Part shown: positions 1 to 48,885 of the stretch, in pieces
How positions within the stretch are numbered: position 1 is the first letter of the stretch
Layout of the letters: each line of letters opens with the position of its first letter
Origin: a virus
Length of the DNA stretch: 48,885 nt
Strand: one strand, 5' to 3'
UHGV virus genome: UHGV-0858861
Notes under the pieces: model-generated
Database searches by the model: none
Told to the model about the DNA's origin: nothing
What the model saw: only the letters and a program-made list of their open reading frames with translations
Made by a program: the position numbers and the translations under genes

Positions 1-55
1 TGTTGAGCGTGAGTTTAGATTATGGGCTGATTCTCCAAATTGTGATGCATCAAGA
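1..55. repeat. exact 55-bp duplicate of an internal portal-gene segment (matches 3923-3977)
   Basis: Bases 1-55 are identical to 3923-3977 inside the portal ORF; sequence diverges immediately afterwards and there is no ORF context at the window edge. Confidence 0.85.
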
Positions 56-300
56 TACGCGCAGAACTTTAACCAATGTAAGGCTGTTTTGATAAAAATC
101 GTTATAAATCATGCAAATACATCCGATCTTTTAACCCAAACACCATCTCAAGATCCTTTTTACTTATAAAAACTTAATAAAATCAGATGATTATGCTGGT
201 TTGTGTGATTTTTTATGAGTAAAAAGATCGTCATTTTTCTCTTTTAGTATCAATAAGTTAAACAGTTTTCTTTAACCTGTTGTGTTATGGCGGTTAAAAA

Positions 301-891
301 ATGGCTCTAAAAATCGAATATTTACCAGTCGGTAAGCTGCTCAGATACGCCAAAAATTCACGAACTCATTCAGATGAGCAGGTTGAACAGTTGGTGAACA
401 GTATCCGTGAGTTCGGTTTCACTAATCCTGTGCTGATCGATGAAAAGAATGAACTGATTGCGGGGCATGGTCGGCTTGCAGCAGCCGAAATTCTGGAAAT
501 GGATAAAGTTCCGGCGATTCGGTTGAGTAACCTTTCTGAAAAACAGAAGAAGGCTTACAGGATTGCAGATAACAAGCTGGCCTTAAATGCTGGCTGGGAT
601 ATGCAGCTTCTGGCCGAAGAAGTCAAAGAGTTAATGGATGATGATTTTGATATTGATCTGCTTGGGTTTAATGATGCAGAGCTTGACGAAATGTTAAGCG
701 ATGAACAGCCGCAGGAAGAAGACGATAATTCTTCCCCTGTTGTTCAAATTAAGTACCTGGCTATTGATAAAGAACGTATTCCCGCGACGGATATGGAAAT
801 TGCATTGTTGCTGGATGTTTATCGTCAGTACCACGACGCGCATGAAACGCATGAGGGATTTGTTCAGTATCTTGCTAATGGTTGCAAGTAA
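301..891 (+). CDS. ParB-like nuclease-domain protein (ParB N-terminal/Srx-like fold)
   Basis: 196-aa ORF with a ParB N-terminal-like motif (LIAGHGRLAAA); directly upstream of the terminase genes; paralogue of the ORF at 46037-46660. Confidence 0.65.
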   Translation: MALKIEYLPVGKLLRYAKNSRTHSDEQVEQLVNSIREFGFTNPVLIDEKNELIAGHGRLAAAEILEMDKVPAIRLSNLSEKQKKAYRIADNKLALNAGWDMQLLAEEVKELMDDDFDIDLLGFNDAELDEMLSDEQPQEEDDNSSPVVQIKYLAIDKERIPATDMEIALLLDVYRQYHDAHETHEGFVQYLANGCK

Positions 892-1442
892 TGGCCATCG
901 TCAGTAAGTCAGAGTTTGCCCGCCGGAAAGGTATTTCTCCGGCAATGGTTACGAAGCTCTGTCGTTCCGGTCGCATTCCAGTGCTGAAAAGCGGCAAGCT
1001 GGATTTTGACAAAGCTAGTGCGGCTTATGAAGCGAGCCGACAGGTTGGTCGTGAGGTATCTGCTGAAAACGGAAAAAGAGGGCATGGGATATCTTCGGAA
1101 CAACCAGAGTTACCCGCTGATGATGCCGGATTAGCTGGTGGTACTTCCGGTGTTGCGGTGCAATTCAACAAGGCTAAGACTGCAGAAAAAATTTATCAGG
1201 CAAAGCTGAAACGCCTTGAATTTGAAGAAAAGGAAGGCTCTCTAATCGCTAAAGATGCGGTCAGGGATGATGCATTTCTGGCAGCTAATGAATTGCGTAG
1301 CCGCTTATTTAGTATTGCTCCAAGAGCAGCTCCCCGTTGTGAAGGCAAAACAGCCAGGGAGATCGAACGCATTATTGAAGACGAGATTAATTTTGCGCTT
1401 CAGGCGCTCCAGGAATCCCGATTTATTAAGCAGGAAGAATAA
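882..1442 (+). CDS. putative terminase small subunit
   Basis: ORF immediately upstream of and coupled to the large terminase; N-terminal HTH-like region; true start probably the ATG at 894 (MAIVSKSEF...). Confidence 0.5.
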   Translation: MQVMAIVSKSEFARRKGISPAMVTKLCRSGRIPVLKSGKLDFDKASAAYEASRQVGREVSAENGKRGHGISSEQPELPADDAGLAGGTSGVAVQFNKAKTAEKIYQAKLKRLEFEEKEGSLIAKDAVRDDAFLAANELRSRLFSIAPRAAPRCEGKTAREIERIIEDEINFALQALQESRFIKQEE

Positions 1443-1447
1443 ACCTC

Positions 1448-3304
1448 ATGGGCGAAACAGTATGGAGCACCGCTTTTTTCCGTGCGCTTCGCCCTAAATC
1501 ACGGCTAACTGTTTCCGAATGGGCTGATAAGTATCGTCATGTAGCGCCGGGAACGTCTCCAGAGCCAGGGCCGTGGCGTACAAGCCGAGTGCCATATTTG
1601 CGTGAACCAATGGATGTTATTGGTGACGCTGATACAGAAACAGTAGTGATGCAATGTAGCTCGCAAATTGGTAAATCCGAATTACAGCTAAATGTTATGG
1701 GTTACTTTGCAGATCAGGAGCCATCTCCTCAGTTGATGATTTATCCAACGGTAGAGGCGGCTGAGGCTTTTTCAAAAGAGCGTATTGATCCGACGTTCAA
1801 ATATTCCCCTGGTTTGAAACACAAGCTGCATGAAGGGAAAGAGGGGCGCGGTGCAGCCAAAAAGTCCAGCACGACTATACGTATGAAGCATTACGCTGGT
1901 GGATATATAGCACTTGTTGGTGCTAATTCCCCAGCAGGTCTTGCATCCAGGCCAATTCGAATACTGTTAGCTGATGAGATTGATCGTTACGGTGTGACGC
2001 AGGAGGGCGACCCACTAAAACTAGGTATTCAGCGTACTACCAACTTTCATAATCGTAAGAAAGTTTTTGTTTCTACTCCTGTTTTGGAGGAAACGAGCAA
2101 AATCCACAAGTGGTTTAAGCTCTCCGATCAGCGTTACTACCATGTTCCTTGCCCATGTTGTGGCACCATGCAGGTGATGAAATGGTCGCAAGTCAGATGG
2201 GATAAGAGCGATTCAGGTGAGGCGTTACCGGAAACGGCCAGATATGAGTGCTGTGAGTGCGGCGGGATTATGCGCGGATCTGGTAAACCAGACGTTGATT
2301 GGTTGGCGAAGGGGGTATGGATAGCTGAACATACTGGAGTTAAAGGTATTGTTGGTTTTCATATTAACAGTCTTTACTCCCCGTGGGTTGCATTGTCAGA
2401 GCTGGTTGAAGAATTTACGGAAGCAACCAGAAACCGCGATAAAAATGGATTAATGGAGTTTATTAACCTTAAGCTGGGTGAGCCATGGAAAGAGGATGCT
2501 AAAGACGATATCGATCCTGAATACTTGTTGCAACGCAGAATAAGGTTTGAAGAGTTTTTACCAGATGATGTTTTATTGTTAAGTGCTGGTGTTGACGTAC
2601 AGGACACGTATTTAGTTTGTGAATTGGTCGGTTGGGGAAAAGGTAAGGAGTCATGGGGGATAGAATATAAAATATTCCCAGGTGATCCCGCACAAGATGT
2701 TGTCTGGAAACAACTTGATGAATACTTACTCCGTAGCTGGTCATTCCGTGACGGTCGAAAATTACAGATTTCTTCCGTTTGTATTGACTCTGGTGGGCAT
2801 TTTACGACAGAGGTATATCGCTTTACTAAGCCGAGAGAATCAAGGCGAATATACTCTATCAGGGGGCGTGGTGGGGTAGGTTTACCATTTATAGGAAAGC
2901 CAAGTAATAATAACCGTGTGGGGGCTATGTTGTTTAATTTGGGGGTTGATGATGGTAAAGGGACCATCATGGCAAGAATTAAACTACATGATCCTGGTCC
3001 TGGTTATATGCATTTCCCATTAGATTCTGACAGAGGATATGATACCGAATACTTTAAAGGATTATTATCAGAGAAAAAAATATTTGAATATAAAAATGGG
3101 CAGACAAAAGAAAAGTGGGTGAAAGTCTACGAGCGTAACGAGCCTCTTGATTGCCGTAACTATGCAACTGCCGCGATGGAAATTCTGAACCCTAATTTTA
3201 ACTGGCTTGCCGAACAGGAAATGCGAGGTAATGTGTATGTGCAGAACTCGTCAGGTATACGTAGAAGACGCCGTAGAGTTATAAGTAAAGGCGTAACAAT
3301 ATAG
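1448..3304 (+). CDS. terminase large subunit (lambda gpA-like)
   Basis: 618-aa ORF; size, position before gpW-like and portal genes, and overall similarity pattern to lambda gpA-family terminases. Confidence 0.8.
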   Translation: MGETVWSTAFFRALRPKSRLTVSEWADKYRHVAPGTSPEPGPWRTSRVPYLREPMDVIGDADTETVVMQCSSQIGKSELQLNVMGYFADQEPSPQLMIYPTVEAAEAFSKERIDPTFKYSPGLKHKLHEGKEGRGAAKKSSTTIRMKHYAGGYIALVGANSPAGLASRPIRILLADEIDRYGVTQEGDPLKLGIQRTTNFHNRKKVFVSTPVLEETSKIHKWFKLSDQRYYHVPCPCCGTMQVMKWSQVRWDKSDSGEALPETARYECCECGGIMRGSGKPDVDWLAKGVWIAEHTGVKGIVGFHINSLYSPWVALSELVEEFTEATRNRDKNGLMEFINLKLGEPWKEDAKDDIDPEYLLQRRIRFEEFLPDDVLLLSAGVDVQDTYLVCELVGWGKGKESWGIEYKIFPGDPAQDVVWKQLDEYLLRSWSFRDGRKLQISSVCIDSGGHFTTEVYRFTKPRESRRIYSIRGRGGVGLPFIGKPSNNNRVGAMLFNLGVDDGKGTIMARIKLHDPGPGYMHFPLDSDRGYDTEYFKGLLSEKKIFEYKNGQTKEKWVKVYERNEPLDCRNYATAAMEILNPNFNWLAEQEMRGNVYVQNSSGIRRRRRRVISKGVTI

Positions 3305-3315
3305 AGGAAATATAA

Positions 3316-3555
3316 ATGAACAATGAAGCATTTTCTCTGACTGAAGCCAGAGAGATGTTATCTGTCTGGCGGGAAGCATATCGCGCTATTGCTATTGGCG
3401 GTCAGTCATATAAATTTGGTACGCGGCAGTTAACTCGTGCGGATTTATCAGAAGTCAGGAAAGAGATGGATTACTGGCGTAATGAAGTAGAAAGATTATC
3501 AGCAGGTATACGCCGAGGCCCACGAATTAAACGAGTGGTGATAAGAGATTTATGA
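3316..3555 (+). CDS. head-tail joining protein (gpW-like)
   Basis: 79-aa ORF between terminase and portal, the canonical gpW position in lambda-type head modules. Confidence 0.55.
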   Translation: MNNEAFSLTEAREMLSVWREAYRAIAIGGQSYKFGTRQLTRADLSEVRKEMDYWRNEVERLSAGIRRGPRIKRVVIRDL

Positions 3556-5126
3556 ATATTCTTGATCGAGTTATTGCGCCGTTTTCACCTCAGAGGGCAT
3601 TAAATCGAGCTTTGGCAAGAAAACGGTTAGAGGCACTTGAAGGTATTAATAACCTTGGATATTCACGTCATGGTGCAAGCACTCATAAAAAATCATTAAG
3701 GGGTTGGTTTAGTAAAGCTGGTTCTCCTGATGATGATATTGTTAAAAATATAGATAAATTGCGTGAGCGTTCTCGTGATCTCTTCATGGGAAACCCGCTA
3801 TCGGTTGGCGCAATAAAAACTATCAGGACCAACGTTGTTGGTTCCGGTTTAAAACTAAATGCGAACATTGATGCCGATTTCTTGGGGATGACGCAGGAAG
3901 AAGCGCGAGCATGGGAAAAGCATGTTGAGCGTGAGTTTAGATTATGGGCTGATTCTCCAAATTGTGATGCATCAAGAATGTGTACTTTTGGACAATTGCA
4001 ATCATTGGTCCAAATATCTGCGTTAACATCTGGCGATATATTTGCTGCGCTACCAGTTATTAAGCGTAAGGGTGTTATATATGATTTGTGCGTCTATTTA
4101 ATTGAAGGTGATCGTGTTTGCAATCCAGAGGATCGTTTTATACCAAATCTTTACGGTGGCGTAGAGGTTGGTGAATTTAGCGAGCCTGTGGCGTACTGGG
4201 TTGCAAAACATCACCCAGCCGGGACTTCTGGTTTTGTAACCCGCAAGTGGGAACGTATTCCCGCATATGGGAGTAAAACAGGAAGAAGAAATATTCTGCA
4301 TGTCATGCAGGATTTTGAAAGGCCTGGGCAACGCCGTGGCGTTCCTGTCCTTGCTCCTGTAATTGAAGCATTGAAGCAGTTAGGACGATACACCGATGCT
4401 GAATTGGTTGCTGCGGTTGTGTCAGGGATGTTTACTGTCTTTATTAAAACAGACGCTCCTGATGGACCAGTCGGTGAATCGGGTATCCCTCAGTACGAGC
4501 AGATCGATAACCATGATGATAATACCCAAGAAATGGGGAATGGCTCCATAGTAAGTTTGGGTGAAGGTGAGTCGATAGATACAGCAAATCCCGGGCGACC
4601 AAATACGGCATTTGATGGTTTTGTTGTCGCCATATGCCGTCAAATTGGGGCTGCTTTAGAACTCCCTTACGAACTCTTGGTAAAGCATTTTACAGCAAGT
4701 TATAGCGCAAGCAGGGCCGCATTACTTGAAGCTTGGAAAATGTTCCGTATGCGACGTGACTGGATGGTTCAGTCATTTTGCCAACCGATCTATGAGGAAT
4801 GGTTGGCCGAAGCCGTGGCTAAAGGTCGTGTTATTGCCCCTGGTTTTTTTTATGGGCCTGAATATCGCGCTGCATGGAGTGGCGCTCAATGGTATGGCCC
4901 ATCACAAGGCCAATTAGATCCCCTTAAAGAAGTCAAAGCTGCAAAACTGCGTGTTGAGGAAACATTCTCTACCCGTGAAAAGGAAGCGGCTGAAATGTCA
5001 GGTCTTAACTGGGAAGAAACCGCACAAATTTGTGGCAGAGAAGAGAATGCTCGCCGTGAGTTGGGGCTTATTAATCCTCCTGTTTCTGAGGTAAATGAAC
5101 AAAATATGGAGACTGATGATGCCTAA
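3552..5126 (+). CDS. portal protein (lambda gpB family)
   Basis: 524-aa ORF following gpW-like gene; size and synteny of lambda-family portal. Confidence 0.8.
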   Translation: MNILDRVIAPFSPQRALNRALARKRLEALEGINNLGYSRHGASTHKKSLRGWFSKAGSPDDDIVKNIDKLRERSRDLFMGNPLSVGAIKTIRTNVVGSGLKLNANIDADFLGMTQEEARAWEKHVEREFRLWADSPNCDASRMCTFGQLQSLVQISALTSGDIFAALPVIKRKGVIYDLCVYLIEGDRVCNPEDRFIPNLYGGVEVGEFSEPVAYWVAKHHPAGTSGFVTRKWERIPAYGSKTGRRNILHVMQDFERPGQRRGVPVLAPVIEALKQLGRYTDAELVAAVVSGMFTVFIKTDAPDGPVGESGIPQYEQIDNHDDNTQEMGNGSIVSLGEGESIDTANPGRPNTAFDGFVVAICRQIGAALELPYELLVKHFTASYSASRAALLEAWKMFRMRRDWMVQSFCQPIYEEWLAEAVAKGRVIAPGFFYGPEYRAAWSGAQWYGPSQGQLDPLKEVKAAKLRVEETFSTREKEAAEMSGLNWEETAQICGREENARRELGLINPPVSEVNEQNMETDDA

Positions 5127-6183
5127 TTGGTGGGAAATAAAAAATAGCACGGGTGAAGATGACACTCCGGCTGAGCTTTTAATATACGGGTATATTGGTG
5201 AATTTGATGAGGTTTCTTCTTCTGACATAGTTAATAAATTAAAGGATATTTCATCAAATGCTATCAACGTAAAAATTAATAGTTATGGTGGTTCTGTTTT
5301 TACAGCTCAAGCTATTCTTTCTTCATTAAAACGTCATAAGGCTAATATTACAGTTTATATTGATGGTATTGCTGCATCGGCTGCAACCATTATTGCAATG
5401 GCAGGTGATAAAGTTGTTATCCCATCTAATGCTATGATGATGATCCATAATCCGTGGACATGGGCAATGGGGGATGCGGATGAATTGCGTGATATTGCTG
5501 AGATGATGGATAAGATACGAAATAGTATTTTATCTGCATATAAGGAGAAGACAGGACTTTCTGAAGATAAGTTAATTGAACTAATGGATCAGGAAACTTG
5601 GCTAAATGCAGAAGAAGCTGTTGAGCTTGGGTTTGCTGACGAAGTTGAAAAACCAATGCGTTTATCCGCTTCTATAAAGGAAGGGATGCTTTCGCTCAAT
5701 GGAATAACTTTTGAAGCATCAAGGTTTTCAAAATTACCTGATTCGCTCGCAAAGTTGCCACAAAATAAAAATGAATTATCTACTGAATTAAATGAACAAA
5801 CCGAGGACGATGTTGTGACTCTTGATGAATTAAAAAATAAACATCCAGAATTATACAATCAGGTTTTTAATGCTGGTAAAGACGAGGGCGTTAAATCAGA
5901 ACGTGAGCGCATTGAAACAATCGAGAATAGCGTGATTCCAGGTCATGACGACCTGGTTAAGAATGCAAAATTCAAAACGGGAGTTTCTGCGGCTGAACTT
6001 GCTTTGGAAATTATGAATGCAGAGCGAGCGCGTAACAAAAACTTTCTTAATCAACGGCAAGAAGACGCAAATGAGGTGAATGATTCAGTTGATGTTAATC
6101 AACCAGAAAACAACGGCGATAAACAAGCTGAAGTAGTAAAAAATGTTATTGGGTCAGTATTTAAAAACCGCGATAAAAATTAA
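5095..6183 (+). CDS. head maturation protease with scaffold-like C-terminus (ClpP/S49-like)
   Basis: 362-aa ORF; N-terminal ClpP-like serine protease motifs (NSYGGSV..., GIAASAATIIAMAGD), acidic C-terminal tail; position after portal. Confidence 0.7.
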   Translation: MNKIWRLMMPNWWEIKNSTGEDDTPAELLIYGYIGEFDEVSSSDIVNKLKDISSNAINVKINSYGGSVFTAQAILSSLKRHKANITVYIDGIAASAATIIAMAGDKVVIPSNAMMMIHNPWTWAMGDADELRDIAEMMDKIRNSILSAYKEKTGLSEDKLIELMDQETWLNAEEAVELGFADEVEKPMRLSASIKEGMLSLNGITFEASRFSKLPDSLAKLPQNKNELSTELNEQTEDDVVTLDELKNKHPELYNQVFNAGKDEGVKSERERIETIENSVIPGHDDLVKNAKFKTGVSAAELALEIMNAERARNKNFLNQRQEDANEVNDSVDVNQPENNGDKQAEVVKNVIGSVFKNRDKN

Positions 6184-6192
6184 GGTGAGTTT

Positions 6193-6576
6193 ATGCGAGA
6201 GTCTTTTTCATTTGAACCAGATAATCTGATTATTTCTGGTGGTATGCCAGCAATTACAACAAGTATTAAACTTGCCAGCGGTAAAGTAAATCGAGGTGAG
6301 TTGCTTGCTTTTGTCAGTATTGATCAGACAACAAATGTTGTCACTGTAGCACCAATAAATCTCTCTGGTGAGGGGGTGGCAAAAGAACCGTATTGTATCG
6401 CTCAACACAGTATTGATGCGACTGATTCAGCGCAAGTTGGAACAGCATGGCTGACCGGAATGTTCAATGCACATGCGGTTATCCTTCCTGAATCAGCAAA
6501 GATTGCCGATGTATATCTGGCTTGCCGGAAGGTTGGGATATTCCTTAACACCGCACAACAAAATCCATCTGCATAA
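6193..6576 (+). CDS. head decoration protein (gpD-like)
   Basis: 127-aa ORF between protease and major capsid gene, canonical gpD position. Confidence 0.6.
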   Translation: MRESFSFEPDNLIISGGMPAITTSIKLASGKVNRGELLAFVSIDQTTNVVTVAPINLSGEGVAKEPYCIAQHSIDATDSAQVGTAWLTGMFNAHAVILPESAKIADVYLACRKVGIFLNTAQQNPSA

Positions 6577-6596
6577 TATAAAGAGGTCGTATTTTT

Positions 6597-7640
6597 ATGC
6601 CGAATATTGATATTTTTGAACGACGTACAATGCTTGAGCCTGTTATTCAGAATTTCAAGGCTCGTCGTTTTCTTCTTCGTACCTTTTTTCCTGGTGTTCA
6701 GACCTTTAATACAAAGAAAGTTGATCTGGATTTTGTTCGCGGTGGCCGTACTATGGCTCCGTTTGTTGGTAAAGGTTTTGGCTCAAAAACCGTTGAGCGA
6801 CGCGGCTTTGTAACGAGAACTCTGGAGCCACCACTTGTTGCACCTGATTTGGTAACAACAGCAGAGCTGCTTTTAAACAGGCTTCCGGGTGAGAATATTT
6901 ACAACGCAAAATCGCCAGCAGAACGAGCTGCCGAGCAATTAGGTAAAGATTTGCTTGAGCTTGATGAAATGGTTAACCGCCGTGAAGAATGGATGTGTGC
7001 ACAAGTCTTGTTTACGGGGCAGGTTGATATTGTTGGTGAAGGTGTGGATGACACAGTTTATTTTTGGCCTGAAGAGGAAGGAGATAAACCATATCTTGAA
7101 CTGACAGGTGATGATTTATGGAGTGCAGCAAAATCAGATCCGTTGGTCAATGTTCGCAACTGGAAACGTCGGGTATCACTAACTTCAGGTTTTACACCTC
7201 GTGTTGCCGTAATGGGCGCAAAAGTTGTTGATGCTTTCGTTAAAAATGAAGCAGTAACTAAATATCTTGATAATCGCCGAAAAGAGCTTGGGTATATTGA
7301 GCCTAAGGAGTTAGAAGAAGGCGTAACTCATTATGGCAATCTTGAAGGTGTCGATTTTTATGGTTACGACGAACTTATTCGCAATGATAAAACAGGAAAA
7401 CCAGAACCATTAGTACCGGAAGATAAGATCCTCTTTGGCTCTCCTGGTCGAGGAACGATGCTGTATGGTGCTGTAGAGCTTGTAGATGACGCCGAAAAGA
7501 CTCTAACGATTGTTGAGTCACCACGAGTTCCAGACACCTGGGTAACTCGTAAGCCGGCTGGCCGTTATGTTGCCATGAAGTCATCTCCACTGCCTAATCC
7601 TGGTGTGGCTGATGCCTATCTGGTGGCTAAGGTGGTTTAA
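6597..7640 (+). CDS. major capsid protein (lambda gpE family)
   Basis: 347-aa ORF, size and synteny after decoration protein. Confidence 0.8.
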   Translation: MPNIDIFERRTMLEPVIQNFKARRFLLRTFFPGVQTFNTKKVDLDFVRGGRTMAPFVGKGFGSKTVERRGFVTRTLEPPLVAPDLVTTAELLLNRLPGENIYNAKSPAERAAEQLGKDLLELDEMVNRREEWMCAQVLFTGQVDIVGEGVDDTVYFWPEEEGDKPYLELTGDDLWSAAKSDPLVNVRNWKRRVSLTSGFTPRVAVMGAKVVDAFVKNEAVTKYLDNRRKELGYIEPKELEEGVTHYGNLEGVDFYGYDELIRNDKTGKPEPLVPEDKILFGSPGRGTMLYGAVELVDDAEKTLTIVESPRVPDTWVTRKPAGRYVAMKSSPLPNPGVADAYLVAKVV

Positions 7641-8033
7641 ATGGCCAGACTGATTAAAAACATTGATACGATAAGCCACGGCTCGCTAAAAGCGGGCCGT
7701 TTGCTTAATGGGCTAATGGATAACTCCAGAATTGCCGAACTGATTGCGTCAGGACATGCTATTGCCACCGAAGAGGATGGTGATTTGGCATCGGCTGGGG
7801 GCTATGATGCTGCTAAGTTAGCTTTTGAGCATGGATACGCATCTGCTGTTAATGATGCTGTGGACGCGGGGTTGATTACGCGAACGGAGGCGGGTAGCTG
7901 TGTATTCGAGGTTGAGTTTGAGGATGATGGCGGCAATGAGGAAACGGTTGCTGATGATTCATCTGAATCTGTAGCTACTTCTGATACCAGTAATGCGAAA
8001 AAATCAACGCAAAAAAAAGGTAATAAGAAGTAA
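7641..8033 (+). CDS. hypothetical head-associated protein
   Basis: 130-aa ORF tightly coupled to capsid gene; acidic, Lys-rich C-terminus. Confidence 0.35.
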   Translation: MARLIKNIDTISHGSLKAGRLLNGLMDNSRIAELIASGHAIATEEDGDLASAGGYDAAKLAFEHGYASAVNDAVDAGLITRTEAGSCVFEVEFEDDGGNEETVADDSSESVATSDTSNAKKSTQKKGNKK

Positions 8034-8377
8034 TGAACTCCTTCAAAGAGGTTATAGCGCAAGATATTTCTGCAATATTCCTCAATGAAAAAGAGTTTGC
8101 CGATACATATAACATAGACGGCAAGGATATCCTTGCCGTTATTGATACAGACCTTATTCATGAGCGGAATAAACGCTCATATGCTGAGTTTGCAGAGGGA
8201 ATAAATCAGGGGCAAATAATATTATTTGTTTCAAGAAAAGATTTTCCTGTTCTCCCTGTCAAAGACCAGTCAATGAAAATCAACGGTAAAAATTATATTG
8301 TTGATGAAGTATCAGATAATGTTGGTGTATTGGAAATAACTCTCACTGTTAATACTAACAGAGGAATGCCGATTTGA
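8033..8377 (+). CDS. putative head-tail connector/adaptor protein
   Basis: 114-aa ORF with overlapping start/stop in the head-to-tail junction region. Confidence 0.35.
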   Translation: MNSFKEVIAQDISAIFLNEKEFADTYNIDGKDILAVIDTDLIHERNKRSYAEFAEGINQGQIILFVSRKDFPVLPVKDQSMKINGKNYIVDEVSDNVGVLEITLTVNTNRGMPI

Positions 8378-8859
8378 TTAATCTTTTGATAGATGCAATA
8401 AAAAATCGGTTGGAACATGAGGTTTTCCATGATTTATTAGTGCAGGGACCTCCTTATGATGAAACAGACAGCGATATTAAATTGTTTGTTCCAACAATAT
8501 TTAAAGGGTACTTGCCTCCTAAATCACAACCATCTCCAGATAAACCGCCAGAATTTCCTCATGTGATTATCAGGCCCACGGAAGGAGGAATGCAGCCTGA
8601 AACGGATGAAGTTAAGGTTAAGTTTCTTCTAGGTGGTTTTTGTGAGGACCATACTGGATATGAATGGGTAATGGCTCTTCTTGAAAGGATGATGTTTCAT
8701 TTTCAGGAGAAGCCTTTACTTGAAGAGAAATTTCTCTTTCAGGGCGATATCAGATGGCGAATGTTTGATGATCAACCGTATCCATATTGGATAACGGAAG
8801 CAACTGGAACGTGGATAGTATTAAAGCCTCAGAATATTCAGTCTCAGGAGTTTATCTAA
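8374..8859 (+). CDS. putative tail completion / head-tail joining protein
   Basis: 161-aa ORF, translationally coupled, between head and tail sheath genes. Confidence 0.35.
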   Translation: MINLLIDAIKNRLEHEVFHDLLVQGPPYDETDSDIKLFVPTIFKGYLPPKSQPSPDKPPEFPHVIIRPTEGGMQPETDEVKVKFLLGGFCEDHTGYEWVMALLERMMFHFQEKPLLEEKFLFQGDIRWRMFDDQPYPYWITEATGTWIVLKPQNIQSQEFI

Positions 8860-9150
8860 ATGGCAAATAAGAAAAGTAGTAAAGAAGATATAGAAAAGAA
8901 GGAAGATGTTGCTCAAACATTTGTATATATAGGACCAACAATCCCTCAACTCTCAATTTTGAAGCATAAACTATTTAAGAATGGCTTATCTCCAGAGTGT
9001 AAAAAATTAATATCACATATTCCTGGTGCAAAGTGTTTGTTTGTGGCAACCAGTGATTTTGCAGATGCAGAGAAAAGACTTTCTGATAAAACCAGTGTCG
9101 AGTATGTAATGTACTCTAGAGTTTCTTCTTCTATCATGGAGATTAAATAA
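8860..9150 (+). CDS. hypothetical virion-module protein
   Basis: 96-aa ORF immediately upstream of tail sheath gene. Confidence 0.3.
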   Translation: MANKKSSKEDIEKKEDVAQTFVYIGPTIPQLSILKHKLFKNGLSPECKKLISHIPGAKCLFVATSDFADAEKRLSDKTSVEYVMYSRVSSSIMEIK

Positions 9151-10613
9151 TGGGATATCGCCACGGTATTTATATATCTGAACTGGCTACATCTATAACT
9201 CCTCCAGTGCAAGTTAGTGCTGGGTTGATTGTCGCATTTGGTACGGCTCCTGTTAATCAGTTAGAAGATCCAGCCTCAGCGGTAAATAAACCTATCATTG
9301 CTTATACATACGCAGAGGCCGTATCTAAAATAGGATATAGCACAAACTTCGAGAAATATACTTTAAGCGAAGTAATTAAAGTCGCATTTGGAATATATGG
9401 TGTTGCGCCAGTTGTATTTATCAATGTGCTTGATCCAGCAAAGCATAAGAAAGACGTTACTGATGAGTTAGTAAAACTTTCTGGCGGGAAAGGTACGCTC
9501 TCTAACGATGGTGTCTTATATAAATCTGTTGTTGTGAAAAAAGCAGATGGTGATTCGCCTGGGTTAACGGTTGATACCGATTATGTGCTGGCGCTGGATG
9601 ATAATGGCTATACGGTCATTACAGCTATTAGCGGAGGAAAAATTACCGAAAAAGACGCTACTCTTAAGGTTAGTTATACGCATCTTGATCCCGGTGCCGT
9701 AACTAAAAATGACATTATCGGTGGTGTGGATTCCAACACTAAAGCCAATACAGGACTTGAGTTACTGTCAGATGTGTATCCCCGCTTCAAGTTAGTTCCT
9801 GGACAAGTGATTGCACCTGGATTTAGTTCTGATAGTGAAGTTGGTCAGCTAATGGCGGCTAAAGCCGCGCTGATTAGTGAATTGTTCAAAGCAGAAGCTA
9901 TAACGGATGCGCCGACCGATAAATCTACTATCAGTGATTACTCGGCTGTTCCTGAATGGAAACAGAACAATAATCACATGGCCGCTAACCAGACAGTGTG
10001 CTGGCCGATGGTGAAACTTGGTGACAATATTTACCATCACTCAACCCATTTAGCGGCCGCAACATGCTTGCTGGATAGTCAGTATGGTGATATTCCATCA
10101 CGTTCTCCGTCAAATATAAAAATACAGATGGACGGTGCTGTACGTAAAGATGGCAGTGAAGTATGGCTTAACATTAGCCAGGCAAACTACTTAAATGGAC
10201 AGGGGATTGTAACAAGCCTTAATTTTGATGGTTGGAAATCATGGGGAAACCGTAATGCTATTTATCCAACATCTACAGACCCCAAAGACGCATTTCGTGT
10301 TTGCCGACGTATGTTTAACTGGGTGGGTAATACGTTAATTCTTTCGCATTGGTCAAAAATAGACAATCCTGCAAACCGTCGATTAATTGAATCGATTGTT
10401 ACAAGTGCGAATATTTGGCTTAACGGCCTCACAGGTAATCAGGATATTGCAGGTGGTGTTGTTACCTTTGATCAGTCTGAAAACACGATTACGTCATTAA
10501 TGGACGGGATTGTTAAATTCCATGTAAAAATGACACCATTCTCACCTGCCAGAGATATTGAGTTCGTCATGGAATATAATCCTGATTATCTGCTGAACTT
10601 GTTTTCTGAATAA
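9150..10613 (+). CDS. tail sheath protein (P2 FI-like)
   Basis: 487-aa ORF; N-terminus follows the P2 FI-type pattern (YRHGIYISE...NKPIIAY); followed by tube and frameshifted chaperone. Confidence 0.75.
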   Translation: MGYRHGIYISELATSITPPVQVSAGLIVAFGTAPVNQLEDPASAVNKPIIAYTYAEAVSKIGYSTNFEKYTLSEVIKVAFGIYGVAPVVFINVLDPAKHKKDVTDELVKLSGGKGTLSNDGVLYKSVVVKKADGDSPGLTVDTDYVLALDDNGYTVITAISGGKITEKDATLKVSYTHLDPGAVTKNDIIGGVDSNTKANTGLELLSDVYPRFKLVPGQVIAPGFSSDSEVGQLMAAKAALISELFKAEAITDAPTDKSTISDYSAVPEWKQNNNHMAANQTVCWPMVKLGDNIYHHSTHLAAATCLLDSQYGDIPSRSPSNIKIQMDGAVRKDGSEVWLNISQANYLNGQGIVTSLNFDGWKSWGNRNAIYPTSTDPKDAFRVCRRMFNWVGNTLILSHWSKIDNPANRRLIESIVTSANIWLNGLTGNQDIAGGVVTFDQSENTITSLMDGIVKFHVKMTPFSPARDIEFVMEYNPDYLLNLFSE

Positions 10614-10629
10614 ATAATAGGAGGTTGCT

Positions 10630-11151
10630 TTGAGCAATCAAATTCCTGAGAGACTTATTAACTTTACAGTATACGGTGAGGGAAACCGTATTATAGGTGT
10701 TGCTGACGCAAAGCTGCCATCAATTGAGATGATGACAGAAACTGTTAGTGGTGCAGGTATCGCTGGAGAGCTTGAGAGCGGAACGCTGGGGCATTTCAAA
10801 CCAATGACTGTCTCTCTTAAATGGCGAACTCTGACCTCTGCTGGTACAAAATTATTTCTATCCTCATCGCATCAGGTAGATTTTCGCGGTAGCCAGCAGG
10901 TTTATGATGCAGGAACAGGAAAATATAAAACGGTTCCTATTCGGGCTTCAATGAAGCTAAACCCTAAAAAACTGGATTTAGGTTCGCTACAGGTGGCAAA
11001 GGCTACTGATTCAGAGAATGAATTTGAAGTTCTCTATATCAAATTATTTATTGATGGAAAAGAAGTCCTAGAAATTGATAAGTTGAACTTTATTTGTATC
11101 TTTGATGGTGAAGATATATTAAAAAGCGTTCGTGATGATTTAGGTTTATAA
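10630..11151 (+). CDS. tail tube protein (P2 FII-like)
   Basis: 173-aa ORF directly after sheath gene. Confidence 0.65.
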   Translation: MSNQIPERLINFTVYGEGNRIIGVADAKLPSIEMMTETVSGAGIAGELESGTLGHFKPMTVSLKWRTLTSAGTKLFLSSSHQVDFRGSQQVYDAGTGKYKTVPIRASMKLNPKKLDLGSLQVAKATDSENEFEVLYIKLFIDGKEVLEIDKLNFICIFDGEDILKSVRDDLGL

Positions 11152-11160
11152 GGTGACAAA

Positions 11161-11442
11161 ATGGAAACCGTTAAATTAAGTAAAGAATATCGTTTTGAAG
11201 ACTTTGAGCCGGTGACTGAACTCAACCTTGATTTAGATAACCTAAAAGGCAGTGATATTTTAGAGGTATCGGACTTACTGCAATCTCAAGGGCATGTTTC
11301 AGTTCAAACATCACTTGATAATAAAGTCCATGCAGCCTTAGCTGCTCGCTGTATTGGTCGTCCAATAGAGTATCTGAATGGATTACCAGCGAAAGACTTT
11401 GTTAAAGTTTGTCAAAAGGTACAGAATTTTTTGCTCTCGTAG
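11161..11442 (+). CDS. tail assembly chaperone (short form)
   Basis: 93-aa ORF immediately upstream of tape measure; contains slippery heptamer T_TTT_TTG at 11427-11433 near its 3' end. Confidence 0.6.
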   Translation: METVKLSKEYRFEDFEPVTELNLDLDNLKGSDILEVSDLLQSQGHVSVQTSLDNKVHAALAARCIGRPIEYLNGLPAKDFVKVCQKVQNFLLS

Positions 11443-11591
11443 GTTTTGATGAGCAAAAACCTATTGATAAGCAAATAATGAGGGCCGCGAGTTCTCTATC
11501 TCAATCATCTCAATCAACACCTATATCCTACTGGCTTTCGCTTCGGTTGAGGCGAATCGTCGCATGGATTGACGTGTTTAATGAGGATTAA
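11409..11591 (+). CDS. -1 frameshift extension of tail assembly chaperone (long form C-terminus)
   Basis: ORF in the -1 frame overlapping the 3' end of 11161-11442; slippage at TTTTTTG would read ...FFALVGFDEQ... to the stop at 11591. Confidence 0.5.
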   Translation: MSKGTEFFALVGFDEQKPIDKQIMRAASSLSQSSQSTPISYWLSLRLRRIVAWIDVFNED

Positions 11592-11596
11592 TACTA

Positions 11597-14389
11597 ATGG
11601 CCAGCAATAAGAACTTTAAGCTGGCTTTTGAAATTGGCGGCAAAGTTGCCGCCTCTCTCCCCAAAAGTTTTACTACAGCTAATCAGGCTGTTGCTAAATT
11701 AAATGCAGAGCTTGCTGGATTAACGAAAGAACATGGGGAAATTCAAAAGCTACAATCTGTAAAAGTAAAGGTTGGACAGACTGCCCTCGAATATCATAAA
11801 GCTGCTGCTCGCGTTGAAGAGTTACAGAAGCAAATAAAAAACACGGCCAATCCAACCAGAGCGATGCTTCGTGACTTTGAGAAGGCAAAAACACATTCAT
11901 CAAATTTACGAGCATCACTACGTTCTCAGCGTGAAGAACTGGCCGCTTTAAAGTCTGCGTATCAGGGAGCTGATACATCTGCCAGAGCTTTAGCCTCAAG
12001 AGAGAAAGAGCTTAAAGCAAGCATTGATCGTAATCGTGAGGCTCAGGCCCGTAGCGTTGAGCAGGTTAACCGCTACAGAACGGCTTTGGCTTTAGCCAGA
12101 GCAAATGTTCAGCAAGTGAAAAAACAGCAGGAGGAACTTAACCGGGCATTAGAAAAACAACGTATTGATAAAATTAACAGCTATAAAAATGCGTTGGCTG
12201 AAGCACGGAAAAATGTTCTTGCAGTAAAACGTGCTCAGGAGGAGTTAAATCGCGCGTTGGAAAGGCAGCGTGAATTGAAGCGAGAGCATCTTGGTGAGGC
12301 AAAGAGTCAACTTGTAAGGTCAGGATTACAAACTGGTGCTGTAGCGGCTGGTGCATTTGCTGCTGCTAACAATGCAGCAAATTTCAATCGTGAAAACAAA
12401 ATGATTGGTCTTACGGCAGATATGAAGCCGGAAGAAGTTCAGGCGATGGGGCAGGCGATGCTTGTTACCGGAACGGCCACCAACCAGTTTGCATCTGATA
12501 TTCAGGCCGCTCAGGGTTTTCTCGTCGCTGCTGGGCAGGATTATAAAGAGGCTCAGGCGAATCTACTAACTATTGGGCGAACAGCTACAGCTACTGGCTC
12601 TGATATCCTCGATGTCTCGAAAGCATCATTTACATTAAGTGACTCATTGAAGATTGATCCATCTCAAATGAAGTCTGCAATGGGGATTCTGGTTCAGGCA
12701 GGGAAAGAGGGAAACTTTGAATTTAAAGATATGGCCAAAAATCTTCCTGTGCTTGGTGCTCAGTTCCAGGCATTAAAAATGGGAGGTAAAGAAGCCGCCG
12801 CGACGATGGGGGCAGCTTTGCAGATAGCTCGCAAAGGTGCTGCAACTTCGGATGAGGCTGCTAATAATATGAACAACTTTTTGGCGAAAATACTTTCCCC
12901 TGAAACACTAAAAAAAGCAAAGAAAAATTTCGGTGTAGATTTATATAAAATTGTCACAACAGCGCAGAAAAAAGGGAAGAATCCATTCGAAGCTGCAATG
13001 CATTCTGTCATGAAAATGACTAAGAACGGAGATCAGAAGTTACTTGGTGAGCTATTTGGCGATATGCAGGTTCAGAACTTTGTTCGTCCGATGATTCAAA
13101 ACTGGAAGGAATACCAGAGAATCAAAGCAACATCTCTTGGGGCTGGAAGTGCTGTTATTGACCGCGATTTTGCCAACATAACGAAAGACAATGCGGAGCG
13201 ATTGAAACAATTACGTATTCAGGCTAGCAATGCATCATTAAGTTTTGGTCAGGCCTTGCAACCAGCTTTGAATGCCGCGCTTAGTGTTTTGGTTCCGCTG
13301 ATTACAAAAATTAGTGAATTTGTAGCTAACAACCCCAATTTTGTGTCTCAGATTGTGATGGCGGCAGGTGCGTTTCTAACCATGAAAAGTGTGGTTATAG
13401 CGTGTAGGGTAGCTATGCTGGCTTTATCTGTAGCGACAAAGCTAACACCCTTCGGGTGGATTCAGATGGCTATATCTGCACTGGTTGCCGCAGGAATATT
13501 GCTCTATCAGAATTGGGATAAGATCAGAGATTATGCTGTCAGAGTTTGGCCTTCTGTTAAGGAATATACAGTTAAATCATTTGAGGCTATAAAAAACTTT
13601 ATCTTAAACTTTGACCTCAATGGATGGATTATATCTATGTTTGGTAAAGCATGGGATTATCTTTCCAACATAAACTGGAGTTCGGCAGGAGTAAGAATTT
13701 ACAGTACATTAATTAGTGCTTTTAAATGGATGGCTCCGCTTCCGTTCTTAATTAAAGCATTTAAACTTACAACAAATTACCTTTCTGGCATTAACTGGAG
13801 CGAAACAGGAAAGAAAATCATAGATACACTGGTATCTGTTTTTATGCGTTTTTCACCAGTTGGACTCTTTATAAGAGCATTCCAATCTGTAACGGCTTAT
13901 TTATCTGGAATAAACTGGAGTGAGTCAGGTGCAAAAATAATTGAGACGTTAATCACTGGGATAAAATCAAAAGCAAATGCTTTAATTAATGAAGTGAAAG
14001 GCGTTTTTTCTTCTGTACGTGAGTATTTACCGTTCTCTGACGCGAAAAAAGGTCCATTCTCACAGCTAACAAAGTCAGGTGGTGCAATAATGACTACTCT
14101 GGCATCAGGTGTTAGCAGGAATAACAGCTTACAGAATGCAATAGCAACCAAGTTCGGGCAATCAAATTTATCACCTCACGGGATATCTGCCGCCTGGACT
14201 TCTGGACCTCGCCAGAACGTTAACGCTGTGACTGGTGGAATAACCTATTCACCTGTAATCAATCTTCCGGCTGGTTCACCAAAGGAAACTGAGGCGGCAG
14301 CTAAAAGAGCATTAGATGCGGGATATTCTGATTTTGAGAAGAAATTGAGTGCTCATATGTTCCAACAACGGAGATTAAGTTTTGGATGA
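11597..14389 (+). CDS. tail tape measure protein
   Basis: 930-aa ORF; coiled-coil-like Ala/Gln/Lys/Arg-rich N-terminal half with internal repeats, hydrophobic segment, and repeated ...YLSGINWSE... motifs near the C-terminus. Confidence 0.85.
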   Translation: MASNKNFKLAFEIGGKVAASLPKSFTTANQAVAKLNAELAGLTKEHGEIQKLQSVKVKVGQTALEYHKAAARVEELQKQIKNTANPTRAMLRDFEKAKTHSSNLRASLRSQREELAALKSAYQGADTSARALASREKELKASIDRNREAQARSVEQVNRYRTALALARANVQQVKKQQEELNRALEKQRIDKINSYKNALAEARKNVLAVKRAQEELNRALERQRELKREHLGEAKSQLVRSGLQTGAVAAGAFAAANNAANFNRENKMIGLTADMKPEEVQAMGQAMLVTGTATNQFASDIQAAQGFLVAAGQDYKEAQANLLTIGRTATATGSDILDVSKASFTLSDSLKIDPSQMKSAMGILVQAGKEGNFEFKDMAKNLPVLGAQFQALKMGGKEAAATMGAALQIARKGAATSDEAANNMNNFLAKILSPETLKKAKKNFGVDLYKIVTTAQKKGKNPFEAAMHSVMKMTKNGDQKLLGELFGDMQVQNFVRPMIQNWKEYQRIKATSLGAGSAVIDRDFANITKDNAERLKQLRIQASNASLSFGQALQPALNAALSVLVPLITKISEFVANNPNFVSQIVMAAGAFLTMKSVVIACRVAMLALSVATKLTPFGWIQMAISALVAAGILLYQNWDKIRDYAVRVWPSVKEYTVKSFEAIKNFILNFDLNGWIISMFGKAWDYLSNINWSSAGVRIYSTLISAFKWMAPLPFLIKAFKLTTNYLSGINWSETGKKIIDTLVSVFMRFSPVGLFIRAFQSVTAYLSGINWSESGAKIIETLITGIKSKANALINEVKGVFSSVREYLPFSDAKKGPFSQLTKSGGAIMTTLASGVSRNNSLQNAIATKFGQSNLSPHGISAAWTSGPRQNVNAVTGGITYSPVINLPAGSPKETEAAAKRALDAGYSDFEKKLSAHMFQQRRLSFG

Positions 14390-14600
14390 TTATAGAACGG
14401 TTCAAGGGGACTCATGGGATAGTATCGCGTTAAAGTTGTATGGTAATGAGTACCTGTCTTATCTTCTTATTGATGCTAATACTGAGCACCGCTTCACGGT
14501 GCTTTTTTCTGCGGGAATTATTCTTAAAGTTCCTGATGCTCCGGTTATGCCAATATCAGTAAACAATTTGCCTCCGTGGAGACGCAATAGTGTTACGTAA
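14382..14600 (+). CDS. tail protein X-like (LysM-like)
   Basis: 72-aa ORF with the P2 gpX-type pattern (TVQGDSWDSIALKLYG...). Confidence 0.5.
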   Translation: MDDYRTVQGDSWDSIALKLYGNEYLSYLLIDANTEHRFTVLFSAGIILKVPDAPVMPISVNNLPPWRRNSVT

Positions 14601-15591
14601 AACGCTTTTTGATGTTATATATCAGAATGTAAATATTACCGCTTATATGTCACCTGATGTTTTGTCAATGTCTTATACAGATAATGAAGATGGTCAGGTC
14701 GATGATATTTCTATTATATTAAAAAATGATGATGGGAAATGGTCTGGAGACTGGACACCTAAAAAGGGTGATTTTATTGATTTGAGCTTTAAGCCTATAA
14801 ATCAAATCGTCCTTGAGTGCGGGAAATTCCAGGTAGATGGCATAACTTGCTCTGGACCACCTTCTGTTGTTGAGGTGACTGCTGTTTCTGTTCCTGTTTC
14901 ATCAGGCATTAGACGTGATTTAAAAAGTAATGCATGGGAAAAAACAACTCTTAAAGATATAGCAACTTCTATAGCTAAATTAGCTAACCTTGAACTGTTG
15001 TTTCTTATTGATGGTGATAGTAATCCATATTATGCGCGTGAAGATCAAATGGAGGAAAGCGATTTAAAATTTCTCCATCGACTTTGCCAGGATGAAGGGT
15101 TGTCGTTAAAGGTCACTGATAGCCAATTAATAATATTTGCTCAAGAGATGTTTGAGCAAAAAGATCCTATCGCTACGCTTACGTTAGGTATTGATGAGAT
15201 AATCAGATATAGCTTTAGCACACAATCTACAGATTTGTATAAAAGTTGCACGTGCAAATATCGCGTACCTAAAAAAAGAAAGTCGCTTTCGTATACTTGG
15301 GTAGATCCATCCGTAGAAGAAGGGTCGAATCTTAAGATAAGAAAACTGGTAGCTAATTTAAATGAAGCAAAACGTAAGGCAAAGGCTGCTTTGCGGCTTA
15401 AAAATAGATATCAAAATACAGGATCTTTAGTATTGGTTGGAGACACCAGATTGGTAGCTGGTGTAACTATAAATCTGGACGGATTCGGTTCATTTTCTGG
15501 AAAATATCTTATATCGAAAGCTGTGCATTCAATTGGGGCTAGTGGTTATACCACCTCGATTGATGTCCGAAGAGTAATTAATGGGTATTAA
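14590..15591 (+). CDS. tail protein D-like (late control D family)
   Basis: 333-aa ORF after the X-like gene, size and synteny of P2 gpD / Mu gpP-type proteins. Confidence 0.55.
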   Translation: MLRKTLFDVIYQNVNITAYMSPDVLSMSYTDNEDGQVDDISIILKNDDGKWSGDWTPKKGDFIDLSFKPINQIVLECGKFQVDGITCSGPPSVVEVTAVSVPVSSGIRRDLKSNAWEKTTLKDIATSIAKLANLELLFLIDGDSNPYYAREDQMEESDLKFLHRLCQDEGLSLKVTDSQLIIFAQEMFEQKDPIATLTLGIDEIIRYSFSTQSTDLYKSCTCKYRVPKKRKSLSYTWVDPSVEEGSNLKIRKLVANLNEAKRKAKAALRLKNRYQNTGSLVLVGDTRLVAGVTINLDGFGSFSGKYLISKAVHSIGASGYTTSIDVRRVINGY

Positions 15592-15593
15592 TT

Positions 15594-16214
15594 ATGAATG
15601 ATTTAGAAACATTATTACGTCAGACTATAAGAGTTGGCGTTGTTTCTGATATTGATGATGGTGATGTTACAGCAAGAGTTACTTTCGATGATCAGGATAA
15701 TGTCACTTCGGCAAAGTTATCAGTTATTGTGAAAAATACGGATAAGAATGCTGATTACTGGATGCCAGATATTGGTGAGCAAGTTTTGTGTATCTTTCAT
15801 CCCGCAGGGCCGCAACAAGGTTTTATTCTTGGTAGTTTTTATGATGAAACACAGAAGCCACCATCTAATACGGTTAATAAACGCGTCATTAGATTTAATA
15901 ACGGAACTCGTATTGAGGTAGACAGAGAATCTAATTTACTCCTTGTTGATGCTGTCGGAGATGTAACCGTTAAGGCTACAGGAACCGTAACTATTGATGC
16001 TCCAGAAACCATCATTACCGGAAATGCTACAGTTGAAGGATTACTAACCTTCAAAGGTGGAATGAAAGGATCTTCTGCTGGAGGTGTTGCAGCTACAATT
16101 TCTGGGGATGTTAAGGTTGTTGGTGGTGATATAGATGTTGATGGGATTAAATCTAAAGGCCACCATCACACAGCTCAGGGGGAATACGCTCCGACAACGG
16201 AGGCTCAGGCATGA
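15594..16214 (+). CDS. baseplate spike/assembly protein V-like
   Basis: 206-aa ORF with Gly-rich beta-helix-like C-terminus (VVGGDIDVDGIKSKGHHHT). Confidence 0.55.
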   Translation: MNDLETLLRQTIRVGVVSDIDDGDVTARVTFDDQDNVTSAKLSVIVKNTDKNADYWMPDIGEQVLCIFHPAGPQQGFILGSFYDETQKPPSNTVNKRVIRFNNGTRIEVDRESNLLLVDAVGDVTVKATGTVTIDAPETIITGNATVEGLLTFKGGMKGSSAGGVAATISGDVKVVGGDIDVDGIKSKGHHHTAQGEYAPTTEAQA

Positions 16215-16678
16215 TTGTGGGTATGCTTGGTACAATGCCTTTTGTTGCCTCATCAATAGTGGTGAATACGTTCAACAATTTTAAAAGGACGTCAAAGCGT
16301 CGTGTAGCGCGCCATGATGTTATTGGGCTTAAACCTGTTCTGGAGGATATAGGTCCAGATCTGGATGAAGTTAGTTTTAATATGCGGTTGGATACAACAC
16401 TTGGCATTGTTCCATTGGCTGCGCTTTCATTACTTAGGACAATGCAATCAATTCAGGAAGTAAATCCTGTTGTAATTGGTATTCAGTATTTTGGTAATTT
16501 TATAATTACAGATATAGAGGAATCATGGACTTATTTCGGTCCAACTGGGAATCCACGAGTGATTATCGTCGGCATTAAATTACAGGAAGTCGGACAGACC
16601 TCTCTGAAAGAAGCATTAGTTGATATTGCTGGCAATATAGAGTCAAAAACTAGAAGTGCGTTAGGTAAATTATTATGA
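16211..16678 (+). CDS. putative baseplate/tail protein
   Basis: 155-aa ORF, translationally coupled within the baseplate cluster. Confidence 0.4.
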   Translation: MIVGMLGTMPFVASSIVVNTFNNFKRTSKRRVARHDVIGLKPVLEDIGPDLDEVSFNMRLDTTLGIVPLAALSLLRTMQSIQEVNPVVIGIQYFGNFIITDIEESWTYFGPTGNPRVIIVGIKLQEVGQTSLKEALVDIAGNIESKTRSALGKLL

Positions 16679-16995
16679 ATAATACGTTTACCATATCATC
16701 ACCTTCTTACTCGATTGATTGGTCGCCCAAAACAGTTGTAGAAGAAGTTTTGCAAAATGTCTCTACTATTATTAATACTCAGATTGGCACTGTACCATAT
16801 GCCAGAAAATTAGGAGTTAATTCAAGTCTTGTTGACAGCCCCAGCCCAATTTTTATTGCTACAGCAACACGAGAAATAATTCAAAAAATTAGTGAGTTTG
16901 AGCCTAGAGCGATTATCCATTCTGTTACTTTTGAAAGAACGGACGTTTCTGATGGTTTTATTAGGCCAAAACTTGTGATAGGAGTTAGAGAATGA
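16675..16995 (+). CDS. baseplate protein W (GPW/gp25-like)
   Basis: 106-aa ORF, size and synteny immediately upstream of the J-like gene. Confidence 0.6.
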   Translation: MNNTFTISSPSYSIDWSPKTVVEEVLQNVSTIINTQIGTVPYARKLGVNSSLVDSPSPIFIATATREIIQKISEFEPRAIIHSVTFERTDVSDGFIRPKLVIGVRE

Positions 16996-18116
16996 CGTTG
17001 CCGCGCGGTGGTTTGCCAGATATTACTTTCGCAGATTCTAACCCGACTGATATAACAACTCGTTCAATCAGGGCTTTTGAGAGTATAACAGGTGAAACAT
17101 TAGCACCTGCTGATCCACGTAGATTATTCATCTTGTCATTGTGTGAGATTATTATACAGCAAAGAAAAGCTATCGATTTTTCTGCAAAACAAAACCTTCT
17201 TACATATGGTGGGGGTGAATATCTCGATCATATAGGCTATCTGACGGATACGCCTAGGCTGGAAGCTCAATCTGCCTTGACTACATTTGAGTTTAATCTG
17301 TCAACAAAATTATCGGGGATATATACAATACCTTCTGGCACTCAAGTTTCAACTGGAAATGGTGTTATTTTCCAAACAGATGTTTTGTTGGAAATACCTG
17401 CTGGGAAAACAGTTGGTACAGTCTCAGGATATGCTGTTATACCTGGTTTATCGGGGAATGGCTTTTTACTAGGGCAAATAAATGAGTTGGTGACTCCGTT
17501 GCCGTATGTTTCCAGCGTAAGGAATCTAACAACATCTAATTCTGGTGCTGATACAGAGTCAGATGATAATTATGCTGAAAGAATAAAACTGTCGCCGGAA
17601 AAACTGTCTACAGCAGGGCCGGAGGATTCTTATAAATATTGGGCAAGAACAGCCAATCAGAATATAAAAGATGTGAATGTATATACACCATCGCCCGGAA
17701 CTGTAGAAATCCGTTCTTTGTTAGAGAACGGAGATATACCTTCTGATGAACTATTGGAGCAGATAAATAGCGTTCTCTCTGCAACTAATATTCGACCATT
17801 CACAGATAAAGTTCTTGTTAAGAAACCAGAGAGCATTGAATACGATATAATAATTAAATACTGGATTAACTCATCGGACAAAAACAGAACAACATTAATT
17901 CAAAGTGAGGTTGAGAAAGCTATTGATGAGTATAAACAATGGCAACGTTCGGTTATGGGAAGAGATATAAATCCTGATGAAATTATTCAACGTTTAAAAA
18001 ATGCCGGGGCTAAAAGATTAGAAATATCAAGTCCTGTATTTACTGTGGTTGGAGAGACGCAGGTCGCCAGAGAGAGAAATGTAAATTGCCAGTATGCGGG
18101 GTTAGAGGATGGCTGA
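16992..18116 (+). CDS. baseplate protein J-like
   Basis: 374-aa ORF following the W-like gene. Confidence 0.65.
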   Translation: MTLPRGGLPDITFADSNPTDITTRSIRAFESITGETLAPADPRRLFILSLCEIIIQQRKAIDFSAKQNLLTYGGGEYLDHIGYLTDTPRLEAQSALTTFEFNLSTKLSGIYTIPSGTQVSTGNGVIFQTDVLLEIPAGKTVGTVSGYAVIPGLSGNGFLLGQINELVTPLPYVSSVRNLTTSNSGADTESDDNYAERIKLSPEKLSTAGPEDSYKYWARTANQNIKDVNVYTPSPGTVEIRSLLENGDIPSDELLEQINSVLSATNIRPFTDKVLVKKPESIEYDIIIKYWINSSDKNRTTLIQSEVEKAIDEYKQWQRSVMGRDINPDEIIQRLKNAGAKRLEISSPVFTVVGETQVARERNVNCQYAGLEDG

Positions 18117-18690
18117 TATCTTTAATGTTAGCTTGTTGGATGTTTTACCTCCTAACTTAGCTAGAGATCCCAACGTGATAGCTATGTCGAAAGCTATCGA
18201 TGATGAACTACAAGCAATTAACAATTTAATATATAAGACAGAAATATATAGCGTTGTTGATAACCTGGACTCAGTTGTTCTCGATCATTTAGCCTGGCAA
18301 TGGAATGCTGATACATGGAGGGATAGTTGGCCTGTATCGTTAAAGCGTTCTGTTTTTAAATCAATAATACGAACAAAGCGAATAAAGGGTACAAGGGCAG
18401 CGGTTGAAGGTGTAGTAAATAGCTTGGGTGGAGAGGTAAACATAACAGAATGGTTTGAAACATCACCACCTGGCGAACCATATACAGCCTCAATTGTTGC
18501 TTCGATTAACTCTTTTGATGGTGCCGTTCCTTCGAAAGAGATGTTGGAAGATACGTTAAGAAGTATCAAGAGCGCAAAGTCGGCAAGAACATTATTTACA
18601 TTTTCGCAAGCTGCCAATGTTTCTGGTGGTGTTGGTATTGTTGGTGCTTGTCAGCCGGTGTCCTATGTACGATTAATTGGCGAGTGCTAA
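18109..18690 (+). CDS. tail protein I-like
   Basis: 193-aa ORF between the J-like gene and the tail fibre. Confidence 0.5.
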   Translation: MADIFNVSLLDVLPPNLARDPNVIAMSKAIDDELQAINNLIYKTEIYSVVDNLDSVVLDHLAWQWNADTWRDSWPVSLKRSVFKSIIRTKRIKGTRAAVEGVVNSLGGEVNITEWFETSPPGEPYTASIVASINSFDGAVPSKEMLEDTLRSIKSAKSARTLFTFSQAANVSGGVGIVGACQPVSYVRLIGEC

Positions 18691-18720
18691 TTCGCAATTT
18701 GTTAATTCAAGGAATTAAGC

Positions 18721-20511
18721 GTGAGTAAATTATTATTTACGATGACTGACGCCGGGCGTCAGGAGTTGGTTAATGCCAACAAAACAGGAACAAATAAAGT
18801 TGAGATTGTTTCTGTTGGTTTAGGTAGTAGATATTATGTCACGTCAACCTCACAAACAAATATAACAGACGAAATAAAACGACTTACCACAATAGGTGGC
18901 AAAGTTGTTTCCCCTGATACAATTCATGTAACGGCGAAGGATGATAGTAAAGATGAGTATGTTGTCCATACAATAGGATTGTATACAAATAAGGGAAGGT
19001 TGTTTGCTGTATACTCGCAAGAACAAGCAATAATAAATAAAGCATCATCTACTATTGCTTTAATATCAAGTGACATAGCAATTAAGACTCTTGATACTAA
19101 AAATATTACATTTGGTGATATTGAGTTTATTAATCCTCCCGCGACCGAAACTGTTGTTGGGGTTGCAAGATTTGCTAATGAACAAGAAATTGATGCAGGT
19201 ACAGATGATTCCCTTGCTGTTTCAGCAAAGCGGCTTAAGCAAGCCATTGTGAAACATGAGCAATCACGTAATCATCCTGATGCAACTTTAACCTCAAAAG
19301 GCTTTGTTCAACTTAGCAGCGCCACCAATAGCACGTCTGAAACGCTTGCTGCGACGCCTAAGGCTGTTAAGGCAGCATATGACCTGGCTAACGCTAAATA
19401 CACCGCACAGGACGCTACCACGGCGCGAAAAGGGATTGTTCAGCTTAGTAGCGCAACTAACAGCGATTCTGAGACGCTGGCAGCAACGCCAAAGGCGGTA
19501 AAGGCAGCATATGACCTTGCTAACGCTAAATACACCGCACAGGACGCTACCACAGCGCGAAAAGGGATTGTTCAGCTCAGTAGCGCCACCAACAGCACGT
19601 CTGAAACACTGGCCGCGACATCAAAAGCTGTAAAGGTGGTAATGGATGAAACGAACAAGAAAGCGCCCCTGAACAGTCCGGCGCTGAGCGGAACACCAAC
19701 AACACCAACGGCGACTAAGGGAACGAATAACACTCAGATCGCAAGCACAGCTTTCGTTATGGCTGCGATTGCTGAACTTGTAGATTCGTCACCTGATGCA
19801 CTGAACACGCTGAACGAACTGGCTGCGGCGCTGGGCAATGACCCGAATTTTGCGACCACCATGACTAACGCGCTTGCGGGTAAGCAACCGAAGGATGCCA
19901 CCCTGACGGCGCTGGCGGAGCTTGCTACATCAGCAGATAAACTCCCATATTTTACAGGGGCAGATCGTGCCGCGTTAACCGCGTTGACAAGTGTTGGACG
20001 TGCCATTCTTGGTAAAACCAGCACTCAGGGCGTTCTTGATTACCTTGGTTTGGGAGAAGGCTCTGCATTACCGGTTGGTGTGCCTGTTCCGTGGCCTTCA
20101 GCCACACCACCGACAGGCTGGCTGAAATGCAATGGTGCGGCTTTTTCTGCTGAACAATACCCGGAACTGGCAAAGGCTTATCCGACAAATAAATTGCCTG
20201 ATTTACGCGGCGAATTCATTCGTGGCTGGGATGACGGGCGCGGAATTGATACCGGACGTGAGATGCTTTCATATCAGGAAGGCACTATCGTATCCGGGTT
20301 TGATGATAATGATACCGGAGATATCAGTTCACTCAGCTCTACACAATACGGATTTGGTGACACTTTAACCTCTAATCAATGGGCGTCCATAAGTGGCAAA
20401 AGGTGGATATTTGATGCATCCAACAAAGGTGCACAAAAATATGACTGGTGGGCTTATGTTTCAGCTCGCCCGCGCAATATTGCATTTAATTACATCGTGA
20501 GGGCCGCCTGA
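18721..20511 (+). CDS. tail fibre protein (constant N-terminal part plus current C-terminal variable cassette)
   Basis: 596-aa ORF; three tandem ~40-aa repeats (...VQLSSATNS.SETLAATPKAVKAAYDLANAKYTAQDATTARKGI...); 3' end lies inside the invertible segment. Confidence 0.8.
   Translation: MSKLLFTMTDAGRQELVNANKTGTNKVEIVSVGLGSRYYVTSTSQTNITDEIKRLTTIGGKVVSPDTIHVTAKDDSKDEYVVHTIGLYTNKGRLFAVYSQEQAIINKASSTIALISSDIAIKTLDTKNITFGDIEFINPPATETVVGVARFANEQEIDAGTDDSLAVSAKRLKQAIVKHEQSRNHPDATLTSKGFVQLSSATNSTSETLAATPKAVKAAYDLANAKYTAQDATTARKGIVQLSSATNSDSETLAATPKAVKAAYDLANAKYTAQDATTARKGIVQLSSATNSTSETLAATSKAVKVVMDETNKKAPLNSPALSGTPTTPTATKGTNNTQIASTAFVMAAIAELVDSSPDALNTLNELAAALGNDPNFATTMTNALAGKQPKDATLTALAELATSADKLPYFTGADRAALTALTSVGRAILGKTSTQGVLDYLGLGEGSALPVGVPVPWPSATPPTGWLKCNGAAFSAEQYPELAKAYPTNKLPDLRGEFIRGWDDGRGIDTGREMLSYQEGTIVSGFDDNDTGDISSLSSTQYGFGDTLTSNQWASISGKRWIFDASNKGAQKYDWWAYVSARPRNIAFNYIVRAA
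19297..19630 (+). repeat. tandem ~120-bp repeats (about 2.7 copies) within the tail fibre gene
   Basis: Near-identical DNA and protein repeats visible at about 19300-19420, 19420-19540 and 19540-19630. Confidence 0.8.
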
Positions 20512-21113
20512 TGAATAAAGCTGTATTAAATAACGAACTCATTGCCATAAAAGCGGGAGATATTACCGTTTATAATTATGATGGTGAAACGAGGGAATAT
20601 ATTTCCACATCAACCGAATATCTTGCTGTCGGCGTCAGTATCCCGGCATGTTCTTGTCTGGGGGCACCTGGTACACATAAAACTGGTTATGCAATCTGCC
20701 GCTCTGTGGATTTAAATTCATGGGAATATGTACCAGACCATCGCGGTGAAATCGTCTATAGCACCGAAACGGGAGATGCCAAAGAAATCACATCTCCGGG
20801 TGATTACCCTGAAAATACAACCACTATCGCCCCGTTAACGCCATACGATAAATGGGATGGTGAGAAATGGGTGACCGATACTGAGGCACAGCATAGCGCC
20901 GCAGTCGAAGCGGCAGAAGCACAGCGCCAGTCGCTGATTGATGCTGCAATGGCTTCCATCAGTCTGATTCAGCTGAAATTACGGGCCGGGCGGAAGCTGA
21001 CGCAGGCAGAAACCACCCGACTTAACGCTGTGCTGGATTACATTGACGCGGTGGAGGCAACAGATACCAGCACCGCGCCTGATGTCATCTGGCCTGAACT
21101 GCCGGAGGCGTAG
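20511..21113 (+). CDS. tail fibre assembly protein (current orientation)
   Basis: 200-aa ORF immediately after the fibre gene, inside the invertible segment. Confidence 0.65.
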   Translation: MNKAVLNNELIAIKAGDITVYNYDGETREYISTSTEYLAVGVSIPACSCLGAPGTHKTGYAICRSVDLNSWEYVPDHRGEIVYSTETGDAKEITSPGDYPENTTTIAPLTPYDKWDGEKWVTDTEAQHSAAVEAAEAQRQSLIDAAMASISLIQLKLRAGRKLTQAETTRLNAVLDYIDAVEATDTSTAPDVIWPELPEA

Positions 21114-21531
21114 GCCAGACGGGATTTGATGTATCAACGCGCATCAGCAAGACCCGGTATTTTTTCCATTCAGACAACGCGGCGGTTTCTTCTGCCGTCG
21201 CAATTTCCGCATCAAAAGCATCCTGTCTCCAGACTATTTCCTTATCAGCCATAGAACGCAATACCGTTCTTTTCTGTTCAGCCTGAATAATCTGTTGTTC
21301 AGCGGAGAGTGGCGGGATATCAATCCACGCAGGATTACCATCTTTGTCAGCCCCCAGCGTTTTACCTTCTGGTGCTACGCCTGTGTAAATTGCCATTGTT
21401 TCATCATCAACATCAACGCCATTTTCAGGCCATGAACCGGCGCTGATATATACCTCTTTTAGTGCTTTCGGATAGAAAGAGCCTTTATAAAATTTATTCA
21501 TTCTTAATACCCCAGCGCGATAAAACAACAA
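21085..21531 (-). CDS. alternative tail fibre assembly protein (opposite orientation)
   Basis: 148-aa minus-strand ORF inside the invertible segment, convergent with the plus-strand tfa. Confidence 0.6.
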   Translation of the reverse strand: MLFYRAGVLRMNKFYKGSFYPKALKEVYISAGSWPENGVDVDDETMAIYTGVAPEGKTLGADKDGNPAWIDIPPLSAEQQIIQAEQKRTVLRSMADKEIVWRQDAFDAEIATAEETAALSEWKKYRVLLMRVDTSNPVWPTPPAVQAR

Positions 21532-21960
21532 TCTTCGGTGCCCTCTCCGGATGGCGACCAGTTCTGAATACTGATATGCGTTCTGCTGGCAATACGCACA
21601 TTCATCGCGGCATTGTAGCCAGATGTTCCACGGTTTCCGGTCGCAAATAAGCCTGCATAGGGAAAAGCAAATGGTAAGGCATATCCAGCATCAGCTCCCT
21701 TTTGTGTTGCCACCGTTCCCCACTGCAACATAAGTTTCACCGGGTTTCCTGTCGTCGCAATGCATGGAATGTAGATGTAGCCATTCCCTGACATCATTGA
21801 CCTGAAGCTGTCTAAATCCAGTAACTTCGAGGCATTATCTGCTCCAACATCTCGTGTTGCGGCGGTCCCTAACTGGAGCGCATTTCGGAAGGCTGATACA
21901 TCAGAAATATCAGCTCCATTAGCCGATTTCTGCATAGCTCCGGAGGCTTTATTTATCGTT
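21504..21960 (-). CDS. alternative tail fibre C-terminal cassette (promoterless, used after inversion)
   Basis: Minus-strand ORF (track 21504-22013) that passes through the right inverted repeat; lacks an own start inside the segment; Gly/Ala-rich fibre-tip-like sequence. Confidence 0.55.
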
Positions 21961-22034
21961 TCTCCCAAACCAACGTTTAAGAAAATGCAGAGATTACGGC
22001 TAACTGGCATCATCCCCGGTTTTTATTCAGGGGG

Positions 22035-22595
22035 ATGCTCATGCTTATTGGCTATGTACGCGTGTCAACAAATGACCAGAACACGGAATTGCAGCGTAAC
22101 GCGCTGGAGTGCGCAGGATGTGAACTGATTTTTGAAGATAAAATCAGCGGAACGAAATCAGCCAGACCGGGATTGAAAAAACTGCTCAGAACGCTATCAG
22201 AAGGAGATACGCTGGTTGTCTGGAAGCTGGACCGAATGGGGCGTTCCCTGATTCATCTTGTTGATTTACTTAACCATTTTTTATCAAACAACATTGAGTT
22301 TATTTCGATTACGGAAGGGATAAAAATTAGCACTTCAATTGGCCGCTTTGCCTACACGATGCTGAGTGCAGTCGCAGAGATGGAGCGGGAAAATATGATT
22401 GAAAGAACGCGTGCAGGATTGGCGGTGGCAAGGGCTAACGGCAGGATAGGAGGACGCCGCTCAAAGCTGGCACCAGAGCAATGGGAACAGATCGGAAGAC
22501 TTATTGCGAATGGTGTTTCACGTAAGCGGATAGCGATTATCTTCGATGTTACCTTATCCACGCTTTACCGCAGGTTTCCGGCTGGGAATCATTGA
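22035..22595 (+). CDS. serine DNA invertase (Gin/Hin/Cin/Pin family)
   Basis: 186-aa ORF with the resolvase/invertase N-terminal catalytic region (IGYVRVSTNDQN...) and C-terminal HTH; adjacent to the inverted repeat; probable start at 22041. Confidence 0.85.
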   Translation: MLMLIGYVRVSTNDQNTELQRNALECAGCELIFEDKISGTKSARPGLKKLLRTLSEGDTLVVWKLDRMGRSLIHLVDLLNHFLSNNIEFISITEGIKISTSIGRFAYTMLSAVAEMERENMIERTRAGLAVARANGRIGGRRSKLAPEQWEQIGRLIANGVSRKRIAIIFDVTLSTLYRRFPAGNH

Positions 22596-22725
22596 CTGGA
22601 GTTAGGCCAGTAGTATGATGCTCGCAAAACGAGATCCAATTTAGATCCTTTTACTGGTGGATTATCGTTCGATCAGTGAGAGACTTCGTGCATGACCGAA
22701 AGTGTTGTGGTAGAGTTCTCTTAAA

Positions 22726-22740
22726 ACCACGTAACGTGGT
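22726..22740. promoter_or_regulatory. repressor-type operator ACCAC-N5-GTGGT upstream of repA
   Basis: Perfect dyad AACCACGTAACGTGGTT at 22725-22741; same half-sites as the operators in the cI/cro intergenic region. Confidence 0.5.
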
Positions 22741-22782
22741 TATGATTGTGGGTGTCTGGTTGGAAACTGACCAGATATGGAA

Positions 22783-22900
22783 ACAAAAAGCCCGCAGATA
22801 AATCTGCGGGCTTCTTGCGACATCCACGGAAAACCAACAACAACAATCCATGGGCGCCTCGACAACTCCCATTATACGTTGGTTTTCCGTGGACGCAAGA
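22783..22900 (-). ncRNA. candidate CopA-like antisense RNA / structured repA leader
   Basis: Upstream of the probable repA start: hairpin AAGCCCGCAG-ATAAAT-CTGCGGGCTT (22791-22816), which on the minus strand would be followed by a T-run, and 15-bp inverted repeat CCACGGAAAACCAAC / GTTGGTTTTCCGTGG (22825-22839 / 22879-22893). Confidence 0.3.
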
Positions 22901-22908
22901 GCGAACAT

Positions 22909-23757
22909 ATGGATAGACCAATGCCGTCTCTACGTTCCGCTTACGTTTGTAATTTGTCGCCGGAGTTCCAGCCTCCAAAGCACCATACGCACAAGCTGCC
23001 GCTAGTGTTATCTGATGCTTTACAGCGCATTAATGGTCGTGATCTTACGTGTGAGGTTGCGTTCTACGTTAATCAGCCGTCAGAGCGGAAGCGCCGGATA
23101 AACGAGCATCGTCGTCGGGCGATTAATGCTGTGATTGCTGCGATTTTGCACCATGTAAACATCATTTCTAAGCGGGTTCTGGCCAGTGCTGAGGCGTTGG
23201 CTGATTTTTGCGGCCTGTCTACCGTATCCGAAGCTGGGAACAAGTCTATAACACGCTGTACAAGGGCGTTGTCGCAACTGAAAGCGTTAGGTTTTATTGA
23301 TTATGAACGTCGCTGGGATCGGGTGAATAAACAGTATTGGCCAGCGAAAATAGAGATTCGTGATCAACTGCTGGAAACCGTTGGTATTACTGAACAAGCA
23401 TGGAGACGTGCGGTTAGCCAGAAACTTAATTACTTCAATGCGAAGAATAGCGAACGGCTTAAAAAAGCGATAACGGAGGCTGATTATAAGCGTATTGTTA
23501 TTCAGGAGCAGATGGAGAATGTATGGCGTCAGAGGAAGACAGCCAGAGAGATAAAGGCAAAACAGAAAGCAGCGGAGAGAGCTGCGCGTCTTGTTCAGGA
23601 AAAGGGAGAGGCCGAACTTCGTCATCAAATCACTAGAGAGGTTAGCCAGGAATTTGCTGATGGCATGTATCCTGGTGCTGACCTTGCATATTTACGATCC
23701 CTCGTTGAGCAGCGTTATAACAGGTTAAGAAAGACCAGGAAATCACTCCAACATTAA
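22909..23757 (+). CDS. repA: plasmid replication initiator RepA (IncFII RepA1-like)
   Basis: ORF (track 22777-23757; probable start ATG 22909 after the structured leader) with RepA1-like central motif (KSITRCTRALSQLKALGFIDYE) and basic C-terminus. Confidence 0.6.
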   Translation: MDRPMPSLRSAYVCNLSPEFQPPKHHTHKLPLVLSDALQRINGRDLTCEVAFYVNQPSERKRRINEHRRRAINAVIAAILHHVNIISKRVLASAEALADFCGLSTVSEAGNKSITRCTRALSQLKALGFIDYERRWDRVNKQYWPAKIEIRDQLLETVGITEQAWRRAVSQKLNYFNAKNSERLKKAITEADYKRIVIQEQMENVWRQRKTAREIKAKQKAAERAARLVQEKGEAELRHQITREVSQEFADGMYPGADLAYLRSLVEQRYNRLRKTRKSLQH

Positions 23758-23879
23758 CCCACCTGAATGATGAATCCGGTTTTACCGGAGGATTATCTAC
23801 GTCGCAATAAAATATCTGTTCAAAAAACAATCTAAATTAATTTTCTCTAAACCTGAACACAGCAAAAATATCGCCTTCA

Positions 23880-24180
23880 CAGGCATCGGCTAATAAAGTT
23901 ATCCACAGTTTTGATATGTATATGCAAATGGTTTTTTATAATAGATGCACTAAACAAATAAATGCAAAATCACTTTCTTTTATTAAGACTTTCTTTATTT
24001 AACTTACGCAGGCTTTGCCTGTGAATATGTTCGCCCTTGCAGCGAGCTAAAGCTCGCGCCGGTTCGAGTCGCTACGCTCAAATATACCTCCTCCGGCACT
24101 TGCCGGAGGCATGGAGCAGCCTGATCATCCTTTTCGAAACGGCACGTTTCGAACTATACAAAATCAATTTATATAAGGCC
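23880..24180. promoter_or_regulatory. candidate replication origin region (DnaA box, AT-rich stretch, hairpin cluster)
   Basis: Consensus DnaA box TTATCCACA at 23899-23907 followed by AT-rich DNA and four perfect hairpins (GCGAGC-TAAA-GCTCGC; CTCCGGCA-CT-TGCCGGAG; TTCGAAACG-GCA-CGTTTCGAA; AGGCC-N7-GGCCT). Confidence 0.35.
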
Positions 24181-24388
24181 GAAATAAGGCCTACGGCCGG
24201 GCTTTGCAGGAGGAAGGGGCGAGCCTTATCAATAAACGTCGATAAATACGCACACAGTAGCCATCAGAACGCGATAAAACGTAAGAAACATCATTTCCTA
24301 TTAGACATAGAAAACTTGTCTTATACGCAATGTAGTAAATTTCTATTGCCACATAGGAAAAGATTTCCTACCATCGTAGATATAATAA

Positions 24389-24688
24389 ATGGAGATGGTT
24401 ATGGATAAAGATACTGTTTTAAAAATGTTGAATCCGGCTTGTTTAAAAAAAGCGGATGAATGGGAATCTCCTACATGTGGAGAAGTTCGGGCAGTCATTG
24501 GCCTGACTGGAATGAGCGGCTCGCAGTTGGCCAAAAAACTAGGCTTAAAAGATAGTCGCAATGTTCGCAACTGGCAGATGTTAAAGGAGTCCACATCCAG
24601 ATCCAGCATTCCGTATGCAGCCTGGGCGCTGCTGTGTTACTTCGCTGGGTTAGGGTTAATCTTCATTGATAACAAAACAGATGTTTGA
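24389..24688 (+). CDS. HTH-domain protein (XRE/DUF1870-like)
   Basis: 99-aa ORF (probable start 24401 after a GGAG SD) with HTH-like segment (MSGSQLAKKLGLKDSRNVRNWQ). Confidence 0.4.
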   Translation: MEMVMDKDTVLKMLNPACLKKADEWESPTCGEVRAVIGLTGMSGSQLAKKLGLKDSRNVRNWQMLKESTSRSSIPYAAWALLCYFAGLGLIFIDNKTDV

Positions 24689-24975
24689 AACATGCAAATA
24701 TGAGGTTTGTTATGGAACTTGTACGCAAAACACGCAAAGAGTTCTTGGACCTGTATCGCATGGGAGCTTTCACTTGTGTTGTGGCTACCCAGGACGAAGT
24801 GACAAAAAGCTGGCGGCTTTTTGCTCTCAATAAAAAAGGGATTGCCGTTTTCATTGAAAAAGCCCGTGGTGGTATCCGCGAATGGGCGGGATTGAATTAT
24901 GTGGCTGATTTTTGCGCAGCTATGGGGATTCGTCGCTGGGAAGTCCATATGCCAGGAGTAAAGTCACAAAAATAG
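24685..24975 (+). CDS. hypothetical protein
   Basis: 96-aa ORF coupled to the upstream HTH gene. Confidence 0.35.
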   Translation: MKHANMRFVMELVRKTRKEFLDLYRMGAFTCVVATQDEVTKSWRLFALNKKGIAVFIEKARGGIREWAGLNYVADFCAAMGIRRWEVHMPGVKSQK

Positions 24976-25213
24976 GGCTTTCGCGTCGAAAATGAGGCGA
25001 AACTGAAAACGAGATTTCATTAACAAATAAGCAACATAAAAAACGGTGGAAAACGCCCAGGAAAACATGATCTTTTGAGCGGATTTTTTAGATCCGACAA
25101 TGAACGGTGATCCGGTGGTGCCGATAACGTCCATTATGTTAAATAGCCCCGTTTTTCTTGAAATTATAACCCACAGGTTATATAGTTAGTGATATAAACT
25201 ACAGGTTATAGGA

Positions 25214-25567
25214 TTGAGCATGTGGACGGTACTTTTTAGCCAGCGATTTGACGACTGGCTAAATGAGCAAGAAGACGCTCTTCAGGAAAAGGTTTTGGCT
25301 GATTTGAAAAAGCTACAGGTTTACGGACCTGAGTTACCCAGGCCATATGCCGATACCGTAAAAGGTTCTCGGTACAAAAATATGAAAGAGCTTCGCGTTC
25401 AGTTTTCTGGCCGTCCGATAAGAGCCTTTTATGCGTTCGATCCGATTCGCCGGGCCATCGTTCTTTGTGCAGGAGACAAAAGTAACGATAAACGGTTTTA
25501 TGAAAAACTGGTGCGTATAGCTGAGGATGAGTTTGCAGCACATCTGAACACACTGGAGAGCAAGTAA
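25214..25567 (+). CDS. type II toxin, RelE/ParE superfamily (HigB-like, Gp49-type)
   Basis: 117-aa ORF upstream of and overlapping an XRE-HTH gene, i.e. the reversed toxin-then-antitoxin order of HigBA-type modules. Confidence 0.55.
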   Translation: MSMWTVLFSQRFDDWLNEQEDALQEKVLADLKKLQVYGPELPRPYADTVKGSRYKNMKELRVQFSGRPIRAFYAFDPIRRAIVLCAGDKSNDKRFYEKLVRIAEDEFAAHLNTLESK

Positions 25568-25866
25568 TGAGAACATTAGATGAGGTGATTGCCAGCCGTT
25601 CACCTGAAAGCCAGGCGCGAATTAAAGAAATGGCAGATGAGATGATTCTTGAGGTCGGCTTGCAGATGATGCGTGAAGAACTCCAGTTATCACAAAAACA
25701 GGTTGCTGAGGCGATGGGTATAAGCCAGCCAGCAGTAACAAAGCTGGAGCAGCGCGGAAATGATTTAAAGCTGGCGACATTAAAGCGTTACGTTGAAGCT
25801 ATGGGAGGCAAATTAAGCCTAGATGTTGAGCTTCCCACAGGAAAACGAATAGCGTTTAACATCTGA
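25567..25866 (+). CDS. HigA-like antitoxin (XRE-family HTH)
   Basis: 99-aa ORF with HTH (LSQKQVAEAMGISQPAVTKLE) overlapping the toxin stop codon; terminator follows. Confidence 0.55.
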   Translation: MRTLDEVIASRSPESQARIKEMADEMILEVGLQMMREELQLSQKQVAEAMGISQPAVTKLEQRGNDLKLATLKRYVEAMGGKLSLDVELPTGKRIAFNI

Positions 25867-25880
25867 TCAGAACGAATGAT

Positions 25881-25908
25881 AAGCCCCTGTTGCAAAGGGG
25901 CTTTTTTG
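25881..25908 (+). terminator. rho-independent terminator after the higBA-like pair
   Basis: Hairpin AAGCCCC-TGTTGCAA-AGGGGCTT followed by TTTTTT. Confidence 0.6.
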
Positions 25909-25913
25909 TGCTC

Positions 25914-26029
25914 ATAGAATTATATAATTATATATTTATATAAAAAGTGCTTTACGGGTGGGAAAAAATTTCCTAAGGTTATACCCGAAACCGAGCGATA
26001 CCCGCCCTGGTTAAACCGGAGATAACCCG
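25914..26029 (+). promoter_or_regulatory. conserved promoter + 5' leader module, copy 1
   Basis: AT-rich palindromic box (TATATAATTATATA), -35-like TTTACG, dyad GGAAA-AAA-TTTCC in spacer, -10-like TAAGGT, then a conserved 50-nt leader with GGAG SD running to the ATG at 26030; near-identical to copies at 35973 and 44044. Confidence 0.55.
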
Positions 26030-26410
26030 ATGAGCATGATTAAAATCCGCAAAAACGCTTTCCTTAAAATTCAAACTATCCTAGCTGGTTCTGTTGGCGT
26101 GATTTGCCGTTCTTCTTCAAGCCGCATCGATGACGGCTACGATGATGAGTACCGTGTGTCCTCGTGCGATGAGGCTTTAACCTGGCTGAAGGAGAATCAG
26201 GAACGTGCCCAGGTATATCTGGAAACAGAGAACGGCAATCAGATGCTGCGTATTAGCGGTCGTTATGGATTTGAAACTACATTCATGGCCTATTTTAATC
26301 AGGCTTACTTTGACAAGGAGCTGGCCTGGTACACTGATCGCATGAGCAAAAGCGAGCCAGCCCCGATTACACCGCCGAACAATAAACCATTTTTATTCCT
26401 CGTTAAGTAA
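26030..26410 (+). CDS. hypothetical protein, first gene behind module copy 1 (candidate anti-defence protein)
   Basis: 126-aa ORF with no recognisable motif; followed by an Aca2/DUF1870-like HTH gene. Confidence 0.4.
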   Translation: MSMIKIRKNAFLKIQTILAGSVGVICRSSSSRIDDGYDDEYRVSSCDEALTWLKENQERAQVYLETENGNQMLRISGRYGFETTFMAYFNQAYFDKELAWYTDRMSKSEPAPITPPNNKPFLFLVK

Positions 26411-26440
26411 ACACAATGCGCAAAGTGTCATTTTGACACT

Positions 26441-26746
26441 TTGCGAGTGTTAATATTGTGCGAGGAGGATGCTATGACGGGTTATGAATTGAAATTATGG
26501 CGTCGTGGGATGAACTGGACGCAGGAGCGAGCCGCCGAAGAATTTGGGATATCGTTGGCTACATATAAGCGATATGAGAAGGGGGAGCCGCCGAGGGTCA
26601 TTGAGATGGCCATTCGCGTTCTGTCGTTTGACGATATGGTGAAGGATCTTTCACACCTTGATAAAGACGCGATTCTGTTAAGGCTGCAAACCCTTGTATG
26701 GGAAAAGGTTAAAGTGTCGTCAGAATTGGAACAAGGGATCAAATGA
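26441..26746 (+). CDS. HTH regulator, Aca2/YdiL (DUF1870)-like
   Basis: Probable start at 26474 (MTGYELKLWRRGMNWTQERAAEEFGISLATYKRYEKGEPPRVIE...), pattern closely resembling YdiL/Aca2-family N-termini as recalled; last gene of a short operon. Confidence 0.45.
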   Translation: MRVLILCEEDAMTGYELKLWRRGMNWTQERAAEEFGISLATYKRYEKGEPPRVIEMAIRVLSFDDMVKDLSHLDKDAILLRLQTLVWEKVKVSSELEQGIK

Positions 26747-26794
26747 TCCTTTACGGATCGTTTTATGGTGGTGTAATGTAAGCGCCAGAAAGAC

Positions 26795-26820
26795 AAAAAC
26801 CGCCTTGCCGGGCGGTTTTC
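26795..26820. terminator. bidirectional-looking rho-independent terminator
   Basis: A-run, hairpin CCGCC-TTGCCG-GGCGG, T-run. Confidence 0.55.
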
Positions 26821-27304
26821 AGTCTGAAATTTAAATCTTGCTTGGTAGGCTGGATTTAAAAAGACACCTCTTGATTGGGGCGGCTTTCTTGCGTCTAAAG
26901 ATAATCAAATCTTTTTGCGCCTGCAACCCCTTTTTTACTGGTGCCTGTTTCAGACTCACGCTCGCGTCGTTGTCTTTGCCACTTCGTTGGGTTCGGTGTT
27001 TTTGGGCGGAGTGGCGCGCGGGTATGCGTACAAGGGGAAAGTGTGCTGACGCAAGCCAGGAACAGCGATCTAAACTAAGTCGAGTCTGAGAAAGGCAGGA
27101 GTGCGACAACTCGCCTGTGCTCAATGAGCAGAAGAAGGTATATCAGACGACCAATGGCATGATTGTGGGCCACAGGGCGCACACGGCGGCGAAGCATTGG
27201 AAACGATGTGGAGCTATCTGGTGGCATGAGTTCCGGTACTCGATCTCGAGCTTTTTTTGATGCTTTTGAGAAGGGGCCGGAACTCCGGTAAAGGGCACCC
27301 TGTA

Positions 27305-27320
27305 TGGGGGGAGGGGGGGT
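27305..27320. repeat. poly-G tract (G6-A-G7) upstream of membrane-protein gene
   Basis: Sequence GGGGGGAGGGGGGG about 60 bp upstream of the ATG at 27382. Confidence 0.8.
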
Positions 27321-27381
27321 TGTGTCTAAAGGAAGATCTAATACGATATTGCTTTACCCTTATATCTAAAAGGAGATTTCT

Positions 27382-28017
27382 ATGGGGATGCTGGTGGCGT
27401 TTATTATTAGCCTGATTTTGTGTTTCTTCGTAGTTCGTGGCGCATATCGGAAACAATGTGCCTCGTCTTCTGGTGGTAAGTTCAAAGCTGTTTTAGTGAG
27501 TGGCTTTCTCGGGATTGCTACTTTTGTAGTTGTTAATACTCTTGCGGCTGTGACCTTGATCCCAGAAGACCCCAACACTGCGGCTACTACCGGAGCAGCT
27601 TTTGATGGTGTGACCGTAGATAAGTTTAAGCAGTTATATAATGATGACCTTGAAGGTATCGCTACATCAGGAAAATCCACCTCCACTATAAGAATTAAGT
27701 CAGTTAAACAAGGTAACAACACCGTTGAATTTGCCATCAATTCATCTGTTAACGGTCGGGCTAGAGTTGATAAGGATGGGAAGATTTCAGAGTTATTATG
27801 GCGAGTATCTAAGCCTAGCTCTGATTCCTTGCTTTCTATGGCCGTAGCTGTTGAAGTCTTGGATGCATCAAGTGATAGAGACACAGTGATCGCGCAGTTA
27901 GAGCAGATTGTTAAATCTGATACGCAGAAAGCTGAGTTTAAGACTAAGAGAGGCGAGTATTACGTTTCTCGTGACAAATCAGGGCACGTGTCGCTACTGA
28001 TTACACCGAAATATTAA
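27382..28017 (+). CDS. membrane protein with two N-terminal TM helices and a soluble domain (candidate exclusion/abortive-infection-type function)
   Basis: 211-aa ORF; hydrophobic segments at about residues 3-20 and 35-57; good SD (AAGGAG) upstream. Confidence 0.45.
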   Translation: MGMLVAFIISLILCFFVVRGAYRKQCASSSGGKFKAVLVSGFLGIATFVVVNTLAAVTLIPEDPNTAATTGAAFDGVTVDKFKQLYNDDLEGIATSGKSTSTIRIKSVKQGNNTVEFAINSSVNGRARVDKDGKISELLWRVSKPSSDSLLSMAVAVEVLDASSDRDTVIAQLEQIVKSDTQKAEFKTKRGEYYVSRDKSGHVSLLITPKY

Positions 28018-28026
28018 GAATTGAAG

Positions 28027-28053
28027 AAGCGCCCAAATCGGGCGCTTTGTTTT
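28027..28053. terminator. bidirectional terminator between convergent genes
   Basis: Hairpin GCGCCC-AAATC-GGGCGC flanked by A-rich and T-rich runs. Confidence 0.55.
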
Positions 28054-29194
28054 ATGGTTTTGCACCTGCGGCCAGTTTATCCGCAGATATCTTTATCAGT
28101 TCCTGTAGTGTCCTGGCTGGTAGGTTTGCATCCAGAACGCTGAGTATGCTGTTGTGATCCGCCTGGTCGACTACTTTGCCTGTCGGTGGTAGTAGCTTGA
28201 GCTGAGGATTCAGGTCCTCGTCAAAGCTGATAAGTGCTCTGGCGTTCCTGAGCAGATCAAGAAGTAAGGCTGATATCACATTTTCCTGAGTCATTGCTGG
28301 CAGATTTAGCGCCGCTTTGGTTTTCCCTGTTGCCTTGTCAAACTCCTTGATTAGTTCCTTCCTGTAGTTCGGTTCCGTTAATAGCCGATTATGCTCTGTT
28401 GCCGCGCGGATAATCGTTTTTTCCTGGTACAGTCGTTTAGCCAGATCTCGCTCGTACTGTGTTTTTAACACGCTGCTGATAGCGTTAAAGGCTTCAATGT
28501 AGGCCAGCTTGATATCCTTCACGCCTGGACCGTCGATACTTTCCATGAGCAAGGTAAATCCGTCTTTTGTCATGCGATATATTGTTATTTCGCGGTCGCT
28601 TCCTTCCAGCGGTCGTTGTTCTTTAAAGAAGTGACGCGCCGCAGCCGTGCGAGGAATGCGTAACGCATCGATGGCCATAACGATGGAATTGTTTGTGGTG
28701 CTGAATGCCTGAGCAACATCGGCTGAGGTTGTGAGTGGCTCGTTGTTGCACACCTTAATGTAAAACATCGGTTTGGCGTTGAGCGTATCGACAACCTCAC
28801 GAGCATTGTTTGGCGAGACGGTAACGGTCGCGGCCGTTTGCGCGTTCTGGTTGAAATAGCAGTCTTCCAGCCGTTCGAACACATCCCACGCTTGGTTAGT
28901 TTCAAGCATTTTGGCGTGACGTGCAGCCCCGCGTTCTGTCCAGAGAATTAGGGAGCGGGCATTTTTACCAACTAACCCGATTGTTTCGGGTCTGTTCTTG
29001 AACTCGCGTAATTCGTTTTTTTCAATTTTAAAGTAATGCTTTCCGGCTACGAATCGCGTCGTGTTGTTCAGAAAGTTATCAGAAATGTTTTTGATTTTTG
29101 TTCCGTATAACTGCGCCAGAAGTTCACTAGTGATAACGGGGATCTGGTTATGCAGGATAGGCTGTAGGGTGTTAACGGTCGGAAGCGTTTTCAT
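28052..29194 (-). CDS. antirepressor-like regulatory protein (ORF6N-like N-terminus + Rha-like domain)
   Basis: 380-aa ORF; architecture of phage antirepressor/Rha regulators; coupled to a small upstream ORF. Confidence 0.6.
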   Translation of the reverse strand: MKTLPTVNTLQPILHNQIPVITSELLAQLYGTKIKNISDNFLNNTTRFVAGKHYFKIEKNELREFKNRPETIGLVGKNARSLILWTERGAARHAKMLETNQAWDVFERLEDCYFNQNAQTAATVTVSPNNAREVVDTLNAKPMFYIKVCNNEPLTTSADVAQAFSTTNNSIVMAIDALRIPRTAAARHFFKEQRPLEGSDREITIYRMTKDGFTLLMESIDGPGVKDIKLAYIEAFNAISSVLKTQYERDLAKRLYQEKTIIRAATEHNRLLTEPNYRKELIKEFDKATGKTKAALNLPAMTQENVISALLLDLLRNARALISFDEDLNPQLKLLPPTGKVVDQADHNSILSVLDANLPARTLQELIKISADKLAAGAKP

Positions 29195-29382
29195 TTTGCA
29201 CCTCCCATAACTACTTTGGTTACGAGGGAGATTTTTGCGTCAGAAACAGCGTTATCGTTGCTGGCGATGCGCATAGCTTCGCGCTCGATGATTTCAGCCA
29301 GGCGTAATTTATCGGCGTATGAGGCTTTCTTGAGAAGGAGCTTTACGAGGTTGACGTAATAGTCATGGGGTAAGTTTGTCAT
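29191..29382 (-). CDS. small protein in icd-like position upstream of antirepressor
   Basis: 63-aa ORF whose stop overlaps the antirepressor start; SD AAGGGA upstream. Confidence 0.4.
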   Translation of the reverse strand: MTNLPHDYYVNLVKLLLKKASYADKLRLAEIIEREAMRIASNDNAVSDAKISLVTKVVMGGAK

Positions 29383-29439
29383 TGTGATGATTCCCTTAAA
29401 GGTTAAGGATACTCACCACCGTCAGGTTCCAATCATTGG

Positions 29440-29570
29440 GTGGTGAGACGTGCAGGGTTGGAACTACCGGACACAATGACGAACCGGCGAGTCTTACGAC
29501 TCCCCCGCACGCCCCACCATAATTTGGGGGTAGCAGTGCTTTACGCATAAAAAAACCGCTAACGCGGTAT
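29440..29570 (-). ncRNA. candidate c4-like antisense RNA region of an immI-like locus
   Basis: Minus-strand leader carries two hairpin-loop copies of GAUUGGAACC (29424-29433 and 29590-29599) flanking a segment with the complementary GGUAGUUCCAACC (29455-29470), plus a minus-strand terminator hairpin near 29550-29570. Confidence 0.3.
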
Positions 29571-29680
29571 GCGCCATTGTGTCTACGGGGTTCCAATCCC
29601 GGCCGTAGATTTTGCTACGGCTCGGAAAGTGTCCACCAATGGCGCATTCATGTCAATACGGCGGGATTTTAACAGACTAA

Positions 29681-29695
29681 ACCACATAGTGTGGG
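29681..29695. promoter_or_regulatory. repressor-type operator-like dyad upstream of the antirepressor operon
   Basis: ACCAC-ATAGT-GTGGG, one mismatch from the ACCAC-N5-GTGGT dyads near cI. Confidence 0.4.
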
Positions 29696-29776
29696 TTTGA
29701 ATGCCGAGCTTTTAATTTTCTTGATATACCAGAGGCGGGAATGTATAGTTCCTTTAAGGAATGACTCAATCCTGAG

Positions 29777-30406
29777 TTGTGGTGTTTTGTTAAAGTTGGG
29801 AACAAGGAAAAAATTCAATATGGGGATAAAAAAATGACTGAAACGTCAAAAAACTCATGTTTTTCAACAATCCACCTAATGATCATAAAAGAACTTAGGC
29901 TAGAAAGAGGTGTGCATCAAGGAGTGCTGGCTCAAGCTGCTGGAAAAACACCAAACGCATGGACAAAGATAGAGAACGGACAGTCTGTATTAACGGTTGA
30001 TGCTCTTTTTGGTGCTTGCTCTGCCCTTAATATTACCCCAATGAATTTCATGTTGTTGGTAGAAAAACTGATTCCCGAATTTAATCGCCATGGTTACTAC
30101 TTTTTCCCGGGAACAATCAGTCAAGACGAGGATAACCTTTTACCTCTGATGCTGAGTTACTTCAACAGCAAGGGATTTGAAGCATTGAGAAATAGGCCAT
30201 TCGAAAGAATTAGCATAAGCTCAATGGGATTTTCATTTCTGGGCGGCTCTCCTGTTATTCCAACTGCTGTAAGGTACTGTTGTGATGAAGCATACAGAAA
30301 TTGGGTCGATAACGGCGCTAAATCGAACATATCAAATGATTCTCTCTCATTAACATTTGAATCATTTGGGAAGGAAGGGGGAGAAACAAAAAAACCGTCC
30401 TTTTGA
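29777..30406 (+). CDS. HTH (XRE-type) domain protein with uncharacterised C-terminal domain
   Basis: ORF (probable start 29834, MTETSKN...) with N-terminal HTH (GVHQGVLAQAAGKTPNAWTKIENGQS); terminator hairpin overlaps its stop. Confidence 0.45.
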   Translation: MWCFVKVGNKEKIQYGDKKMTETSKNSCFSTIHLMIIKELRLERGVHQGVLAQAAGKTPNAWTKIENGQSVLTVDALFGACSALNITPMNFMLLVEKLIPEFNRHGYYFFPGTISQDEDNLLPLMLSYFNSKGFEALRNRPFERISISSMGFSFLGGSPVIPTAVRYCCDEAYRNWVDNGAKSNISNDSLSLTFESFGKEGGETKKPSF

Positions 30407-30418
30407 GGACGGTTCTTT
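30391..30418 (+). terminator. rho-independent terminator
   Basis: Hairpin CCGTCC-TTTTGA-GGACGG followed by a T-rich run. Confidence 0.55.
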
Positions 30419-30744
30419 CGTGCTGATCGGATTCGCGGTCCTTTCAGCATAACGTCGTTGTACTAATACAACCACGCAAGCACAAACAGCAACTACATTC
30501 TTACCCAACTGAGGTGAATAGTCCACTATTCATATAAAAAAATTTAGCTCATTAGCTCATGCAAAATGAAGGTTTTTAACTTATTTACGTGTAATCTTAT
30601 GTAATAAAAGCGTTTTTTATTCCTTCATTATGAAGGGTATGACGTGTAATATGGCTTGGGGCCTTTCCGCCGATTCGCACCCGGGCACTGACTTTCAGGA
30701 AAGGATTATCCACTTGCCGTACCACGCAGGCACAAACAGCGTGC

Positions 30745-30927
30745 TTGCTCTCGCGTCATTTTCGTCGGTGGGGATGCCGTGAAACGGCCTGTAAGGGCCA
30801 CACAATGAAAAAATACTACATGTGTATTTTTATCGTTGTTACTGGAGCTTTGTTTACGCCACATGGGGAGGGTTGGAAGATTACTGATAACGCTCTGAAT
30901 GTGACGATAAACATTAGCAGCAAGTAG
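30745..30927 (+). CDS. small hydrophobic peptide (about 40 aa from the ATG at 30805)
   Basis: MKKYYMCIFIVVTGALFT... with one predicted TM helix, SD AAGGG upstream, strong terminator immediately downstream. Confidence 0.3.
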   Translation: MLSRHFRRWGCRETACKGHTMKKYYMCIFIVVTGALFTPHGEGWKITDNALNVTINISSK

Positions 30928-30932
30928 CGATT

Positions 30933-30956
30933 AGGCCCCTTCGGGGGCCTTTTTTA
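30933..30956 (+). terminator. strong rho-independent terminator
   Basis: Hairpin AGGCCCC-TTCG-GGGGCCT followed by TTTTTT. Confidence 0.7.
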
Positions 30957-30965
30957 TGGTTGAAT

Positions 30966-31148
30966 TTAAACGCTGGAGCGCATTAAGCCTTTCAGAACTG
31001 CTTCACGTACCCATTCTGGCCTGGTGGATAGCAGGGCAAATAAGCAGCCAGCTTGTAGCCGTTTGAGGTCGGTTAGACGAGTTTTCAGTAACCGTGTATA
31101 TTGTTGCTCGGACATAACAAATTCCCCTTGTTGTGTCGCGACGGCCAA
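30966..31148 (-). CDS. hypothetical small protein downstream of parG
   Basis: 60-aa ORF on the same strand as the partition genes. Confidence 0.3.
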   Translation of the reverse strand: MAVATQQGEFVMSEQQYTRLLKTRLTDLKRLQAGCLFALLSTRPEWVREAVLKGLMRSSV

Positions 31149-31177
31149 CAGTTGGCGCTGGAGGCCGTCACCTTCTC

Positions 31178-31426
31178 TTACTTCTGGTTGTATTGAGCCT
31201 TGAGTAACTCAAAAGATTTTGTCAGCACTTCTTTCAATGACATATCCATTGAGCTGGCGAACGTTTTGTACTCGCGTTTAAATTCAGGGTCGACGTTAAA
31301 CGCCATTTGTGCCCCACCTGATTTGGTTCTGGTTGGCGTTTCAGTCGGGTCGAAAACCTGCGGTTGTTCGATCGATGGCGGTACGCCTTTGCTGTTCTTC
31401 TTTGGTGGTTTTGATGGTGCGGCCAT
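31178..31426 (-). CDS. parG: ParG-like partition protein (ribbon-helix-helix)
   Basis: 82-aa ORF directly downstream of the ParA-type ATPase; C-terminus resembles the ParG RHH region; unstructured basic N-terminus. Confidence 0.5.
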   Translation of the reverse strand: MAAPSKPPKKNSKGVPPSIEQPQVFDPTETPTRTKSGGAQMAFNVDPEFKREYKTFASSMDMSLKEVLTKSFELLKAQYNQK

Positions 31427-31469
31427 GTGTATCCCCTCTTATATAAATCTATAAAACTATAATTATATA

Positions 31470-32138
31470 TTACGCGGCAGTAGTCAGAGCCTCAAGCTGG
31501 TTGATAATCCCCTGAATAACGTCGTCTGCCTTTTTGCGTGGCGCAACGTATGAGCACTCAATGAGGCTTAAGCCCTTATCCTGAGCTTTGCTCAGAGCTG
31601 GCTTGTGGGGAATGTACTTATCAACAACAAAGTATGGCGTATTAGCCAGGTACTCTTGGGCTTCAATATAGTCAGCTTCGTTTTCAGCCGCGCCGGAAAA
31701 CACCATGCAAATTTTCTTGATTGGTACACCCTTTTTAACGATGCCGTGAGCAGTGTTAACGGTGGTTTCTAGGTCATCGGTAGAGAATCTGGTTGGCAAA
31801 ATAACCATATCCAGAAATTCAGAGAGCTTCGGTACTGATTCAGATGCGTAGGCACCGCCATCGACGATAACCAGGTCGTATACTTCTGATTCGATGATTT
31901 TCTGGACTTGTGATGGTGTGCCGCACGGCTGCGCCGCGATTGCTGGTTCGATATTGTTGGCCATTCTGCGTTGTACCCAACGCGTTACCGTTCCGTTAAG
32001 CACATCCATATCGATCAGGCATACATTCCAGCCAGCCTTTGCATAAGCAACTGCTAAAGCACGGGCAATTGTTGATTTGGTTACGCCGCCTTTTCCGTTG
32101 AAAATACCTACAGAGATAGTCATTTGTCGAGACTCCAT
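31470..32138 (-). CDS. parA: ParA/ParF-type partition ATPase
   Basis: 222-aa ORF with deviant Walker A (GKGGVTKST). Confidence 0.8.
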   Translation of the reverse strand: MESRQMTISVGIFNGKGGVTKSTIARALAVAYAKAGWNVCLIDMDVLNGTVTRWVQRRMANNIEPAIAAQPCGTPSQVQKIIESEVYDLVIVDGGAYASESVPKLSEFLDMVILPTRFSTDDLETTVNTAHGIVKKGVPIKKICMVFSGAAENEADYIEAQEYLANTPYFVVDKYIPHKPALSKAQDKGLSLIECSYVAPRKKADDVIQGIINQLEALTTAA

Positions 32139-32270
32139 GTGTTTGGTTATATAATTCTATAAATCTATATTTATAGAACGAGGTAAGCATAACCAACTTT
32201 TTGGCGGATGAAAAGCGTTTTATATAATTATATAAATCTATAATCATATAAGCGGGCGTTAGCCCGCTTG
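32139..32270. promoter_or_regulatory. AT-rich palindromic iterons upstream of parF (candidate centromere/operator)
   Basis: Repeated TATAAATCTATA and TATATAATTATATA motifs at 32157-32185 and 32225-32250; related boxes at 31436-31468 and upstream of the conserved promoter modules. Confidence 0.45.
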
Positions 32271-32273
32271 CAG

Positions 32274-32648
32274 TCAGAGGTCAGCTATCGTTGATATCAG
32301 TTGATTTGCTAGCTGTCGCTGTTTACGTGAGAGGGTTAGAGCAGCTTCTGAGCGGTCGCTAAGAGGGGTGTTTTCATCAAGAATCATGAGGCATACAGAA
32401 ATAATAGCCCTGTTATATGCCATCAATGGCTGGCACAGCTTCGATACCGCTGGCACATCGTATTGTAAGGCCGTTTTGAGGCAGACTTTTTGTTCTGATG
32501 CCAGATGAAGGATAGATTCTATCCAGTCGATATCTTTCTCATTATCAATGATTTGGCATAACATACACTCAATCGCTATGTTCAACGCTTGGATTTCGAT
32601 TCCAGCAGTGATCAGAGTTTCGTTTTTATTGGCTGTATGTAATTCCAT
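32274..32648 (-). CDS. hypothetical protein downstream of the repressor gene
   Basis: 124-aa ORF; an operator-like dyad (32684-32698) lies about 40 bp upstream of its start. Confidence 0.4.
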   Translation of the reverse strand: MELHTANKNETLITAGIEIQALNIAIECMLCQIIDNEKDIDWIESILHLASEQKVCLKTALQYDVPAVSKLCQPLMAYNRAIISVCLMILDENTPLSDRSEAALTLSRKQRQLANQLISTIADL

Positions 32649-32683
32649 GCGTAGCCTCTTTTATACTTTCACATGTTGTCAAA

Positions 32684-32698
32684 ACCACAAAGCGTGGT
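32684..32698. promoter_or_regulatory. repressor-type operator-like dyad (or hairpin) between cI-like gene and the 124-aa gene
   Basis: AACCAC-AAAGC-GTGGTT followed by a T-run on the plus strand. Confidence 0.4.
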
Positions 32699-32740
32699 TT
32701 TTTTGAGCGTAGAAATGCACGGCTTTCGCCGTGCTGTGTA

Positions 32741-33397
32741 TCATAACCAGTTGACAACACTAACTACGCGGCCAAGAACTTTATAACGCTTAAATTCCTC
32801 GTTATTCAGATGCTTAGTGTTCATTTCAGCATCCCTTTCGGTTGACAGCATAACAGCATTGTCACCCGGTATGACTCTACAGTGCCTCAAAACAACCAGG
32901 CCATTTCTGTCTTCAAGGGCATAGATCCCCTCATGAATCTCTGTATCGTCTGTATCAATCAGGACTTGGGAGCCAGGGGATATTGTTGGTGACATTAACT
33001 CATCGTTGCTCTGGAGAACTGACAGAGACGATGGGTTGATGTTCTTGCTTCGTAGAATCTCCTGTTCTATCGCCAGCACTGGCTTTTCTCCGGCGTGCGA
33101 TGCTATGTCATTTTTTATAGCTACAAGCCCAGGAATAACAGGAGCGTTAGTATTCTGGGGTGGGAACGGGTTATCTGTTAAGCACGCGATATAAGGCGCT
33201 GATGCTTTCAGGGCGTGCGCGATTTTCTTGATGGCAGGTATAGATGGTTGTCTTAATCCGGCCTCATAGTTCTGCAAGGTGCTTAAGCCTATTCCAGTGA
33301 CTTGCTGGAGATCTCCGGCAGTCATGCCGGATTGTTTCCGTAGAGTCTGAATGCGCAGACCTATTTCTTTCTTGATGTTCTCGTCGTTGCTTTTCAT
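32741..33397 (-). CDS. CI-like repressor (N-terminal XRE HTH + C-terminal S24/LexA-like peptidase domain)
   Basis: 218-aa ORF; HTH (MTAGDLQQVTGIGLSTLQNYEAG) and C-terminal segment resembling the S24 autocleavage domain; divergent from a Cro-like gene. Confidence 0.7.
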   Translation of the reverse strand: MKSNDENIKKEIGLRIQTLRKQSGMTAGDLQQVTGIGLSTLQNYEAGLRQPSIPAIKKIAHALKASAPYIACLTDNPFPPQNTNAPVIPGLVAIKNDIASHAGEKPVLAIEQEILRSKNINPSSLSVLQSNDELMSPTISPGSQVLIDTDDTEIHEGIYALEDRNGLVVLRHCRVIPGDNAVMLSTERDAEMNTKHLNNEEFKRYKVLGRVVSVVNWL

Positions 33398-33433
33398 GTC
33401 TCATCAATCGTGAATGGTGGGTTATTTATACAT

Positions 33434-33552
33434 TACCACATTTAGTGGTTTTCACATGGTAAGACGAGAGGTGGACCACAAATAGAAGGTTATTTTTTGT
33501 TTCGCCCATTGAAAAACTCACGATGTGTGGTTTTAATACCACATATCGTGGT
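33434..33552. promoter_or_regulatory. operator cluster in the cI/cro-like divergent promoter region
   Basis: Dyads ACCAC-ATTTA-GTGGT (33434-33448), degenerate CTCAC-GATGT-GTGGT (33517-33531) and ACCAC-ATATC-GTGGT (33538-33552). Confidence 0.6.
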
Positions 33553-33571
33553 TTTAATTGGAGTTCGTTAA

Positions 33572-34066
33572 ATGACCTTTCAGGAGTGGGTTGACGAAAA
33601 TGGAGGCCAAATTGGTGTTGCCAGAAAGTTTGGCTTTACGTCATCACTGATTGGTGCCTGGTATCGCTTCGAGAGATTCCCTCGTGCGGATAACCTGACG
33701 CTGCTGGTGGCGTATTCGGAAGGCCGGATTAACGTCCAGCAATGGGCGGCAGATTTTGCCGAACGTCAGCGCCAGCGTAGCGATGGCACATCGGTTCGGC
33801 AGAACAAGATCAAAGGGAATCTCCCTGTTAACTGCTTATCAAGGCTGAAAGCGGTTTTCTCTGAGCTGGGGATGCCTGCGGAGCGTTGCAATCTACGCGG
33901 TCCGCGATTCATTGCTCGCTGGAAACACTCACACGTAACCGTTTCAGAGGTTCGTGATGCGATTGCCGTGCTGGAGCTTAAGAATAAAGATTCCAGCGAT
34001 ATCGAGCTGATTCATAAGGAGATTAGCAACGCCCGGCGTTCAGCACTTGGGAGGCTTGAGGAATGA
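33572..34066 (+). CDS. Cro/YdaS-like DNA-binding protein (first rightward gene)
   Basis: 164-aa ORF divergent from the repressor; N-terminal HTH-like segment (NGGQIGVARKFGFTSSLIGAWY). Confidence 0.45.
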   Translation: MTFQEWVDENGGQIGVARKFGFTSSLIGAWYRFERFPRADNLTLLVAYSEGRINVQQWAADFAERQRQRSDGTSVRQNKIKGNLPVNCLSRLKAVFSELGMPAERCNLRGPRFIARWKHSHVTVSEVRDAIAVLELKNKDSSDIELIHKEISNARRSALGRLEE

Positions 34067-34578
34067 TGATTCTGGCCTTCTTTGGTGATAATCACCAGAT
34101 TCAATCGCAGGTGGTGCACTACCTTGATCAAACGATTAAAGGATTTGTTATCGATCATATTGATAACGATAGCAAACATCTATCTGTAGATCAGAAAATT
34201 GGACGTGTGCAGCGACTGGTTGCCAGCCGTAACAGACGTGACACCGTAACAGTCGTCACGGGGATAACGGAGGTCATGGAGTACCAGATGTTGCTGCGTC
34301 GTGGAGCTGTTTTCTGCGTTCTTCCTGGCATTCTGCCAGCAATTCTTGCTCGTGGTTTTGTCCCTATTGATGAGTCGTTTTTATATGTAACCCCAAGCCG
34401 TTCCCTTCTGGATACGGAGGCGAAGCGTCGCATTTATATGATGCCGGACGAGGCATTTTCTGAATGTTACCGCCGTGAAATGAGGTTGGGTAAACGAGAA
34501 GTGTCTGTTGTTCGTGATGGCAGGTTTTTAAGAAGCCGCACGGTGAAAAGCACCAGAAATGACGGGGGCCATCAATGA
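34063..34578 (+). CDS. hypothetical protein
   Basis: 171-aa ORF, translationally coupled in the early-right operon. Confidence 0.35.
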   Translation: MMILAFFGDNHQIQSQVVHYLDQTIKGFVIDHIDNDSKHLSVDQKIGRVQRLVASRNRRDTVTVVTGITEVMEYQMLLRRGAVFCVLPGILPAILARGFVPIDESFLYVTPSRSLLDTEAKRRIYMMPDEAFSECYRREMRLGKREVSVVRDGRFLRSRTVKSTRNDGGHQ

Positions 34579-34808
34579 GTAGTTATGTTCGCGGTGCTGC
34601 GATGCATTGCCAGAATCCCCAATTCTGGCGCTTTCTGACCAGTAAAACAGGGAAGAACGTTTTAAACAGTTCTGAGGCCTCTGTGATTCTGCGTGAGTTT
34701 TGCGGGATCTCATCCCGTAAAGAGCTGGCAAAGAACTACGCGGCCAGAAGCATGTATGTCCAGTTAATCAACGAGTTCAACCTCTTTATCAATGGTAAGG
34801 GGCGCTGA
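34575..34808 (+). CDS. hypothetical protein
   Basis: 77-aa coupled ORF. Confidence 0.3.
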   Translation: MSSYVRGAAMHCQNPQFWRFLTSKTGKNVLNSSEASVILREFCGISSRKELAKNYAARSMYVQLINEFNLFINGKGR

Positions 34809-35212
34809 TGAACGGACGTACGCCAACGAAGAAAGAGAAACTTTATATACAAGCGGTGCTCACTCACGTGGGTTGCATAGCTTGCATTATTGATGGCCGT
34901 GAAATTGAGAATCCAGAGCTGTGGACGGAGCTACATCACGATCCTGATTACGGCAGCGTTGATGAGAATTGCCACTTCCATAGCTTTGGGTTGTGCGCAC
35001 CACATCATCGCGGTGTTGTGCCTGGTGGTGGGCGCGTGCCTCCGCATATTGCCGTTCGTCACCCTCCCCTGAGTAATTGTGCTCGCTTTGTTGAGCGTTA
35101 TGGCACCGATGAATTTTTGTGTGCGCAGACGTGGGAGCTGTTGCCGCAGTCAGTTAAAGACGAAATTGGGTTTGATCTTAGTCTTGGTGAAGTACCAGGG
35201 GATACCAAATGA
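34808..35212 (+). CDS. Ref-like HNH nuclease (recombination enhancement function family)
   Basis: 134-aa ORF with GRTPT...CIAC...HH and Cys/His cluster resembling the phage P1 Ref core as recalled. Confidence 0.5.
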   Translation: MNGRTPTKKEKLYIQAVLTHVGCIACIIDGREIENPELWTELHHDPDYGSVDENCHFHSFGLCAPHHRGVVPGGGRVPPHIAVRHPPLSNCARFVERYGTDEFLCAQTWELLPQSVKDEIGFDLSLGEVPGDTK

Positions 35213-35541
35213 GATATACCGGCTTTCGCAAACCAGCGACCAGAAAAAGCAAATACGGCAATAAAAAAACGGTTGTCGATGATATCGCTTTTGATAGCAA
35301 AAAAGAGGCTGATTACTACTGCGAACTGAAGCTACTGAGAAAAGCTGGCCGCGTTGTGACGTTTCTTATGCAGGTGCCTTTTCATCTGCCAGGTGGTGTC
35401 GTTTATAAACTTGATTTCATGGTGTTTTATGACGATGGGACGATTGATTGTGTCGACACTAAAGGTGTGCGAACAGACGTCTACATCATGAAGAAAAAGC
35501 AGGTAGAGGCGCTTTATCCCGTCACGATACGGGAGATCTGA
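35209..35541 (+). CDS. DUF1064-like phage protein
   Basis: 110-aa ORF (YGNKKT...DSKKEADYY...) typical of a lambdoid early-region family. Confidence 0.45.
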   Translation: MRYTGFRKPATRKSKYGNKKTVVDDIAFDSKKEADYYCELKLLRKAGRVVTFLMQVPFHLPGGVVYKLDFMVFYDDGTIDCVDTKGVRTDVYIMKKKQVEALYPVTIREI

Positions 35542-35544
35542 ACA

Positions 35545-35922
35545 GTGAGACGCGATCTGGATAGCTTGTTTGAGCTATGGGCGCTGTGGGTGCGCAATGG
35601 CTGCAACGCCCGTAGCGGTTTCGCGTCGATGTTAGAAATGATGATGGTTACGCGTTGCCAGTTTACCGGAGGGGGCGGCGCACCAAATGACTCACTGGAA
35701 ACCAGTATCGAGGGAGCGGTGACGGCCCTCACGGTAGTTGATGAGACTGCGGCGCTGGTTGTCCGAATTGAATACGGGGCGTGGGAGATTCGGGGCCTCG
35801 ACATAAATGCACCGCATATTGATAAAGCCCACGCCCTTTCTCTTAGTCTCAGACAGTATCGCCGGAAGCTGGCAAAAGCCAGGGCGTATGTTGTCGACTA
35901 TTTGAAAAAGCGAAGAGAGTAA
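35545..35922 (+). CDS. hypothetical protein (possible regulator, function unassigned)
   Basis: 125-aa ORF, last gene before module copy 2. Confidence 0.3.
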   Translation: MRRDLDSLFELWALWVRNGCNARSGFASMLEMMMVTRCQFTGGGGAPNDSLETSIEGAVTALTVVDETAALVVRIEYGAWEIRGLDINAPHIDKAHALSLSLRQYRRKLAKARAYVVDYLKKRRE

Positions 35923-35972
35923 AAGTGTCATTTTGAGCTGTTTTGATGGTGTGTAGATATCGGGGACATCGA

Positions 35973-36091
35973 AAATCTATAAATATATAATTATAGATTT
36001 ATATAAAAAGTGCTTTACAGGTGGGAAAAAATTTCCTAAGGTTATACCCGAAACCGAGCGATACCCGCCCTGGTTAAACCGGAGAAATCTG
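35973..36091 (+). promoter_or_regulatory. conserved promoter + 5' leader module, copy 2
   Basis: Near-identical to 25914-26029 and 44044-44162 from the AT-rich box through TTTACA, GGAAAAAATTTCC and the leader to the SD; ATG at 36092. Confidence 0.55.
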
Positions 36092-37159
36092 ATGAATAAA
36101 CAAGTAATTATTTCTGACTGGATCAACAACCCTAACAGCCTGTTAAGCACTGATACTGGCTACCTATTACGCCATGTTAATGGTCGTATGGTCAAAAGCG
36201 ATGAGCACGAAACCTTTTTCTTTGTTGAAGATGATGGGCGTATCTATGAGGATGGTTACTCTTATGAAGCCCAAACTGGTTGTATCCCTGCGGAGCTGGT
36301 GGACGTAACAGAAGATCTGCGCAAAGCATGGCTTGAACAGCAGCAGCGCGGAGATGATTACGTAAACACCTATCAGGAACGCCAGAACGCGCGTCTTGCC
36401 CGATATATTGCTCGTGCAGAAAAAGCCAGAAAAGAAGGTGCGGTAGCGCATAAGCGAGCGCATGACCTGTTGGATGTGATCCCGTTAGGCCAGCCGATTT
36501 TAGTTGACCATTATAGCGCGAAAGGCCATCGCCGCCGTTTGTCTAAAGCTGATGCGTTATTAAGAAAAGCGTTTGTTGAATGCGAAAGTAAAGCATCACA
36601 CTACGAGAGCAAAGCCGCAGGTGTTGGTCGTAATGGAATTTCGTCTGATGATCCTGATGCGCTATTTAAGTTGCTTCGTAAGCTGCAAGGCTGCATGAAG
36701 TCACACGTCAAAATGAAGGCCGCAAATAAGGCCATTCGCAAATACAAAAAAGACCAATTACAGCAGCTTTCTGCATTAATCGATCTCAGGTTTACAGAAA
36801 GCGAAGCCAAAGAGTTACTGGTCGGAGATTTCTGTGGGCGCATCGGATTCCCTTCATACGTACTGAGCAACAATAACGCCGAGATCAAACGACTACAGAG
36901 CCGTATTAAGGAGCTTGAATCGGTCAAGTCTGTAACAGGAGCACAGCGCGAAGAATACGACGACTTTTCTATGGAGATAGATCCAGAGGATAACCGCATC
37001 CTGTTTTATTTCCCTGGCAAACCAGAGGCAAACATTCGTTCGCTGCTTAAATCACGCGCCTTTAAGTGGAGTCCAACCCGTAATGCATGGGTTCGCAAGA
37101 TTACTCCAAATGCCCTGGCTGATGCCCGATATCTGAAAGAATCGCTATTGAAAGCCTGA
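36092..37159 (+). CDS. hypothetical protein with DUF3560-like C-terminus (candidate early/anti-defence protein)
   Basis: 355-aa ORF directly behind module copy 2; C-terminal motif ILFYFPGKPEANIRSLLKSRAFKWSPTRNAWVRK. Confidence 0.4.
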   Translation: MNKQVIISDWINNPNSLLSTDTGYLLRHVNGRMVKSDEHETFFFVEDDGRIYEDGYSYEAQTGCIPAELVDVTEDLRKAWLEQQQRGDDYVNTYQERQNARLARYIARAEKARKEGAVAHKRAHDLLDVIPLGQPILVDHYSAKGHRRRLSKADALLRKAFVECESKASHYESKAAGVGRNGISSDDPDALFKLLRKLQGCMKSHVKMKAANKAIRKYKKDQLQQLSALIDLRFTESEAKELLVGDFCGRIGFPSYVLSNNNAEIKRLQSRIKELESVKSVTGAQREEYDDFSMEIDPEDNRILFYFPGKPEANIRSLLKSRAFKWSPTRNAWVRKITPNALADARYLKESLLKA

Positions 37160-37215
37160 CAGTAAGCCTACGGCGGGATGTCTCCCGCCGTATATAGAAT
37201 TATATATTTATATAA

Positions 37216-37518
37216 ATGTATAAGGACGCCTCGACAATGAAACGCAAAATTATTAACCCCCAAGATGTGATTAATTTCCTGACCGATCACCCATGTTCAA
37301 AAGTGGACGTAATCGCGGAGCACATTGGTGTGTCGCAGAACTCTATGCGTTGCAGACTGAGAAGCATGGTTGCCGAAGGACAGATAACAACCAGGAAAAT
37401 AAATGGTTGCCTGTACTACTCCGCTAAACCGGAATTGCCATTTGGCATGAATTCTAACTCCATGTTGTTTAACACCTTATTAGCCAAAGTTAAGCCGTTG
37501 AGAGGGGCTGTGGCATGA
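37216..37518 (+). CDS. winged-helix DNA-binding protein
   Basis: ORF (probable start 37236) with wHTH-like segment (VDVIAEHIGVSQNSMRCRLRSMVAEGQI); AT-rich box upstream at 37190-37215. Confidence 0.4.
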   Translation: MYKDASTMKRKIINPQDVINFLTDHPCSKVDVIAEHIGVSQNSMRCRLRSMVAEGQITTRKINGCLYYSAKPELPFGMNSNSMLFNTLLAKVKPLRGAVA

Positions 37519-37880
37519 GCATCAAAACCCATACCGGAATAATCATCACCATTGATGGTGAGAAAAAAGTGAAGTTACGCGAAACGCCGACAACTTGGTG
37601 TGTTGGTCCGAAAGAAACATATCGCAAGGAAGATGGGCGCCGTTGTGGGTCGCCACTTTCCAGCCGTCGCCTCCTTTTGAGCACGATAAAACCTATCGGG
37701 CAGGTTGAGCAACCAACGACTCCGGTAACGAAGATTTCAGACAAGAGTCTGGCAAATCTGATCGCAGATGCGGACAAGGTGCTGGAGCGGAACACCCCCG
37801 TTGCAGATGAGGAGTGGTGGCAGGATTTCCGAGCCGCAATGCTAGAGCTTCAGGAACGTCGTCGGGAGGAGTTGAAGTGA
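37515..37880 (+). CDS. hypothetical protein
   Basis: 121-aa coupled ORF. Confidence 0.3.
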   Translation: MSIKTHTGIIITIDGEKKVKLRETPTTWCVGPKETYRKEDGRRCGSPLSSRRLLLSTIKPIGQVEQPTTPVTKISDKSLANLIADADKVLERNTPVADEEWWQDFRAAMLELQERRREELK

Positions 37881-38569
37881 GCAAGGTGAAAGAGCGCGGC
37901 ATGATTTTTAATGATGAGATGGTCCGAGCCATCCTCGAAGGCAGGAAGACGCAGACTCGTCGACCTGTAAAAAATGTCAGGGCCGATAACTGCCTGGTTA
38001 TCCGTAAACCGACAAAGAAACGCAATGGTGTCTATACCCACGTTATGGATGCACCTGAACATGGTTTATGCCCGTTCGGTAACGTTGGTGATCGCATATG
38101 GGTCCGTGAAGCGTGGGCGATATTAGGCAATGAGGATGGTTGCAGTGTGGACTGGAACGACAACCTTTGTCGTGGCGATGAGAAGAACGCAGCAAGGATT
38201 TATCGGGCCAGTTGTGAGCAAAAACCGGGGGATTATGGCTTATGGTCGATACCCGATGATGCCGACTGGAAGCCTCACACTGTGAATGAAAAGTTTGATG
38301 GCGGGTGGTGTCCATCAATTCACATGCCACGCTGGGCTTCGCGTATTTTGCTGGAAATTACCGACGTGCGTGTGGAACGGCTGCATGACATTAGCGAGGC
38401 AGATGCGAAAGCGGAAGGCGCATTTCCGGCGACGTACAAAATTACGCCACCGGAAGCTGTTTATCGCGTTGGCTTTGGTGATATCTGGCGCGGTATTTAC
38501 GGGCAAGAGAACTGGCTATCTAACCCGTGGGTATGGGTAATTGAGTTTAAGCGTATTCAGGAAGCATAA
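37814..38569 (+). CDS. ASCH/PUA-like domain protein
   Basis: Probable start at 37901 (MIFNDEMVRAILEGRKTQTRR...), matching the GxKT.E/Q.R pattern of ASCH-type beta-barrels. Confidence 0.4.
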   Translation: MVAGFPSRNARASGTSSGGVEVSKVKERGMIFNDEMVRAILEGRKTQTRRPVKNVRADNCLVIRKPTKKRNGVYTHVMDAPEHGLCPFGNVGDRIWVREAWAILGNEDGCSVDWNDNLCRGDEKNAARIYRASCEQKPGDYGLWSIPDDADWKPHTVNEKFDGGWCPSIHMPRWASRILLEITDVRVERLHDISEADAKAEGAFPATYKITPPEAVYRVGFGDIWRGIYGQENWLSNPWVWVIEFKRIQEA

Positions 38570-38571
38570 CT

Positions 38572-38916
38572 ATGAGCAAATCACTTAACGCACGCTGCAT
38601 CCGTCGCTGGACCGTCGAATTTAAAGGCCGCTGCGACTCAAAATATAGCCCGTATTGGCGTAAGCGCGACCTGCGGGGGTATATCCGTGAGGTTGCACTG
38701 AACACCGCGGATTGCATGGTCGAGCGTATGGCCGAGGATAATGCGATGGTAGATTTTCAGGGGGCTAATCGAGGATGGTCGCCGGAGTTCTCGGCCTGGT
38801 ACCACGAACGCCGTGAACAGTATCTCAAAGAGGCGCGCGACCATCTGAACGAAGACGCCACCAATGACGAGGTTGACGAGGAGATTCAGAACGAGCTGGA
38901 GGCCTGGAATGACTAA
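38572..38916 (+). CDS. hypothetical protein
   Basis: 114-aa ORF. Confidence 0.3.
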   Translation: MSKSLNARCIRRWTVEFKGRCDSKYSPYWRKRDLRGYIREVALNTADCMVERMAEDNAMVDFQGANRGWSPEFSAWYHERREQYLKEARDHLNEDATNDEVDEEIQNELEAWND

Positions 38917-39592
38917 CAGCACAGCAATTAACTATCAGGCACTGCGTGAGGCGGCAGAAAAAGCACTACATGGTGAATGGGGTCACGAGGCAGGGGCAAT
39001 CTGGAATACCTGTGATAGCGGCTATGTTCAGCACATGGCAGCGGTCGAGGCTGGCGATGATGTTAGCGATGAAGAGCATATGAGCAATATGCGTTTTATC
39101 ACGCTCGCCACGCCAACTGTTGTTCTTGGATTGCTTGATGAGCTTTCTGAAGCTAAAGCTGCCGAAGAGAACGAGTCCAGTTGTGCTAACAGCGTTATCG
39201 ACATCGCTATCAACTGGCAGATGCGAGCCAAAGATGCAGAAGCCAAGCTGGAAGCCGCAGAGAAGCGCAACGCAAAATTACAAAGCGAGAATGCATACAT
39301 CCGCAACCGGTTCAAAGAACTGGACCTATTAATCGGGAAAAACATTCTGGTCATGCAGGCTGCCATTATCGAATGGCAATCGACTGGCGACGCTAAAAGC
39401 GGACTGGCATGGATTTATAACACACTGTTTGGCCCTGGCGAATTGCCGGACGAATCTGAGAAAGATGCTCAGGCCTACTTTAATCGCAAATATGCACCGA
39501 TTGACGAAAAGCTTATGGCGCTTCACAAGTGGTTTTGGGAACAAAGTGAAGCCGAGCGCGCCGCTGGCATTCGCATCAAAGGAGGTGAGTAA
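38864..39592 (+). CDS. Ead/Ea22-like protein
   Basis: ORF (probable start 38912) with TPTVVLGLLDEL motif and coiled-coil segment. Confidence 0.4.
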   Translation: MTRLTRRFRTSWRPGMTNSTAINYQALREAAEKALHGEWGHEAGAIWNTCDSGYVQHMAAVEAGDDVSDEEHMSNMRFITLATPTVVLGLLDELSEAKAAEENESSCANSVIDIAINWQMRAKDAEAKLEAAEKRNAKLQSENAYIRNRFKELDLLIGKNILVMQAAIIEWQSTGDAKSGLAWIYNTLFGPGELPDESEKDAQAYFNRKYAPIDEKLMALHKWFWEQSEAERAAGIRIKGGE

Positions 39593-39768
39593 TGCGTGTG
39601 GCATGTATCGGCTTGTTACCGTATCCGACTCGTTTTTGGGCTTCTGCGCTAATTGCAAAGCCGCATATCCTGATGGGTGACAACATCATCCCGGCACCAA
39701 AGCGCCGCCATACCGGTATTGCAGCTGCACGGCGCGCAGCAAAGAAACGCAGGAGAACAAAACGATGA
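39592..39768 (+). CDS. small basic protein (58 aa, below the ORF-track cutoff)
   Basis: ATG overlapping the preceding stop (TAATG); translation MRVACIGLLPYPTRFWASALIAKPHILMGDNIIPAPKRRHTGIAAARRAAKKRRRTKR. Confidence 0.25.
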   Translation: MRVACIGLLPYPTRFWASALIAKPHILMGDNIIPAPKRRHTGIAAARRAAKKRRRTKR

Positions 39769-39959
39769 AAAACCGTAAAGCAAAAATCCTATTAGTTCGC
39801 AGAAACGCTCCTGGCGTCTGGCAGTGGGTGAGACTCAGCAACCGACGGATGGGGTTAATGAAACATTACGGGATGATGGATTGTGGTTTTTGCAAAAAGC
39901 CCAGCGCGGCGCAAAACCGCTGGAAAAACCACTGTTATCTGCGCGCTAAAGGAGAGTGA
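39765..39959 (+). CDS. small Cys-containing protein
   Basis: 64-aa ORF with start overlapping the upstream stop; C..C..H.C-like cluster. Confidence 0.3.
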   Translation: MKNRKAKILLVRRNAPGVWQWVRLSNRRMGLMKHYGMMDCGFCKKPSAAQNRWKNHCYLRAKGE

Positions 39960-40476
39960 GATGGCGTTAACACACCGCGAACTCTGTCAGATTGCGTACA
40001 AGTTCCTTAAGCGCAACGGGTTCAAGGTTTGCTTTCATGACCGCTTTATAGCTGTAACCAGTACCGGAGAACAGCCAGATGCTATGGGATTCAGAAATTC
40101 AGCATCATGCCTGATAGAGGCAAAGTGTTCTCGTGCTGACTTGTTGGCAGATAGAAAAAAGCGTTTCCGTAAAAATCCCTCACTTGGCATGGGCGACTGG
40201 CGATTCTTTATTAGTGAGCCGGGAATTATTTCAGTTGAGGATTTACCTCCCGGCTGGGGATTACTTCACGTTGTTAACGGAAGAGTACGGAAAGTACATG
40301 GGTGGCCCAAGGGAAATTGCTGTTGGGGTAATCCTGACGATAAGCCATTTACTGGAAATAAGCAGGTTGAATGCGATTACATGTTATCTGCATTAAGGCG
40401 CATGGAGTTGAGAGGGCACCTTAATGAAATATATGACGGTGTAATTGTTAATAAGAAAGAAGGAAACGCGGCATGA
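39883..40476 (+). CDS. PD-(D/E)xK-type nuclease-like protein
   Basis: Probable start 39961 (MALTHREL...); D...IEAKC motif. Confidence 0.35.
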   Translation: MVFAKSPARRKTAGKTTVICALKESEMALTHRELCQIAYKFLKRNGFKVCFHDRFIAVTSTGEQPDAMGFRNSASCLIEAKCSRADLLADRKKRFRKNPSLGMGDWRFFISEPGIISVEDLPPGWGLLHVVNGRVRKVHGWPKGNCCWGNPDDKPFTGNKQVECDYMLSALRRMELRGHLNEIYDGVIVNKKEGNAA

Positions 40477-40916
40477 TTACTATTACCAAAGAGCGACTAC
40501 TGACAATCAAGCAGTGGCGCGAAGCATACGGACCTAGTAGCAACGTTGTACTGCCAGCAGAAGAAGCGGAAGAACTGGCACGAATTGCTCTGGCAGCGCT
40601 GGAAGTCGAGCCGGTTGCAGTAAACGACGACATGGCTTACGCATTCCATCACGCATTGTCAGATTCATCGCTAGGCGCTGATGAAGTAGAGGAAATTAAG
40701 GCCGGTTTGCGTGCTGCCTTTGCCAACGTCACTATCCAACCAGAGCCGGTAGTGCCGGATGATGGTCGCGAAAAGTTTGAAGCACTTGTCAGGTTTCATG
40801 CGGGTGATAAAGACCATGAAACATTATTGCTTCGTGCCAACGAAGGGATGAATTACCAGGACCCGAATGTTGATCTGGCGTGGATATTCTGGAAGTCCAG
40901 TCGTGAACATATATAA
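40473..40916 (+). CDS. hypothetical acidic protein
   Basis: 147-aa ORF, last gene before the lysis-cassette terminator. Confidence 0.3.
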   Translation: MITITKERLLTIKQWREAYGPSSNVVLPAEEAEELARIALAALEVEPVAVNDDMAYAFHHALSDSSLGADEVEEIKAGLRAAFANVTIQPEPVVPDDGREKFEALVRFHAGDKDHETLLLRANEGMNYQDPNVDLAWIFWKSSREHI

Positions 40917-41258
40917 GCTGTAGTGAGAAGCCATGCGATTACGAGCAGTATTCAGATATTCAGAGCGGATAATGAAGCACATACAACCGAAAACATGGCA
41001 GAAACTGGACTCTATGGGAGTTAAGTTGGAGAAGATTACTCAACTTAAGCAGTGGCATATCGGCGAATATTATGGAAGTCCTGGCCGGGATGTTCGTTTG
41101 GCAAAAAGTTGAGTATTGTTTTTTTATTGATCGATTAACCACGATTTGAAGGTTTTTTTATGAGAAAACCTTGTTTTAGGTGGTAACTGGGTGTAGTGTT
41201 TCATTTAACGTAGTAAAACTGCGTTAAGCGATTACCGCGTAATTTGTTGCTTTATGAA

Positions 41259-41289
41259 GCCCTGCCTTTTTCGGCGGGGCTTTTTTTTT
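41259..41289 (+). terminator. strong rho-independent terminator immediately upstream of the lysis cassette
   Basis: 8-bp GC stem GCCCTGCC / GGCGGGGC with loop TTTTTC followed by T9. Confidence 0.7.
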
Positions 41290-41302
41290 AACGAGGATTT
41301 CA

Positions 41303-41698
41303 ATGTCAGCAGAACCAATTTCCGGTACGGCCGTTGCTGCTGGTGGCCTGATGGGTGCCAGCGTTTTTGGTATTGCAACTGGTATTGATTACGGCGTTGT
41401 ATTCGGGGCATTTGCTGGCGCTGTTTTCTATGTTGCTACAGCGGTGAATATTAGCCGTCTCAAGCTGATTGGCTATTTCTTTACATCGTTCATTGTTGGA
41501 GTGATTGGAGCGCCGTTAGTTGGCTCATTTCTTGCCAAATGGACCAGCTACAACGATCGTCCTCTGGATGCGCTTGGTGCGGTTATTGTGGCTGCATTGA
41601 CCATTAAAATCCTCACGTTCGTAAACAGCCAGGATCTCGGTAGCATCTTTGGAATGCTTTCCCGCTTACGTGGAGGGGGTTCAAATGGTAAGCAGTGA
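41303..41698 (+). CDS. holin-like membrane protein
   Basis: 131-aa ORF with multiple hydrophobic helices, first gene of the lysis cluster. Confidence 0.45.
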   Translation: MSAEPISGTAVAAGGLMGASVFGIATGIDYGVVFGAFAGAVFYVATAVNISRLKLIGYFFTSFIVGVIGAPLVGSFLAKWTSYNDRPLDALGAVIVAALTIKILTFVNSQDLGSIFGMLSRLRGGGSNGKQ

Positions 41699-41981
41699 CC
41701 CGTCAGCACTGATTAATGCGGTGCTTTGCACAGTAATAGTAATGGCGCTGATGCTTTATCGACGGAAAGACTCCAGGCATCGTCCATTTGTTTCCTTTCT
41801 GGCTTATATCTACGTCATTGTATACGCCAATGTTCCCTTCCGTTATGTGTTCGGTCTTTATCAAGAATCCCACTGGCTGGTGGTTATTGGAAATCTGATT
41901 ATCTGCATCGTTGTTCTGTATTTCAGGGGCAATCTGGCGCGGATAGTTGACGCATTAGGATTTAATCATGACCAAAGATGA
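41649..41981 (+). CDS. second small membrane protein (holin/antiholin-like)
   Basis: ORF (probable start 41688) with 2-3 TM segments, overlapping the endolysin start. Confidence 0.4.
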   Translation: MECFPAYVEGVQMVSSDPSALINAVLCTVIVMALMLYRRKDSRHRPFVSFLAYIYVIVYANVPFRYVFGLYQESHWLVVIGNLIICIVVLYFRGNLARIVDALGFNHDQR

Positions 41982-42510
41982 GATTTTTAACAGCATTCTT
42001 GGAAAAGAGGGCGGTTATGTTGATCACCCTGACGACAAGGGAGGCCCAACAATGTGGGGCATCACTCAGAATACTGCCCGTGCTCACGGATACCGTGGCG
42101 ATATGCGAGATCTGACGCGAGAACAGGCTCTGATGATTCTTGAAGGTGATTATTGGTATGGGCCTCGTTTTGACCAGGTGGCGCAATTTTCCCCTGATAT
42201 TGCGGCTGAGATGTGCGATACGGGCGTCAACATGGGGCCGACTGTGGCTACGAAGATGCTTCAACGTTGGCTGAATGTTTTCAACCGTGGCGGGAAGTTG
42301 TATCCAGATATGGATGTGGATGGGCGAATCGGCCCGCGCACCATTGCGGCATTACGTGCTTATCTTGGGAATCGGGGAAAAGACGGCGAACGGGTAATGC
42401 TGACGGCCCTTAACTGTACGCAGGGCGACCGTTATCTGGACCTGGCGGAGAAACGCGAAGCAAATGAGTCGTTTGTCTATGGCTGGATGAAAGAGCGAGT
42501 GGTGGTATGA
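41968..42510 (+). CDS. endolysin (GH108-like catalytic domain + peptidoglycan-binding domain)
   Basis: 180-aa ORF; N-terminal GKEGGYVDHPDDKGGPTMWGIT motif typical of GH108 lysozymes. Confidence 0.75.
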   Translation: MTKDEIFNSILGKEGGYVDHPDDKGGPTMWGITQNTARAHGYRGDMRDLTREQALMILEGDYWYGPRFDQVAQFSPDIAAEMCDTGVNMGPTVATKMLQRWLNVFNRGGKLYPDMDVDGRIGPRTIAALRAYLGNRGKDGERVMLTALNCTQGDRYLDLAEKREANESFVYGWMKERVVV

Positions 42511-42785
42511 CTGGTTTGAAAGCCGTTTTGTCATTTATCGGCACCATTATATTGGTTGCATTCGGCGCATTTGGTTTTGGTCGTATGAAGGGGCGAGAAA
42601 AGGCCGAAGATGAAGCTGAAAAGCAGCGCATTAATGAGAATGCAGCCGCCGTAAAAGCCACTGCGGAGCGGCGTATAGAAGTGACAAAAGAGGTGGGGAA
42701 TGTACAGCAGAGTGTTAACCATATGGCTGATGACGATGTTGATCGCGAGCTGCGGGAGTCGTGGAAGCGTCCCGGTGGTGGTTGA
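42507..42785 (+). CDS. i-spanin (Rz-like)
   Basis: 92-aa ORF with N-terminal TM helix and charged coiled-coil region, directly after endolysin. Confidence 0.55.
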   Translation: MTGLKAVLSFIGTIILVAFGAFGFGRMKGREKAEDEAEKQRINENAAAVKATAERRIEVTKEVGNVQQSVNHMADDDVDRELRESWKRPGGG

Positions 42786-42909
42786 TACCGCCTGTGATTG
42801 GGTAAAGCCCATCTACCTGACTGATCACGATATCGATGTTATGGACCGCCAGACAAAGAAAGATATTCTGGCTCATAACAGGGCATGGGAAATCAACTGC
42901 CTCAAGTAA
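42700..42909 (+). CDS. o-spanin lipoprotein (Rz1-like), partly embedded in the Rz-like frame
   Basis: 69-aa ORF in alternate frame with lipobox-like LIASC. Confidence 0.45.
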   Translation: MYSRVLTIWLMTMLIASCGSRGSVPVVVDTACDWVKPIYLTDHDIDVMDRQTKKDILAHNRAWEINCLK

Positions 42910-43078
42910 TATATATTTCTATAATTATATAAATATATAGTTACAACATTCTATGCGCTTTTCTCATGAGCGCACGCATCAACCATGTTTGTCTGATATG
43001 CCGCCGCGCCCAAAAATCCTGAATTTATTGGCTGGGATTTTCGTGCGCGGCGCCACACCAGACAAACAGATCAAATAT

Positions 43079-43154
43079 GGCCCCTTAGCTCAGTGGTTAG
43101 AGCAGGCGACTCATAATCGCACGGTCATCGGTTCAAATCCGGTAGGGGCCACCA
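43079..43154 (+). tRNA. tRNA with CAU anticodon (elongator-type; ileX-like tRNA-Ile2 or tRNA-Met)
   Basis: 76-nt cloverleaf folded by hand: 7-bp acceptor stem (GGCCCCT/AGGGGCC), D-arm GCTCAGTGGTTAGAGC, anticodon loop CTCATAA, T-loop TTCAAAT, discriminator A and encoded CCA; 1:72 G-C pair excludes initiator type. Confidence 0.85.
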
Positions 43155-43462
43155 ATTCACTCTCACACATAAAGATAAGCGCGGTGGAGTTACTTCCTTC
43201 GTGCTCATCTTTATGCGTGCCTGGTGCGCATTTCGGGCGAACGTGGGGCTAAGTTACAGGCAGGGCCTGTTATCCGCAAAGGGGTAAAAGCTGGAGCGGC
43301 GCGGAACTGTAGCCGTGTTACCAAAACAGCGTTGTCGGGCGATATCCGGCACACAACAGGCAAGGGCATTAATCAGTCTGGTTAGTGCCCTTTTCGTTGT
43401 GTTTGCTGTAGGGCTGGCCAGCGTTATGACTGCCGGAGATAAGCGCCGGAGGCACAACTAAC

Positions 43463-44050
43463 ATGGAGGCAATTGCATTGTTTAATCTGATTTATGCAGA
43501 TCCCCCCTGGGAATACAAAGACAAGTGTAAGGATGGGAATCGTGGCGCTGGTTTTAAGTATCCAACGATGAAAGCTGAGGAGATTGCTCGTATTCCTGTC
43601 TGGCAGCTTGCTAATCCTGAATCGTGTTTGTTGGCCATGTGGTGGGTTCCGACTCAGCCAGAAGAAGCGTTGCTGGTGGTGAAAGCATGGGGATTCAGGC
43701 TGATGACCATGAAGGGCTTCACATGGAACAAATGTGGTAGCCGACAACCAGATAAGCTGGTGATGGGGATGGGGCATATGACTCGTGCAAACAGTGAAGA
43801 TTGCTTGTTTGCAGTGAAAGGCAAACTACCGACACGTCTTGATGCGGGGATCATTCAGTCGTTTACATCGCCTCGTCTGGAGCATTCTCGGAAGCCTGAT
43901 GTGGTCCGTGACAAGCTGGTAAGGCTGTTAGGTGATGTTCCTCGTATTGAGCTGTTTGCTCGCGGTGATTTACCTGATGGCTGGCATGGCTGGGGCAACC
44001 AGTGCAATGGAGGTATCCAATTGCATGATGCTCTCTGGCAAGTGTCATAG
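43463..44050 (+). CDS. MT-A70-family DNA N6-adenine methyltransferase
   Basis: 195-aa ORF with the catalytic DPPW motif (IYADPPWEY). Confidence 0.75.
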   Translation: MEAIALFNLIYADPPWEYKDKCKDGNRGAGFKYPTMKAEEIARIPVWQLANPESCLLAMWWVPTQPEEALLVVKAWGFRLMTMKGFTWNKCGSRQPDKLVMGMGHMTRANSEDCLFAVKGKLPTRLDAGIIQSFTSPRLEHSRKPDVVRDKLVRLLGDVPRIELFARGDLPDGWHGWGNQCNGGIQLHDALWQVS

Positions 44051-44162
44051 AATTATATAATTATATATTTATATAAAAAGTGCTTTACAGGTGGGAAAAA
44101 ATTTCCTAAGGTTATACCCGGAACCGAGCGATACCCGCCCTGGTTAAACCGGAGATAACCCG
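44044..44162 (+). promoter_or_regulatory. conserved promoter + 5' leader module, copy 3
   Basis: Near-identical to copies 1 and 2 (one substitution in the leader); ATG at 44163. Confidence 0.55.
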
Positions 44163-44432
44163 ATGAAAGTACAAGACCGTGAAGTAGTAAAAAACCTCCT
44201 GCAATACCTGACCTCAAAAAATCTGACTGGCAGCGTTGAGTTCCGTGAAGCGTTAAAACATTTCAACGTCACTACGGTTTATCGTTGGGAAAACAAACAT
44301 TCTGAAAGACCGTATGTGGTGGATGTTTTTGCGCCTGATATTGAGTGCGGTTTTGAGCGCCATTCATTCAAAAAGAAACATTCCGCTGATGTTTTTTGTG
44401 AGGTTGTATGTGCGGCAGGAGATGATGAGTGA
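44163..44432 (+). CDS. hypothetical protein, first gene behind module copy 3
   Basis: 89-aa ORF, no recognisable motif. Confidence 0.35.
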   Translation: MKVQDREVVKNLLQYLTSKNLTGSVEFREALKHFNVTTVYRWENKHSERPYVVDVFAPDIECGFERHSFKKKHSADVFCEVVCAAGDDE

Positions 44433-44629
44433 TGCGTATTTCCTTCAAACGTGCGACTGAGCAGCAACGTAAAGAGTTCCTGGCTGATGATGTTGCGGCC
44501 GTTTATGACCTCATGAAAGAGGTTGTGGAATCAGGGAACTACACGGCGGCAAAGATGCTTAAACTGCAATTCTTGCTGGGCGACCTGAAATACAAATCCG
44601 AAGTTGTCGCCGGACGACGCGAGCATTAA
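44429..44629 (+). CDS. hypothetical protein
   Basis: 66-aa coupled ORF; terminator-like hairpin follows at about 44652-44680. Confidence 0.3.
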   Translation: MMRISFKRATEQQRKEFLADDVAAVYDLMKEVVESGNYTAAKMLKLQFLLGDLKYKSEVVAGRREH

Positions 44630-44703
44630 ACCGTAACGATAACGAACAACGAGCCTCGGCAATTGCCGGGGCTTTTTTACATCCAGACAAAGGAGAACAT
44701 GGG

Positions 44704-45003
44704 ATGCCTTCGACAAGCACCAAAAAAGAAATGGCGATTAGTGATGTGCTTTACGCGCTTTCGATTATGTGTGACGGAGCAATGATGAGGATGAAAGTCC
44801 TCCATGAAGCATACGGAAAAAGTCACGATGAGGCAGCTAAAGAGTGCCTGAATGAGATTGTGGACTTCATTGATAGCCATCGTTCAGTTATATCGCGTCA
44901 ACCGACAGCGTCGTCCATCACGATTAGCGCACCGGTTATCAATATATCAGTAACTGCGGCGTGTAAATCAGCAGCGGAAGATGATCGTGCTTATGCCGAG
45001 TGA
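44704..45003 (+). CDS. hypothetical protein
   Basis: 99-aa ORF. Confidence 0.3.
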   Translation: MPSTSTKKEMAISDVLYALSIMCDGAMMRMKVLHEAYGKSHDEAAKECLNEIVDFIDSHRSVISRQPTASSITISAPVINISVTAACKSAAEDDRAYAE

Positions 45004-45193
45004 TTTGTTCTGGTTTCCGCTTCCAATAAGAGATTTGTTGGTATTTCTGGCTGGCGCTTACGTCTGGAGAAAAGCGAAAGACACCTCGTTATCTTTGAGG
45101 TTTGTCTTAGCTATATCGGTAGGAACCGCGCTGGGGACGGCGTATCTCTTGACATTACTGGAGATATTCATTGAAGAATGGATAGTTTCATGA
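44981..45193 (+). CDS. small membrane protein
   Basis: 70-aa ORF with hydrophobic segments. Confidence 0.3.
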   Translation: MIVLMPSDLFWFPLPIRDLLVFLAGAYVWRKAKDTSLSLRFVLAISVGTALGTAYLLTLLEIFIEEWIVS

Positions 45194-45342
45194 ATGGTGT
45201 TGGCATTTTTCTGATGGTTGTGGCCGTGTGTTTTTGTATCTCGCTGGTGGTTATCGCTGGTGTCCTGTGGCGCATCTTAGTGGCGCAGAGAGCTTTTCGG
45301 CGTAAGCGGGAGCAATTGCGCCTTGATTTCTATCGAAAGTAA
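45190..45342 (+). CDS. small membrane protein (50 aa, below the ORF-track cutoff)
   Basis: MNGVGIFLMVVAVCFCISLVVIAGVLWRIL... followed by terminator hairpin at 45351-45378. Confidence 0.25.
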   Translation: MNGVGIFLMVVAVCFCISLVVIAGVLWRILVAQRAFRRKREQLRLDFYRK

Positions 45343-45802
45343 CTCTTACAGCCTCGCGGTGTCGCGGGGCTTTTTATTTTCAGGTGATGTTATGGAAAAG
45401 AAAGAAGATAAACCGATTGCCATTGGTGCAGATGCTGTTCCGTTTAAGTTTGAATTATCCCAACTGGTAACAATGCGTATCAGTGACGAATGGGGAGAAG
45501 TTAAAGCCCGTGCTCAGTATGCAAATGGCGAAAACCAGTATCTGATTCACTATCAGGCGGCTGATGGCCGTGCTACCACAGAGTGGTTCGGTGAGTCGAT
45601 GCTGATTGCGATGGAAGATGATCGTTATCCTGGCTGCCCTGTTTTTGCCTGTGTTGATTTGCCAGAAGGCGCGGTACTTGAAGACGACAAAGAAGAATGC
45701 TCGTCTGATGGCGAACTTGTCATTACTGGAATCGTTGATGGTAAGCCGGAATACTCTCGTATTGAGGTAAATAACGGCTGCCTCCGTTTGATCCCTGCGT
45801 AA
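45323..45802 (+). CDS. hypothetical protein
   Basis: ORF (probable start 45392, MEKKEDKP...); terminator-like hairpin CATTAACTCCA...TGGAGTTAATG at 45865-45894 downstream. Confidence 0.35.
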   Translation: MISIESNSYSLAVSRGFLFSGDVMEKKEDKPIAIGADAVPFKFELSQLVTMRISDEWGEVKARAQYANGENQYLIHYQAADGRATTEWFGESMLIAMEDDRYPGCPVFACVDLPEGAVLEDDKEECSSDGELVITGIVDGKPEYSRIEVNNGCLRLIPA

Positions 45803-46036
45803 CGCATTACAGCAGCTCTTGTGCCTATCAGGGGCTGCGATAATGCGCAAACCAAAGCTGCCTCATTAACTCCAGCTCGCTGTGGAGTTAATGCTGGTGG
45901 CTTTTTTATTACTGGAAGGTGGGCGACCGCCGTCAGTTGCGACCTGACGACAGTCATTCATACCCACAGGGTGCCGTGGATACAAACCGAGGCCCACTTG
46001 CTTGCACAAGCGAGGGGATTTTAGCGGATAAACGGC

Positions 46037-46660
46037 ATGACAAAACATCTTAATGTGGTTTCTTTACCACTTTCTGTGTTGATTGGTTATGAAAAGAACG
46101 CTCGCACACACTCCGTGGAGCAGGTAGATCAGATTGTTGCCAGCATACAGGAGTACGGATGGACTAATCCGATCCTGATAGACGAGAACAACGTTGTAAT
46201 TGCTGGTCATGGTCGAATTGCTGCGGCCACTCAGTTGGGGATGGATGACGTTCCCTGCATTGTTCTGGAAGGGCTAACGGAGAATCAGAAGAAGGCATAT
46301 CGTCTGGCCGACAACCGTATTCCGCTGAATGCTGGTTGGGATGAAGAGTTGTTAAGCGCGGAGCTTGCAGATCTTGCGGCCGATGATTTTGCTCTGGACT
46401 CAATTGGTTTTACTCAGCGCGAACTGGATAACTTATTGAGTGCGGCGGTCTACGATGACACAGAGGGTATGGATATCCCATTTGAGAAGGATGAGGCCAA
46501 ATCAGGCGTAAAAGTTCAGTACCTGTCATTTGGAGGTCATAAAATCCCGGCAACGGATGAGGAAGCGGATCGTTTTGACTGCGCGGTGTCTCGTTATGTT
46601 GATGATAATGGCAGCTATATCGGATTTGTATCCGCATTGCTGGCTGGGGAGGTGTGCTGA
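46037..46660 (+). CDS. ParB-like nuclease-domain protein (paralogue of 301-891)
   Basis: 207-aa ORF sharing the ParB N-terminal-like core (NPILIDENNVVIAGHGRIAAA...QKKAYRLADN...NAGWD) with the ORF at 301. Confidence 0.65.
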   Translation: MTKHLNVVSLPLSVLIGYEKNARTHSVEQVDQIVASIQEYGWTNPILIDENNVVIAGHGRIAAATQLGMDDVPCIVLEGLTENQKKAYRLADNRIPLNAGWDEELLSAELADLAADDFALDSIGFTQRELDNLLSAAVYDDTEGMDIPFEKDEAKSGVKVQYLSFGGHKIPATDEEADRFDCAVSRYVDDNGSYIGFVSALLAGEVC

Positions 46661-48033
46661 TGCTTCACCTCAATTACGACATAACGCACCTACGCGGCGC
46701 GGAATATAACCCGCGTTTTATCGGTGAGGATGATCTTGCGAGGCTGGCAGAAAGCGTCAGGGAGCTGGGGCTTGTGAAGCCATTGATAGTGCGCGGCGAT
46801 TTGCTGGTGGCGGGACACCAAAGGACGAAGGCGCTACGTAAGTTGGGAATAACGCGTGCTGCGGTGTATGTGTTGCCCTGTGAAACGACGGTATACGACG
46901 AAGTACGGTTTAACCAACTGCATAACGGAACGGATTTTGATAGCGGAGATGAGCGTTGCAGGGTGTCCGGTCTGGAAGATAAGCATGGTTTTGTTCAGGT
47001 ATCGGCAAGCCAGATTTCAGGCAATATGCGCGCGAAAATGGCATATGTTCGAAAGAACATAGCGGAACTGGTTATCAAGTATGGTCCGTGGGGTGGTTGT
47101 GTTGCTACGCAGTCTGGCGAGGTTATTCACTGTGCTCAGTATGCATTAGCAGCGAAGATGACGCGCACACCGCTAACGGTGTTTGTGATCCCTGATGTTG
47201 AGAAGGAAAAATACCAAAGTTATCTGAATAAAACTTATGGTGTATTTGAGTATTCTCATCTGGAGAAAACAACATACATCCAGACGTATGCGCAGCTTAT
47301 GCGGTTGCGTAATGGTGGCAGCCTGAAATCAAACCTGTATGAGTCGTTGATCCTCCCGATCATTGCCAAGACGCCAAGAGGAATTGATTTTGGTTCGGGG
47401 CAGGGAGACTACGCGCGAATGCTCAGGGCAAAGGGATATAACCTGCATGATCTCGAGCTTTTCCGCCGTAAGGGCGCTGGAAACACTCTGGATAGGACCG
47501 CAACAAACCGGATGATTGATACGCTGGTGGACGACTTAAAAACGCGAGGGCGTTACGACTACGTGATTTGCGATAGCGTTTTGAACTCGGTCGATAGTGT
47601 CGAGGCTGAATGGTCTGTTCTGACGGTTCTGAAAGGCCTGTGTAAAGCTGGTGGGTCAATATTCTTTTCTGGTCGTAGCCGTGGAGAGCTGGAAACAGTC
47701 CTGAAGCAAACACAAGCGGCGAGTTCCAAAAGCCGGCTTTATTTTATTGATCATAACGGTTTTACCGCGTTGTACCGGAAGGGGCACTGGTTTTACCAGA
47801 AGTTTCACTCTGATGATGAAGTGAAGCAGTTGTGTCGTGTACATGGTTTCAGGATTAAGCGGTCAATATTCAACTGTAAGAGCTGGTATTTGCACGTCAT
47901 TAACGATGATTCCCTTAGTTGGGCGAGTCTGGAGAAAGCTGTTCGTTTTGAGTTTGAGTTGCCGTTGCCTGGTGGTTCAACAATCGGACGATCTGATGAT
48001 GTGCTGGCGGCTTTCCGGCCGTTGATTAAGTAG
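46654..48033 (+). CDS. fusion protein: ParB N-terminal-like domain + class I SAM-dependent methyltransferase domain
   Basis: 459-aa ORF; N-terminal ParB-like segment (PLIVRGDLLVAGHQRTKALRKLG) and C-terminal Rossmann SAM motif (GIDFGSGQGDY); no DPPY/NPPY-type motif seen. Confidence 0.6.
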   Translation: MLMLHLNYDITHLRGAEYNPRFIGEDDLARLAESVRELGLVKPLIVRGDLLVAGHQRTKALRKLGITRAAVYVLPCETTVYDEVRFNQLHNGTDFDSGDERCRVSGLEDKHGFVQVSASQISGNMRAKMAYVRKNIAELVIKYGPWGGCVATQSGEVIHCAQYALAAKMTRTPLTVFVIPDVEKEKYQSYLNKTYGVFEYSHLEKTTYIQTYAQLMRLRNGGSLKSNLYESLILPIIAKTPRGIDFGSGQGDYARMLRAKGYNLHDLELFRRKGAGNTLDRTATNRMIDTLVDDLKTRGRYDYVICDSVLNSVDSVEAEWSVLTVLKGLCKAGGSIFFSGRSRGELETVLKQTQAASSKSRLYFIDHNGFTALYRKGHWFYQKFHSDDEVKQLCRVHGFRIKRSIFNCKSWYLHVINDDSLSWASLEKAVRFEFELPLPGGSTIGRSDDVLAAFRPLIK

Positions 48034-48049
48034 TGTGTAGGAGGCGCTG

Positions 48050-48769
48050 GTGGCTGACAGAATTGAGATAAAGATGGATTTTTCTTCTCAGGATATTCAA
48101 CGACAACTCCAGCGCCTTGAAGAACGCGAATTGCCGTTCGCAATGGCGCTTGCGGCAACCAGAACGGCAAAGGCTTCTCAGGCTGCGATTAAGAATGAAA
48201 TTAATCGGGTATTTGACAGGCCCACGCCGTGGATTCAGAACTCTACTTACGTTTTGGCCGCAAAGAAGAGTGATCCTACAGCCATTGTGTATGCTCGTGA
48301 ATGGGGAGGAACGCCAGCCCCTGTAACGTTGACTCCGCAAATCGAAGGTGGCCAACGACAGTACAAACGCTCAGAAGGGGCGCTAAGGGCTGGTGGATAT
48401 TTGCCTAACGGCTGGCAGCTTGCTCCTGGTCCCGGCGCAAAGCTGGACAAATACGGGAATATTTCGCGGGGGCAATTACAGCAGGTCTTATCTGGCCTAA
48501 GAGTTCAGCGAGATGCGCATCAAAATCGCCGTCAGGGCAAGCCTACGGAGTTTTTTGTTGTTCGACCTGGTACAAGTAACCCGCTTCAACCAGGCGTCTG
48601 GCAGCGCGTTGGGCGGCGTCCTACGTTGATCCTTACGTTTATCCAGCAACCTAACTATTCGCAGCGTCTTGATTGGCATGGCGTGGCGCTGCGTGCTGGT
48701 GAGGATGCGTTTGCTGATGAAGTCACAAAGGCTATTGATGACATTCTTTCTAAGACCTTCTCTCGTTAA
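48050..48769 (+). CDS. hypothetical phage protein
   Basis: 239-aa ORF; function not assignable from sequence. Confidence 0.35.
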   Translation: MADRIEIKMDFSSQDIQRQLQRLEERELPFAMALAATRTAKASQAAIKNEINRVFDRPTPWIQNSTYVLAAKKSDPTAIVYAREWGGTPAPVTLTPQIEGGQRQYKRSEGALRAGGYLPNGWQLAPGPGAKLDKYGNISRGQLQQVLSGLRVQRDAHQNRRQGKPTEFFVVRPGTSNPLQPGVWQRVGRRPTLILTFIQQPNYSQRLDWHGVALRAGEDAFADEVTKAIDDILSKTFSR

Positions 48770-48794
48770 TCATCGTGTGGTTGATGGTGTTGTT

Positions 48795-48885
48795 ATGCAG
48801 AGTGTATTCACTGTGTTCTGTAGCGTCGCTCGCTGGCTGTCTGTGGGGGAGCACGAGCATCGTTTCATCGTCCGGCAGAATTGGG
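48795..48885 (+). CDS. 5' end of an ORF running off the window (partial)
   Basis: ATG at 48795 with open frame to the window end; no other support. Confidence 0.2.
   Translation, partial: MQSVFTVFCSVARWLSVGEHEHRFIVRQNW

Follow-up and report, generated by a model that had tools for sequence, protein, structure and literature searches.

The c4 RNA of phage P1 is released from its transcript by RNase P, and control of the P1 operon involves Rho-dependent polarity. The CI RNA of P4 is likewise a processed small RNA that is encoded inside its own target transcript and flanked on each side by complementary target sites; it causes premature transcription termination, and controls replication genes rather than an antirepressor. 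For N15, the work of Ravin et al. (1999), as cited in PMC4488713, describes an anti-immunity operon, immA, that is controlled by a small processed RNA. A further case is Gifsy-1, in which transcription of the operon takes place without translation of anrP (280 vs 4 Miller units); the substitutions C159U and C162U derepress translation more than 100-fold, and excess IsrK supplied in trans derepresses 139-fold (PMC4825925). An RNA of ~80 nt, STnc1160, is processed from the same Gifsy-1 region, and both STnc1160 and IsrK are abundant in lysogens (PMC7067206). The published mechanism is one of activation by IsrK, and the P1 c4 literature is not cited there (PMC4825925). Indeed, we found no connection between IsrK and c4 in the searchable literature, where the two are treated as unrelated, and the Rfam C4 clan does not include isrK.

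Here we describe a locus on the minus strand of a 48,885-base stretch of DNA (the window) from a ~48.9-kb E. coli phage-plasmid. It is very probably an antisense immunity module of the P1 immI, N15 immA and Gifsy-1 isrK type, which silences an antirepressor. The locus is an ordinary member of the known c4-type secondary immunity switches that public annotation has omitted: among the matches listed from 56 plasmid records and the closest phage record, no feature is annotated under the match. All parts of the locus lie on the minus strand.

The region had been singled out in a sequence-only reading because of a repeated 10-mer, GATTGGAACC. Exactly two copies are present in the window, both on the minus strand as that reading had said, at 29598..29589 and 29434..29425, one base away from where it had placed them (29590-29599 and 29424-29433). 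The count expected by chance is 0.13, and two or more matches were seen in none of 100 shuffles. A complementary segment had also been described between the repeats. The segment GGUAGUUCCAACC (29468..29456) does lie between both copies and its core does pair with them, but contiguous Watson-Crick complementarity is confined to 7 nt, UUGGAAC with GUUCCAA (29464..29458), and neither the 10-mer nor the 13-mer pairs over its whole length. In P1 terms, the repeat and its complement account for the 'a' element alone (a1, a' and a2). A second complementary triplet, consisting of b' GUCAUUGUGUC, b1 GACACAAUG and b2 CACAAUGAC, had been missed. The composite pattern a-N-b occurs at only three places in the window, namely a1b1, a2b2 and the complement of c4 itself, against chance expectations of 0.04 and 0.00 for the two spacings searched, and this search found no further c4 targets in the window. 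Taken from the window sequence alone, the 7-bp a-site duplexes are not better than shuffles (a2, -8.8 kcal/mol, is equalled by 28% of them), unlike the b-site duplexes, which can be distinguished from shuffled sequence. For the a sites we therefore rely on the comparative data presented below.

The c4-type antisense RNA that had been postulated between the repeats is borne out by a full-length match to Rfam C4 (RF01695) at 29524..29436, which covers model positions 1-87 of 87 with 77.8 bits against a gathering score of 45, by the P1 immI layout of the surrounding elements and by covariation of its sites in relatives. Folding, a check suggested along with that claim, gave a minimum free energy (MFE) structure equal to the C4 family consensus (-46.6 kcal/mol, z = -5.69), and none of 200 shuffles folded as well. 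A long closing stem surrounds two hairpins, leaving the loop of hairpin 2 and the junction that follows it unpaired. These two single-stranded stretches hold the recognition elements: b' GUCAUUGUGUC (29480..29470) lies in the 13-nt loop of hairpin 2, unpaired in both the MFE and the consensus structure and complementary to b1 and b2, and a' GUUCCAA (29464..29458), part of GGUAGUUCCAACC, occupies the unpaired junction that leads from hairpin 2 into the closing stem. Alignment to the annotated ends of the 77-nt P1 c4 RNA gives a predicted mature c4 of 80 nt (29518..29439). Across the presumed RNase P junction the window and P1 have the same sequence, AAUUAU/GGUGGGGCG, and the 3' end (...CCACC) aligns with that of P1.

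The upstream copy of the 10-mer falls in the 8-nt loop of the hairpin CGGG-AUUGGAAC-CCCG (29601..29586), which fits the consensus hairpin of both Rfam isrK and Rfam c4-a1b1. The downstream copy can occupy a hairpin loop at 29447..29412, and the earlier placement of the two copies in loops thus holds in the sense that either can sit in one. The upstream hairpin is part of an IsrK-type leader RNA with its own intrinsic terminator. This leader (29621..29549) comprises hairpin 1 (29621..29602), hairpin 2 (29601..29586), b1 and the terminator, and matches the whole of Rfam isrK (RF01394, the Hfq-binding IsrK RNA family; model positions 1-77 of 77) with 70 bits against a gathering score of 50. The c4-a1b1 family (RF03163) scores 39.8 bits on the same bases, under its gathering score of 46.7, a threshold passed by both P1 (51.0) and Gifsy-1 (48.1). 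Within the leader, a1 UUGGAAC (29596..29590), the core of the upstream GAUUGGAACC (29598..29589), is complementary to a'. It is followed 7 nt later by b1 GACACAAUG (29583..29575), complementary to the b' loop, whose duplex with the b' region reaches -24.8 kcal/mol, with only 0.2% of shuffles as good. The terminator (29568..29549), ACCGC-GUUA-GCGGU followed by U7, was found both by a terminator scan and as the 3' hairpin of the Rfam isrK model; P1, N15 and Gifsy-1 have the same element. The antirepressor operon lies directly downstream of it.

A promoter-like site precedes the leader (29656..29628), with a -35 element TTGACA (29656..29651), a 17-nt spacer and a -10 element GACACT (29633..29628), and the predicted transcription start is the G at 29621. 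A simple promoter scan called no minus-strand promoter; it is silent on this site because GACACT matches only three of six bases. The candidate was proposed only by alignment with P1 and other relatives, in which it falls on the annotated P1 promoter P1c4 (P51b) and on the -35/-10 pairs of 38 related loci. Since the terminator stands between this promoter and c4, output of both c4 and the mRNA would depend on read-through.

Beyond c4, the second a target, a2 UUGGAAC (29432..29426), lies in the loop of a hairpin (29447..29412) with arms CUCACCACC (29447..29439) and GGUGGUGAG (29420..29412). The hairpin is kept in relatives, with 90.4% of cells paired and three pairs changed on both sides, compared with at most 56% in slid controls. 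Because its 5' arm doubles as the 3' strand of the closing stem of c4, it is an alternative to the c4 fold and not an independent hairpin. The second b target, b2 CACAAUGAC (29386..29378), spans the AUG (29382..29380) of a 63-aa ORF that is preceded by a Shine-Dalgarno-like UAAGGGAA (29398..29391). This position is shared by the window's class and by L109, a sister element with the same 63-aa and 380-aa genes, whereas for most relatives b2 lies right next to the Shine-Dalgarno sequence, 18-20 nt before the AUG.

The 63-aa leader ORF (29382..29191) has the position of P1 icd and belongs to PHROG 7886 (E = 3.4e-46), of unknown function. Its stop overlaps the start of the antirepressor gene in the sequence ATGA (29194..29191). 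The antirepressor (380 aa; 29194..28052) has an N-terminal ORF6N domain and a Rha domain (Pfam ORF6N, 1.4e-20; Phage_pRha, 2.7e-12), and matches PHROG 8244 end to end together with many anti-repressor PHROGs. The gene content is not that of P1 immI. No similarity of the 63-aa ORF to P1 Icd was found by BLASTP, Pfam or NCBIfam (the phage_ICD_like model gives 52.6 bits with P1 Icd and no match with the window's ORF), and BLASTP revealed no homology between the antirepressor and P1 Ant1 (best E-value 3.7).

To follow the sites across relatives we used 95 related loci, gathered by requiring 16 identical nucleotides in the 5' strand of c4, which hold 38 distinct a'/b' combinations; they represent one sub-family, linked by descent and recombination, and are not independent samples. 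The elements a' and b' and both sets of targets change together across these relatives. Among the 38 combinations, cognate complementarity of at least 7 nt is present for a1 in 97%, a2 in 100%, b1 in 66% (87% at 6 nt or more) and b2 in 89%, whereas non-cognate comparisons reach it in ~2%. For a1:a', 84.6% of pairs are formed on 38 sequences, against 58.2% in shuffles, and six of the seven pairs show changes on both sides, with a covariation score of 0.608 against 0.151, which none of 500 shuffles reached. Because the variable loops and the a2 region are partly misaligned between classes, counts from the MAFFT alignment were set aside for b1:b', a2:a' and b2:b', and a position-restricted test of cognate against non-cognate pairing was used instead. 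L109 and the window diverge chiefly at a1, b1, b', a', a2 and b2, six sites that are switched together (a' ACGCCAA and b' UCAUGAUGA in the L109-type code).

The same data bear on the possibility that the repeats are due to chance or belong to a functionless, decayed remnant, or, in a variant, that the region simply encodes a protein, given that a mechanical ORF of 66 aa with a TTG start spans it (29396..29596). Chance predicts far fewer copies of the 10-mer repeat and of the a-N-b composites than are present, and two full-length Rfam matches above threshold are difficult to reconcile with either chance or decay. Relatives also show coordinated changes at six sites, loop insertions and deletions in their alignment are not multiples of three, and the genes downstream are intact. 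The coding variant was rejected as well. We regard this whole class of explanation as extremely improbable.

The Gifsy-1 homologue allows a second reading to be weighed, since it is there that genetic and structure-probing data led to a model for IsrK (PMC4825925). In that model the c4-like segment would act solely as a cis-inhibitory structure of the mRNA, the leader would activate in trans, and free c4 would have no function. Consistent with this, the full-length fold of the window's transcript pairs a1 and b1 in cis with a' and b'. However, the segment is a full member of the C4 family, with the junction AAUUAU/GGUGGGGCG as in P1, where a free 77-nt RNA is annotated, and a stable species of ~80 nt is processed from the same region in Gifsy-1. 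The 'orf45' frame, which the model uses, is closed after eight codons in the window. Moreover, covariation of a2 and b2 with a' and b' is not required by a purely cis-acting structure. We therefore consider this reading very unlikely for the window. Through this homologue, the published genetics support the c4 scheme: by our numbering check on the Gifsy-1 sequence, C159 and C162 fall in a', and IsrK G31 and G28, to which the published work pairs them, lie in a1, so that the compensatory pairs G28/C162 and G31/C159 correspond, at the level of sequence position, to a1:a' pairs.

The antisense module that we favour would work as follows. A single promoter, TTGACA-17-GACACT, would start minus-strand transcription at ~29621, and most transcripts would stop at the terminator (29568..29549), giving a ~73-nt IsrK-like leader that carries a1 and b1 as decoy sites. 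Read-through transcripts would contain the c4 RNA (~29518..29439), which RNase P would excise, by analogy with P1, and whose a' and b' would then base-pair with the a2 and b2 sites of the operon mRNA. Pairing at b2, which lies over the start codon of the 63-aa ORF, would keep ribosomes from initiating there. The antirepressor gene overlaps this ORF (ATGA) and would lie behind ~190 nt of untranslated RNA, and would therefore be silenced too, through lost translational coupling and probably also through Rho-dependent polarity, as in P1. The antirepressor has a strong GGAGG ribosome-binding site of its own, however, so strict translational coupling is not assured. The expected outcome is that the phage-plasmid persists as a plasmid prophage, with immunity to relatives that use its a/b code.

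It is also conceivable that the main action takes place earlier, at the leader itself. By analogy with the CI RNA of P4, c4 would pair with a1 and b1 on the nascent leader and favour the terminator at 29568..29549, by breaking an antiterminator hairpin, UGGCGC-AUACC-GCGUUA (29576..29560), the 5' arm of which overlaps b1, and the block at a2 and b2 would be secondary. Such an alternative hairpin does exist, sharing bases with b1 and with the 5' arm of the terminator, and every leader class examined, including that of P1, has an equivalent helix (-7 to -9 kcal/mol), which beats shuffles in most classes. In Gifsy-1, downstream transcription rises 8-fold with excess IsrK, and its authors raised termination control by STnc1160, of the P4 CI kind, as a possibility (PMC4825925). 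However, the 8-fold rise is also explained by Rho-dependent polarity following a translation block. The antiterminator helices are short and G+C-rich, and their arms pair nearly as well in non-cognate as in cognate combinations (means of -6.84 and -7.75 kcal/mol), and thus give no covariation support. Control by termination would also leave unexplained why a2 and b2 are conserved, covary and lie on a ribosome-binding site or AUG in every class. We consider a mainly P4-like mode of action unlikely.

Returning to the scheme in which c4 blocks translation at a2 and b2, we tentatively propose, with somewhat less than even confidence, that the short terminated leader is a built-in decoy for c4, such that the ratio of leader to read-through c4 would set antirepressor output. 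As part of the same proposal, immI, immA, isrK-'orf45'-anrP and the window's locus would be one system, 'orf45'/STnc1160 would be the c4 RNA of Gifsy-1, and c4 might feed back on the leader terminator via b1. This would link the work on IsrK with that on c4, and suggests going back to the Gifsy-1 data with a decoy of an antisense repressor in mind.

From the locus one can also read the immunity code, a' GUUCCAA and b' GUCAUUGUGUC, that belongs to a common E. coli phage-plasmid family of 47-50 kb. One member resides in the reference strain E. coli ATCC 25922, as a 48.5-kb plasmid (NZ_CP009073) with a 98.8% identical locus at 19179-19436. Such a code predicts which relatives are hetero-immune. 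More generally, the comparison shows one RNA module being passed among P1-like, N15-like and lambdoid (Stx, Gifsy) phages, with many a/b specificities and with unrelated antirepressor genes under its guard.

The P1/P7 immI-like layout perceived in the sequence-only reading agrees with the annotated P1 region element for element: both have a promoter (a candidate in the window), a1, b1, a terminator-like hairpin, c4, a2, b2, a small ORF and an antirepressor gene overlapped through ATGA, as P1 icd and ant1 overlap in the same way. They share the c4 scaffold, including AAUUAU/GGUGGGGCG, the placing of a' (junction) and b' (loop of hairpin 2), as well as the 7-nt spacing of a1 and b1, and both elements are phage-plasmids. 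The a/b recognition sequences differ, and immunity specificity therefore differs as well. In the window b2 sits over the start codon, not over the Shine-Dalgarno sequence as in P1, and the place of Icd is taken by the 63-aa ORF and that of Ant1/2 by a non-homologous antirepressor. The leader terminator of the window is compact and canonical (isrK 70 bits, compared with only 35 in P1), a LexA-like HTH-S24 protein (32741..33397) takes the part of P1 C1 as candidate primary repressor, with a neighbouring HTH protein at 29777..30406, and neither a second promoter nor a C1 operator was identified in the window, in contrast to P1.

N15 has the same tandem of Rfam isrK (62.4 bits) and C4 (78.8 bits) upstream of its antirepressor operon, and its annotated Rho-independent terminator falls inside the isrK match. 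Both N15 and the window element are phage-plasmids of similar size that combine a LexA-family prophage repressor with an RNA-controlled antirepressor operon. Their a/b sequences differ, N15 is linear with a protelomerase, unlike the window element, and its operon encodes Icd, AntA and AntB (PMC4488713), where the window has the 63-aa ORF and the ORF6N-Rha antirepressor instead. Gifsy-1 differs in that its C4 match lies inside 'orf45' and that b2 is placed directly against the Shine-Dalgarno sequence of anrP, without a leader ORF of its own, whereas the window has the 63-aa ORF in between and a closed 'orf45' frame. The order of the remaining elements is that of the window, an IsrK family leader with its terminator (79.3 bits), then a full C4 match (69 bits) and then the antirepressor gene, the C-terminal region of which is 89% identical in DNA to that of the window's antirepressor over ~300 nt.

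Scanning of the whole window with Rfam at gathering thresholds gave two adjacent full-length matches on the minus strand, which also carries all the c4-related elements described below. These were to the C4 antisense RNA (RF01695; 29524..29436; 77.8 bits, threshold 45) and to isrK, a family of terminated leader RNAs (RF01394; 29621..29549; 70 bits, threshold 50). At its 3' end the isrK match has an intrinsic terminator (29568..29549), in which the hairpin ACCGC-GUUA-GCGGU runs into seven U residues. Folded alone, the C4 segment took the consensus structure of the family, with two inner hairpins enclosed by a long closing stem (-46.6 kcal/mol; z = -5.69); neither the 13-nt hairpin-2 loop nor the junction that follows it was paired. 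In P1, that loop is b' (CACTAAC) and that junction is a' (CTGTCAA), the elements of c4 complementary to target sites upstream (a1, b1) and downstream (a2, b2) of it. The annotated mature c4 RNA of P1 begins at AAUUAU/GGUGGGGCG, a junction that is identical in the window, and alignment to the P1 ends predicts a mature c4 of 80 nt (29518..29439). The c4-a1b1 model (RF03163), which overlaps isrK, scored 39.8 bits in the window, below its threshold of 46.7; save for that score, the RNA module is a C4 and IsrK family member by every testable criterion.

The sequence-only reading had come upon this region through a repeated motif. That motif, GATTGGAACC, does occur exactly twice in the 48,885-base window, both times on the minus strand, at 29598..29589 and 29434..29425, each one base away from where it had been placed; 0.13 copies are expected by chance, and none of 100 dinucleotide-preserving shuffles gave two. 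Both copies lie in hairpin loops, as had been noticed, the upstream one in the 8-nt loop of CGGG-AUUGGAAC-CCCG (29601..29586) and the downstream one in that of CUCACCACC...GGUGGUGAG (29447..29412). The downstream hairpin is kept in relatives (90.4% of cells paired, three pairs with changes on both sides; slid controls at most 56%), and since its 5' arm doubles as 3' strand of the c4 closing stem, it is an alternative structure rather than an independent one. The segment proposed to be complementary, GGUAGUUCCAACC, is present between the two copies (29468..29456), although uninterrupted complementarity extends only to a 7-mer, UUGGAAC with GUUCCAA (29464..29458). The suggested likeness to P1 immI proved apt, the three elements being a1, a' and a2 in P1 nomenclature, but b', b1 and b2 had been overlooked. 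Of these, b' (GUCAUUGUGUC) lies at 29480..29470; b1 (GACACAAUG; 29583..29575) follows a1 by 7 nt, a spacing equal to that of P1, where GenBank annotates a1 as TTGACAG and b1 as GTTAGTGC; and b2 (CACAAUGAC; 29386..29378) lies over the AUG of a 63-aa ORF. The a-N-b composite occurs three times in the window, as a1b1, as a2b2 and as c4 itself on the other strand, against chance expectations of 0.04 and 0.00.

Relatives (120 viral contigs) were retrieved with the 16-mer AATTATGGTGGGGCGT, common to the window, P1 and Gifsy-1; since loci were picked by an exact match inside c4, invariance of the matched segment is uninformative. The 95 parsable loci, which are linked by descent and recombination and are not independent events, comprised 38 different combinations of a' and b', built from 16 junction sequences and 26 loop sequences. 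When the longest Watson-Crick complement was sought in fixed position windows only, cognate matches of at least 7 nt were found in 97% at a1, 100% at a2, 66% at b1 (87% for at least 6 nt) and 89% at b2, compared with about 2% of non-cognate pairs at each site. In a MAFFT alignment of 38 representatives, the seven a1:a' pairs were 84.6% paired versus 58.2 ± 1.9% in shuffles, with changes on both sides in six of the seven; the covariation score was 0.608, reached by 0/500 shuffles, versus 0.151, with slid controls at most 0.177. Both chance matching and a coding reading of the region are excluded by the comparative data.

A sister element (L109) shares the 63-aa and 380-aa genes with the window and has nearly the same promoter. 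The two differ chiefly at the pairing elements a1, b1, b', a', a2 and b2, which have changed in concert; one compensatory pair is also seen in c4 hairpin 1. The place of b2 in almost all relatives is next to the Shine-Dalgarno sequence, 18-20 nt upstream of the AUG. Its placement on the AUG, 52 nt past c4, is confined to one class, made up of the window, pHN68-3 and L109, and is a small variation on the theme. Additionally, one contig (IMGVR_UViG_2526164649_000023; locus L058) contains two c4 genes ~870 bp apart (7025 and 7894) with differing specificities, a' ACGCCAA with b' GGUAGUCU and a' UUUCCAC with b' UAUGUUGA, which suggests tandem or stacked immunity modules.

With family membership, fold, site positions and covariation directly established, we propose that transcription would start at about 29621, from a TTGACA-17-GACACT promoter. 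This element, not called by the promoter scan, lines up with the P1c4 promoter of P1 and with its counterparts in all relatives. Part of the transcripts would stop at the terminator, giving a leader RNA of ~73 nt, and read-through transcripts would be processed to free c4, whose a' and b' would pair with a2 and b2. Because b2 covers its AUG, the 63-aa ORF would go untranslated, and the antirepressor would be kept off via lost coupling and polarity. The leader, since it carries a1 and b1, could compete for c4; in the fold of the full-length transcript, a1/b1 are paired in cis with a'/b'. Less probably, c4 may work in a P4-like mode, in which binding at b1 would break an antiterminator and favour the leader terminator. 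The hairpin concerned, UGGCGC-AUACC-GCGUUA (29576..29560), overlaps b1 by two bases and has bases in common with the 5' arm and loop of the terminator. An equivalent helix is found in every leader class, P1 included, but cognate and non-cognate antiterminator arms pair about equally well.

Competition of the leader for c4 can be compared with published work on Gifsy-1 (NC_010392; locus L002), which has isrK (79.3 bits), c4-a1b1 (48.1 bits) and a full C4 (69 bits; L002 2321-2404) directly upstream of its antirepressor gene, anrP. The region with IsrK and 'orf45'/STnc1160 occupies 2206-2404. Hershko-Shalev et al. reported that the isrK promoter drives the operon with anrP untranslated (280 versus 4 units), and that STnc1160 is a stable ~80-nt RNA processed from the 'orf45' region and complementary to IsrK (PMC4825925). 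Translation of anrP rose 139-fold with IsrK in trans and >100-fold with 'orf45' C159U and C162U; G31/C159 and G28/C162 were base-pairing partners, and the double mutants fell short of full repression (224 and 327 units versus 4) (PMC4825925). In Gifsy-1 lysogens, expression of both IsrK and STnc1160 is high in all conditions tested (PMC7067206). The published numbering was checked against Rfam coordinates with isrK +1 taken as L002 position 2219; A107 of the first 'orf45' AUG is then the A of AAUUAUGG, the c4 start, and the second AUG, at 119-121, fits too. C159 and C162 thereby fall within Gifsy-1 a' (CGCCAA), and G28 and G31 within a1 (UUGGCG), so that on our reading the helix of the paper corresponds to a1:a' in the P1 scheme. 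Judged by its Rfam match, the 'orf45'/STnc1160 region is a full C4 antisense RNA. Incomplete repression in the double mutants would be expected if a' must also pair with a2, and the effect of IsrK in trans fits a leader competing for c4. A cis-only IsrK model, in which the c4-like segment is no more than an inhibitory structure within the long mRNA, strikes us as very improbable: it leaves the a2/b2 covariation unexplained and needs the 'orf45' frame, which in the window closes after 8 codons.

The 63-aa ORF (29382..29191, minus; PHROG 7886, function unknown) is followed by a 380-aa ORF6N + Rha antirepressor (29194..28052, minus), whose ATG overlaps the small-ORF stop as ATGA. The latter is a single intact ORF matching PHROG 8244 end to end; in pHN68-3, the closest RefSeq record (L001, NZ_CP141847; 6707-7849), the annotation splits the antirepressor into an ORF6N pseudogene and a Rha-family regulator. 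CCAC-N5-GTGG palindromes occur six times in the window against 0.32 expected (29682-29694, 32685-32697, 33436-33448 and 33539-33551; also 18887 and 22727). One is placed ~67 bp before the leader start, halfway to a divergent promoter, and three flank an HTH-S24 (cI-like) repressor gene (32741..33397). The primary repressor may use these palindromes as operators; if so, it would control the antirepressor operon as well, as at Oc4 in P1. The divergent promoter (TTGATA-17-TATAGT, 29721-29749), with an imperfect 17-nt inverted repeat (29738-29772) over its -10, serves a helix-turn-helix gene (29777-30406, plus) which could encode a regulator dedicated to the antirepressor operon, like Mnt of P22. 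Just past this gene is a full-length ryfA RNA match (RF00126; 30657-30955, plus; 134.6 bits against 80), overlapping a mechanical 60-aa ORF (30745..30927) with a hydrophobic stretch, which may be a small-toxin locus. A tRNA gene lies at 43079-43151 (plus; 67 bits).

Closest to the window are the records of plasmid pHN68-3, at 98.5% identity, and of Yersinia phage vB_YpM_39, at 95%, indicating that the window is essentially a whole phage-plasmid. The exact locus is present in 56 plasmid records, 55 from Escherichia (E. fergusonii included) and one from Klebsiella; among the matches listed these plasmids are 47-50 kb and all non-mobilizable, one is from ATCC 25922, and no annotated feature was found under the locus match. 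Distant BLAST placed the region in 186 phage records, mostly Stx and other lambdoid phages, as well as Klebsiella, Enterobacter and Salmonella phages.

In Rfam, isrK is not a member of the C4 clan, a 2025 review has IsrK and c4 as separate entries, and the P1 c4 work is uncited in the IsrK paper (PMC4825925). The main value added here is the link between these two literatures, together with a catalogue of a/b specificities. IsrK corresponds to the a1b1 leader of P1 plus terminator. Between b1 and c4, P1 also has a hairpin resembling a terminator, and its isrK match (35.1 bits) falls below threshold; a leader with terminator is therefore part of the P1 design too. The annotated order in P1 is the operator Oc4, promoters P2c4 (P51a) and P1c4 (P51b), a1, b1, the 77-nt c4 RNA, a2, b2, icd and ant1, with b2 on the icd ribosome-binding site and ant1 overlapping icd. 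The gene content of the P1 immI operon is ruled out for the window, the 63-aa ORF not being Icd nor the antirepressor Ant1/2. N15 has isrK (62.4 bits, with an annotated Rho-independent terminator inside) and C4 (78.8 bits) upstream of its immA antirepressor operon. N15 immA is the nearest overall analogue; it too belongs to a phage-plasmid in which a LexA-like repressor is combined with an antirepressor operon under RNA control.

Follow-up and report, generated by a model that had tools for sequence, protein, structure and literature searches.

The partition locus of this element raises a question about how far its DNA-binding sites extend. AT-rich palindromic repeats lie upstream of the parF-like gene, and a preliminary description had reported similar palindromes between parF and parG and at five other promoters, proposing a ParG-like or other dimeric binder that acts as a global regulator, or else multiple centromere-like sites. 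At issue are the number and form of these sites, the protein that binds them and the effect that binding would have. Phage-plasmids are common in clinical E. coli, and the coordination of their maintenance with the expression of phage and accessory genes is little understood.

The window (the whole stretch of DNA analysed, 48,885 nt) is a complete or near-complete 48.9-kb phage-plasmid of E. coli. Its par/immunity region was 99% identical to that of the Yersinia phages vB_YpM_39, 41 and 44, and it was matched in PLSDB by about 60 near-identical, non-mobilizable plasmids of 47–52 kb, from E. coli (one of them in E. coli ATCC 25922), E. albertii, E. fergusonii, Klebsiella and Salmonella. One RefSeq relative carries annotated genes for terminase, lysis and myovirus structural proteins, along with an IncFII-type RepA, a RelE/ParE toxin-antitoxin pair, ParA and a cI-like repressor. 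On the minus strand, the genes run from the cI-like repressor (32741–33397) through a 124-aa ORF (32274–32648) and a 217-aa ParA to an 82-aa ORF; the ParB/Srx-domain genes of the element adjoin the terminase, far from par. A search of the literature, in an incomplete library, found no paper on this phage family or on a ribbon-helix-helix (RHH) partition regulon in phage-plasmids.

Repeat arrays at the partition genes and before other genes

The window was scanned with the unit WTMTAKAW (a palindrome-like 8-mer; TTATATAA, TTCTATAA, TTATAGAA and similar), allowing one mismatch per unit and accepting runs of at least three in-register units. Such runs occurred at exactly eight sites, each consisting of exactly four in-register, TTATATAA-like units (32 bp); the same scan identified no array in 100 first-order Markov simulations. 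Longer motifs converged on these sites. With up to two mismatches, TATAAATCTATA had 44 matches (5.8 expected; maximum of 12 in 100 shuffles), while TATATAATTATATA had 27 with up to three (3.3 expected), and almost all matches to both fell within eight clusters, i.e., three at par and those beginning at 25912, 35975, 37192, 42909 and 44045. Tandem Repeats Finder reported a period of 8 at seven of the eight sites, and a period of 10 at 37201–37222. When the window was examined for stretches with an A+T content of 92% or more over 24 nt or longer, all but one (3074–3097) proved to be arrays. All eight arrays are intergenic and adjoin gene starts; they spread over 18 kb, with three at the partition genes and five before other genes. 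The motif scan thereby confirmed each of the palindromic sites first noticed, that is, upstream of parF, between parF and parG, at three conserved modules, and at 37190 and 42907. The order of units varied from site to site while the type of unit was constant, although the arrays of modules 1 and 3 were identical; similarity between arrays within one genome could partly reflect cassette duplication or gene conversion. One array was also matched, at 91%, between virB9 and virB10 of small conjugative plasmids, in a position that looked unrelated to any par gene.

Two arrays bracket the predicted parF promoter, where the order is terminator hairpin, array, -35, 17 nt, -10, array, GGAG and ATG. 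The hairpin (32250–32269) belongs to the preceding gene and lies upstream of the parF promoter and arrays. The parF-distal array (32220–32251; units TTATATAA, TTATATAA, ATCTATAA and TCATATAA) occupies positions from about -42 to -75 relative to the predicted start site, while the parF-proximal array (32147–32178; units TTATATAA, TTCTATAA, ATCTATAT and TTATAGAA) extends from about +1 to +34 of the predicted transcript, ending 24 nt before the parF ATG; the starts of the two are 73 bp apart. Between them, a sigma-70-like promoter was read by eye on the minus strand (32186–32214), with -35 TTTTCA (32214–32209), a 17-nt spacer and -10 TATGCT (32191–32186). A -35/-10 pair was present at the same position upstream of parA in the related lineages inspected, and the whole layout (terminator, array, -35, -10, array, ribosome-binding site, parA) recurred in the approximately 20 relatives examined. 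A consensus promoter scan left the parF and module promoters uncalled, and near the arrays it called only plus-strand TATAAT matches inside the arrays themselves; the promoters proposed here are predictions from -35/-10 positions and spacing conserved across lineages. The third par array (31439–31470, four units) fills the gap from the parF stop codon to the Shine-Dalgarno of parG, abutting the ribosome-binding site of the latter gene (GAGGGGATACACATG). No other centromere-like repeat was found near parFG.

The five dispersed arrays occurred in three settings. Three of them (25912–25943, 35975–36006 and 44045–44076, from both motif and repeat scans) precede near-identical 85-nt copies of a plus-strand promoter module, here called type I. 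Each array ends 7 nt before a -35 element (TTTACR), which is followed by a 17-nt spacer, in which lies the inverted repeat GGAAAaaaTTTCC, and then by a -10 element (TAAGGT), a conserved leader and an invariant Shine-Dalgarno region (AAACCGGAGA). Module 1 (25944–26029; -35 TTTACG at 25951–25956, -10 TAAGGT at 25974–25979) is predicted to drive a 126-aa ORF (26030–26410); module 2 (36007–36091; -35 at 36014–36019, -10 at 36037–36042), a DUF3560 gene (36092–37159); and module 3 (44077–44162; -35 at 44084–44089, -10 at 44107–44112), an 89-aa ORF (44163–44432). From array end to ATG there are 86–87 nt in all three type I modules, as against 13–24 nt in type II sites, where the array abuts a ribosome-binding site and start codon, (A)AGGAnnCCTCGACAA(A)TG. 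The array at 37192–37223 is of this second type: it follows a hairpin (GGCGGGATGTCTCCCGCC) and abuts AAGGACGCCTCGACAATG, where a MarR-like 93-aa gene (37237–37518) has its ribosome-binding site and start, lying 13 nt from the Shine-Dalgarno. The parF gene is itself a type II setting, with the related linker GGAGTCTCGACAAATG. The remaining array (42909–42940) immediately follows a stop codon; a tRNA-Met(CAT) gene (43079–43154), unannotated in the RefSeq relatives, lies 139 nt downstream of it. Neither 37192 nor 42909 has an adjacent recognisable promoter. The five additional sites of the preliminary description are thus real, but its description of them as promoters held only in part, since a recognisable -35/-10 pair lies downstream of just four arrays, those of the three modules and the parF-distal array.

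The genes behind the arrays were varied. In the window they comprised the DUF3560 gene, the MarR-like gene, small orphan ORFs and the tRNA; among relatives, Salmonella had a DGQHR protein, and two other lineages had Lar restriction-alleviation proteins. When array-linked genes were searched against Pfam and PHROG, the outcome was mostly uninformative, the only matches being to Lar, DUF3560 and a MarR-like protein. In Salmonella, the type II linker was duplicated at the junction of an inserted gene. Because cargo differs between relatives, and given this duplication, the arrays were interpreted as part of portable expression cassettes. The scan of the window placed no array near repA (22777–23757), in its origin region or upstream of the RelE/ParE operon. 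RepA iterons were considered as an identity for the arrays and rejected; behind repA, the origin region contains a DnaA box and AT-rich repeats of its own, and no array.

A ParG-like protein and units that differ by lineage

The product of the parF-like gene (31470–32123, minus strand) is a small Walker ParA of 217 aa (Pfam CbiA/ParA/MipZ), without an N-terminal DNA-binding domain, which weakly matched TP228 ParF (4dzz) and ParA (5u1g) with E-values of about 3e-4. The 82-aa protein encoded downstream (31178–31426, minus strand) is, from predicted fold and gene position, a ParG-like candidate centromere-binding protein. It has a disordered basic tail (residues 1–40) and an RHH domain, with a strand at about 41–46 and helices at 47–59 and 64–80. 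An AlphaFold2 model built with a 54-sequence alignment had pLDDT above 90 for residues 41–80, where an extended segment precedes two confident helices. The top Foldseek matches to this model were RHH proteins (StnY, CdbA, CopG, CopA(SO), AmrZ and Arc), and ParG of TP228 (1p94) ranked tenth; target-normalised TM scores were 0.7–0.87 for most RHH matches, with E-values that are not significant for so small a domain. An exhaustive search of representatives recovered a family of proteins of about 80 residues, where a word-based search gave close relatives only. This family shares an N-terminal tail (MA..KPPKK..KG.PP) and a C-terminal block (LNFKV..EF.RE.K.FA...D.SM.ELL...FELYK), and 19 of its 54 members matched Pfam RHH_10.

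Membership of the ParG sequence family itself (PF09274, 1p94) was rejected: the protein had no Pfam match, phmmer found nothing in the PDB, the family profile gave E = 0.83 against 1p94, and among the 54 homologues PF09274 was matched only once (E = 0.018). The 82-aa protein is best described as ParG-like, judging from its modelled fold, gene position, tail and site architecture, and is not a demonstrable member of the ParG sequence family. Together with the 217-aa ParA it constitutes a type Ib partition module, with a small Walker ParA, a small RHH protein with a flexible tail encoded downstream, and repeat arrays at the par promoter.

Relatives were gathered through ParG homologues and a ParA profile scan of IMG/VR. 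The comparison set comprised about 20 phage and phage-plasmid loci with ParA identities of 42–56%, plus close relatives, and included many partial contigs; many of these relatives also had type I and type II modules elsewhere. Loci were grouped by the unit in their arrays. Group A (the window and Salmonella) has TTMTAKAA, and a single locus, L004, forms its own group with TATATAAATACATA. The unit is GATATAAATATATC in group B (L021, L022, L024–L026), AATCTTTA or TTCTTTAA in group C (the Serratia plasmid pJSRIV006_2 with L008, L009, L010, L023 and L027), TTAACGAA in group D (L028, L031, L032) and GCACGAAA in group E (L029, L030, L033). Units were spaced at 8, 16 or 24 bp across lineages. What changed from one lineage to the next was the unit; its 8-bp period was kept, as were the arrays on either side of the parA promoter and the presence of dispersed copies. 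Groups D and E use GC-containing units, so the array phenomenon does not derive from AT-richness as such.

Within each genome the arrays resembled one another. The 11-mers upstream of par recurred in clusters at other places of their own locus in all cases except one short contig, and when loci were compared with each other the 11-mer matrix was block-diagonal by motif group, with groups A and B providing the sole overlap through a common TATATAAATATATA. In the Serratia plasmid, a complete sequence whose structural genes are lambda-like and not of the myovirus type, its variant motif had 36 matches (4.5 expected) in six arrays, arranged exactly as in the window. In every lineage with a contig long enough, dispersed arrays carried the same unit as the par-proximal arrays of that lineage. 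The block-diagonal matrix and the Serratia arrays therefore show dispersed and par-proximal arrays to co-vary. Comparison of E. coli with Salmonella revealed turnover of arrays with the motif retained.

Proteins that might read the units were then compared for their agreement with the motif groups. Within 10 kb of par, ParA, ParG and a 125-aa protein were common to all lineages, and cI, a 164-aa protein in the Cro position, a 77-aa protein and a 49-aa ORF to most. For each, it was recorded whether the nearest neighbour belonged to the same motif group, bearing in mind that these groups represent few independent evolutionary events. Agreement was complete for ParG (18/18) and for cI (18/18), the latter being tightly linked to par; the values were 15/19 for ParA, 15/18 for the 125-aa protein, 13/15 for the 164-aa protein, 13/14 for the 77-aa protein and 12/17 for the 49-aa protein. 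The ParA proteins of groups D and E are 76–78% identical, yet both unit and ParG differ. The residue of the ParG beta-strand before a conserved Phe also varied with the unit, being A or S with CTATA, T with ACATA, N with CTTTA and L..R with GATATA; the exceptions were L010, where KNFKV accompanies TTCTTTAA, and groups D and E, which both have N-F-K but different units.

The candidate binder and the proposed role of the arrays

The arrays are most likely all bound by the ParG-like protein, which is the best-supported candidate on the grounds of its association with them. The explanation preferred here, with a probability of roughly 0.7, is that ParG dimers coat the arrays, repress parFG, and couple accessory cassettes to ParG, form extra centromeres, or both. 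The original suggestion of a ParG-like or dimeric binder that is a global regulator, or that occupies multiple centromere-like sites, is in this respect supported at the level of sequence, by the RHH fold with its basic tail, the 8-bp period, the co-variation of units and the complete agreement of ParG with the motif groups.

One ParG dimer would occupy each 8-bp unit, and four dimers would bind cooperatively to each array. At parF, occupied arrays upstream of the promoter and over the start of the transcript would shut the promoter, resulting in autorepression, while the bracketing arrays and the parG array would form the primary partition complex, in which the disordered basic N-terminal tail links ParG to the ParF ATPase. 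At type I promoters an array at -40 to -75, in the position of an UP element, would most simply block contacts of the RNA polymerase alpha subunit, similar to repression by upstream omega arrays; at type II sites the bound array would lie in or just before the 5' leader. Accessory cassettes would in this way be tied to the level of ParG, most likely through repression, although an array upstream of a -35 element could activate rather than repress. Expression of the cassettes might then be homeostatic in the plasmid state, with transient derepression, i.e., a burst, when the element enters a naive cell. Dispersed arrays could in addition act as further centromere-like loading sites, such that all eight jointly form a multi-site centromere.

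Another protein encoded by the element might be responsible, such as the cI-like repressor, the product of the poorly conserved ORF that separates cI from parF, or a small protein that went unrecognised. On this view par would be only one operon in the regulon of that protein, and the true ParG centromere would be a subset of arrays or lie elsewhere. This is considered unlikely. The cI protein is as congruent with the motif groups as ParG is, and several conserved backbone proteins lack an assigned function; against cI, the cI/cro intergenic region of the window contains a different repeat (ACCACA..TGTGGT) and no array, and its agreement with the groups is discounted for its close linkage to par. 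The 125-aa, 164-aa, 77-aa and 49-aa proteins were disfavoured as binders, as their phylogenies break the motif groups and they have no recognisable DNA-binding domain, and the MarR-like protein behind array 37192 was rejected because it is missing from the Serratia relative that has the same system. The ORF lying between cI and its neighbour parF ranges in length over 72–130 aa, and its sequences align poorly. Near parFG there is no other repeat capable of serving as a centromere, and short units in tandem at a fixed period are the signature of RHH centromere binders.

The arrays could also function without any dedicated binder, as UP elements, AU-rich translational enhancers or nucleation sites for H-NS, Fis or IHF, being kept similar by cassette duplication or gene conversion. 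Four arrays do stand in UP-element position (about -40 to -60) and end in AAAAAG just before a -35, three lie immediately 5' of a Shine-Dalgarno, the cassettes are evidently mobile, and two modules have the same array. Yet the remaining four arrays are found elsewhere (downstream of the -10, next to a Shine-Dalgarno or after a stop codon), and one type of array stands in both transcribed and non-transcribed positions. A fixed number of four units is uncharacteristic of UP elements, as is a strict 8-bp period that does not keep phase with the helix. Unit order changes from site to site at constant unit type, there is turnover with retained motif between E. coli and Salmonella, and E. coli and Serratia have different units although their nucleoid proteins are conserved. 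Relatives with the non-AT units TTAACGAA and GCACGAAA in the same layout weaken the idea, raised at the outset, that the boxes are merely AT-rich UP-element DNA, and the explanation as a whole appears quite improbable. More doubtful still is that ParG binds every array while the dispersed ones have no regulatory role, being either extra centromere sites, as with the four dispersed sites of N15 (PMC7205306), or neutral remnants of cassette linkers. Consistent with this, as few as four units, and no fewer, suffice for ParA activation in the omega system, and arrays 37192 and 42909 lack an adjacent recognisable promoter. Across lineages, however, dispersed arrays stand at a few fixed distances from a -35 or Shine-Dalgarno; these fixed distances, including those to the ATG, argue for a role in expression, and neutral remnants would not keep four intact units.

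Returning to ParG as the binder, a broader formulation was also considered, and is put forward tentatively, at somewhat short of even odds: that ParG is the master regulator of plug-and-play cassettes in a superfamily of enterobacterial phages and phage-plasmids that is large and had not been characterised before, with silencing in the established state, a burst on infection, a joint multi-site centromere, and co-evolution of ParG with its arrays. The interchangeable accessory genes would comprise those for Lar restriction alleviation, the DGQHR protein and DUF3560, as well as small orphan genes and the tRNA. That the burst serves an anti-defence purpose remains speculative, as searches of the cargo were mostly uninformative. 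If a partition protein does control the cassettes, plasmid inheritance would be linked to the expression of cargo, possibly anti-defence cargo, and binding of the arrays by ParG would explain a motif that is conserved genome-wide in the family. Eight defined 32-bp sites, a single 82-aa protein and five unit types with matched ParG would provide a system for studying how RHH proteins read DNA, the natural specificity variants bearing on the co-evolution of specificity with numerous sites simultaneously. As engineering parts, the standardised cassettes might also be of use.

Comparison with known partition regulators

Among known systems, the closest analogue is omega of the Streptococcus pyogenes plasmid pSM19035, while ParG of TP228 is closest in site geometry and SopB of N15 in biology. 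Omega binds contiguous 7-bp repeats upstream of three promoters, which are both operators and centromeres (PMC9499535, PMC3074150), and its ParA is activated only by four or more contiguous repeats (PMC9499535). In both systems a small RHH protein with an unstructured N-terminal tail is encoded beside a small ParA, the likeness of the two proteins being known here at the level of fold, and in both there are arrays upstream of several separate promoters; in the window, five extra four-unit arrays occur, three of them before a conserved -35/-10. The repeats of omega are WATCACW, 7 bp long and in arrays of 7–10, whereas those of the window are 8-bp units in arrays of four. Omega controls copS copy number, partition and a toxin-antitoxin, while in the window repA and the RelE/ParE operon have no array and the additional targets are accessory cassettes and a tRNA. 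Unlike pSM19035, the window is a Gram-negative phage-plasmid, and its system, with five or more matched unit/ParG specificities, is conserved over a broad superfamily of phages.

In TP228, ParG binds 4-bp boxes separated by 4-bp AT-rich spacers, giving an 8-bp period with one dimer per box, upstream of parFG; direct and inverted orientations are tolerated, and four boxes keep about half of centromere activity (PMC3130281). By analogy with TP228 and omega, four contiguous 8-bp units per array would fit the established site pattern well. TP228 shares with the window a small ParA, an RHH ParG with a flexible N-terminal tail and sites of 8-bp period upstream of parF. It differs in that its 20 ACTC boxes, which make up operator and centromere, form a single contiguous block ahead of parFG, with no dispersed sites described, while the window unit is an AT-only palindrome (TTATATAA) distributed among eight four-unit arrays.

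N15 is likewise a phage-plasmid, in which four sites for the partition protein are scattered (PMC7205306). Its system, however, is type Ia, with a large, spreading HTH ParB and single 16-bp palindromes, and involves neither an RHH protein nor tandem arrays of short units; in the window, the neighbour of ParA is the 82-aa RHH protein rather than an HTH ParB. The Sop system of N15 reportedly also affects late gene expression (attributed to Ravin, Rech and Lane, 2008, cited in PMC11652158).

The preliminary description had named KorB and the P1 protein C1 as analogues, and of these choices it can be said that omega is closer. KorB, of the IncP plasmid RK2, acts in segregation and has operators at a number of promoters distributed over the replicon. 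StbA of R388 is another plasmid segregation protein with multiple promoter operator sites (bioRxiv 10.1101/2022.04.29.490116). Both are HTH proteins with a different site architecture, belonging to conjugative plasmids and not to phages, and are more distant functional analogues of the system described here.

Promoter and leader modules and other repeats

Three near-identical promoter and leader modules, each situated 3' of one of the eight 32-bp AT-rich arrays, were located at 25944-26029, 36007-36091 and 44077-44162. In these modules the -35 and -10 elements were separated by a spacer of 17 nt, which contained the inverted repeat GGAAAaaaTTTCC; the corresponding repeat in the module of the Serratia relative (plasmid pJSRIV006_2) was TAGGA-N7-TCCTA. 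A second regulator might use this spacer repeat as its operator. The module leader was predicted to form a small hairpin, and comparison of the E. coli and Salmonella copies with those of Serratia revealed compensatory changes from AU to GC, with both sides altered in at least one copy at 3 of the 10 predicted pairs.

The array at 35974-36006 also produced 91% matches beyond the window, in the intergenic spacer between virB9 and virB10 of conjugative E. coli plasmids of approximately 24 kb. These comprised NZ_CP101228.1 (3001-3033) and about 17 similar plasmids, each with the match in two places, and could reflect either chance similarity between AT-rich sequences or a related binding array. 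Inverted repeats of the type ACCACA..TGTGGT were clearly unlike the AT-rich arrays; these occurred in the cI/cro intergenic region (33398-33571) and at the end of the cI transcript (32680-32710), and are presumably cI operators.

The translation-initiation linker and the par operon

In many of the lineages compared, a linker, (A)AGGAnnCCTCGACAA(A)TG, was common to parF/parA (31470-32123, minus strand) and to unrelated cargo genes. It was found at 32123-32138 and 37224-37239 in the window, and at 27985-28002 and 29055-29071 in the comparison locus L003. In Salmonella, an inserted DGQHR gene was flanked on both sides by duplicated copies, as if the sequence served as a recombination linker for cassette exchange.

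Directly 3' of parG (31178-31426, minus strand), an ORF of approximately 49 aa (30966-31115, minus strand) was retained in most related lineages, with pairwise identities among them of 33-94%. Its annotation was uneven, with some records listing it and others overlooking it, and the par operon may thus include it as a third gene.

Structured RNAs and structural genes

Rfam identified a C4 antisense RNA and an adjoining isrK-like RNA (29436-29621, minus strand) a short distance 5' of an ORF6N/KilA-N antirepressor-like gene (28052-29194, minus strand), an arrangement that resembles the immI-type antirepressor control region of P1. Between this region and the par operon lay a full-length match to ryfA (30657-30955, plus strand; 134.6 bits), which overlapped a small ORF at 30745-30927. 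A tRNA-Met(CAT) gene (43079-43154, plus strand) fell within a stretch of approximately 680 bp that lacked annotation in RefSeq relatives; the listed ORF that overlaps it (42953-43252) is probably not a gene.

Three genes with ParB/Srx N-terminal domains (301-891, 46037-46660 and 46654-48033) adjoined the terminase genes, distant from the ParA/ParG pair, and were absent from the Serratia relative, where the structural genes were lambda-like. The tail-fibre gene (18721-20511) contained an internal tandem repeat of 132 bp at 19296-19636, present in 2.6 copies with 84% matches.

What the first reader, a model, noticed from the sequence alone, without database searches (positions are those of the whole stretch)
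36092..37159. 355-aa first gene behind module copy 2, with a DUF3560-like C-terminus
Placement directly behind the conserved module implies co-expression with the putative anti-defence operon. The C-terminal motif (FYFPGKPE...LKSRAFKWSPTRNAWVRK) resembles a domain I associate with mobile-element conflict proteins, but that is from memory only.
Basis: inference. Interest (0 to 1): 0.5.

Follow-up and report, generated by a model that had tools for sequence, protein, structure and literature searches.

The report
Plasmid-type DUF3560 protein in a phage-plasmid
This is a real, well-conserved gene for a DUF3560-family protein, a very common but functionally unexplained module that conjugative plasmids place among the first genes to enter a new host, here borrowed by a 49-kb phage-plasmid and placed behind one of three identical promoter cassettes.

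Summary
The 355-aa ORF at 36092-37159 (+) is real and under purifying selection. Pfam DUF3560 matches strongly (E 7.7e-31), but over residues 94-216, not the C-terminus. The quoted C-terminal motif lies in a separate α/β domain that is still part of the same 264-residue conserved core.

- **Family:** the core has 9,090 representative clusters. [quoted passage not shown]
- **Relatives:** four sampled relatives with the same N-terminal domain sit in conjugative-element establishment regions (SSB-PsiB-PsiA, ArdB/KlcA, KorA/B, relaxase).
- **Host element:** a phage-plasmid (IncFII RepA, ParA, toxin-antitoxin), about 99% identical to Yersinia phages vB_YpM_39/41/44 and to E. coli and Klebsiella "plasmids".
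- **Regulation:** the gene is the first behind copy 2 of a 122-nt promoter-plus-leader cassette that evolves in concert with two other copies.
- **Functional site:** a loop next to invariant His/Ser switched GHHSE→DHYSA about ten separate times.

Best reading: an entry or establishment factor that acts on DNA. The function is untested. This is a new member of a known, uncharacterised family.

The parts
36092..37159 (+). Complete CDS of the 355-aa DUF3560-family protein (stop TGA at 37157-37159)
   Evidence: PHROG 6744 matches full length at E 7e-233; core HMM scores 384.9 bits; AF2 model has pLDDT 91.5 and pTM 0.82
36092..36364 (+). N-terminal domain, aa 1-91: acidic (pI 4.3), five short strands plus a helix, found only in an Enterobacterales subfamily
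36371..36739 (+). Stretch matched by Pfam PF12083 DUF3560 (aa 94-216): a long basic helical hairpin, the GISSDDPDA loop and the next helix
   Evidence: E 7.7e-31; helices 93-128 and 143-177
36488..36538 (+). Hairpin-tip loop, aa 133-149: GQPILVDHYSAKGHRRR. Carries invariant Q134, P135, L137, H140, S142 and R147, and the variant D139/Y141/A143 state of the family's GHHSE motif
   Evidence: alignments A2/A3; covariation counts are 250 G..E against 13 D..A/Y; about 10 independent origins
36623..36937 (+). Helical bundle, aa 178-282, with conserved loops GISSDDPDA, MKAxN..IR, DFCGR.GF and NNNA. It starts the portion that also occurs without the hairpin in other proteins
   Evidence: 39% identity (E 2e-23) of aa 174-337 to the C-terminal end of E. 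faecium WP_060811960; tblastn hits to aa ~173-352 alone
36938..37156 (+). Conserved basic and aromatic residues: R302, K310, R316, K320, W326, R330, W333, R335
35975..36096 (+). Promoter-plus-leader cassette, copy 2. Contains a palindromic AT box (35973-36003), -35 TTTACA (36014-36019), a 17-nt spacer holding GGAAA-aaa-TTTCC, -10 TAAGGT (36037-36042), a ~50-nt conserved C-rich leader, GGAG (36081-36084) and the ATG
   Evidence: The same cassette precedes the orthologous three genes in a Salmonella relative, with genome-specific substitutions shared by all three copies. Promoter function is inferred, not shown
37170..37216 (+). Element after the stop codon: a GC-rich hairpin (37170-37191, no U-tract) followed by an exact AT box (37194-37216), 20 nt before the next gene's ATG at 37237
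   Evidence: Conserved in Salmonella with the stem kept and the loop changed, while the box and leader are nearly identical
25912..26033 (+). Cassette copy 1, preceded by an intrinsic-terminator-like hairpin. It heads a 126-aa gene of unknown function (26030-26410)
44045..44166 (+). Cassette copy 3. It heads an 89-aa gene of unknown function (44163-44432), upstream of a ParB_N gene and a ParB_N-methyltransferase gene

Best explanation
The gene encodes a stand-alone version of a module that conjugative plasmids and ICEs deploy in the first minutes after their DNA enters a new cell. The phage-plasmid acquired it from that plasmid gene pool.

Shown:
- The protein has three parts: a lineage-specific acidic N-domain, a basic all-helical scaffold (a long hairpin plus a bundle) whose loops carry invariant polar residues, and a basic C-terminal α/β domain.
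- The last two parts form one conserved core, which is recurrently fused to DNA-directed domains of polyvalent proteins.
- Same-architecture relatives lie in establishment regions of conjugative elements.

Inferred mechanism: the core binds the element's own DNA through the basic helical scaffold and the double-wing-like C-terminal domain. The likely target is a structural feature of newly entered or replicating DNA rather than a specific sequence. The hairpin-tip loop (invariant His140/Ser142 with an obligatory neighbouring acidic residue) then carries out a specific chemical or binding step that helps the DNA survive or become established.

Expression comes from a sigma-70-type promoter-plus-leader cassette shared with two other transcription units, which is probably controlled through a palindromic AT box. 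Whether that cassette fires on entry, in the plasmid state or late in the lytic cycle is unknown.
For: - Family size and conservation: 9,090 clusters, 20 invariant columns.
- Fusions among 51 extended members of the best 150: ArdC-N in 14, MPTase-PolyVal in 5, LPD25 in 5, LPD29 in 4, ddrB-ParB in 2, plus methyltransferase and beta-clamp-like domains. The C-half ends an ArdA+ArdC-N+M78+LPD25+YodL protein beside topoisomerase III on a conjugative Enterococcus plasmid.
- Neighbourhoods of relatives with the same N-domain: SSB-ParB-PsiB-PsiA-...-DUF3560-SLT; Antirestrict PF03230, LPD29, T4CP and TrwC; ParA-KorB, LPD29 and KorA; DndB, LPD29, SSB and NikA.
- Neighbourhoods of stand-alone cores: KorA-kleA-RadC and SSB-C5 methylase-SprT-T4CP.
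- Literature: DUF3560 is leading-region family 28 (1,913 members, FDR 0, uncharacterised) in PMC11541004. Polyvalent-protein logic and the role of ArdC-N as an ssDNA-binding header come from PMC5512222.
- Functional site: the coupled GHHSE<->DHYSA switch arose about 10 times with almost no intermediates.
- Purifying selection in the N-domain, hairpin and C-domain, dN/dS 0.18-0.28.
Against: - No experiment exists for any family member.
- No known anti-defence, nuclease, primase or other catalytic fold was detected.
- This element enters cells as injected double-stranded phage DNA and has no relaxase or oriT (MOB-suite: non-mobilizable), so the conjugative entry logic may not transfer to it.
- In the phage the gene sits after a Ref nuclease, a DUF1064 resolvase-like gene and a possible late regulator, and before the lysis genes. 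That placement would also fit a late or a recombination-related role.
- Very high conservation across phyla is unusual for inhibitors of fast-evolving defence systems.
Confidence: 0.45

Rival explanations
1. It is a replication or recombination accessory protein, a housekeeping-type function. For example, it could help priming, complementary-strand synthesis, recircularisation or fork handling of the element's DNA, with no role in conflict with host defences.
For: - The gene follows a Ref-family RecA-dependent nuclease and a DUF1064 resolvase-like gene.
- Relatives lie next to ssb, a putative primase and radC.
- One relative is fused to a DNA polymerase III beta-clamp-like domain (P0129).
- PHROG 19458, labelled 'primase', matches aa 173-351.
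Against: - No Toprim, AEP or other primase domain is found in this protein or in the 'primase'-labelled phage protein.
- The element has its own IncFII RepA.
- The commonest fusion partners are antirestriction-associated or polyvalent-protein domains.
- The boundary between 'establishment' and 'replication accessory' is blurred, so this rival overlaps the best explanation.
Confidence: 0.2
2. It is an enzyme whose substrate is not DNA, such as a hydrolase or transferase acting on a nucleotide signal or on a host protein. In that reading the helical core forms the active site.
For: - Invariant His, Ser, Arg, Asp and Asn residues lie in loops.
- An acidic residue is obligatorily kept beside H140/S142 at one of two positions.
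- Some databases name relatives 'hydrolase' or 'HD superfamily hydrolase', as quoted in the PMC11541004 supplement.
Against: - The fusion partners are overwhelmingly DNA-binding or DNA-modifying domains.
Confidence: 0.12
3. It is a transcription factor of the element. A MotA-like DNA-binding domain would recognise phage promoters, for instance the AT box or the cassette itself.
For: - The gene lies directly behind a regulated-looking cassette and ahead of the lysis genes.
Against: - The same core is embedded in polyvalent proteins and in leading regions of unrelated plasmids across phyla. That does not fit a sequence-specific regulator of one phage.
- Foldseek does not support the MotA match.
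- A small winged-helix gene immediately downstream, preceded by its own AT box, is a simpler candidate regulator.
Confidence: 0.08
4. It is a defence or exclusion function that the resident phage-plasmid uses against other incoming elements.
For: Prophage accessory regions between the late regulator and the lysis genes often carry such cargo (general knowledge). The element also carries toxin-antitoxin and methyltransferase genes.
Against: - No PADLOC match.
- Family context is in regions expressed on entry into a new host, and in proteins thought to travel with the DNA (PMC5512222).
Confidence: 0.05

Closest known systems
Pfam PF12083 (DUF3560), the 'YdbA'-type leading-region family (family 28 of Samuel et al. 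2024, PMC11541004)
   Same: It matches well above the curated threshold (107 vs 27 bits) and carries the full 264-residue core with all 20 invariant positions. Relatives with the same architecture lie in F-like leading regions.
   Different: This copy is in a non-mobilizable phage-plasmid with no oriT or relaxase. It carries an extra 91-aa N-domain restricted to Enterobacterales and shows the minority DHYSA state of the hairpin-tip motif. F plasmid itself has no member of this core.
Polyvalent proteins of conjugative elements and phages (Iyer et al. 2017, PMC5512222)
   Same: The whole core, or its C-terminal half, is a recurrent module of such proteins, alongside ArdC-N, MPTase-PolyVal, ddrB-ParB, LPD25, LPD29, ArdA and YodL.
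   Different: The window protein is a solo version: one core plus a small N-domain. It has no processing peptidase and no second effector domain. The core is not one of the Pfam LPD models.
ArdC antirestriction protein (pSa/R388)
   Same: Relatives replace ArdC's metalloprotease with this core behind the same ssDNA-binding ArdC-N domain (P0077, P0086, P0095). PromA-type plasmids even annotate the stand-alone core as 'ArdC'.
   Different: This protein has no ArdC-N domain (Pfam finds none; hhalign 0.3%) and no HExxH metalloprotease (none in the sequence, none in Pfam). The 'ArdC' label on relatives is a misnomer.
T4 MotA C-terminal 'double-wing' DNA-binding domain (PDB 5jlt, 6k4y, 1kaf)
   Different: Sequence identity is 7-8%. 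Foldseek gives E 2.2. There is no MotA N-terminal domain and no evidence of sequence-specific binding.

Membership tests
Pfam DUF3560 (PF12083) | Score above the curated gathering threshold | tested here: met
   107.2 bits against a 27.2 cut-off, aa 94-216, covering model positions 2-124 of 124
DUF3560 full conserved core (264 positions: hairpin, bundle and C-terminal α/β domain) | End-to-end match to the core profile, with the invariant residues present | tested here: met
   384.9 bits to the core HMM. All 20 invariant columns are present. The near-invariant G139, H141 and E143 are replaced by the recurrent alternative D, Y and A
Polyvalent protein (Iyer et al. 2017) | Several functionally disparate effector domains in one large polypeptide | tested here: not met
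   355 aa with one conserved core and a 91-aa N-domain of unknown fold. It is a solo version of a polyvalent-protein module
Polyvalent protein (Iyer et al. 2017) | Delivered into the recipient cell together with the DNA (via virion or T4SS) | not testable with these tools
   Needs virion proteomics or a translocation assay
ArdC antirestriction protein | N-terminal ArdC-N ssDNA-binding domain (PF08401) | tested here: not met
   No Pfam hit. Profile-profile comparison of the N-domain with ArdC-N from fused relatives gives probability 0.3%
ArdC antirestriction protein | C-terminal zinc metalloprotease domain (HExxH) | tested here: not met
   No peptidase family in Pfam, and no HExxH in the translated sequence
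MotA C-terminal double-wing DNA-binding fold | Significant structural similarity by independent methods | tested here: inconclusive
DNA primase (label of PHROG 19458) | Toprim/DnaG, AEP/PrimPol or other primase catalytic domain | tested here: not met
   None found in this protein or in the 'primase'-labelled Clostridium phage Maintenon protein that shares the C-half
Plasmid leading-region gene (Samuel et al. 2024) | Located within the first genes to enter from oriT, in the leading orientation | tested here: not met
   The element is typed non-mobilizable, with no relaxase or oriT annotated. The feature is met by relatives
Anti-defence protein (generic) | Demonstrated or homology-inferred inhibition of a defence system | not testable with these tools
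   No anti-defence library was available. The Samuel et al. table shows no hit of the DUF3560 family to their anti-CRISPR or anti-restriction reference sets

The most novel reading that the evidence does not exclude
The DUF3560 core would be a previously unrecognised, near-universal 'DNA entry' factor: a DNA-structure-binding protein with a catalytic or ligand-binding hairpin-tip site that exists in two interconvertible states (GHHSE and DHYSA). Conjugative plasmids, ICEs, polyvalent proteins and phage-plasmids would all use it alike. In this phage-plasmid it would belong to an establishment regulon, driven by three concertedly evolving promoter-plus-leader cassettes under a plasmid-style global regulator acting at AT boxes that are also found at the parA promoter. 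That would be a phage counterpart of the burst of leading-region gene expression seen when a plasmid enters a new cell.
Probability: 0.25. Interest if true: 0.7.

Novelty: new member of a known kind. Interest (0 to 1): 0.4.

Why it matters
DUF3560 is one of the largest gene families in plasmid leading regions (family 28, about 1,900 members in Samuel et al. 2024). Here it has over 9,000 sequence clusters, yet no function has been assigned.

This phage-plasmid copy offers a compact and genetically tractable setting to test that function. The element forms plaques, lysogenises as a plasmid, and infects E. coli-like hosts and attenuated Y. pestis.

The analysis gives concrete handles for such work:
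- domain boundaries;
- a candidate DNA-binding domain;
- a candidate functional loop with a natural two-state switch;
- a defined promoter cassette.

It also corrects misleading labels on relatives ('ArdC', 'primase', 'HD hydrolase'). If the protein proves to be an establishment or anti-defence factor, it would bear on plasmid and phage host range.

Tried and rejected
1. Cryptic ArdC-N in the N-domain. MAFFT aligned the two regions, but hhalign gives probability 0.3%. Rejected.
4. Solved relatives by sequence. None was found with the single sequence or with the family profile.
5. Primase. No primase domain was found. The PHROG label looks circular, since the phage annotation derives from HHpred against PHROGs.
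6. HD hydrolase, a name carried by some database relatives. No search supports it.
7. Defence system. No PADLOC match.
8. NCBIfam. No match.
9. F plasmid as a reference context. Its leading region has no member of this core, so IncF literature applies only at the level of the Pfam family.
10. LPD29 partner in the window. None found.
11. CI repressor control of the cassette. The cI-cro operators are CCACA..TGTGG palindromes unrelated to the cassette.
12. Known RNA family in the conserved leader. No Rfam match there.
13. Yersinia 'plasmid-like' phage HQ103. It is an unrelated 32-kb P2-like phage.

Full report
**Observation.** A GGAG sits 8 nt upstream. It is not a chance ORF.
- PHROG 6744 matches it end to end.
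- 647 homologues were scored in the word-indexed search.
- A family profile finds 9,090 representative clusters at E<=0.001 and 2,966 at E<=1e-30 in an exhaustive scan.
- dN/dS against a 67%-identical Salmonella orthologue is 0.14 overall. It is 0.28 in the N-domain, 0.18 in the hairpin and 0.21 in the C-domain. The bundle segment returned no valid dS, so no ratio was obtained there, and dS is close to saturation.

Pfam DUF3560 matches strongly (E 7.7e-31, 107 bits against a 27-bit cut-off), but over residues 94-216. The quoted C-terminal motif (aa 305-336) lies outside that model, and no Pfam family covers it. It still belongs to the same evolutionary unit, because the 264-position core profile, which includes that motif, matches in one stretch in 146 of the 150 best representatives.

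**The element.** The window is about 99% identical to Yersinia pestis myophages vB_YpM_39, 41 and 44, where the genes listed for this region are hypothetical apart from hin, a HigB2-type toxin and a tRNA. It is also nearly identical to 47-49-kb circular records deposited as plasmids of E. coli and Klebsiella aerogenes, and more distantly related (about 70% protein identity) to one from Salmonella. Alongside tail, lysis and CI-type repressor genes, the element carries an IncFII-family RepA, a ParA-family ATPase and a RelE/ParE-type toxin-antitoxin pair. It is therefore a phage-plasmid. Its plasmid replication is accounted for without the DUF3560 gene.

**Anatomy of the protein.** An AlphaFold2 model built on 118 sequences is confident (pLDDT 91.5, pTM 0.82). 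It shows four parts.
- *N-domain (aa 1-91):* small and acidic (pI 4.3), made of five short strands and a helix.
- *Helical hairpin (helices 93-128 and 143-177):* long and basic (pI 10.0). Its tip loop carries the invariant GQP.L..H.S....R.
- *Helical bundle (to aa 282):* basic, with the conserved loops GISSDDPDA, MKAxN..IR, DFCGR.GF and NNNA.

**Family, fusions and neighbourhoods.** About two-thirds of the best 150 representatives are stand-alone cores of 255-290 aa. The 51 longer ones show what the core travels with:
- ArdC-N in 14;
- the polyvalent-protein metallopeptidase in 5;
- LPD25 in 5;
- LPD29 in 4;
- ddrB-ParB in 2;
- methyltransferase, beta-clamp-like and other domains in single cases.

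The portion from aa 174 to 337 also occurs without the hairpin. It is 39% identical (E 2e-23) to the C-terminal end of a 1,306-aa Enterococcus faecium conjugative-plasmid protein. That protein reads ArdA + ArdC-N + M78 peptidase + LPD25 + YodL + DUF4316 + this module, and it lies next to topoisomerase III. These are the hallmark domains of the polyvalent proteins described by Iyer et al. 2017, which are proposed to enter the recipient with the DNA (PMC5512222).

The 91-aa N-domain is restricted to an Enterobacterales subfamily and never occurs with another partner. It is not a hidden ArdC-N.

The four more distant members of this subfamily that I sampled (52-56% and 43% identity) are all in conjugative-element establishment regions, not in phages:
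- SSB - ParB-like - PsiB - PsiA - ... - DUF3560 - SLT transglycosylase;
- an ArdB/KlcA-type antirestriction gene, LPD29, the coupling protein and a TrwC relaxase;
- ParA-KorB, LPD29 and KorA;
- DndB, LPD29, SSB and NikA.

Stand-alone cores lie in KorA-kleA-RadC clusters of PromA/IncP-like plasmids and in an SSB - C5-methylase - SprT - T4CP cluster.

In the literature, DUF3560 is family 28 of the 100 largest leading-region families: 1,913 members, FDR 0, listed as uncharacterised, with no hit to anti-CRISPR or anti-restriction reference sets (PMC11541004 supplement). It is induced on pO157 by ciprofloxacin (PMC11125564). It is also a frequent target of Klebsiella CRISPR spacers (PMC6965323). 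The phage-plasmid copy is best read as an import from this plasmid gene pool.

**A candidate functional site.** At the hairpin tip the family consensus is G-H-H-S-E, but the window protein reads D139-H-Y-S-A143. Among the 265 fetched members with residues at both positions:
- 250 have G...E;
- 13 have D...A or D...Y, nearly always together with H141Y;
- only two are mixed;
- none has both acidic residues.

The D-type members are scattered. Outside the query's own close group, each has a G-type protein as its nearest relative, at up to 87% identity. So the coupled three-residue switch arose about ten times with almost no surviving intermediates. An acidic side chain beside the invariant His140 and Ser142 is evidently required, at one of two alternative positions. 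That pattern marks a catalytic, metal-binding, ligand-binding or precise interaction site. I cannot say which.

**The promoter cassette and the 'co-expression' claim.** The 122-nt repeat is real and occurs three times. Each copy contains:
- a palindromic AT-rich box centred on TATAATTATA;
- a -35 TTTACA, a 17-nt spacer and a -10 TAAGGT;
- a conserved C-rich leader of about 50 nt;
- GGAG and then the ATG of a different gene.

In the Salmonella relative the same cassette precedes the same three orthologous genes. The three copies within each genome share that genome's substitutions, for example TAAGGT against TATGGT and ACCCGCC against AGTCGCC. This is concerted evolution of a functional unit. 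It stays about 90% identical while synonymous sites of the adjacent gene are saturated.

Directly after the DUF3560 stop codon lie a GC-rich hairpin without a U-tract and another AT box. Both are conserved in Salmonella, with the stem kept and the loop changed. The same AT box flanks the parA promoter. The gene is therefore a discrete unit bracketed by conserved regulatory elements, and probably co-regulated with two other units.

These are three separate transcription units, not one operon. Promoter activity and timing are inferred, not shown. And the first genes behind copies 1 and 3 have no recognisable function. The 'anti-defence operon' label remains unverified.

The position of copy 2, just after a 125-aa gene in the place where a late regulator would sit and ahead of accessory and lysis genes, would also fit a late promoter.

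**Mechanism and rivals.** My preferred explanation (confidence 0.45) is an entry or establishment factor that binds the element's DNA through the basic helical scaffold and the C-terminal double-wing-like domain, and that uses the hairpin-tip site for a specific chemical or binding step. The context, fusions, charge and conservation are shown. DNA binding and the biological role are inferred. The rivals are:
- a replication or recombination accessory (0.2), which overlaps the main idea;
- a non-DNA enzyme (0.12);
- a phage transcription factor (0.08);
- a defence function (0.05).

The only such label ('primase', PHROG 19458) is unsupported by any primase domain.

**Comparison with known families and novelty.**
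- It is a member of Pfam DUF3560. All tested defining features are met.
- It is not ArdC. Both of ArdC's defining domains are absent, and the 'ArdC' name on PromA relatives is a misnomer.
- It is not itself a polyvalent protein. It is a solo version of one of their modules.
- Its relation to the MotA double-wing fold is inconclusive.

RefSeq already labels identical proteins 'DUF3560 domain-containing protein', so this is a new member of a known but uncharacterised kind. What this analysis adds is the three-part dissection, the census of fusion partners and neighbourhoods, the two-state loop motif and the cassette context. Interest is moderate. Nothing here would greatly surprise a specialist, but it makes the function of a very large unexplained family experimentally approachable in a simple phage-plasmid system.

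Noticed in passing
window 25912-26033, 35975-36096, 44045-44166; L014 near 3743-3873, 11553-11685, 18950-19082: A 122-nt promoter-plus-leader cassette occurs three times, in front of three different genes. The same three placements occur in a diverged Salmonella relative. Copies within a genome share genome-specific substitutions (concerted evolution), and the cassette stays about 90% identical where synonymous sites are saturated.
   Followed up: partly
window 32138-32244 (- strand), 37194-37216, 42911-42938, plus the three cassette copies: A palindromic AT-rich box (core TATAATTATA) recurs at six loci, including both sides of the promoter of the ParA-family gene (31470-32138, -). It may be an operator for a plasmid-style global regulator. 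The candidate binder is unknown. Possibilities are the 93-aa winged-helix gene at 37237-37518, the 82-aa gene at 31178-31426 and the 124-aa gene at 32274-32648.
   Followed up: partly
window 29436-29524 (-), 29549-29621 (-), 30657-30955 (+), 28052-29194 (-): Rfam matches above the gathering score to the P1/P7-type C4 antisense RNA, to isrK and to ryfA. They lie next to an ORF6N + Rha-domain antirepressor-like gene, which suggests a P1-like ImmI antirepressor control region.
   Followed up: no
window 1-55 and 3923-3977: An exact 55-nt direct repeat. In the near-identical phage vB_YpM_41 the sequence occurs only once, at the internal position (4037-4091). The copy at the very start of the window therefore looks like an assembly-end artefact (k-mer length 55).
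   Followed up: yes
window 35545-35922 (+): A 125-aa gene is the last of the rightward early string and lies directly upstream of cassette copy 2, where a late regulator such as Q would sit. It gives only a weak, sub-threshold full-length match to the NCBIfam PA0613 family (E 2.5e-4).
   Followed up: no
window 38864-39592 (+): A 242-aa protein has an Ead/Ea22-like N-terminal part (Pfam E 1.7e-13) and a C-terminal part matching the PADLOC DpdH model (E 3.9e-37).
   Followed up: no
window 43463-44050, 46037-46660, 46654-48033 (+): An MT-A70 methyltransferase lies just upstream of cassette copy 3. A ParB_N protein and a ParB_N-methyltransferase fusion lie downstream of it. These are orphan-methylase and ParB-type genes of the kind common in plasmid leading regions and polyvalent proteins.
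   Followed up: no
window 19296-19691 and 13654-13938: Three tandem 132-nt repeats (100/86/61% identity) lie inside the 596-aa ORF at 18721-20511. A 45-nt motif recurs every 120 nt inside the 930-aa ORF at 11597-14389. Both indicate repeated protein segments in genes of the structural-gene region.
   Followed up: no
window 21085-22595: A recombinase-family ORF (22035-22595), whose counterpart in vB_YpM_41 is annotated as Hin-type DNA invertase, lies next to oppositely oriented ORFs that correspond by position to tail-fibre genes in the related records. This suggests an invertible host-range segment.
   Followed up: no
L003 (LC623923.1, 3942-4748) and L002 (ON453900.1, 24359-25282): There are annotation errors in public records. 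The stand-alone DUF3560 core on a PromA-type plasmid is labelled 'ArdC protein' although it has neither ArdC domain. A Clostridium phage protein sharing only the C-terminal half is labelled 'primase' although no primase domain is detectable.
   Followed up: partly

Follow-up and report, generated by a model that had tools for sequence, protein, structure and literature searches.

The locus

The window analysed here, i.e. the whole 48,885-nucleotide stretch of the virus genome UHGV-0858861, carries three genes for ParB-N proteins, all on the plus strand. Two of them are adjacent at the window end, at the coordinates that the initial annotation had given, and encode a short acidic ParB-like protein (positions 46037-46660; 207 amino acids, pI 4.3) and a basic protein (46660-48033; pI 9.2) whose single chain joins a ParB/Srx N-domain, via an orphan middle domain, to a class I SAM methyltransferase domain. 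The third, which encodes another short acidic ParB-like protein (301-891; 196 amino acids, pI 4.5), lies directly upstream of the genes for a small terminase (TerS, phrog_57) and a gpA-type large terminase (TerL, 1448-3304), which together occupy 891-3304 on the plus strand and were assigned from profile matches and the annotation of the sister plasmid p142_C. In the PGAP annotation of that plasmid, the end of the ParB-like gene overlaps the start of the TerS-matching gene. The pair at the window end, hereafter the cassette, lies between lysis genes and terminase genes, and a basic 239-residue protein (48050-48769, plus strand) is encoded between the fusion and the window end. This protein matches phrog_1924, 'minor tail protein' (2.5e-97), and has no Pfam or NCBIfam match; it is restricted to the lineage of this phage-plasmid, occurring in the +1 position only in loci L007-L014 and the window, and its membership in the module is uncertain.

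The window represents a phage-plasmid that encodes, at other sites, a RepA and a ParA of its own. Of 76 matches to the element 75 are on plasmids, the element being a 47-49 kb plasmid in Escherichia coli, and a 48-kb E. coli/Yersinia phage-plasmid with the cassette forms plaques. The pSLy3 phage-plasmid group was considered as the identity of the element and rejected, as that group comprises larger, SSU5-like elements. A ParA ATPase (31470-32138; Pfam CbiA/ParA/MipZ, 'ParA family protein' in PGAP) and a small downstream open reading frame (31178-31426), spanning 31178-32138 on the minus strand, likely represent the actual partition locus. A PHROG scan of 20 early and late open reading frames of the window detected no hypermodification genes (DpdA, TET/JBP, glycosyltransferases). 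A search for a parS-like or operator site, covering the 557-bp intergenic region next to terS and the sequence ahead of the cassette, yielded AT-rich, unremarkable repeats; the sole perfect 11-bp palindrome (45864-45893) recurs no more often than chance would predict.

The short ParB-like proteins

In the 207-residue protein, a ParB/Srx N-domain whose box II reads AGHGR is followed by a helical segment, then by an acidic linker and finally by a small C-terminal domain. The protein matches phrog_620, 'ParB-like' (2.9e-74), and phrog_498 (9.9e-51), and scores 24.8 bits against Pfam ParB_N, slightly under the cutoff of 26.3. Both short proteins match, at about 1e-51, the N-terminus of the ParB-DNA methyltransferases of phrog_498 (N-terminal 150 residues). 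Over its first ~135 residues, the 196-residue protein shares 33-58% identity with the N-terminal parts of phage proteins recorded as 'adenine-specific DNA methyltransferases', and a search with this protein matched 513 phage records. The initial annotation described all three ParB-N proteins as paralogous, which is apt for the two short ones: they are 48% identical over their full length (E-value 1e-61), whereas the ParB domain of the fusion shares just 28-33% identity with them, across 50-74 residues. On sequence grounds, the short proteins are true paralogs and the fusion domain is a distant relative. The second, downstream copy is confined to close relatives of the window (loci L009-L014).

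Architecture and family of the fusion protein

The fusion had been read as a protein of 459 amino acids starting from GTG 46654. Its true start is almost certainly ATG 46660, which yields 457 amino acids, because this codon overlaps the stop codon of the short ParB gene as TGATG, is preceded by GGGGAGG and agrees with public records; residue numbers below follow the 459-residue reading. In a profile search, residues 3-459 aligned collinearly with positions 1-457 of the 458 positions of phrog_5475 (1.6e-265). Judged from this alignment, the protein is a member of phrog_5475, and nothing sets it apart from the family. There are at least 715 homologs, of which nearly all are assigned a ParB_N + Methyltransf_23 architecture; in a separate search there are 310 clusters at 50% identity (E<=1e-30), and most of the 150 cluster representatives listed are full-length, collinear matches. 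The median pI of the family is 8.8. Searches for structural relatives revealed no full-length relative in BFVD and, by sequence, only marginal ParB and methyltransferase matches in the PDB. The AlphaFold2 model of the fusion has a pLDDT of 94.7 and a pTM of 0.91.

The N-terminal domain (46660-46938, plus strand) has the alpha/beta ParB-N fold and the box I (xPR) and box II (GxxR) pocket motifs of the ParB/Srx superfamily, with invariant AxYNPR, AGHQR and DExxFNQxHN motifs. Across 70 aligned fusion sequences, YNPR, GHQR (including the box II arginine, R57), FNQxHN, DFGxG, E268 and D307 are invariant, so that both the ParB and the SAM pocket residues are conserved. The domain was initially described as DNA-binding. 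Its ParB-like character is clear; it is a nucleotide-binding ParB/Srx N-domain, and Pfam and domain searches detected no HTH_ParB or other HTH match in any of the three ParB-N proteins; neither the short ParB nor the fusion has a recognizable DNA-binding domain of another kind. The ParB/Srx fold also occurs in the small-molecule kinases SerK and SbnI and in sulfiredoxin. A highly conserved middle alpha/beta domain follows (46939-47358, plus strand; approximately residues 94-233), with conserved residues G144, Y163, YG195-196, Q210, AQ213-214 and R217 and with no recognizable relative found.

The C-terminal domain (47359-48033, plus strand; pI 9.35) is a class I SAM methyltransferase, as originally noted, with a Rossmann-like fold, a motif I (DFGSGQGDY, within GIDFGSGQGDY at residues 243-253), an acidic residue that ends beta2 (E268, motif II) and a post-beta4 motif DSVLNS. 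The initial observation that DPPY-type motifs are lacking extends to the family: [DNS]PP[YFWH], the signature of amino DNA methyltransferases (N6_N4_Mtase, Dam, MT-A70), is present in none of 70 members. With regard to C5-cytosine enzymes, PC[QS] is likewise found in 0 of 70 and ENV in 6 of 70, and the domain has no invariant cysteine. Its nearest structures are generic small-molecule and tRNA enzymes.

A conserved cassette upstream of the terminase

The short ParB gene and the fusion gene form a near-obligate pair. A short ParB gene is located upstream of the fusion in 62 of 63 viral loci and in at least 70 of 74 genomic loci, and in 55 of the 62 paired viral loci the two genes abut or overlap. 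Furthermore, two natural three-part ('Rosetta-stone') proteins, P0256 and P0260, which are 42% identical to each other, contain a complete short ParB ahead of the ParB-methyltransferase. The conserved partner of the fusion is the adjacent short ParB and not the separate MT-A70 family methyltransferase (43463-44050, plus strand; Pfam MT-A70 2.4e-23, phrog_359), with which joint action had been suggested. No functional link between the two was found: the MT-A70 gene lies 2 kb away, outside the conserved cassette, and has become a frameshifted pseudogene at least in the sister plasmid p142_C. Half of the phages encode a further orphan protein, Cys/His-rich and 145 amino acids long.

In approximately nine bacterial phyla, the cassette is followed, at a distance of 0.3-3 kb, by a large terminase gene; these terminases belong to at least four families. 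The first large open reading frame downstream is TerL in at least 47 of the 63 viral loci, the TerL types at viral loci being GpA (21), Terminase_6 (22), Terminase_3 (7) and TerL_ATPase (4). The same order, cassette then terminase, is seen in the Bacteroides phage BS-TP3, in metagenomic contigs and at a prophage-like chromosomal locus of Streptomyces venezuelae ATCC 10712.

Possible functions

The initial annotation envisaged a DNA-modification or anti-restriction function acting near packaging. The position upstream of terS/terL, the short ParB type, which is the one that bona fide phage DNA methyltransferases usually have fused to them, and the activation of a DNA-modifying enzyme by a phage ParB-like protein (PMC13229309) are all consistent with such a role; the structural resemblance of the methyltransferase domain to generic small-molecule and tRNA enzymes lends it no support. 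Weighing these observations, we tentatively favor a nucleotide-gated, partner-assisted methyltransferase that would act on phage DNA before packaging. The small acidic ParB-like protein and the basic ParB-methyltransferase would constitute a two-protein module of the late operon, in which the second ParB/Srx domain is presumably joined rigidly to the methyltransferase via the family-specific middle domain. The two proteins would act as a complex; a nucleotide, probably ATP, in the ParB pockets would gate engagement of replicated phage DNA late in infection; the methyltransferase domain would then place a non-standard methyl mark, just before or during packaging, that might protect or mark the DNA entering the capsid. 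Four parts of this scheme are inferred: that the two proteins form a complex, that DNA is the substrate, what the mark is chemically and how it would benefit the phage. Engagement of DNA fits the basic charge of the fusion and of its family, and the mark would probably be neither of the amino nor of the C5 type, because the catalytic motifs for both are absent. As phages with the cassette often carry ordinary DNA methyltransferases, simple anti-restriction methylation may already be covered.

Those conventional enzymes, together with the absence of a DNA-methyltransferase motif from the family, are also compatible with a serious rival, which we regard as possible: that the substrate is not DNA at all. 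The enzyme could modify a nucleotide or small molecule, RNA (for example, tRNA) or a protein, perhaps one of the host or of the packaging apparatus, with the ParB/Srx domain serving as an ATP-binding regulatory or phosphotransfer domain, for instance in a late anti-defence or host-takeover enzyme. The pTM of the predicted model suggests a rigid arrangement of nucleotide pocket and methyltransferase, as this explanation would have it, and the discussion by Kaljevic et al. leaves both enzymatic and scaffold roles open (PMC12704722). A DNA or packaging role is nonetheless indicated by the fixed terminase-side position across at least four terminase families and by a partner of the ParB type that is characteristically fused to DNA methyltransferases, and the basic fusion is suited to binding nucleic acid.

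A bolder version of the DNA-directed scheme appears unlikely. Here, a heteromeric, nucleotide-gated ParB clamp would load a non-canonical methyltransferase onto DNA at packaging. The resulting mark, unlike 6mA, 4mC or 5mC, might for example sit on the backbone, an oxygen or a ring nitrogen, and would shield the phage against host defences. The middle domain of the fusion and the 145-residue Cys/His-rich protein, both orphans, would also belong to the machinery.

It is quite unlikely that the ParB-like proteins are packaging accessories, i.e. binders of DNA ends or of pac/cos sites, or nicking nucleases that aid the terminase as HNH proteins do in HK97-like phages. The methyltransferase domain would then be regulatory, for example marking the packaging site; Dam methylation controls the pac site of P1. 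The location of the cassette immediately upstream of terS/terL, the second short ParB copy that abuts the TerS gene in the window and a Bacillus cereus prophage ParB-methyltransferase fusion that adjoins TerS and has non-specific nicking activity (PMC3592412; PMC5512222) are all in line with this proposal. ParB-like nicking nucleases, to which Osa and the ParB domain of Bce_0392 belong, are defined by metal-dependent DNA nicking or DNase activity. However, the cassette accompanies enzymes of the cos type (GpA, HK97-like) as well as of the headful type (Terminase_3, Terminase_6), which argues against a role tied to a single packaging chemistry; the presence of the fusion in 7 of ~50,700 isolated phage records implies an accessory rather than a component of the core packaging machinery; and searches around the cassette and in the putative cos region turned up neither a parS-like site nor a palindrome that recurs.

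That the three ParB-like proteins bind the centromere within the partition system of the phage-plasmid, as the maintenance of the element as an E. coli plasmid and the public designation of these genes as 'chromosome (plasmid) partitioning protein' might suggest, is highly improbable and was rejected, given that the three proteins score 16.4, 31.0 and 40.1 bits against the partition-ParB model TIGR00180 (cutoff 58.45) and lack the ParB HTH domain, that a RepA and a ParA are encoded elsewhere, the latter 14 kb away on the opposite strand with its own small downstream open reading frame, and that chromosomal loci and phages that are not plasmids, across many phyla, also have the cassette beside a terminase.

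Implications

Phage enzymes with a fused ParB-fold nucleotide switch have only recently been recognized as a class and are almost wholly uncharacterized; among them, the present family is noteworthy for its size and phyletic spread, its near-constant second ParB-like gene and its link to packaging genes. If the substrate is DNA, the module would represent a new DNA-methylation chemistry or targeting mode, with a bearing on phage-host conflict and the interpretation of methylomes; if it is not, this would be the first viral ParB-fold switch that controls a non-DNA enzyme. Either outcome would provide a function for a published catalogue entry, and the plaque-forming phage-plasmid of E. coli/Yersinia and the S. 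venezuelae chromosomal locus are tractable systems for such work.

Comparison with known systems

The family to which the fusion belongs was already on record, a connection overlooked in the initial annotation, as were the short ParB partner and the phage-plasmid with a separate ParA: the profile search leads to phrog_5475, 'unknown function', and Kaljevic et al. (PNAS 2025) catalogued fusions of a 'ParB-CTPase fold' with Methyltransf_23 (PF13489) in phages and prophages, with enrichment in the latter (PMC12704722). The window protein shares the full-length architecture of these fusions. A purified phage member, uvig_65837_18, is one of 11 nucleotide binders for which pocket mutants were made, and ATP binding is reported for SAM-methyltransferase fusions; the methyltransferase fusion is termed 'bacterial' in the text, but the construct given in the list of mutants is that of the phage (PMC12704722). 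Our translation of uvig_65837_18 contains AGHQRTKA, EVRFNQxHNG, DFGxG, DYVICDxVxNSV and GGxIFxSGR, as does the window fusion. The catalogue reports the entry and nucleotide binding only, with no substrate, partner gene or terminase linkage, and our literature searches for functional work on the fusion retrieved this catalogue alone. The near-constant pairing with a short ParB, the three-part fusions and the placement of the cassette upstream of large terminases are new here.

Three other systems are instructive. Canonical ParABS ParB proteins (Spo0J, Noc, KorB) have in common with the window proteins the ParB/Srx N-domain fold and motifs resembling boxes I, II and III, whereas the latter have no HTH, no match to the C-terminal dimerization domain and no adjacent ParA. 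In the window proteins GERR is changed to GHQR or GHGR, and the glutamate for CTP hydrolysis is therefore replaced by histidine. The phage ParB-N6_N4 DNA methyltransferase fusions of phrog_498 (e.g. B. cereus Bce_0392) likewise have an N-terminal GHxR-type ParB-N, are phage-borne and often lie next to a terminase. Their enzyme is a DPPY-type amino-methyltransferase (PF01555), whereas the window fusion has a Methyltransf_23-like class I domain that is not related to it and lacks DPPY; the window fusion also differs in its divergent ParB-N and extra middle domain, the phrog_498-like ParB being a separate protein. Finally, the phage protein ParB176 is required for the activity of the thymine dioxygenase 5mYOX176 on dsDNA (O'Toole et al., PNAS 2026, PMC13229309). 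ParB176 resembles the short ParBs of the window in layout (NBD, helical segment, linker and CTD, with no HTH), a likeness of layout, and its gene adjoins that of the DNA-modifying enzyme, with terminases often co-occurring (PMC13229309). The enzymes themselves differ, 5mYOX176 being an Fe(II)/2-oxoglutarate dioxygenase without a ParB domain of its own, whereas the window enzyme is a methyltransferase that has one.

Results

The two open reading frames that the initial annotation placed at 46037-46660 and 46654-48033 on the + strand are present, as is the third ParB-N protein beside the terminase (301-891); the observation is real and its domain-level description correct. Short ParB no. 1 (46037-46660, 207 aa) scores 24.8 bits against Pfam ParB_N, slightly below the cutoff of 26.3, and short ParB no. 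2 (196 aa, 33.7 bits) lies immediately 5' of a small terminase, assigned to phrog_57 from PHROGs, and a gpA-type large terminase. The fusion protein encoded at 46654-48033 matches both ParB_N, at residues 9-70 (24.3 bits), and Methyltransf_23, at residues 233-400 (32.6 bits, cutoff 27). Its frame is open from a GTG at 46654, which gives the reported 459 aa, but the true start is almost certainly the ATG at 46660 (457 aa): this codon shares bases with the stop of the gene before it (TGATG), a ribosome-binding site (GGGGAGG) precedes it, and public records use it as the start. The description of the genes as paralogous holds for the two short ParBs (48% identity over their full length, E 1e-61) but not for the fusion, whose ParB domain is only 28-33% identical over 50-74 residues; the ParB-like domain in common is a ParB/Srx N-domain of the nucleotide-binding type rather than a DNA-binding HTH. 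For these proteins PHROGs assignments are much more decisive than Pfam: both short ParBs belong to phrog_620 (~1e-74) and resemble phrog_498, a family of ParB-DNA-methyltransferase fusions, over its N-terminal 150 residues (~1e-51). The fusion matches phrog_5475 ("unknown function") over its full length (1.6e-265) and thereby adds a member to this catalogued, functionally uncharacterised family.

Homologs of the fusion fall into at least 715 clusters at the 90% identity level, almost every listed one combining ParB_N with Methyltransf_23 in about 460 aa, and an exhaustive profile search returned 310 clusters at 50% identity (E <= 1e-30). Alignments (459-aa numbering) reveal invariant residues in the ParB pocket (AxYNPR 16-21, AGHQR 53-57, DExxFNQxHN 82-91), the middle region (G144, Y163, Y195-G196, Q210, A213-Q214, R217), the SAM site of the methyltransferase (DFGxG 245-249, E268, D307) and the remainder of that domain (N311, S312, R341, D366, W379, Q382, H385). 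The motif GIDFGSGQGDY is confirmed, and the lack of DPPY-type motifs extends to the family, DPPY-like and Pro-Cys motifs each occurring in 0 of 70 members. The AlphaFold2 model is compact and very confident (pLDDT 94.7, pTM 0.91); no recognisable relative of the middle domain was found, and hhalign did not detect it as a duplicate of the ParB domain. With a pI of 9.2 (family median 8.8; methyltransferase domain 9.35) the fusion is basic, and the two short ParBs are strongly acidic (pI 4.3 and 4.5).

The short ParB-like gene and the downstream fusion gene form a cassette that recurs widely. A scan of IMG/VR yielded 77 loci. When ORFs were called anew in these and searched with an HMM made from short ParBs, a same-strand short ParB-like gene was located 5' of the fusion in 62 of the 63 with sufficient upstream sequence, abutting or overlapping it in 55 and within 800 nt in the other 7. 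When the nearest large ORF 3' of the fusion, up to 4.5 kb away, was classified with Pfam at 63 viral loci, it was a large terminase in at least 47, from at least four families (GpA, 21 loci; Terminase_6, 22; Terminase_3, 7; TerL_ATPase/nuclease, 4; T7-type, 3). Bacteroides phage BS-TP3 has the gene order ParB-like, fusion, TerS, TerL, which two metagenomic contigs keep with different terminases. The placement of short ParB no. 2 beside TerS is restricted to the window's own lineage (loci L009-L014). A genomic scan with one genome per species found the fusion family in Enterobacterales, Alphaproteobacteria, Bacillota, Planctomycetota, Myxococcota, Chloroflexota, Kiritimatiellia, Bacteroidota and dozens of Streptomyces, with an upstream ParB-N gene at 70 or more of 74 loci. 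In the model strain S. venezuelae ATCC 10712 (L125, chromosome 5479977-5489317), ParB_N and the fusion are followed by three small ORFs and a Terminase_6 TerL; an HTH_ParB protein lies 3 kb 5' of this cassette, which, with about 40 more Streptomyces loci (L123-L163), is ~30% identical to the window's.

Two cluster representatives, P0256 (659 aa) and P0260 (658 aa), carry a complete short ParB (HMM positions 11-199) ahead of the ParB-methyltransferase in one polypeptide, in the order short ParB, second ParB-N domain, middle domain, methyltransferase. As their mutual identity is just 42%, a single assembly artefact is unlikely, and by the Rosetta-stone argument these single chains suggest joint action of the two cassette proteins.

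Directly 3' of the fusion, 40 of the 77 viral loci (e.g. L005:2210-2644, L019, L020, L022, L030) encode an orphan of ~145 aa, absent from the window and without a match in Pfam, PHROG or PDB. Its conserved motifs (F.Y.W.K.V.GFD..HCA(R/K)CL.G.Y, Y.CGVS.P..W..N.H and TCRNFQFG; short forms HCARC and CGVS) possibly form a metal-binding site, and it may be a third cassette component. In the window this position is filled by a basic 239-aa protein (48050-48769, +; pI 10.1), without a match in Pfam or NCBIfam, whose phrog_1924 label "minor tail protein" looks doubtful; it lies between the fusion and the putative cos region, distant from the tail genes. On the other side, a perfect 11-bp inverted repeat (45864-45893; CATTAACTCCA, 8-nt spacer, TGGAGTTAATG), with no above-chance recurrence elsewhere in the window, lies 143 nt 5' of short ParB no. 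1, and a strong terminator-like hairpin (45350-45371, +; 9-bp stem, 7 G-C pairs, T-run) is reported 5' of the ORF at 45323-45802.

The window corresponds to roughly an entire genome; Yersinia phages vB_YpM_39/41/44 and E. coli phage vB_EcoM-613R2 share 99.4-99.6% identity with it. The region occurs in 71 of 5426 complete E. coli genomes, and 75 of 76 matching places are on plasmids of 47-49 kb. PGAP annotation of the sister E. coli plasmid p142_C and Pfam scans identify an IncFII-type RepA (22777-23757, +), ParA (31470-32138, -), a CI-like repressor (32741-33397, -) and toxin-antitoxin genes; a small ORF lies downstream of ParA (31178-31426, -), and the remaining genes make up a complete myovirus structural set. 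With plasmid and lysogeny functions alongside that set, and its E. coli matches on plasmids, the window is a phage-plasmid; the pSLy3/SSU5 group is not its group. A Hin-like serine invertase (Resolvase + HTH_7; 22035-22595, +) adjoins opposite-strand tail-fibre C-terminal genes (21085-22013, -), which suggests an invertible host-range switch as in Mu and P1. The ParB-N genes are part of the late region and fall between the lysis cassette (41303-42785) and the terminase genes, a placement that presupposes a circularised genome, as in the plasmid form. A CAT-anticodon tRNA (43079-43154, +) separates the lysis cassette from the MT-A70 methyltransferase; ARAGORN and GenBank label it tRNA-Met, but PGAP labels the sister plasmid's copy tRNA-Ile, and a tRNA-Ile2 that depends on lysidine is therefore conceivable. 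The MT-A70 gene is intact in the window (43463-44050, +) and annotated as a frameshifted pseudogene in p142_C (NZ_CP048340.1 16307-16893), where the ParB-methyltransferase cassette is intact.

Discussion

The identity of the cassette's parts is secure; the mechanism is a proposal. The most economical reading, tentatively held, is that a two-protein, nucleotide-gated module would direct a methyltransferase of non-canonical type to the phage's DNA at a late stage of infection. In its favour are the partner ParB type, usually fused to DNA methyltransferases, the conserved site beside the terminase and the basic charge of the enzyme. Against it, the fusion is without DNA-methyltransferase motifs, the structural neighbours of its methyltransferase are generic, neither it nor the short ParB has a recognisable DNA-binding domain, and the same phages also carry ordinary DNA methyltransferases; these points make a substrate other than DNA a serious rival, only somewhat less probable. 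An accessory role in packaging at this terminase-adjacent site is graded lower and appears distinctly improbable. A partition system was rejected as highly improbable, since ParA is 14 kb from the three ParB-N genes and their products score just 16-40 bits, far under the curated partition-ParB threshold of 58.45.

The cassette is a large, conserved and tractable phage module. Our literature search found no paper on the fusion's substrate, its obligate ParB partner or its terminase linkage. The proposed reading also draws on precedents. In their survey of the ParB-CTPase fold, Kaljevic et al. (PNAS 2025, PMC12704722) list Methyltransf_23 (PF13489) among its preferential fusion domains in phages and prophages, give such fusions "predicted DNA methyltransferase" activity with a possible anti-defence role, and state that SAM-methyltransferase fusions bind ATP. 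The phage example purified there, uvig_65837_18, carries the diagnostic motifs of the fusion family in the translation of its synthetic gene, and is one of 11 constructs with a pocket Arg-to-Ala mutant, 11 being also the number of nucleotide binders in that study. An earlier described ParB-methylase of a prophage, encoded next to TerS, has nicking activity (PMC3592412, PMC5512222), and an HTH-less short phage ParB-like protein activates an adjacent thymine dioxygenase on dsDNA (O'Toole et al., PNAS 2026, PMC13229309).
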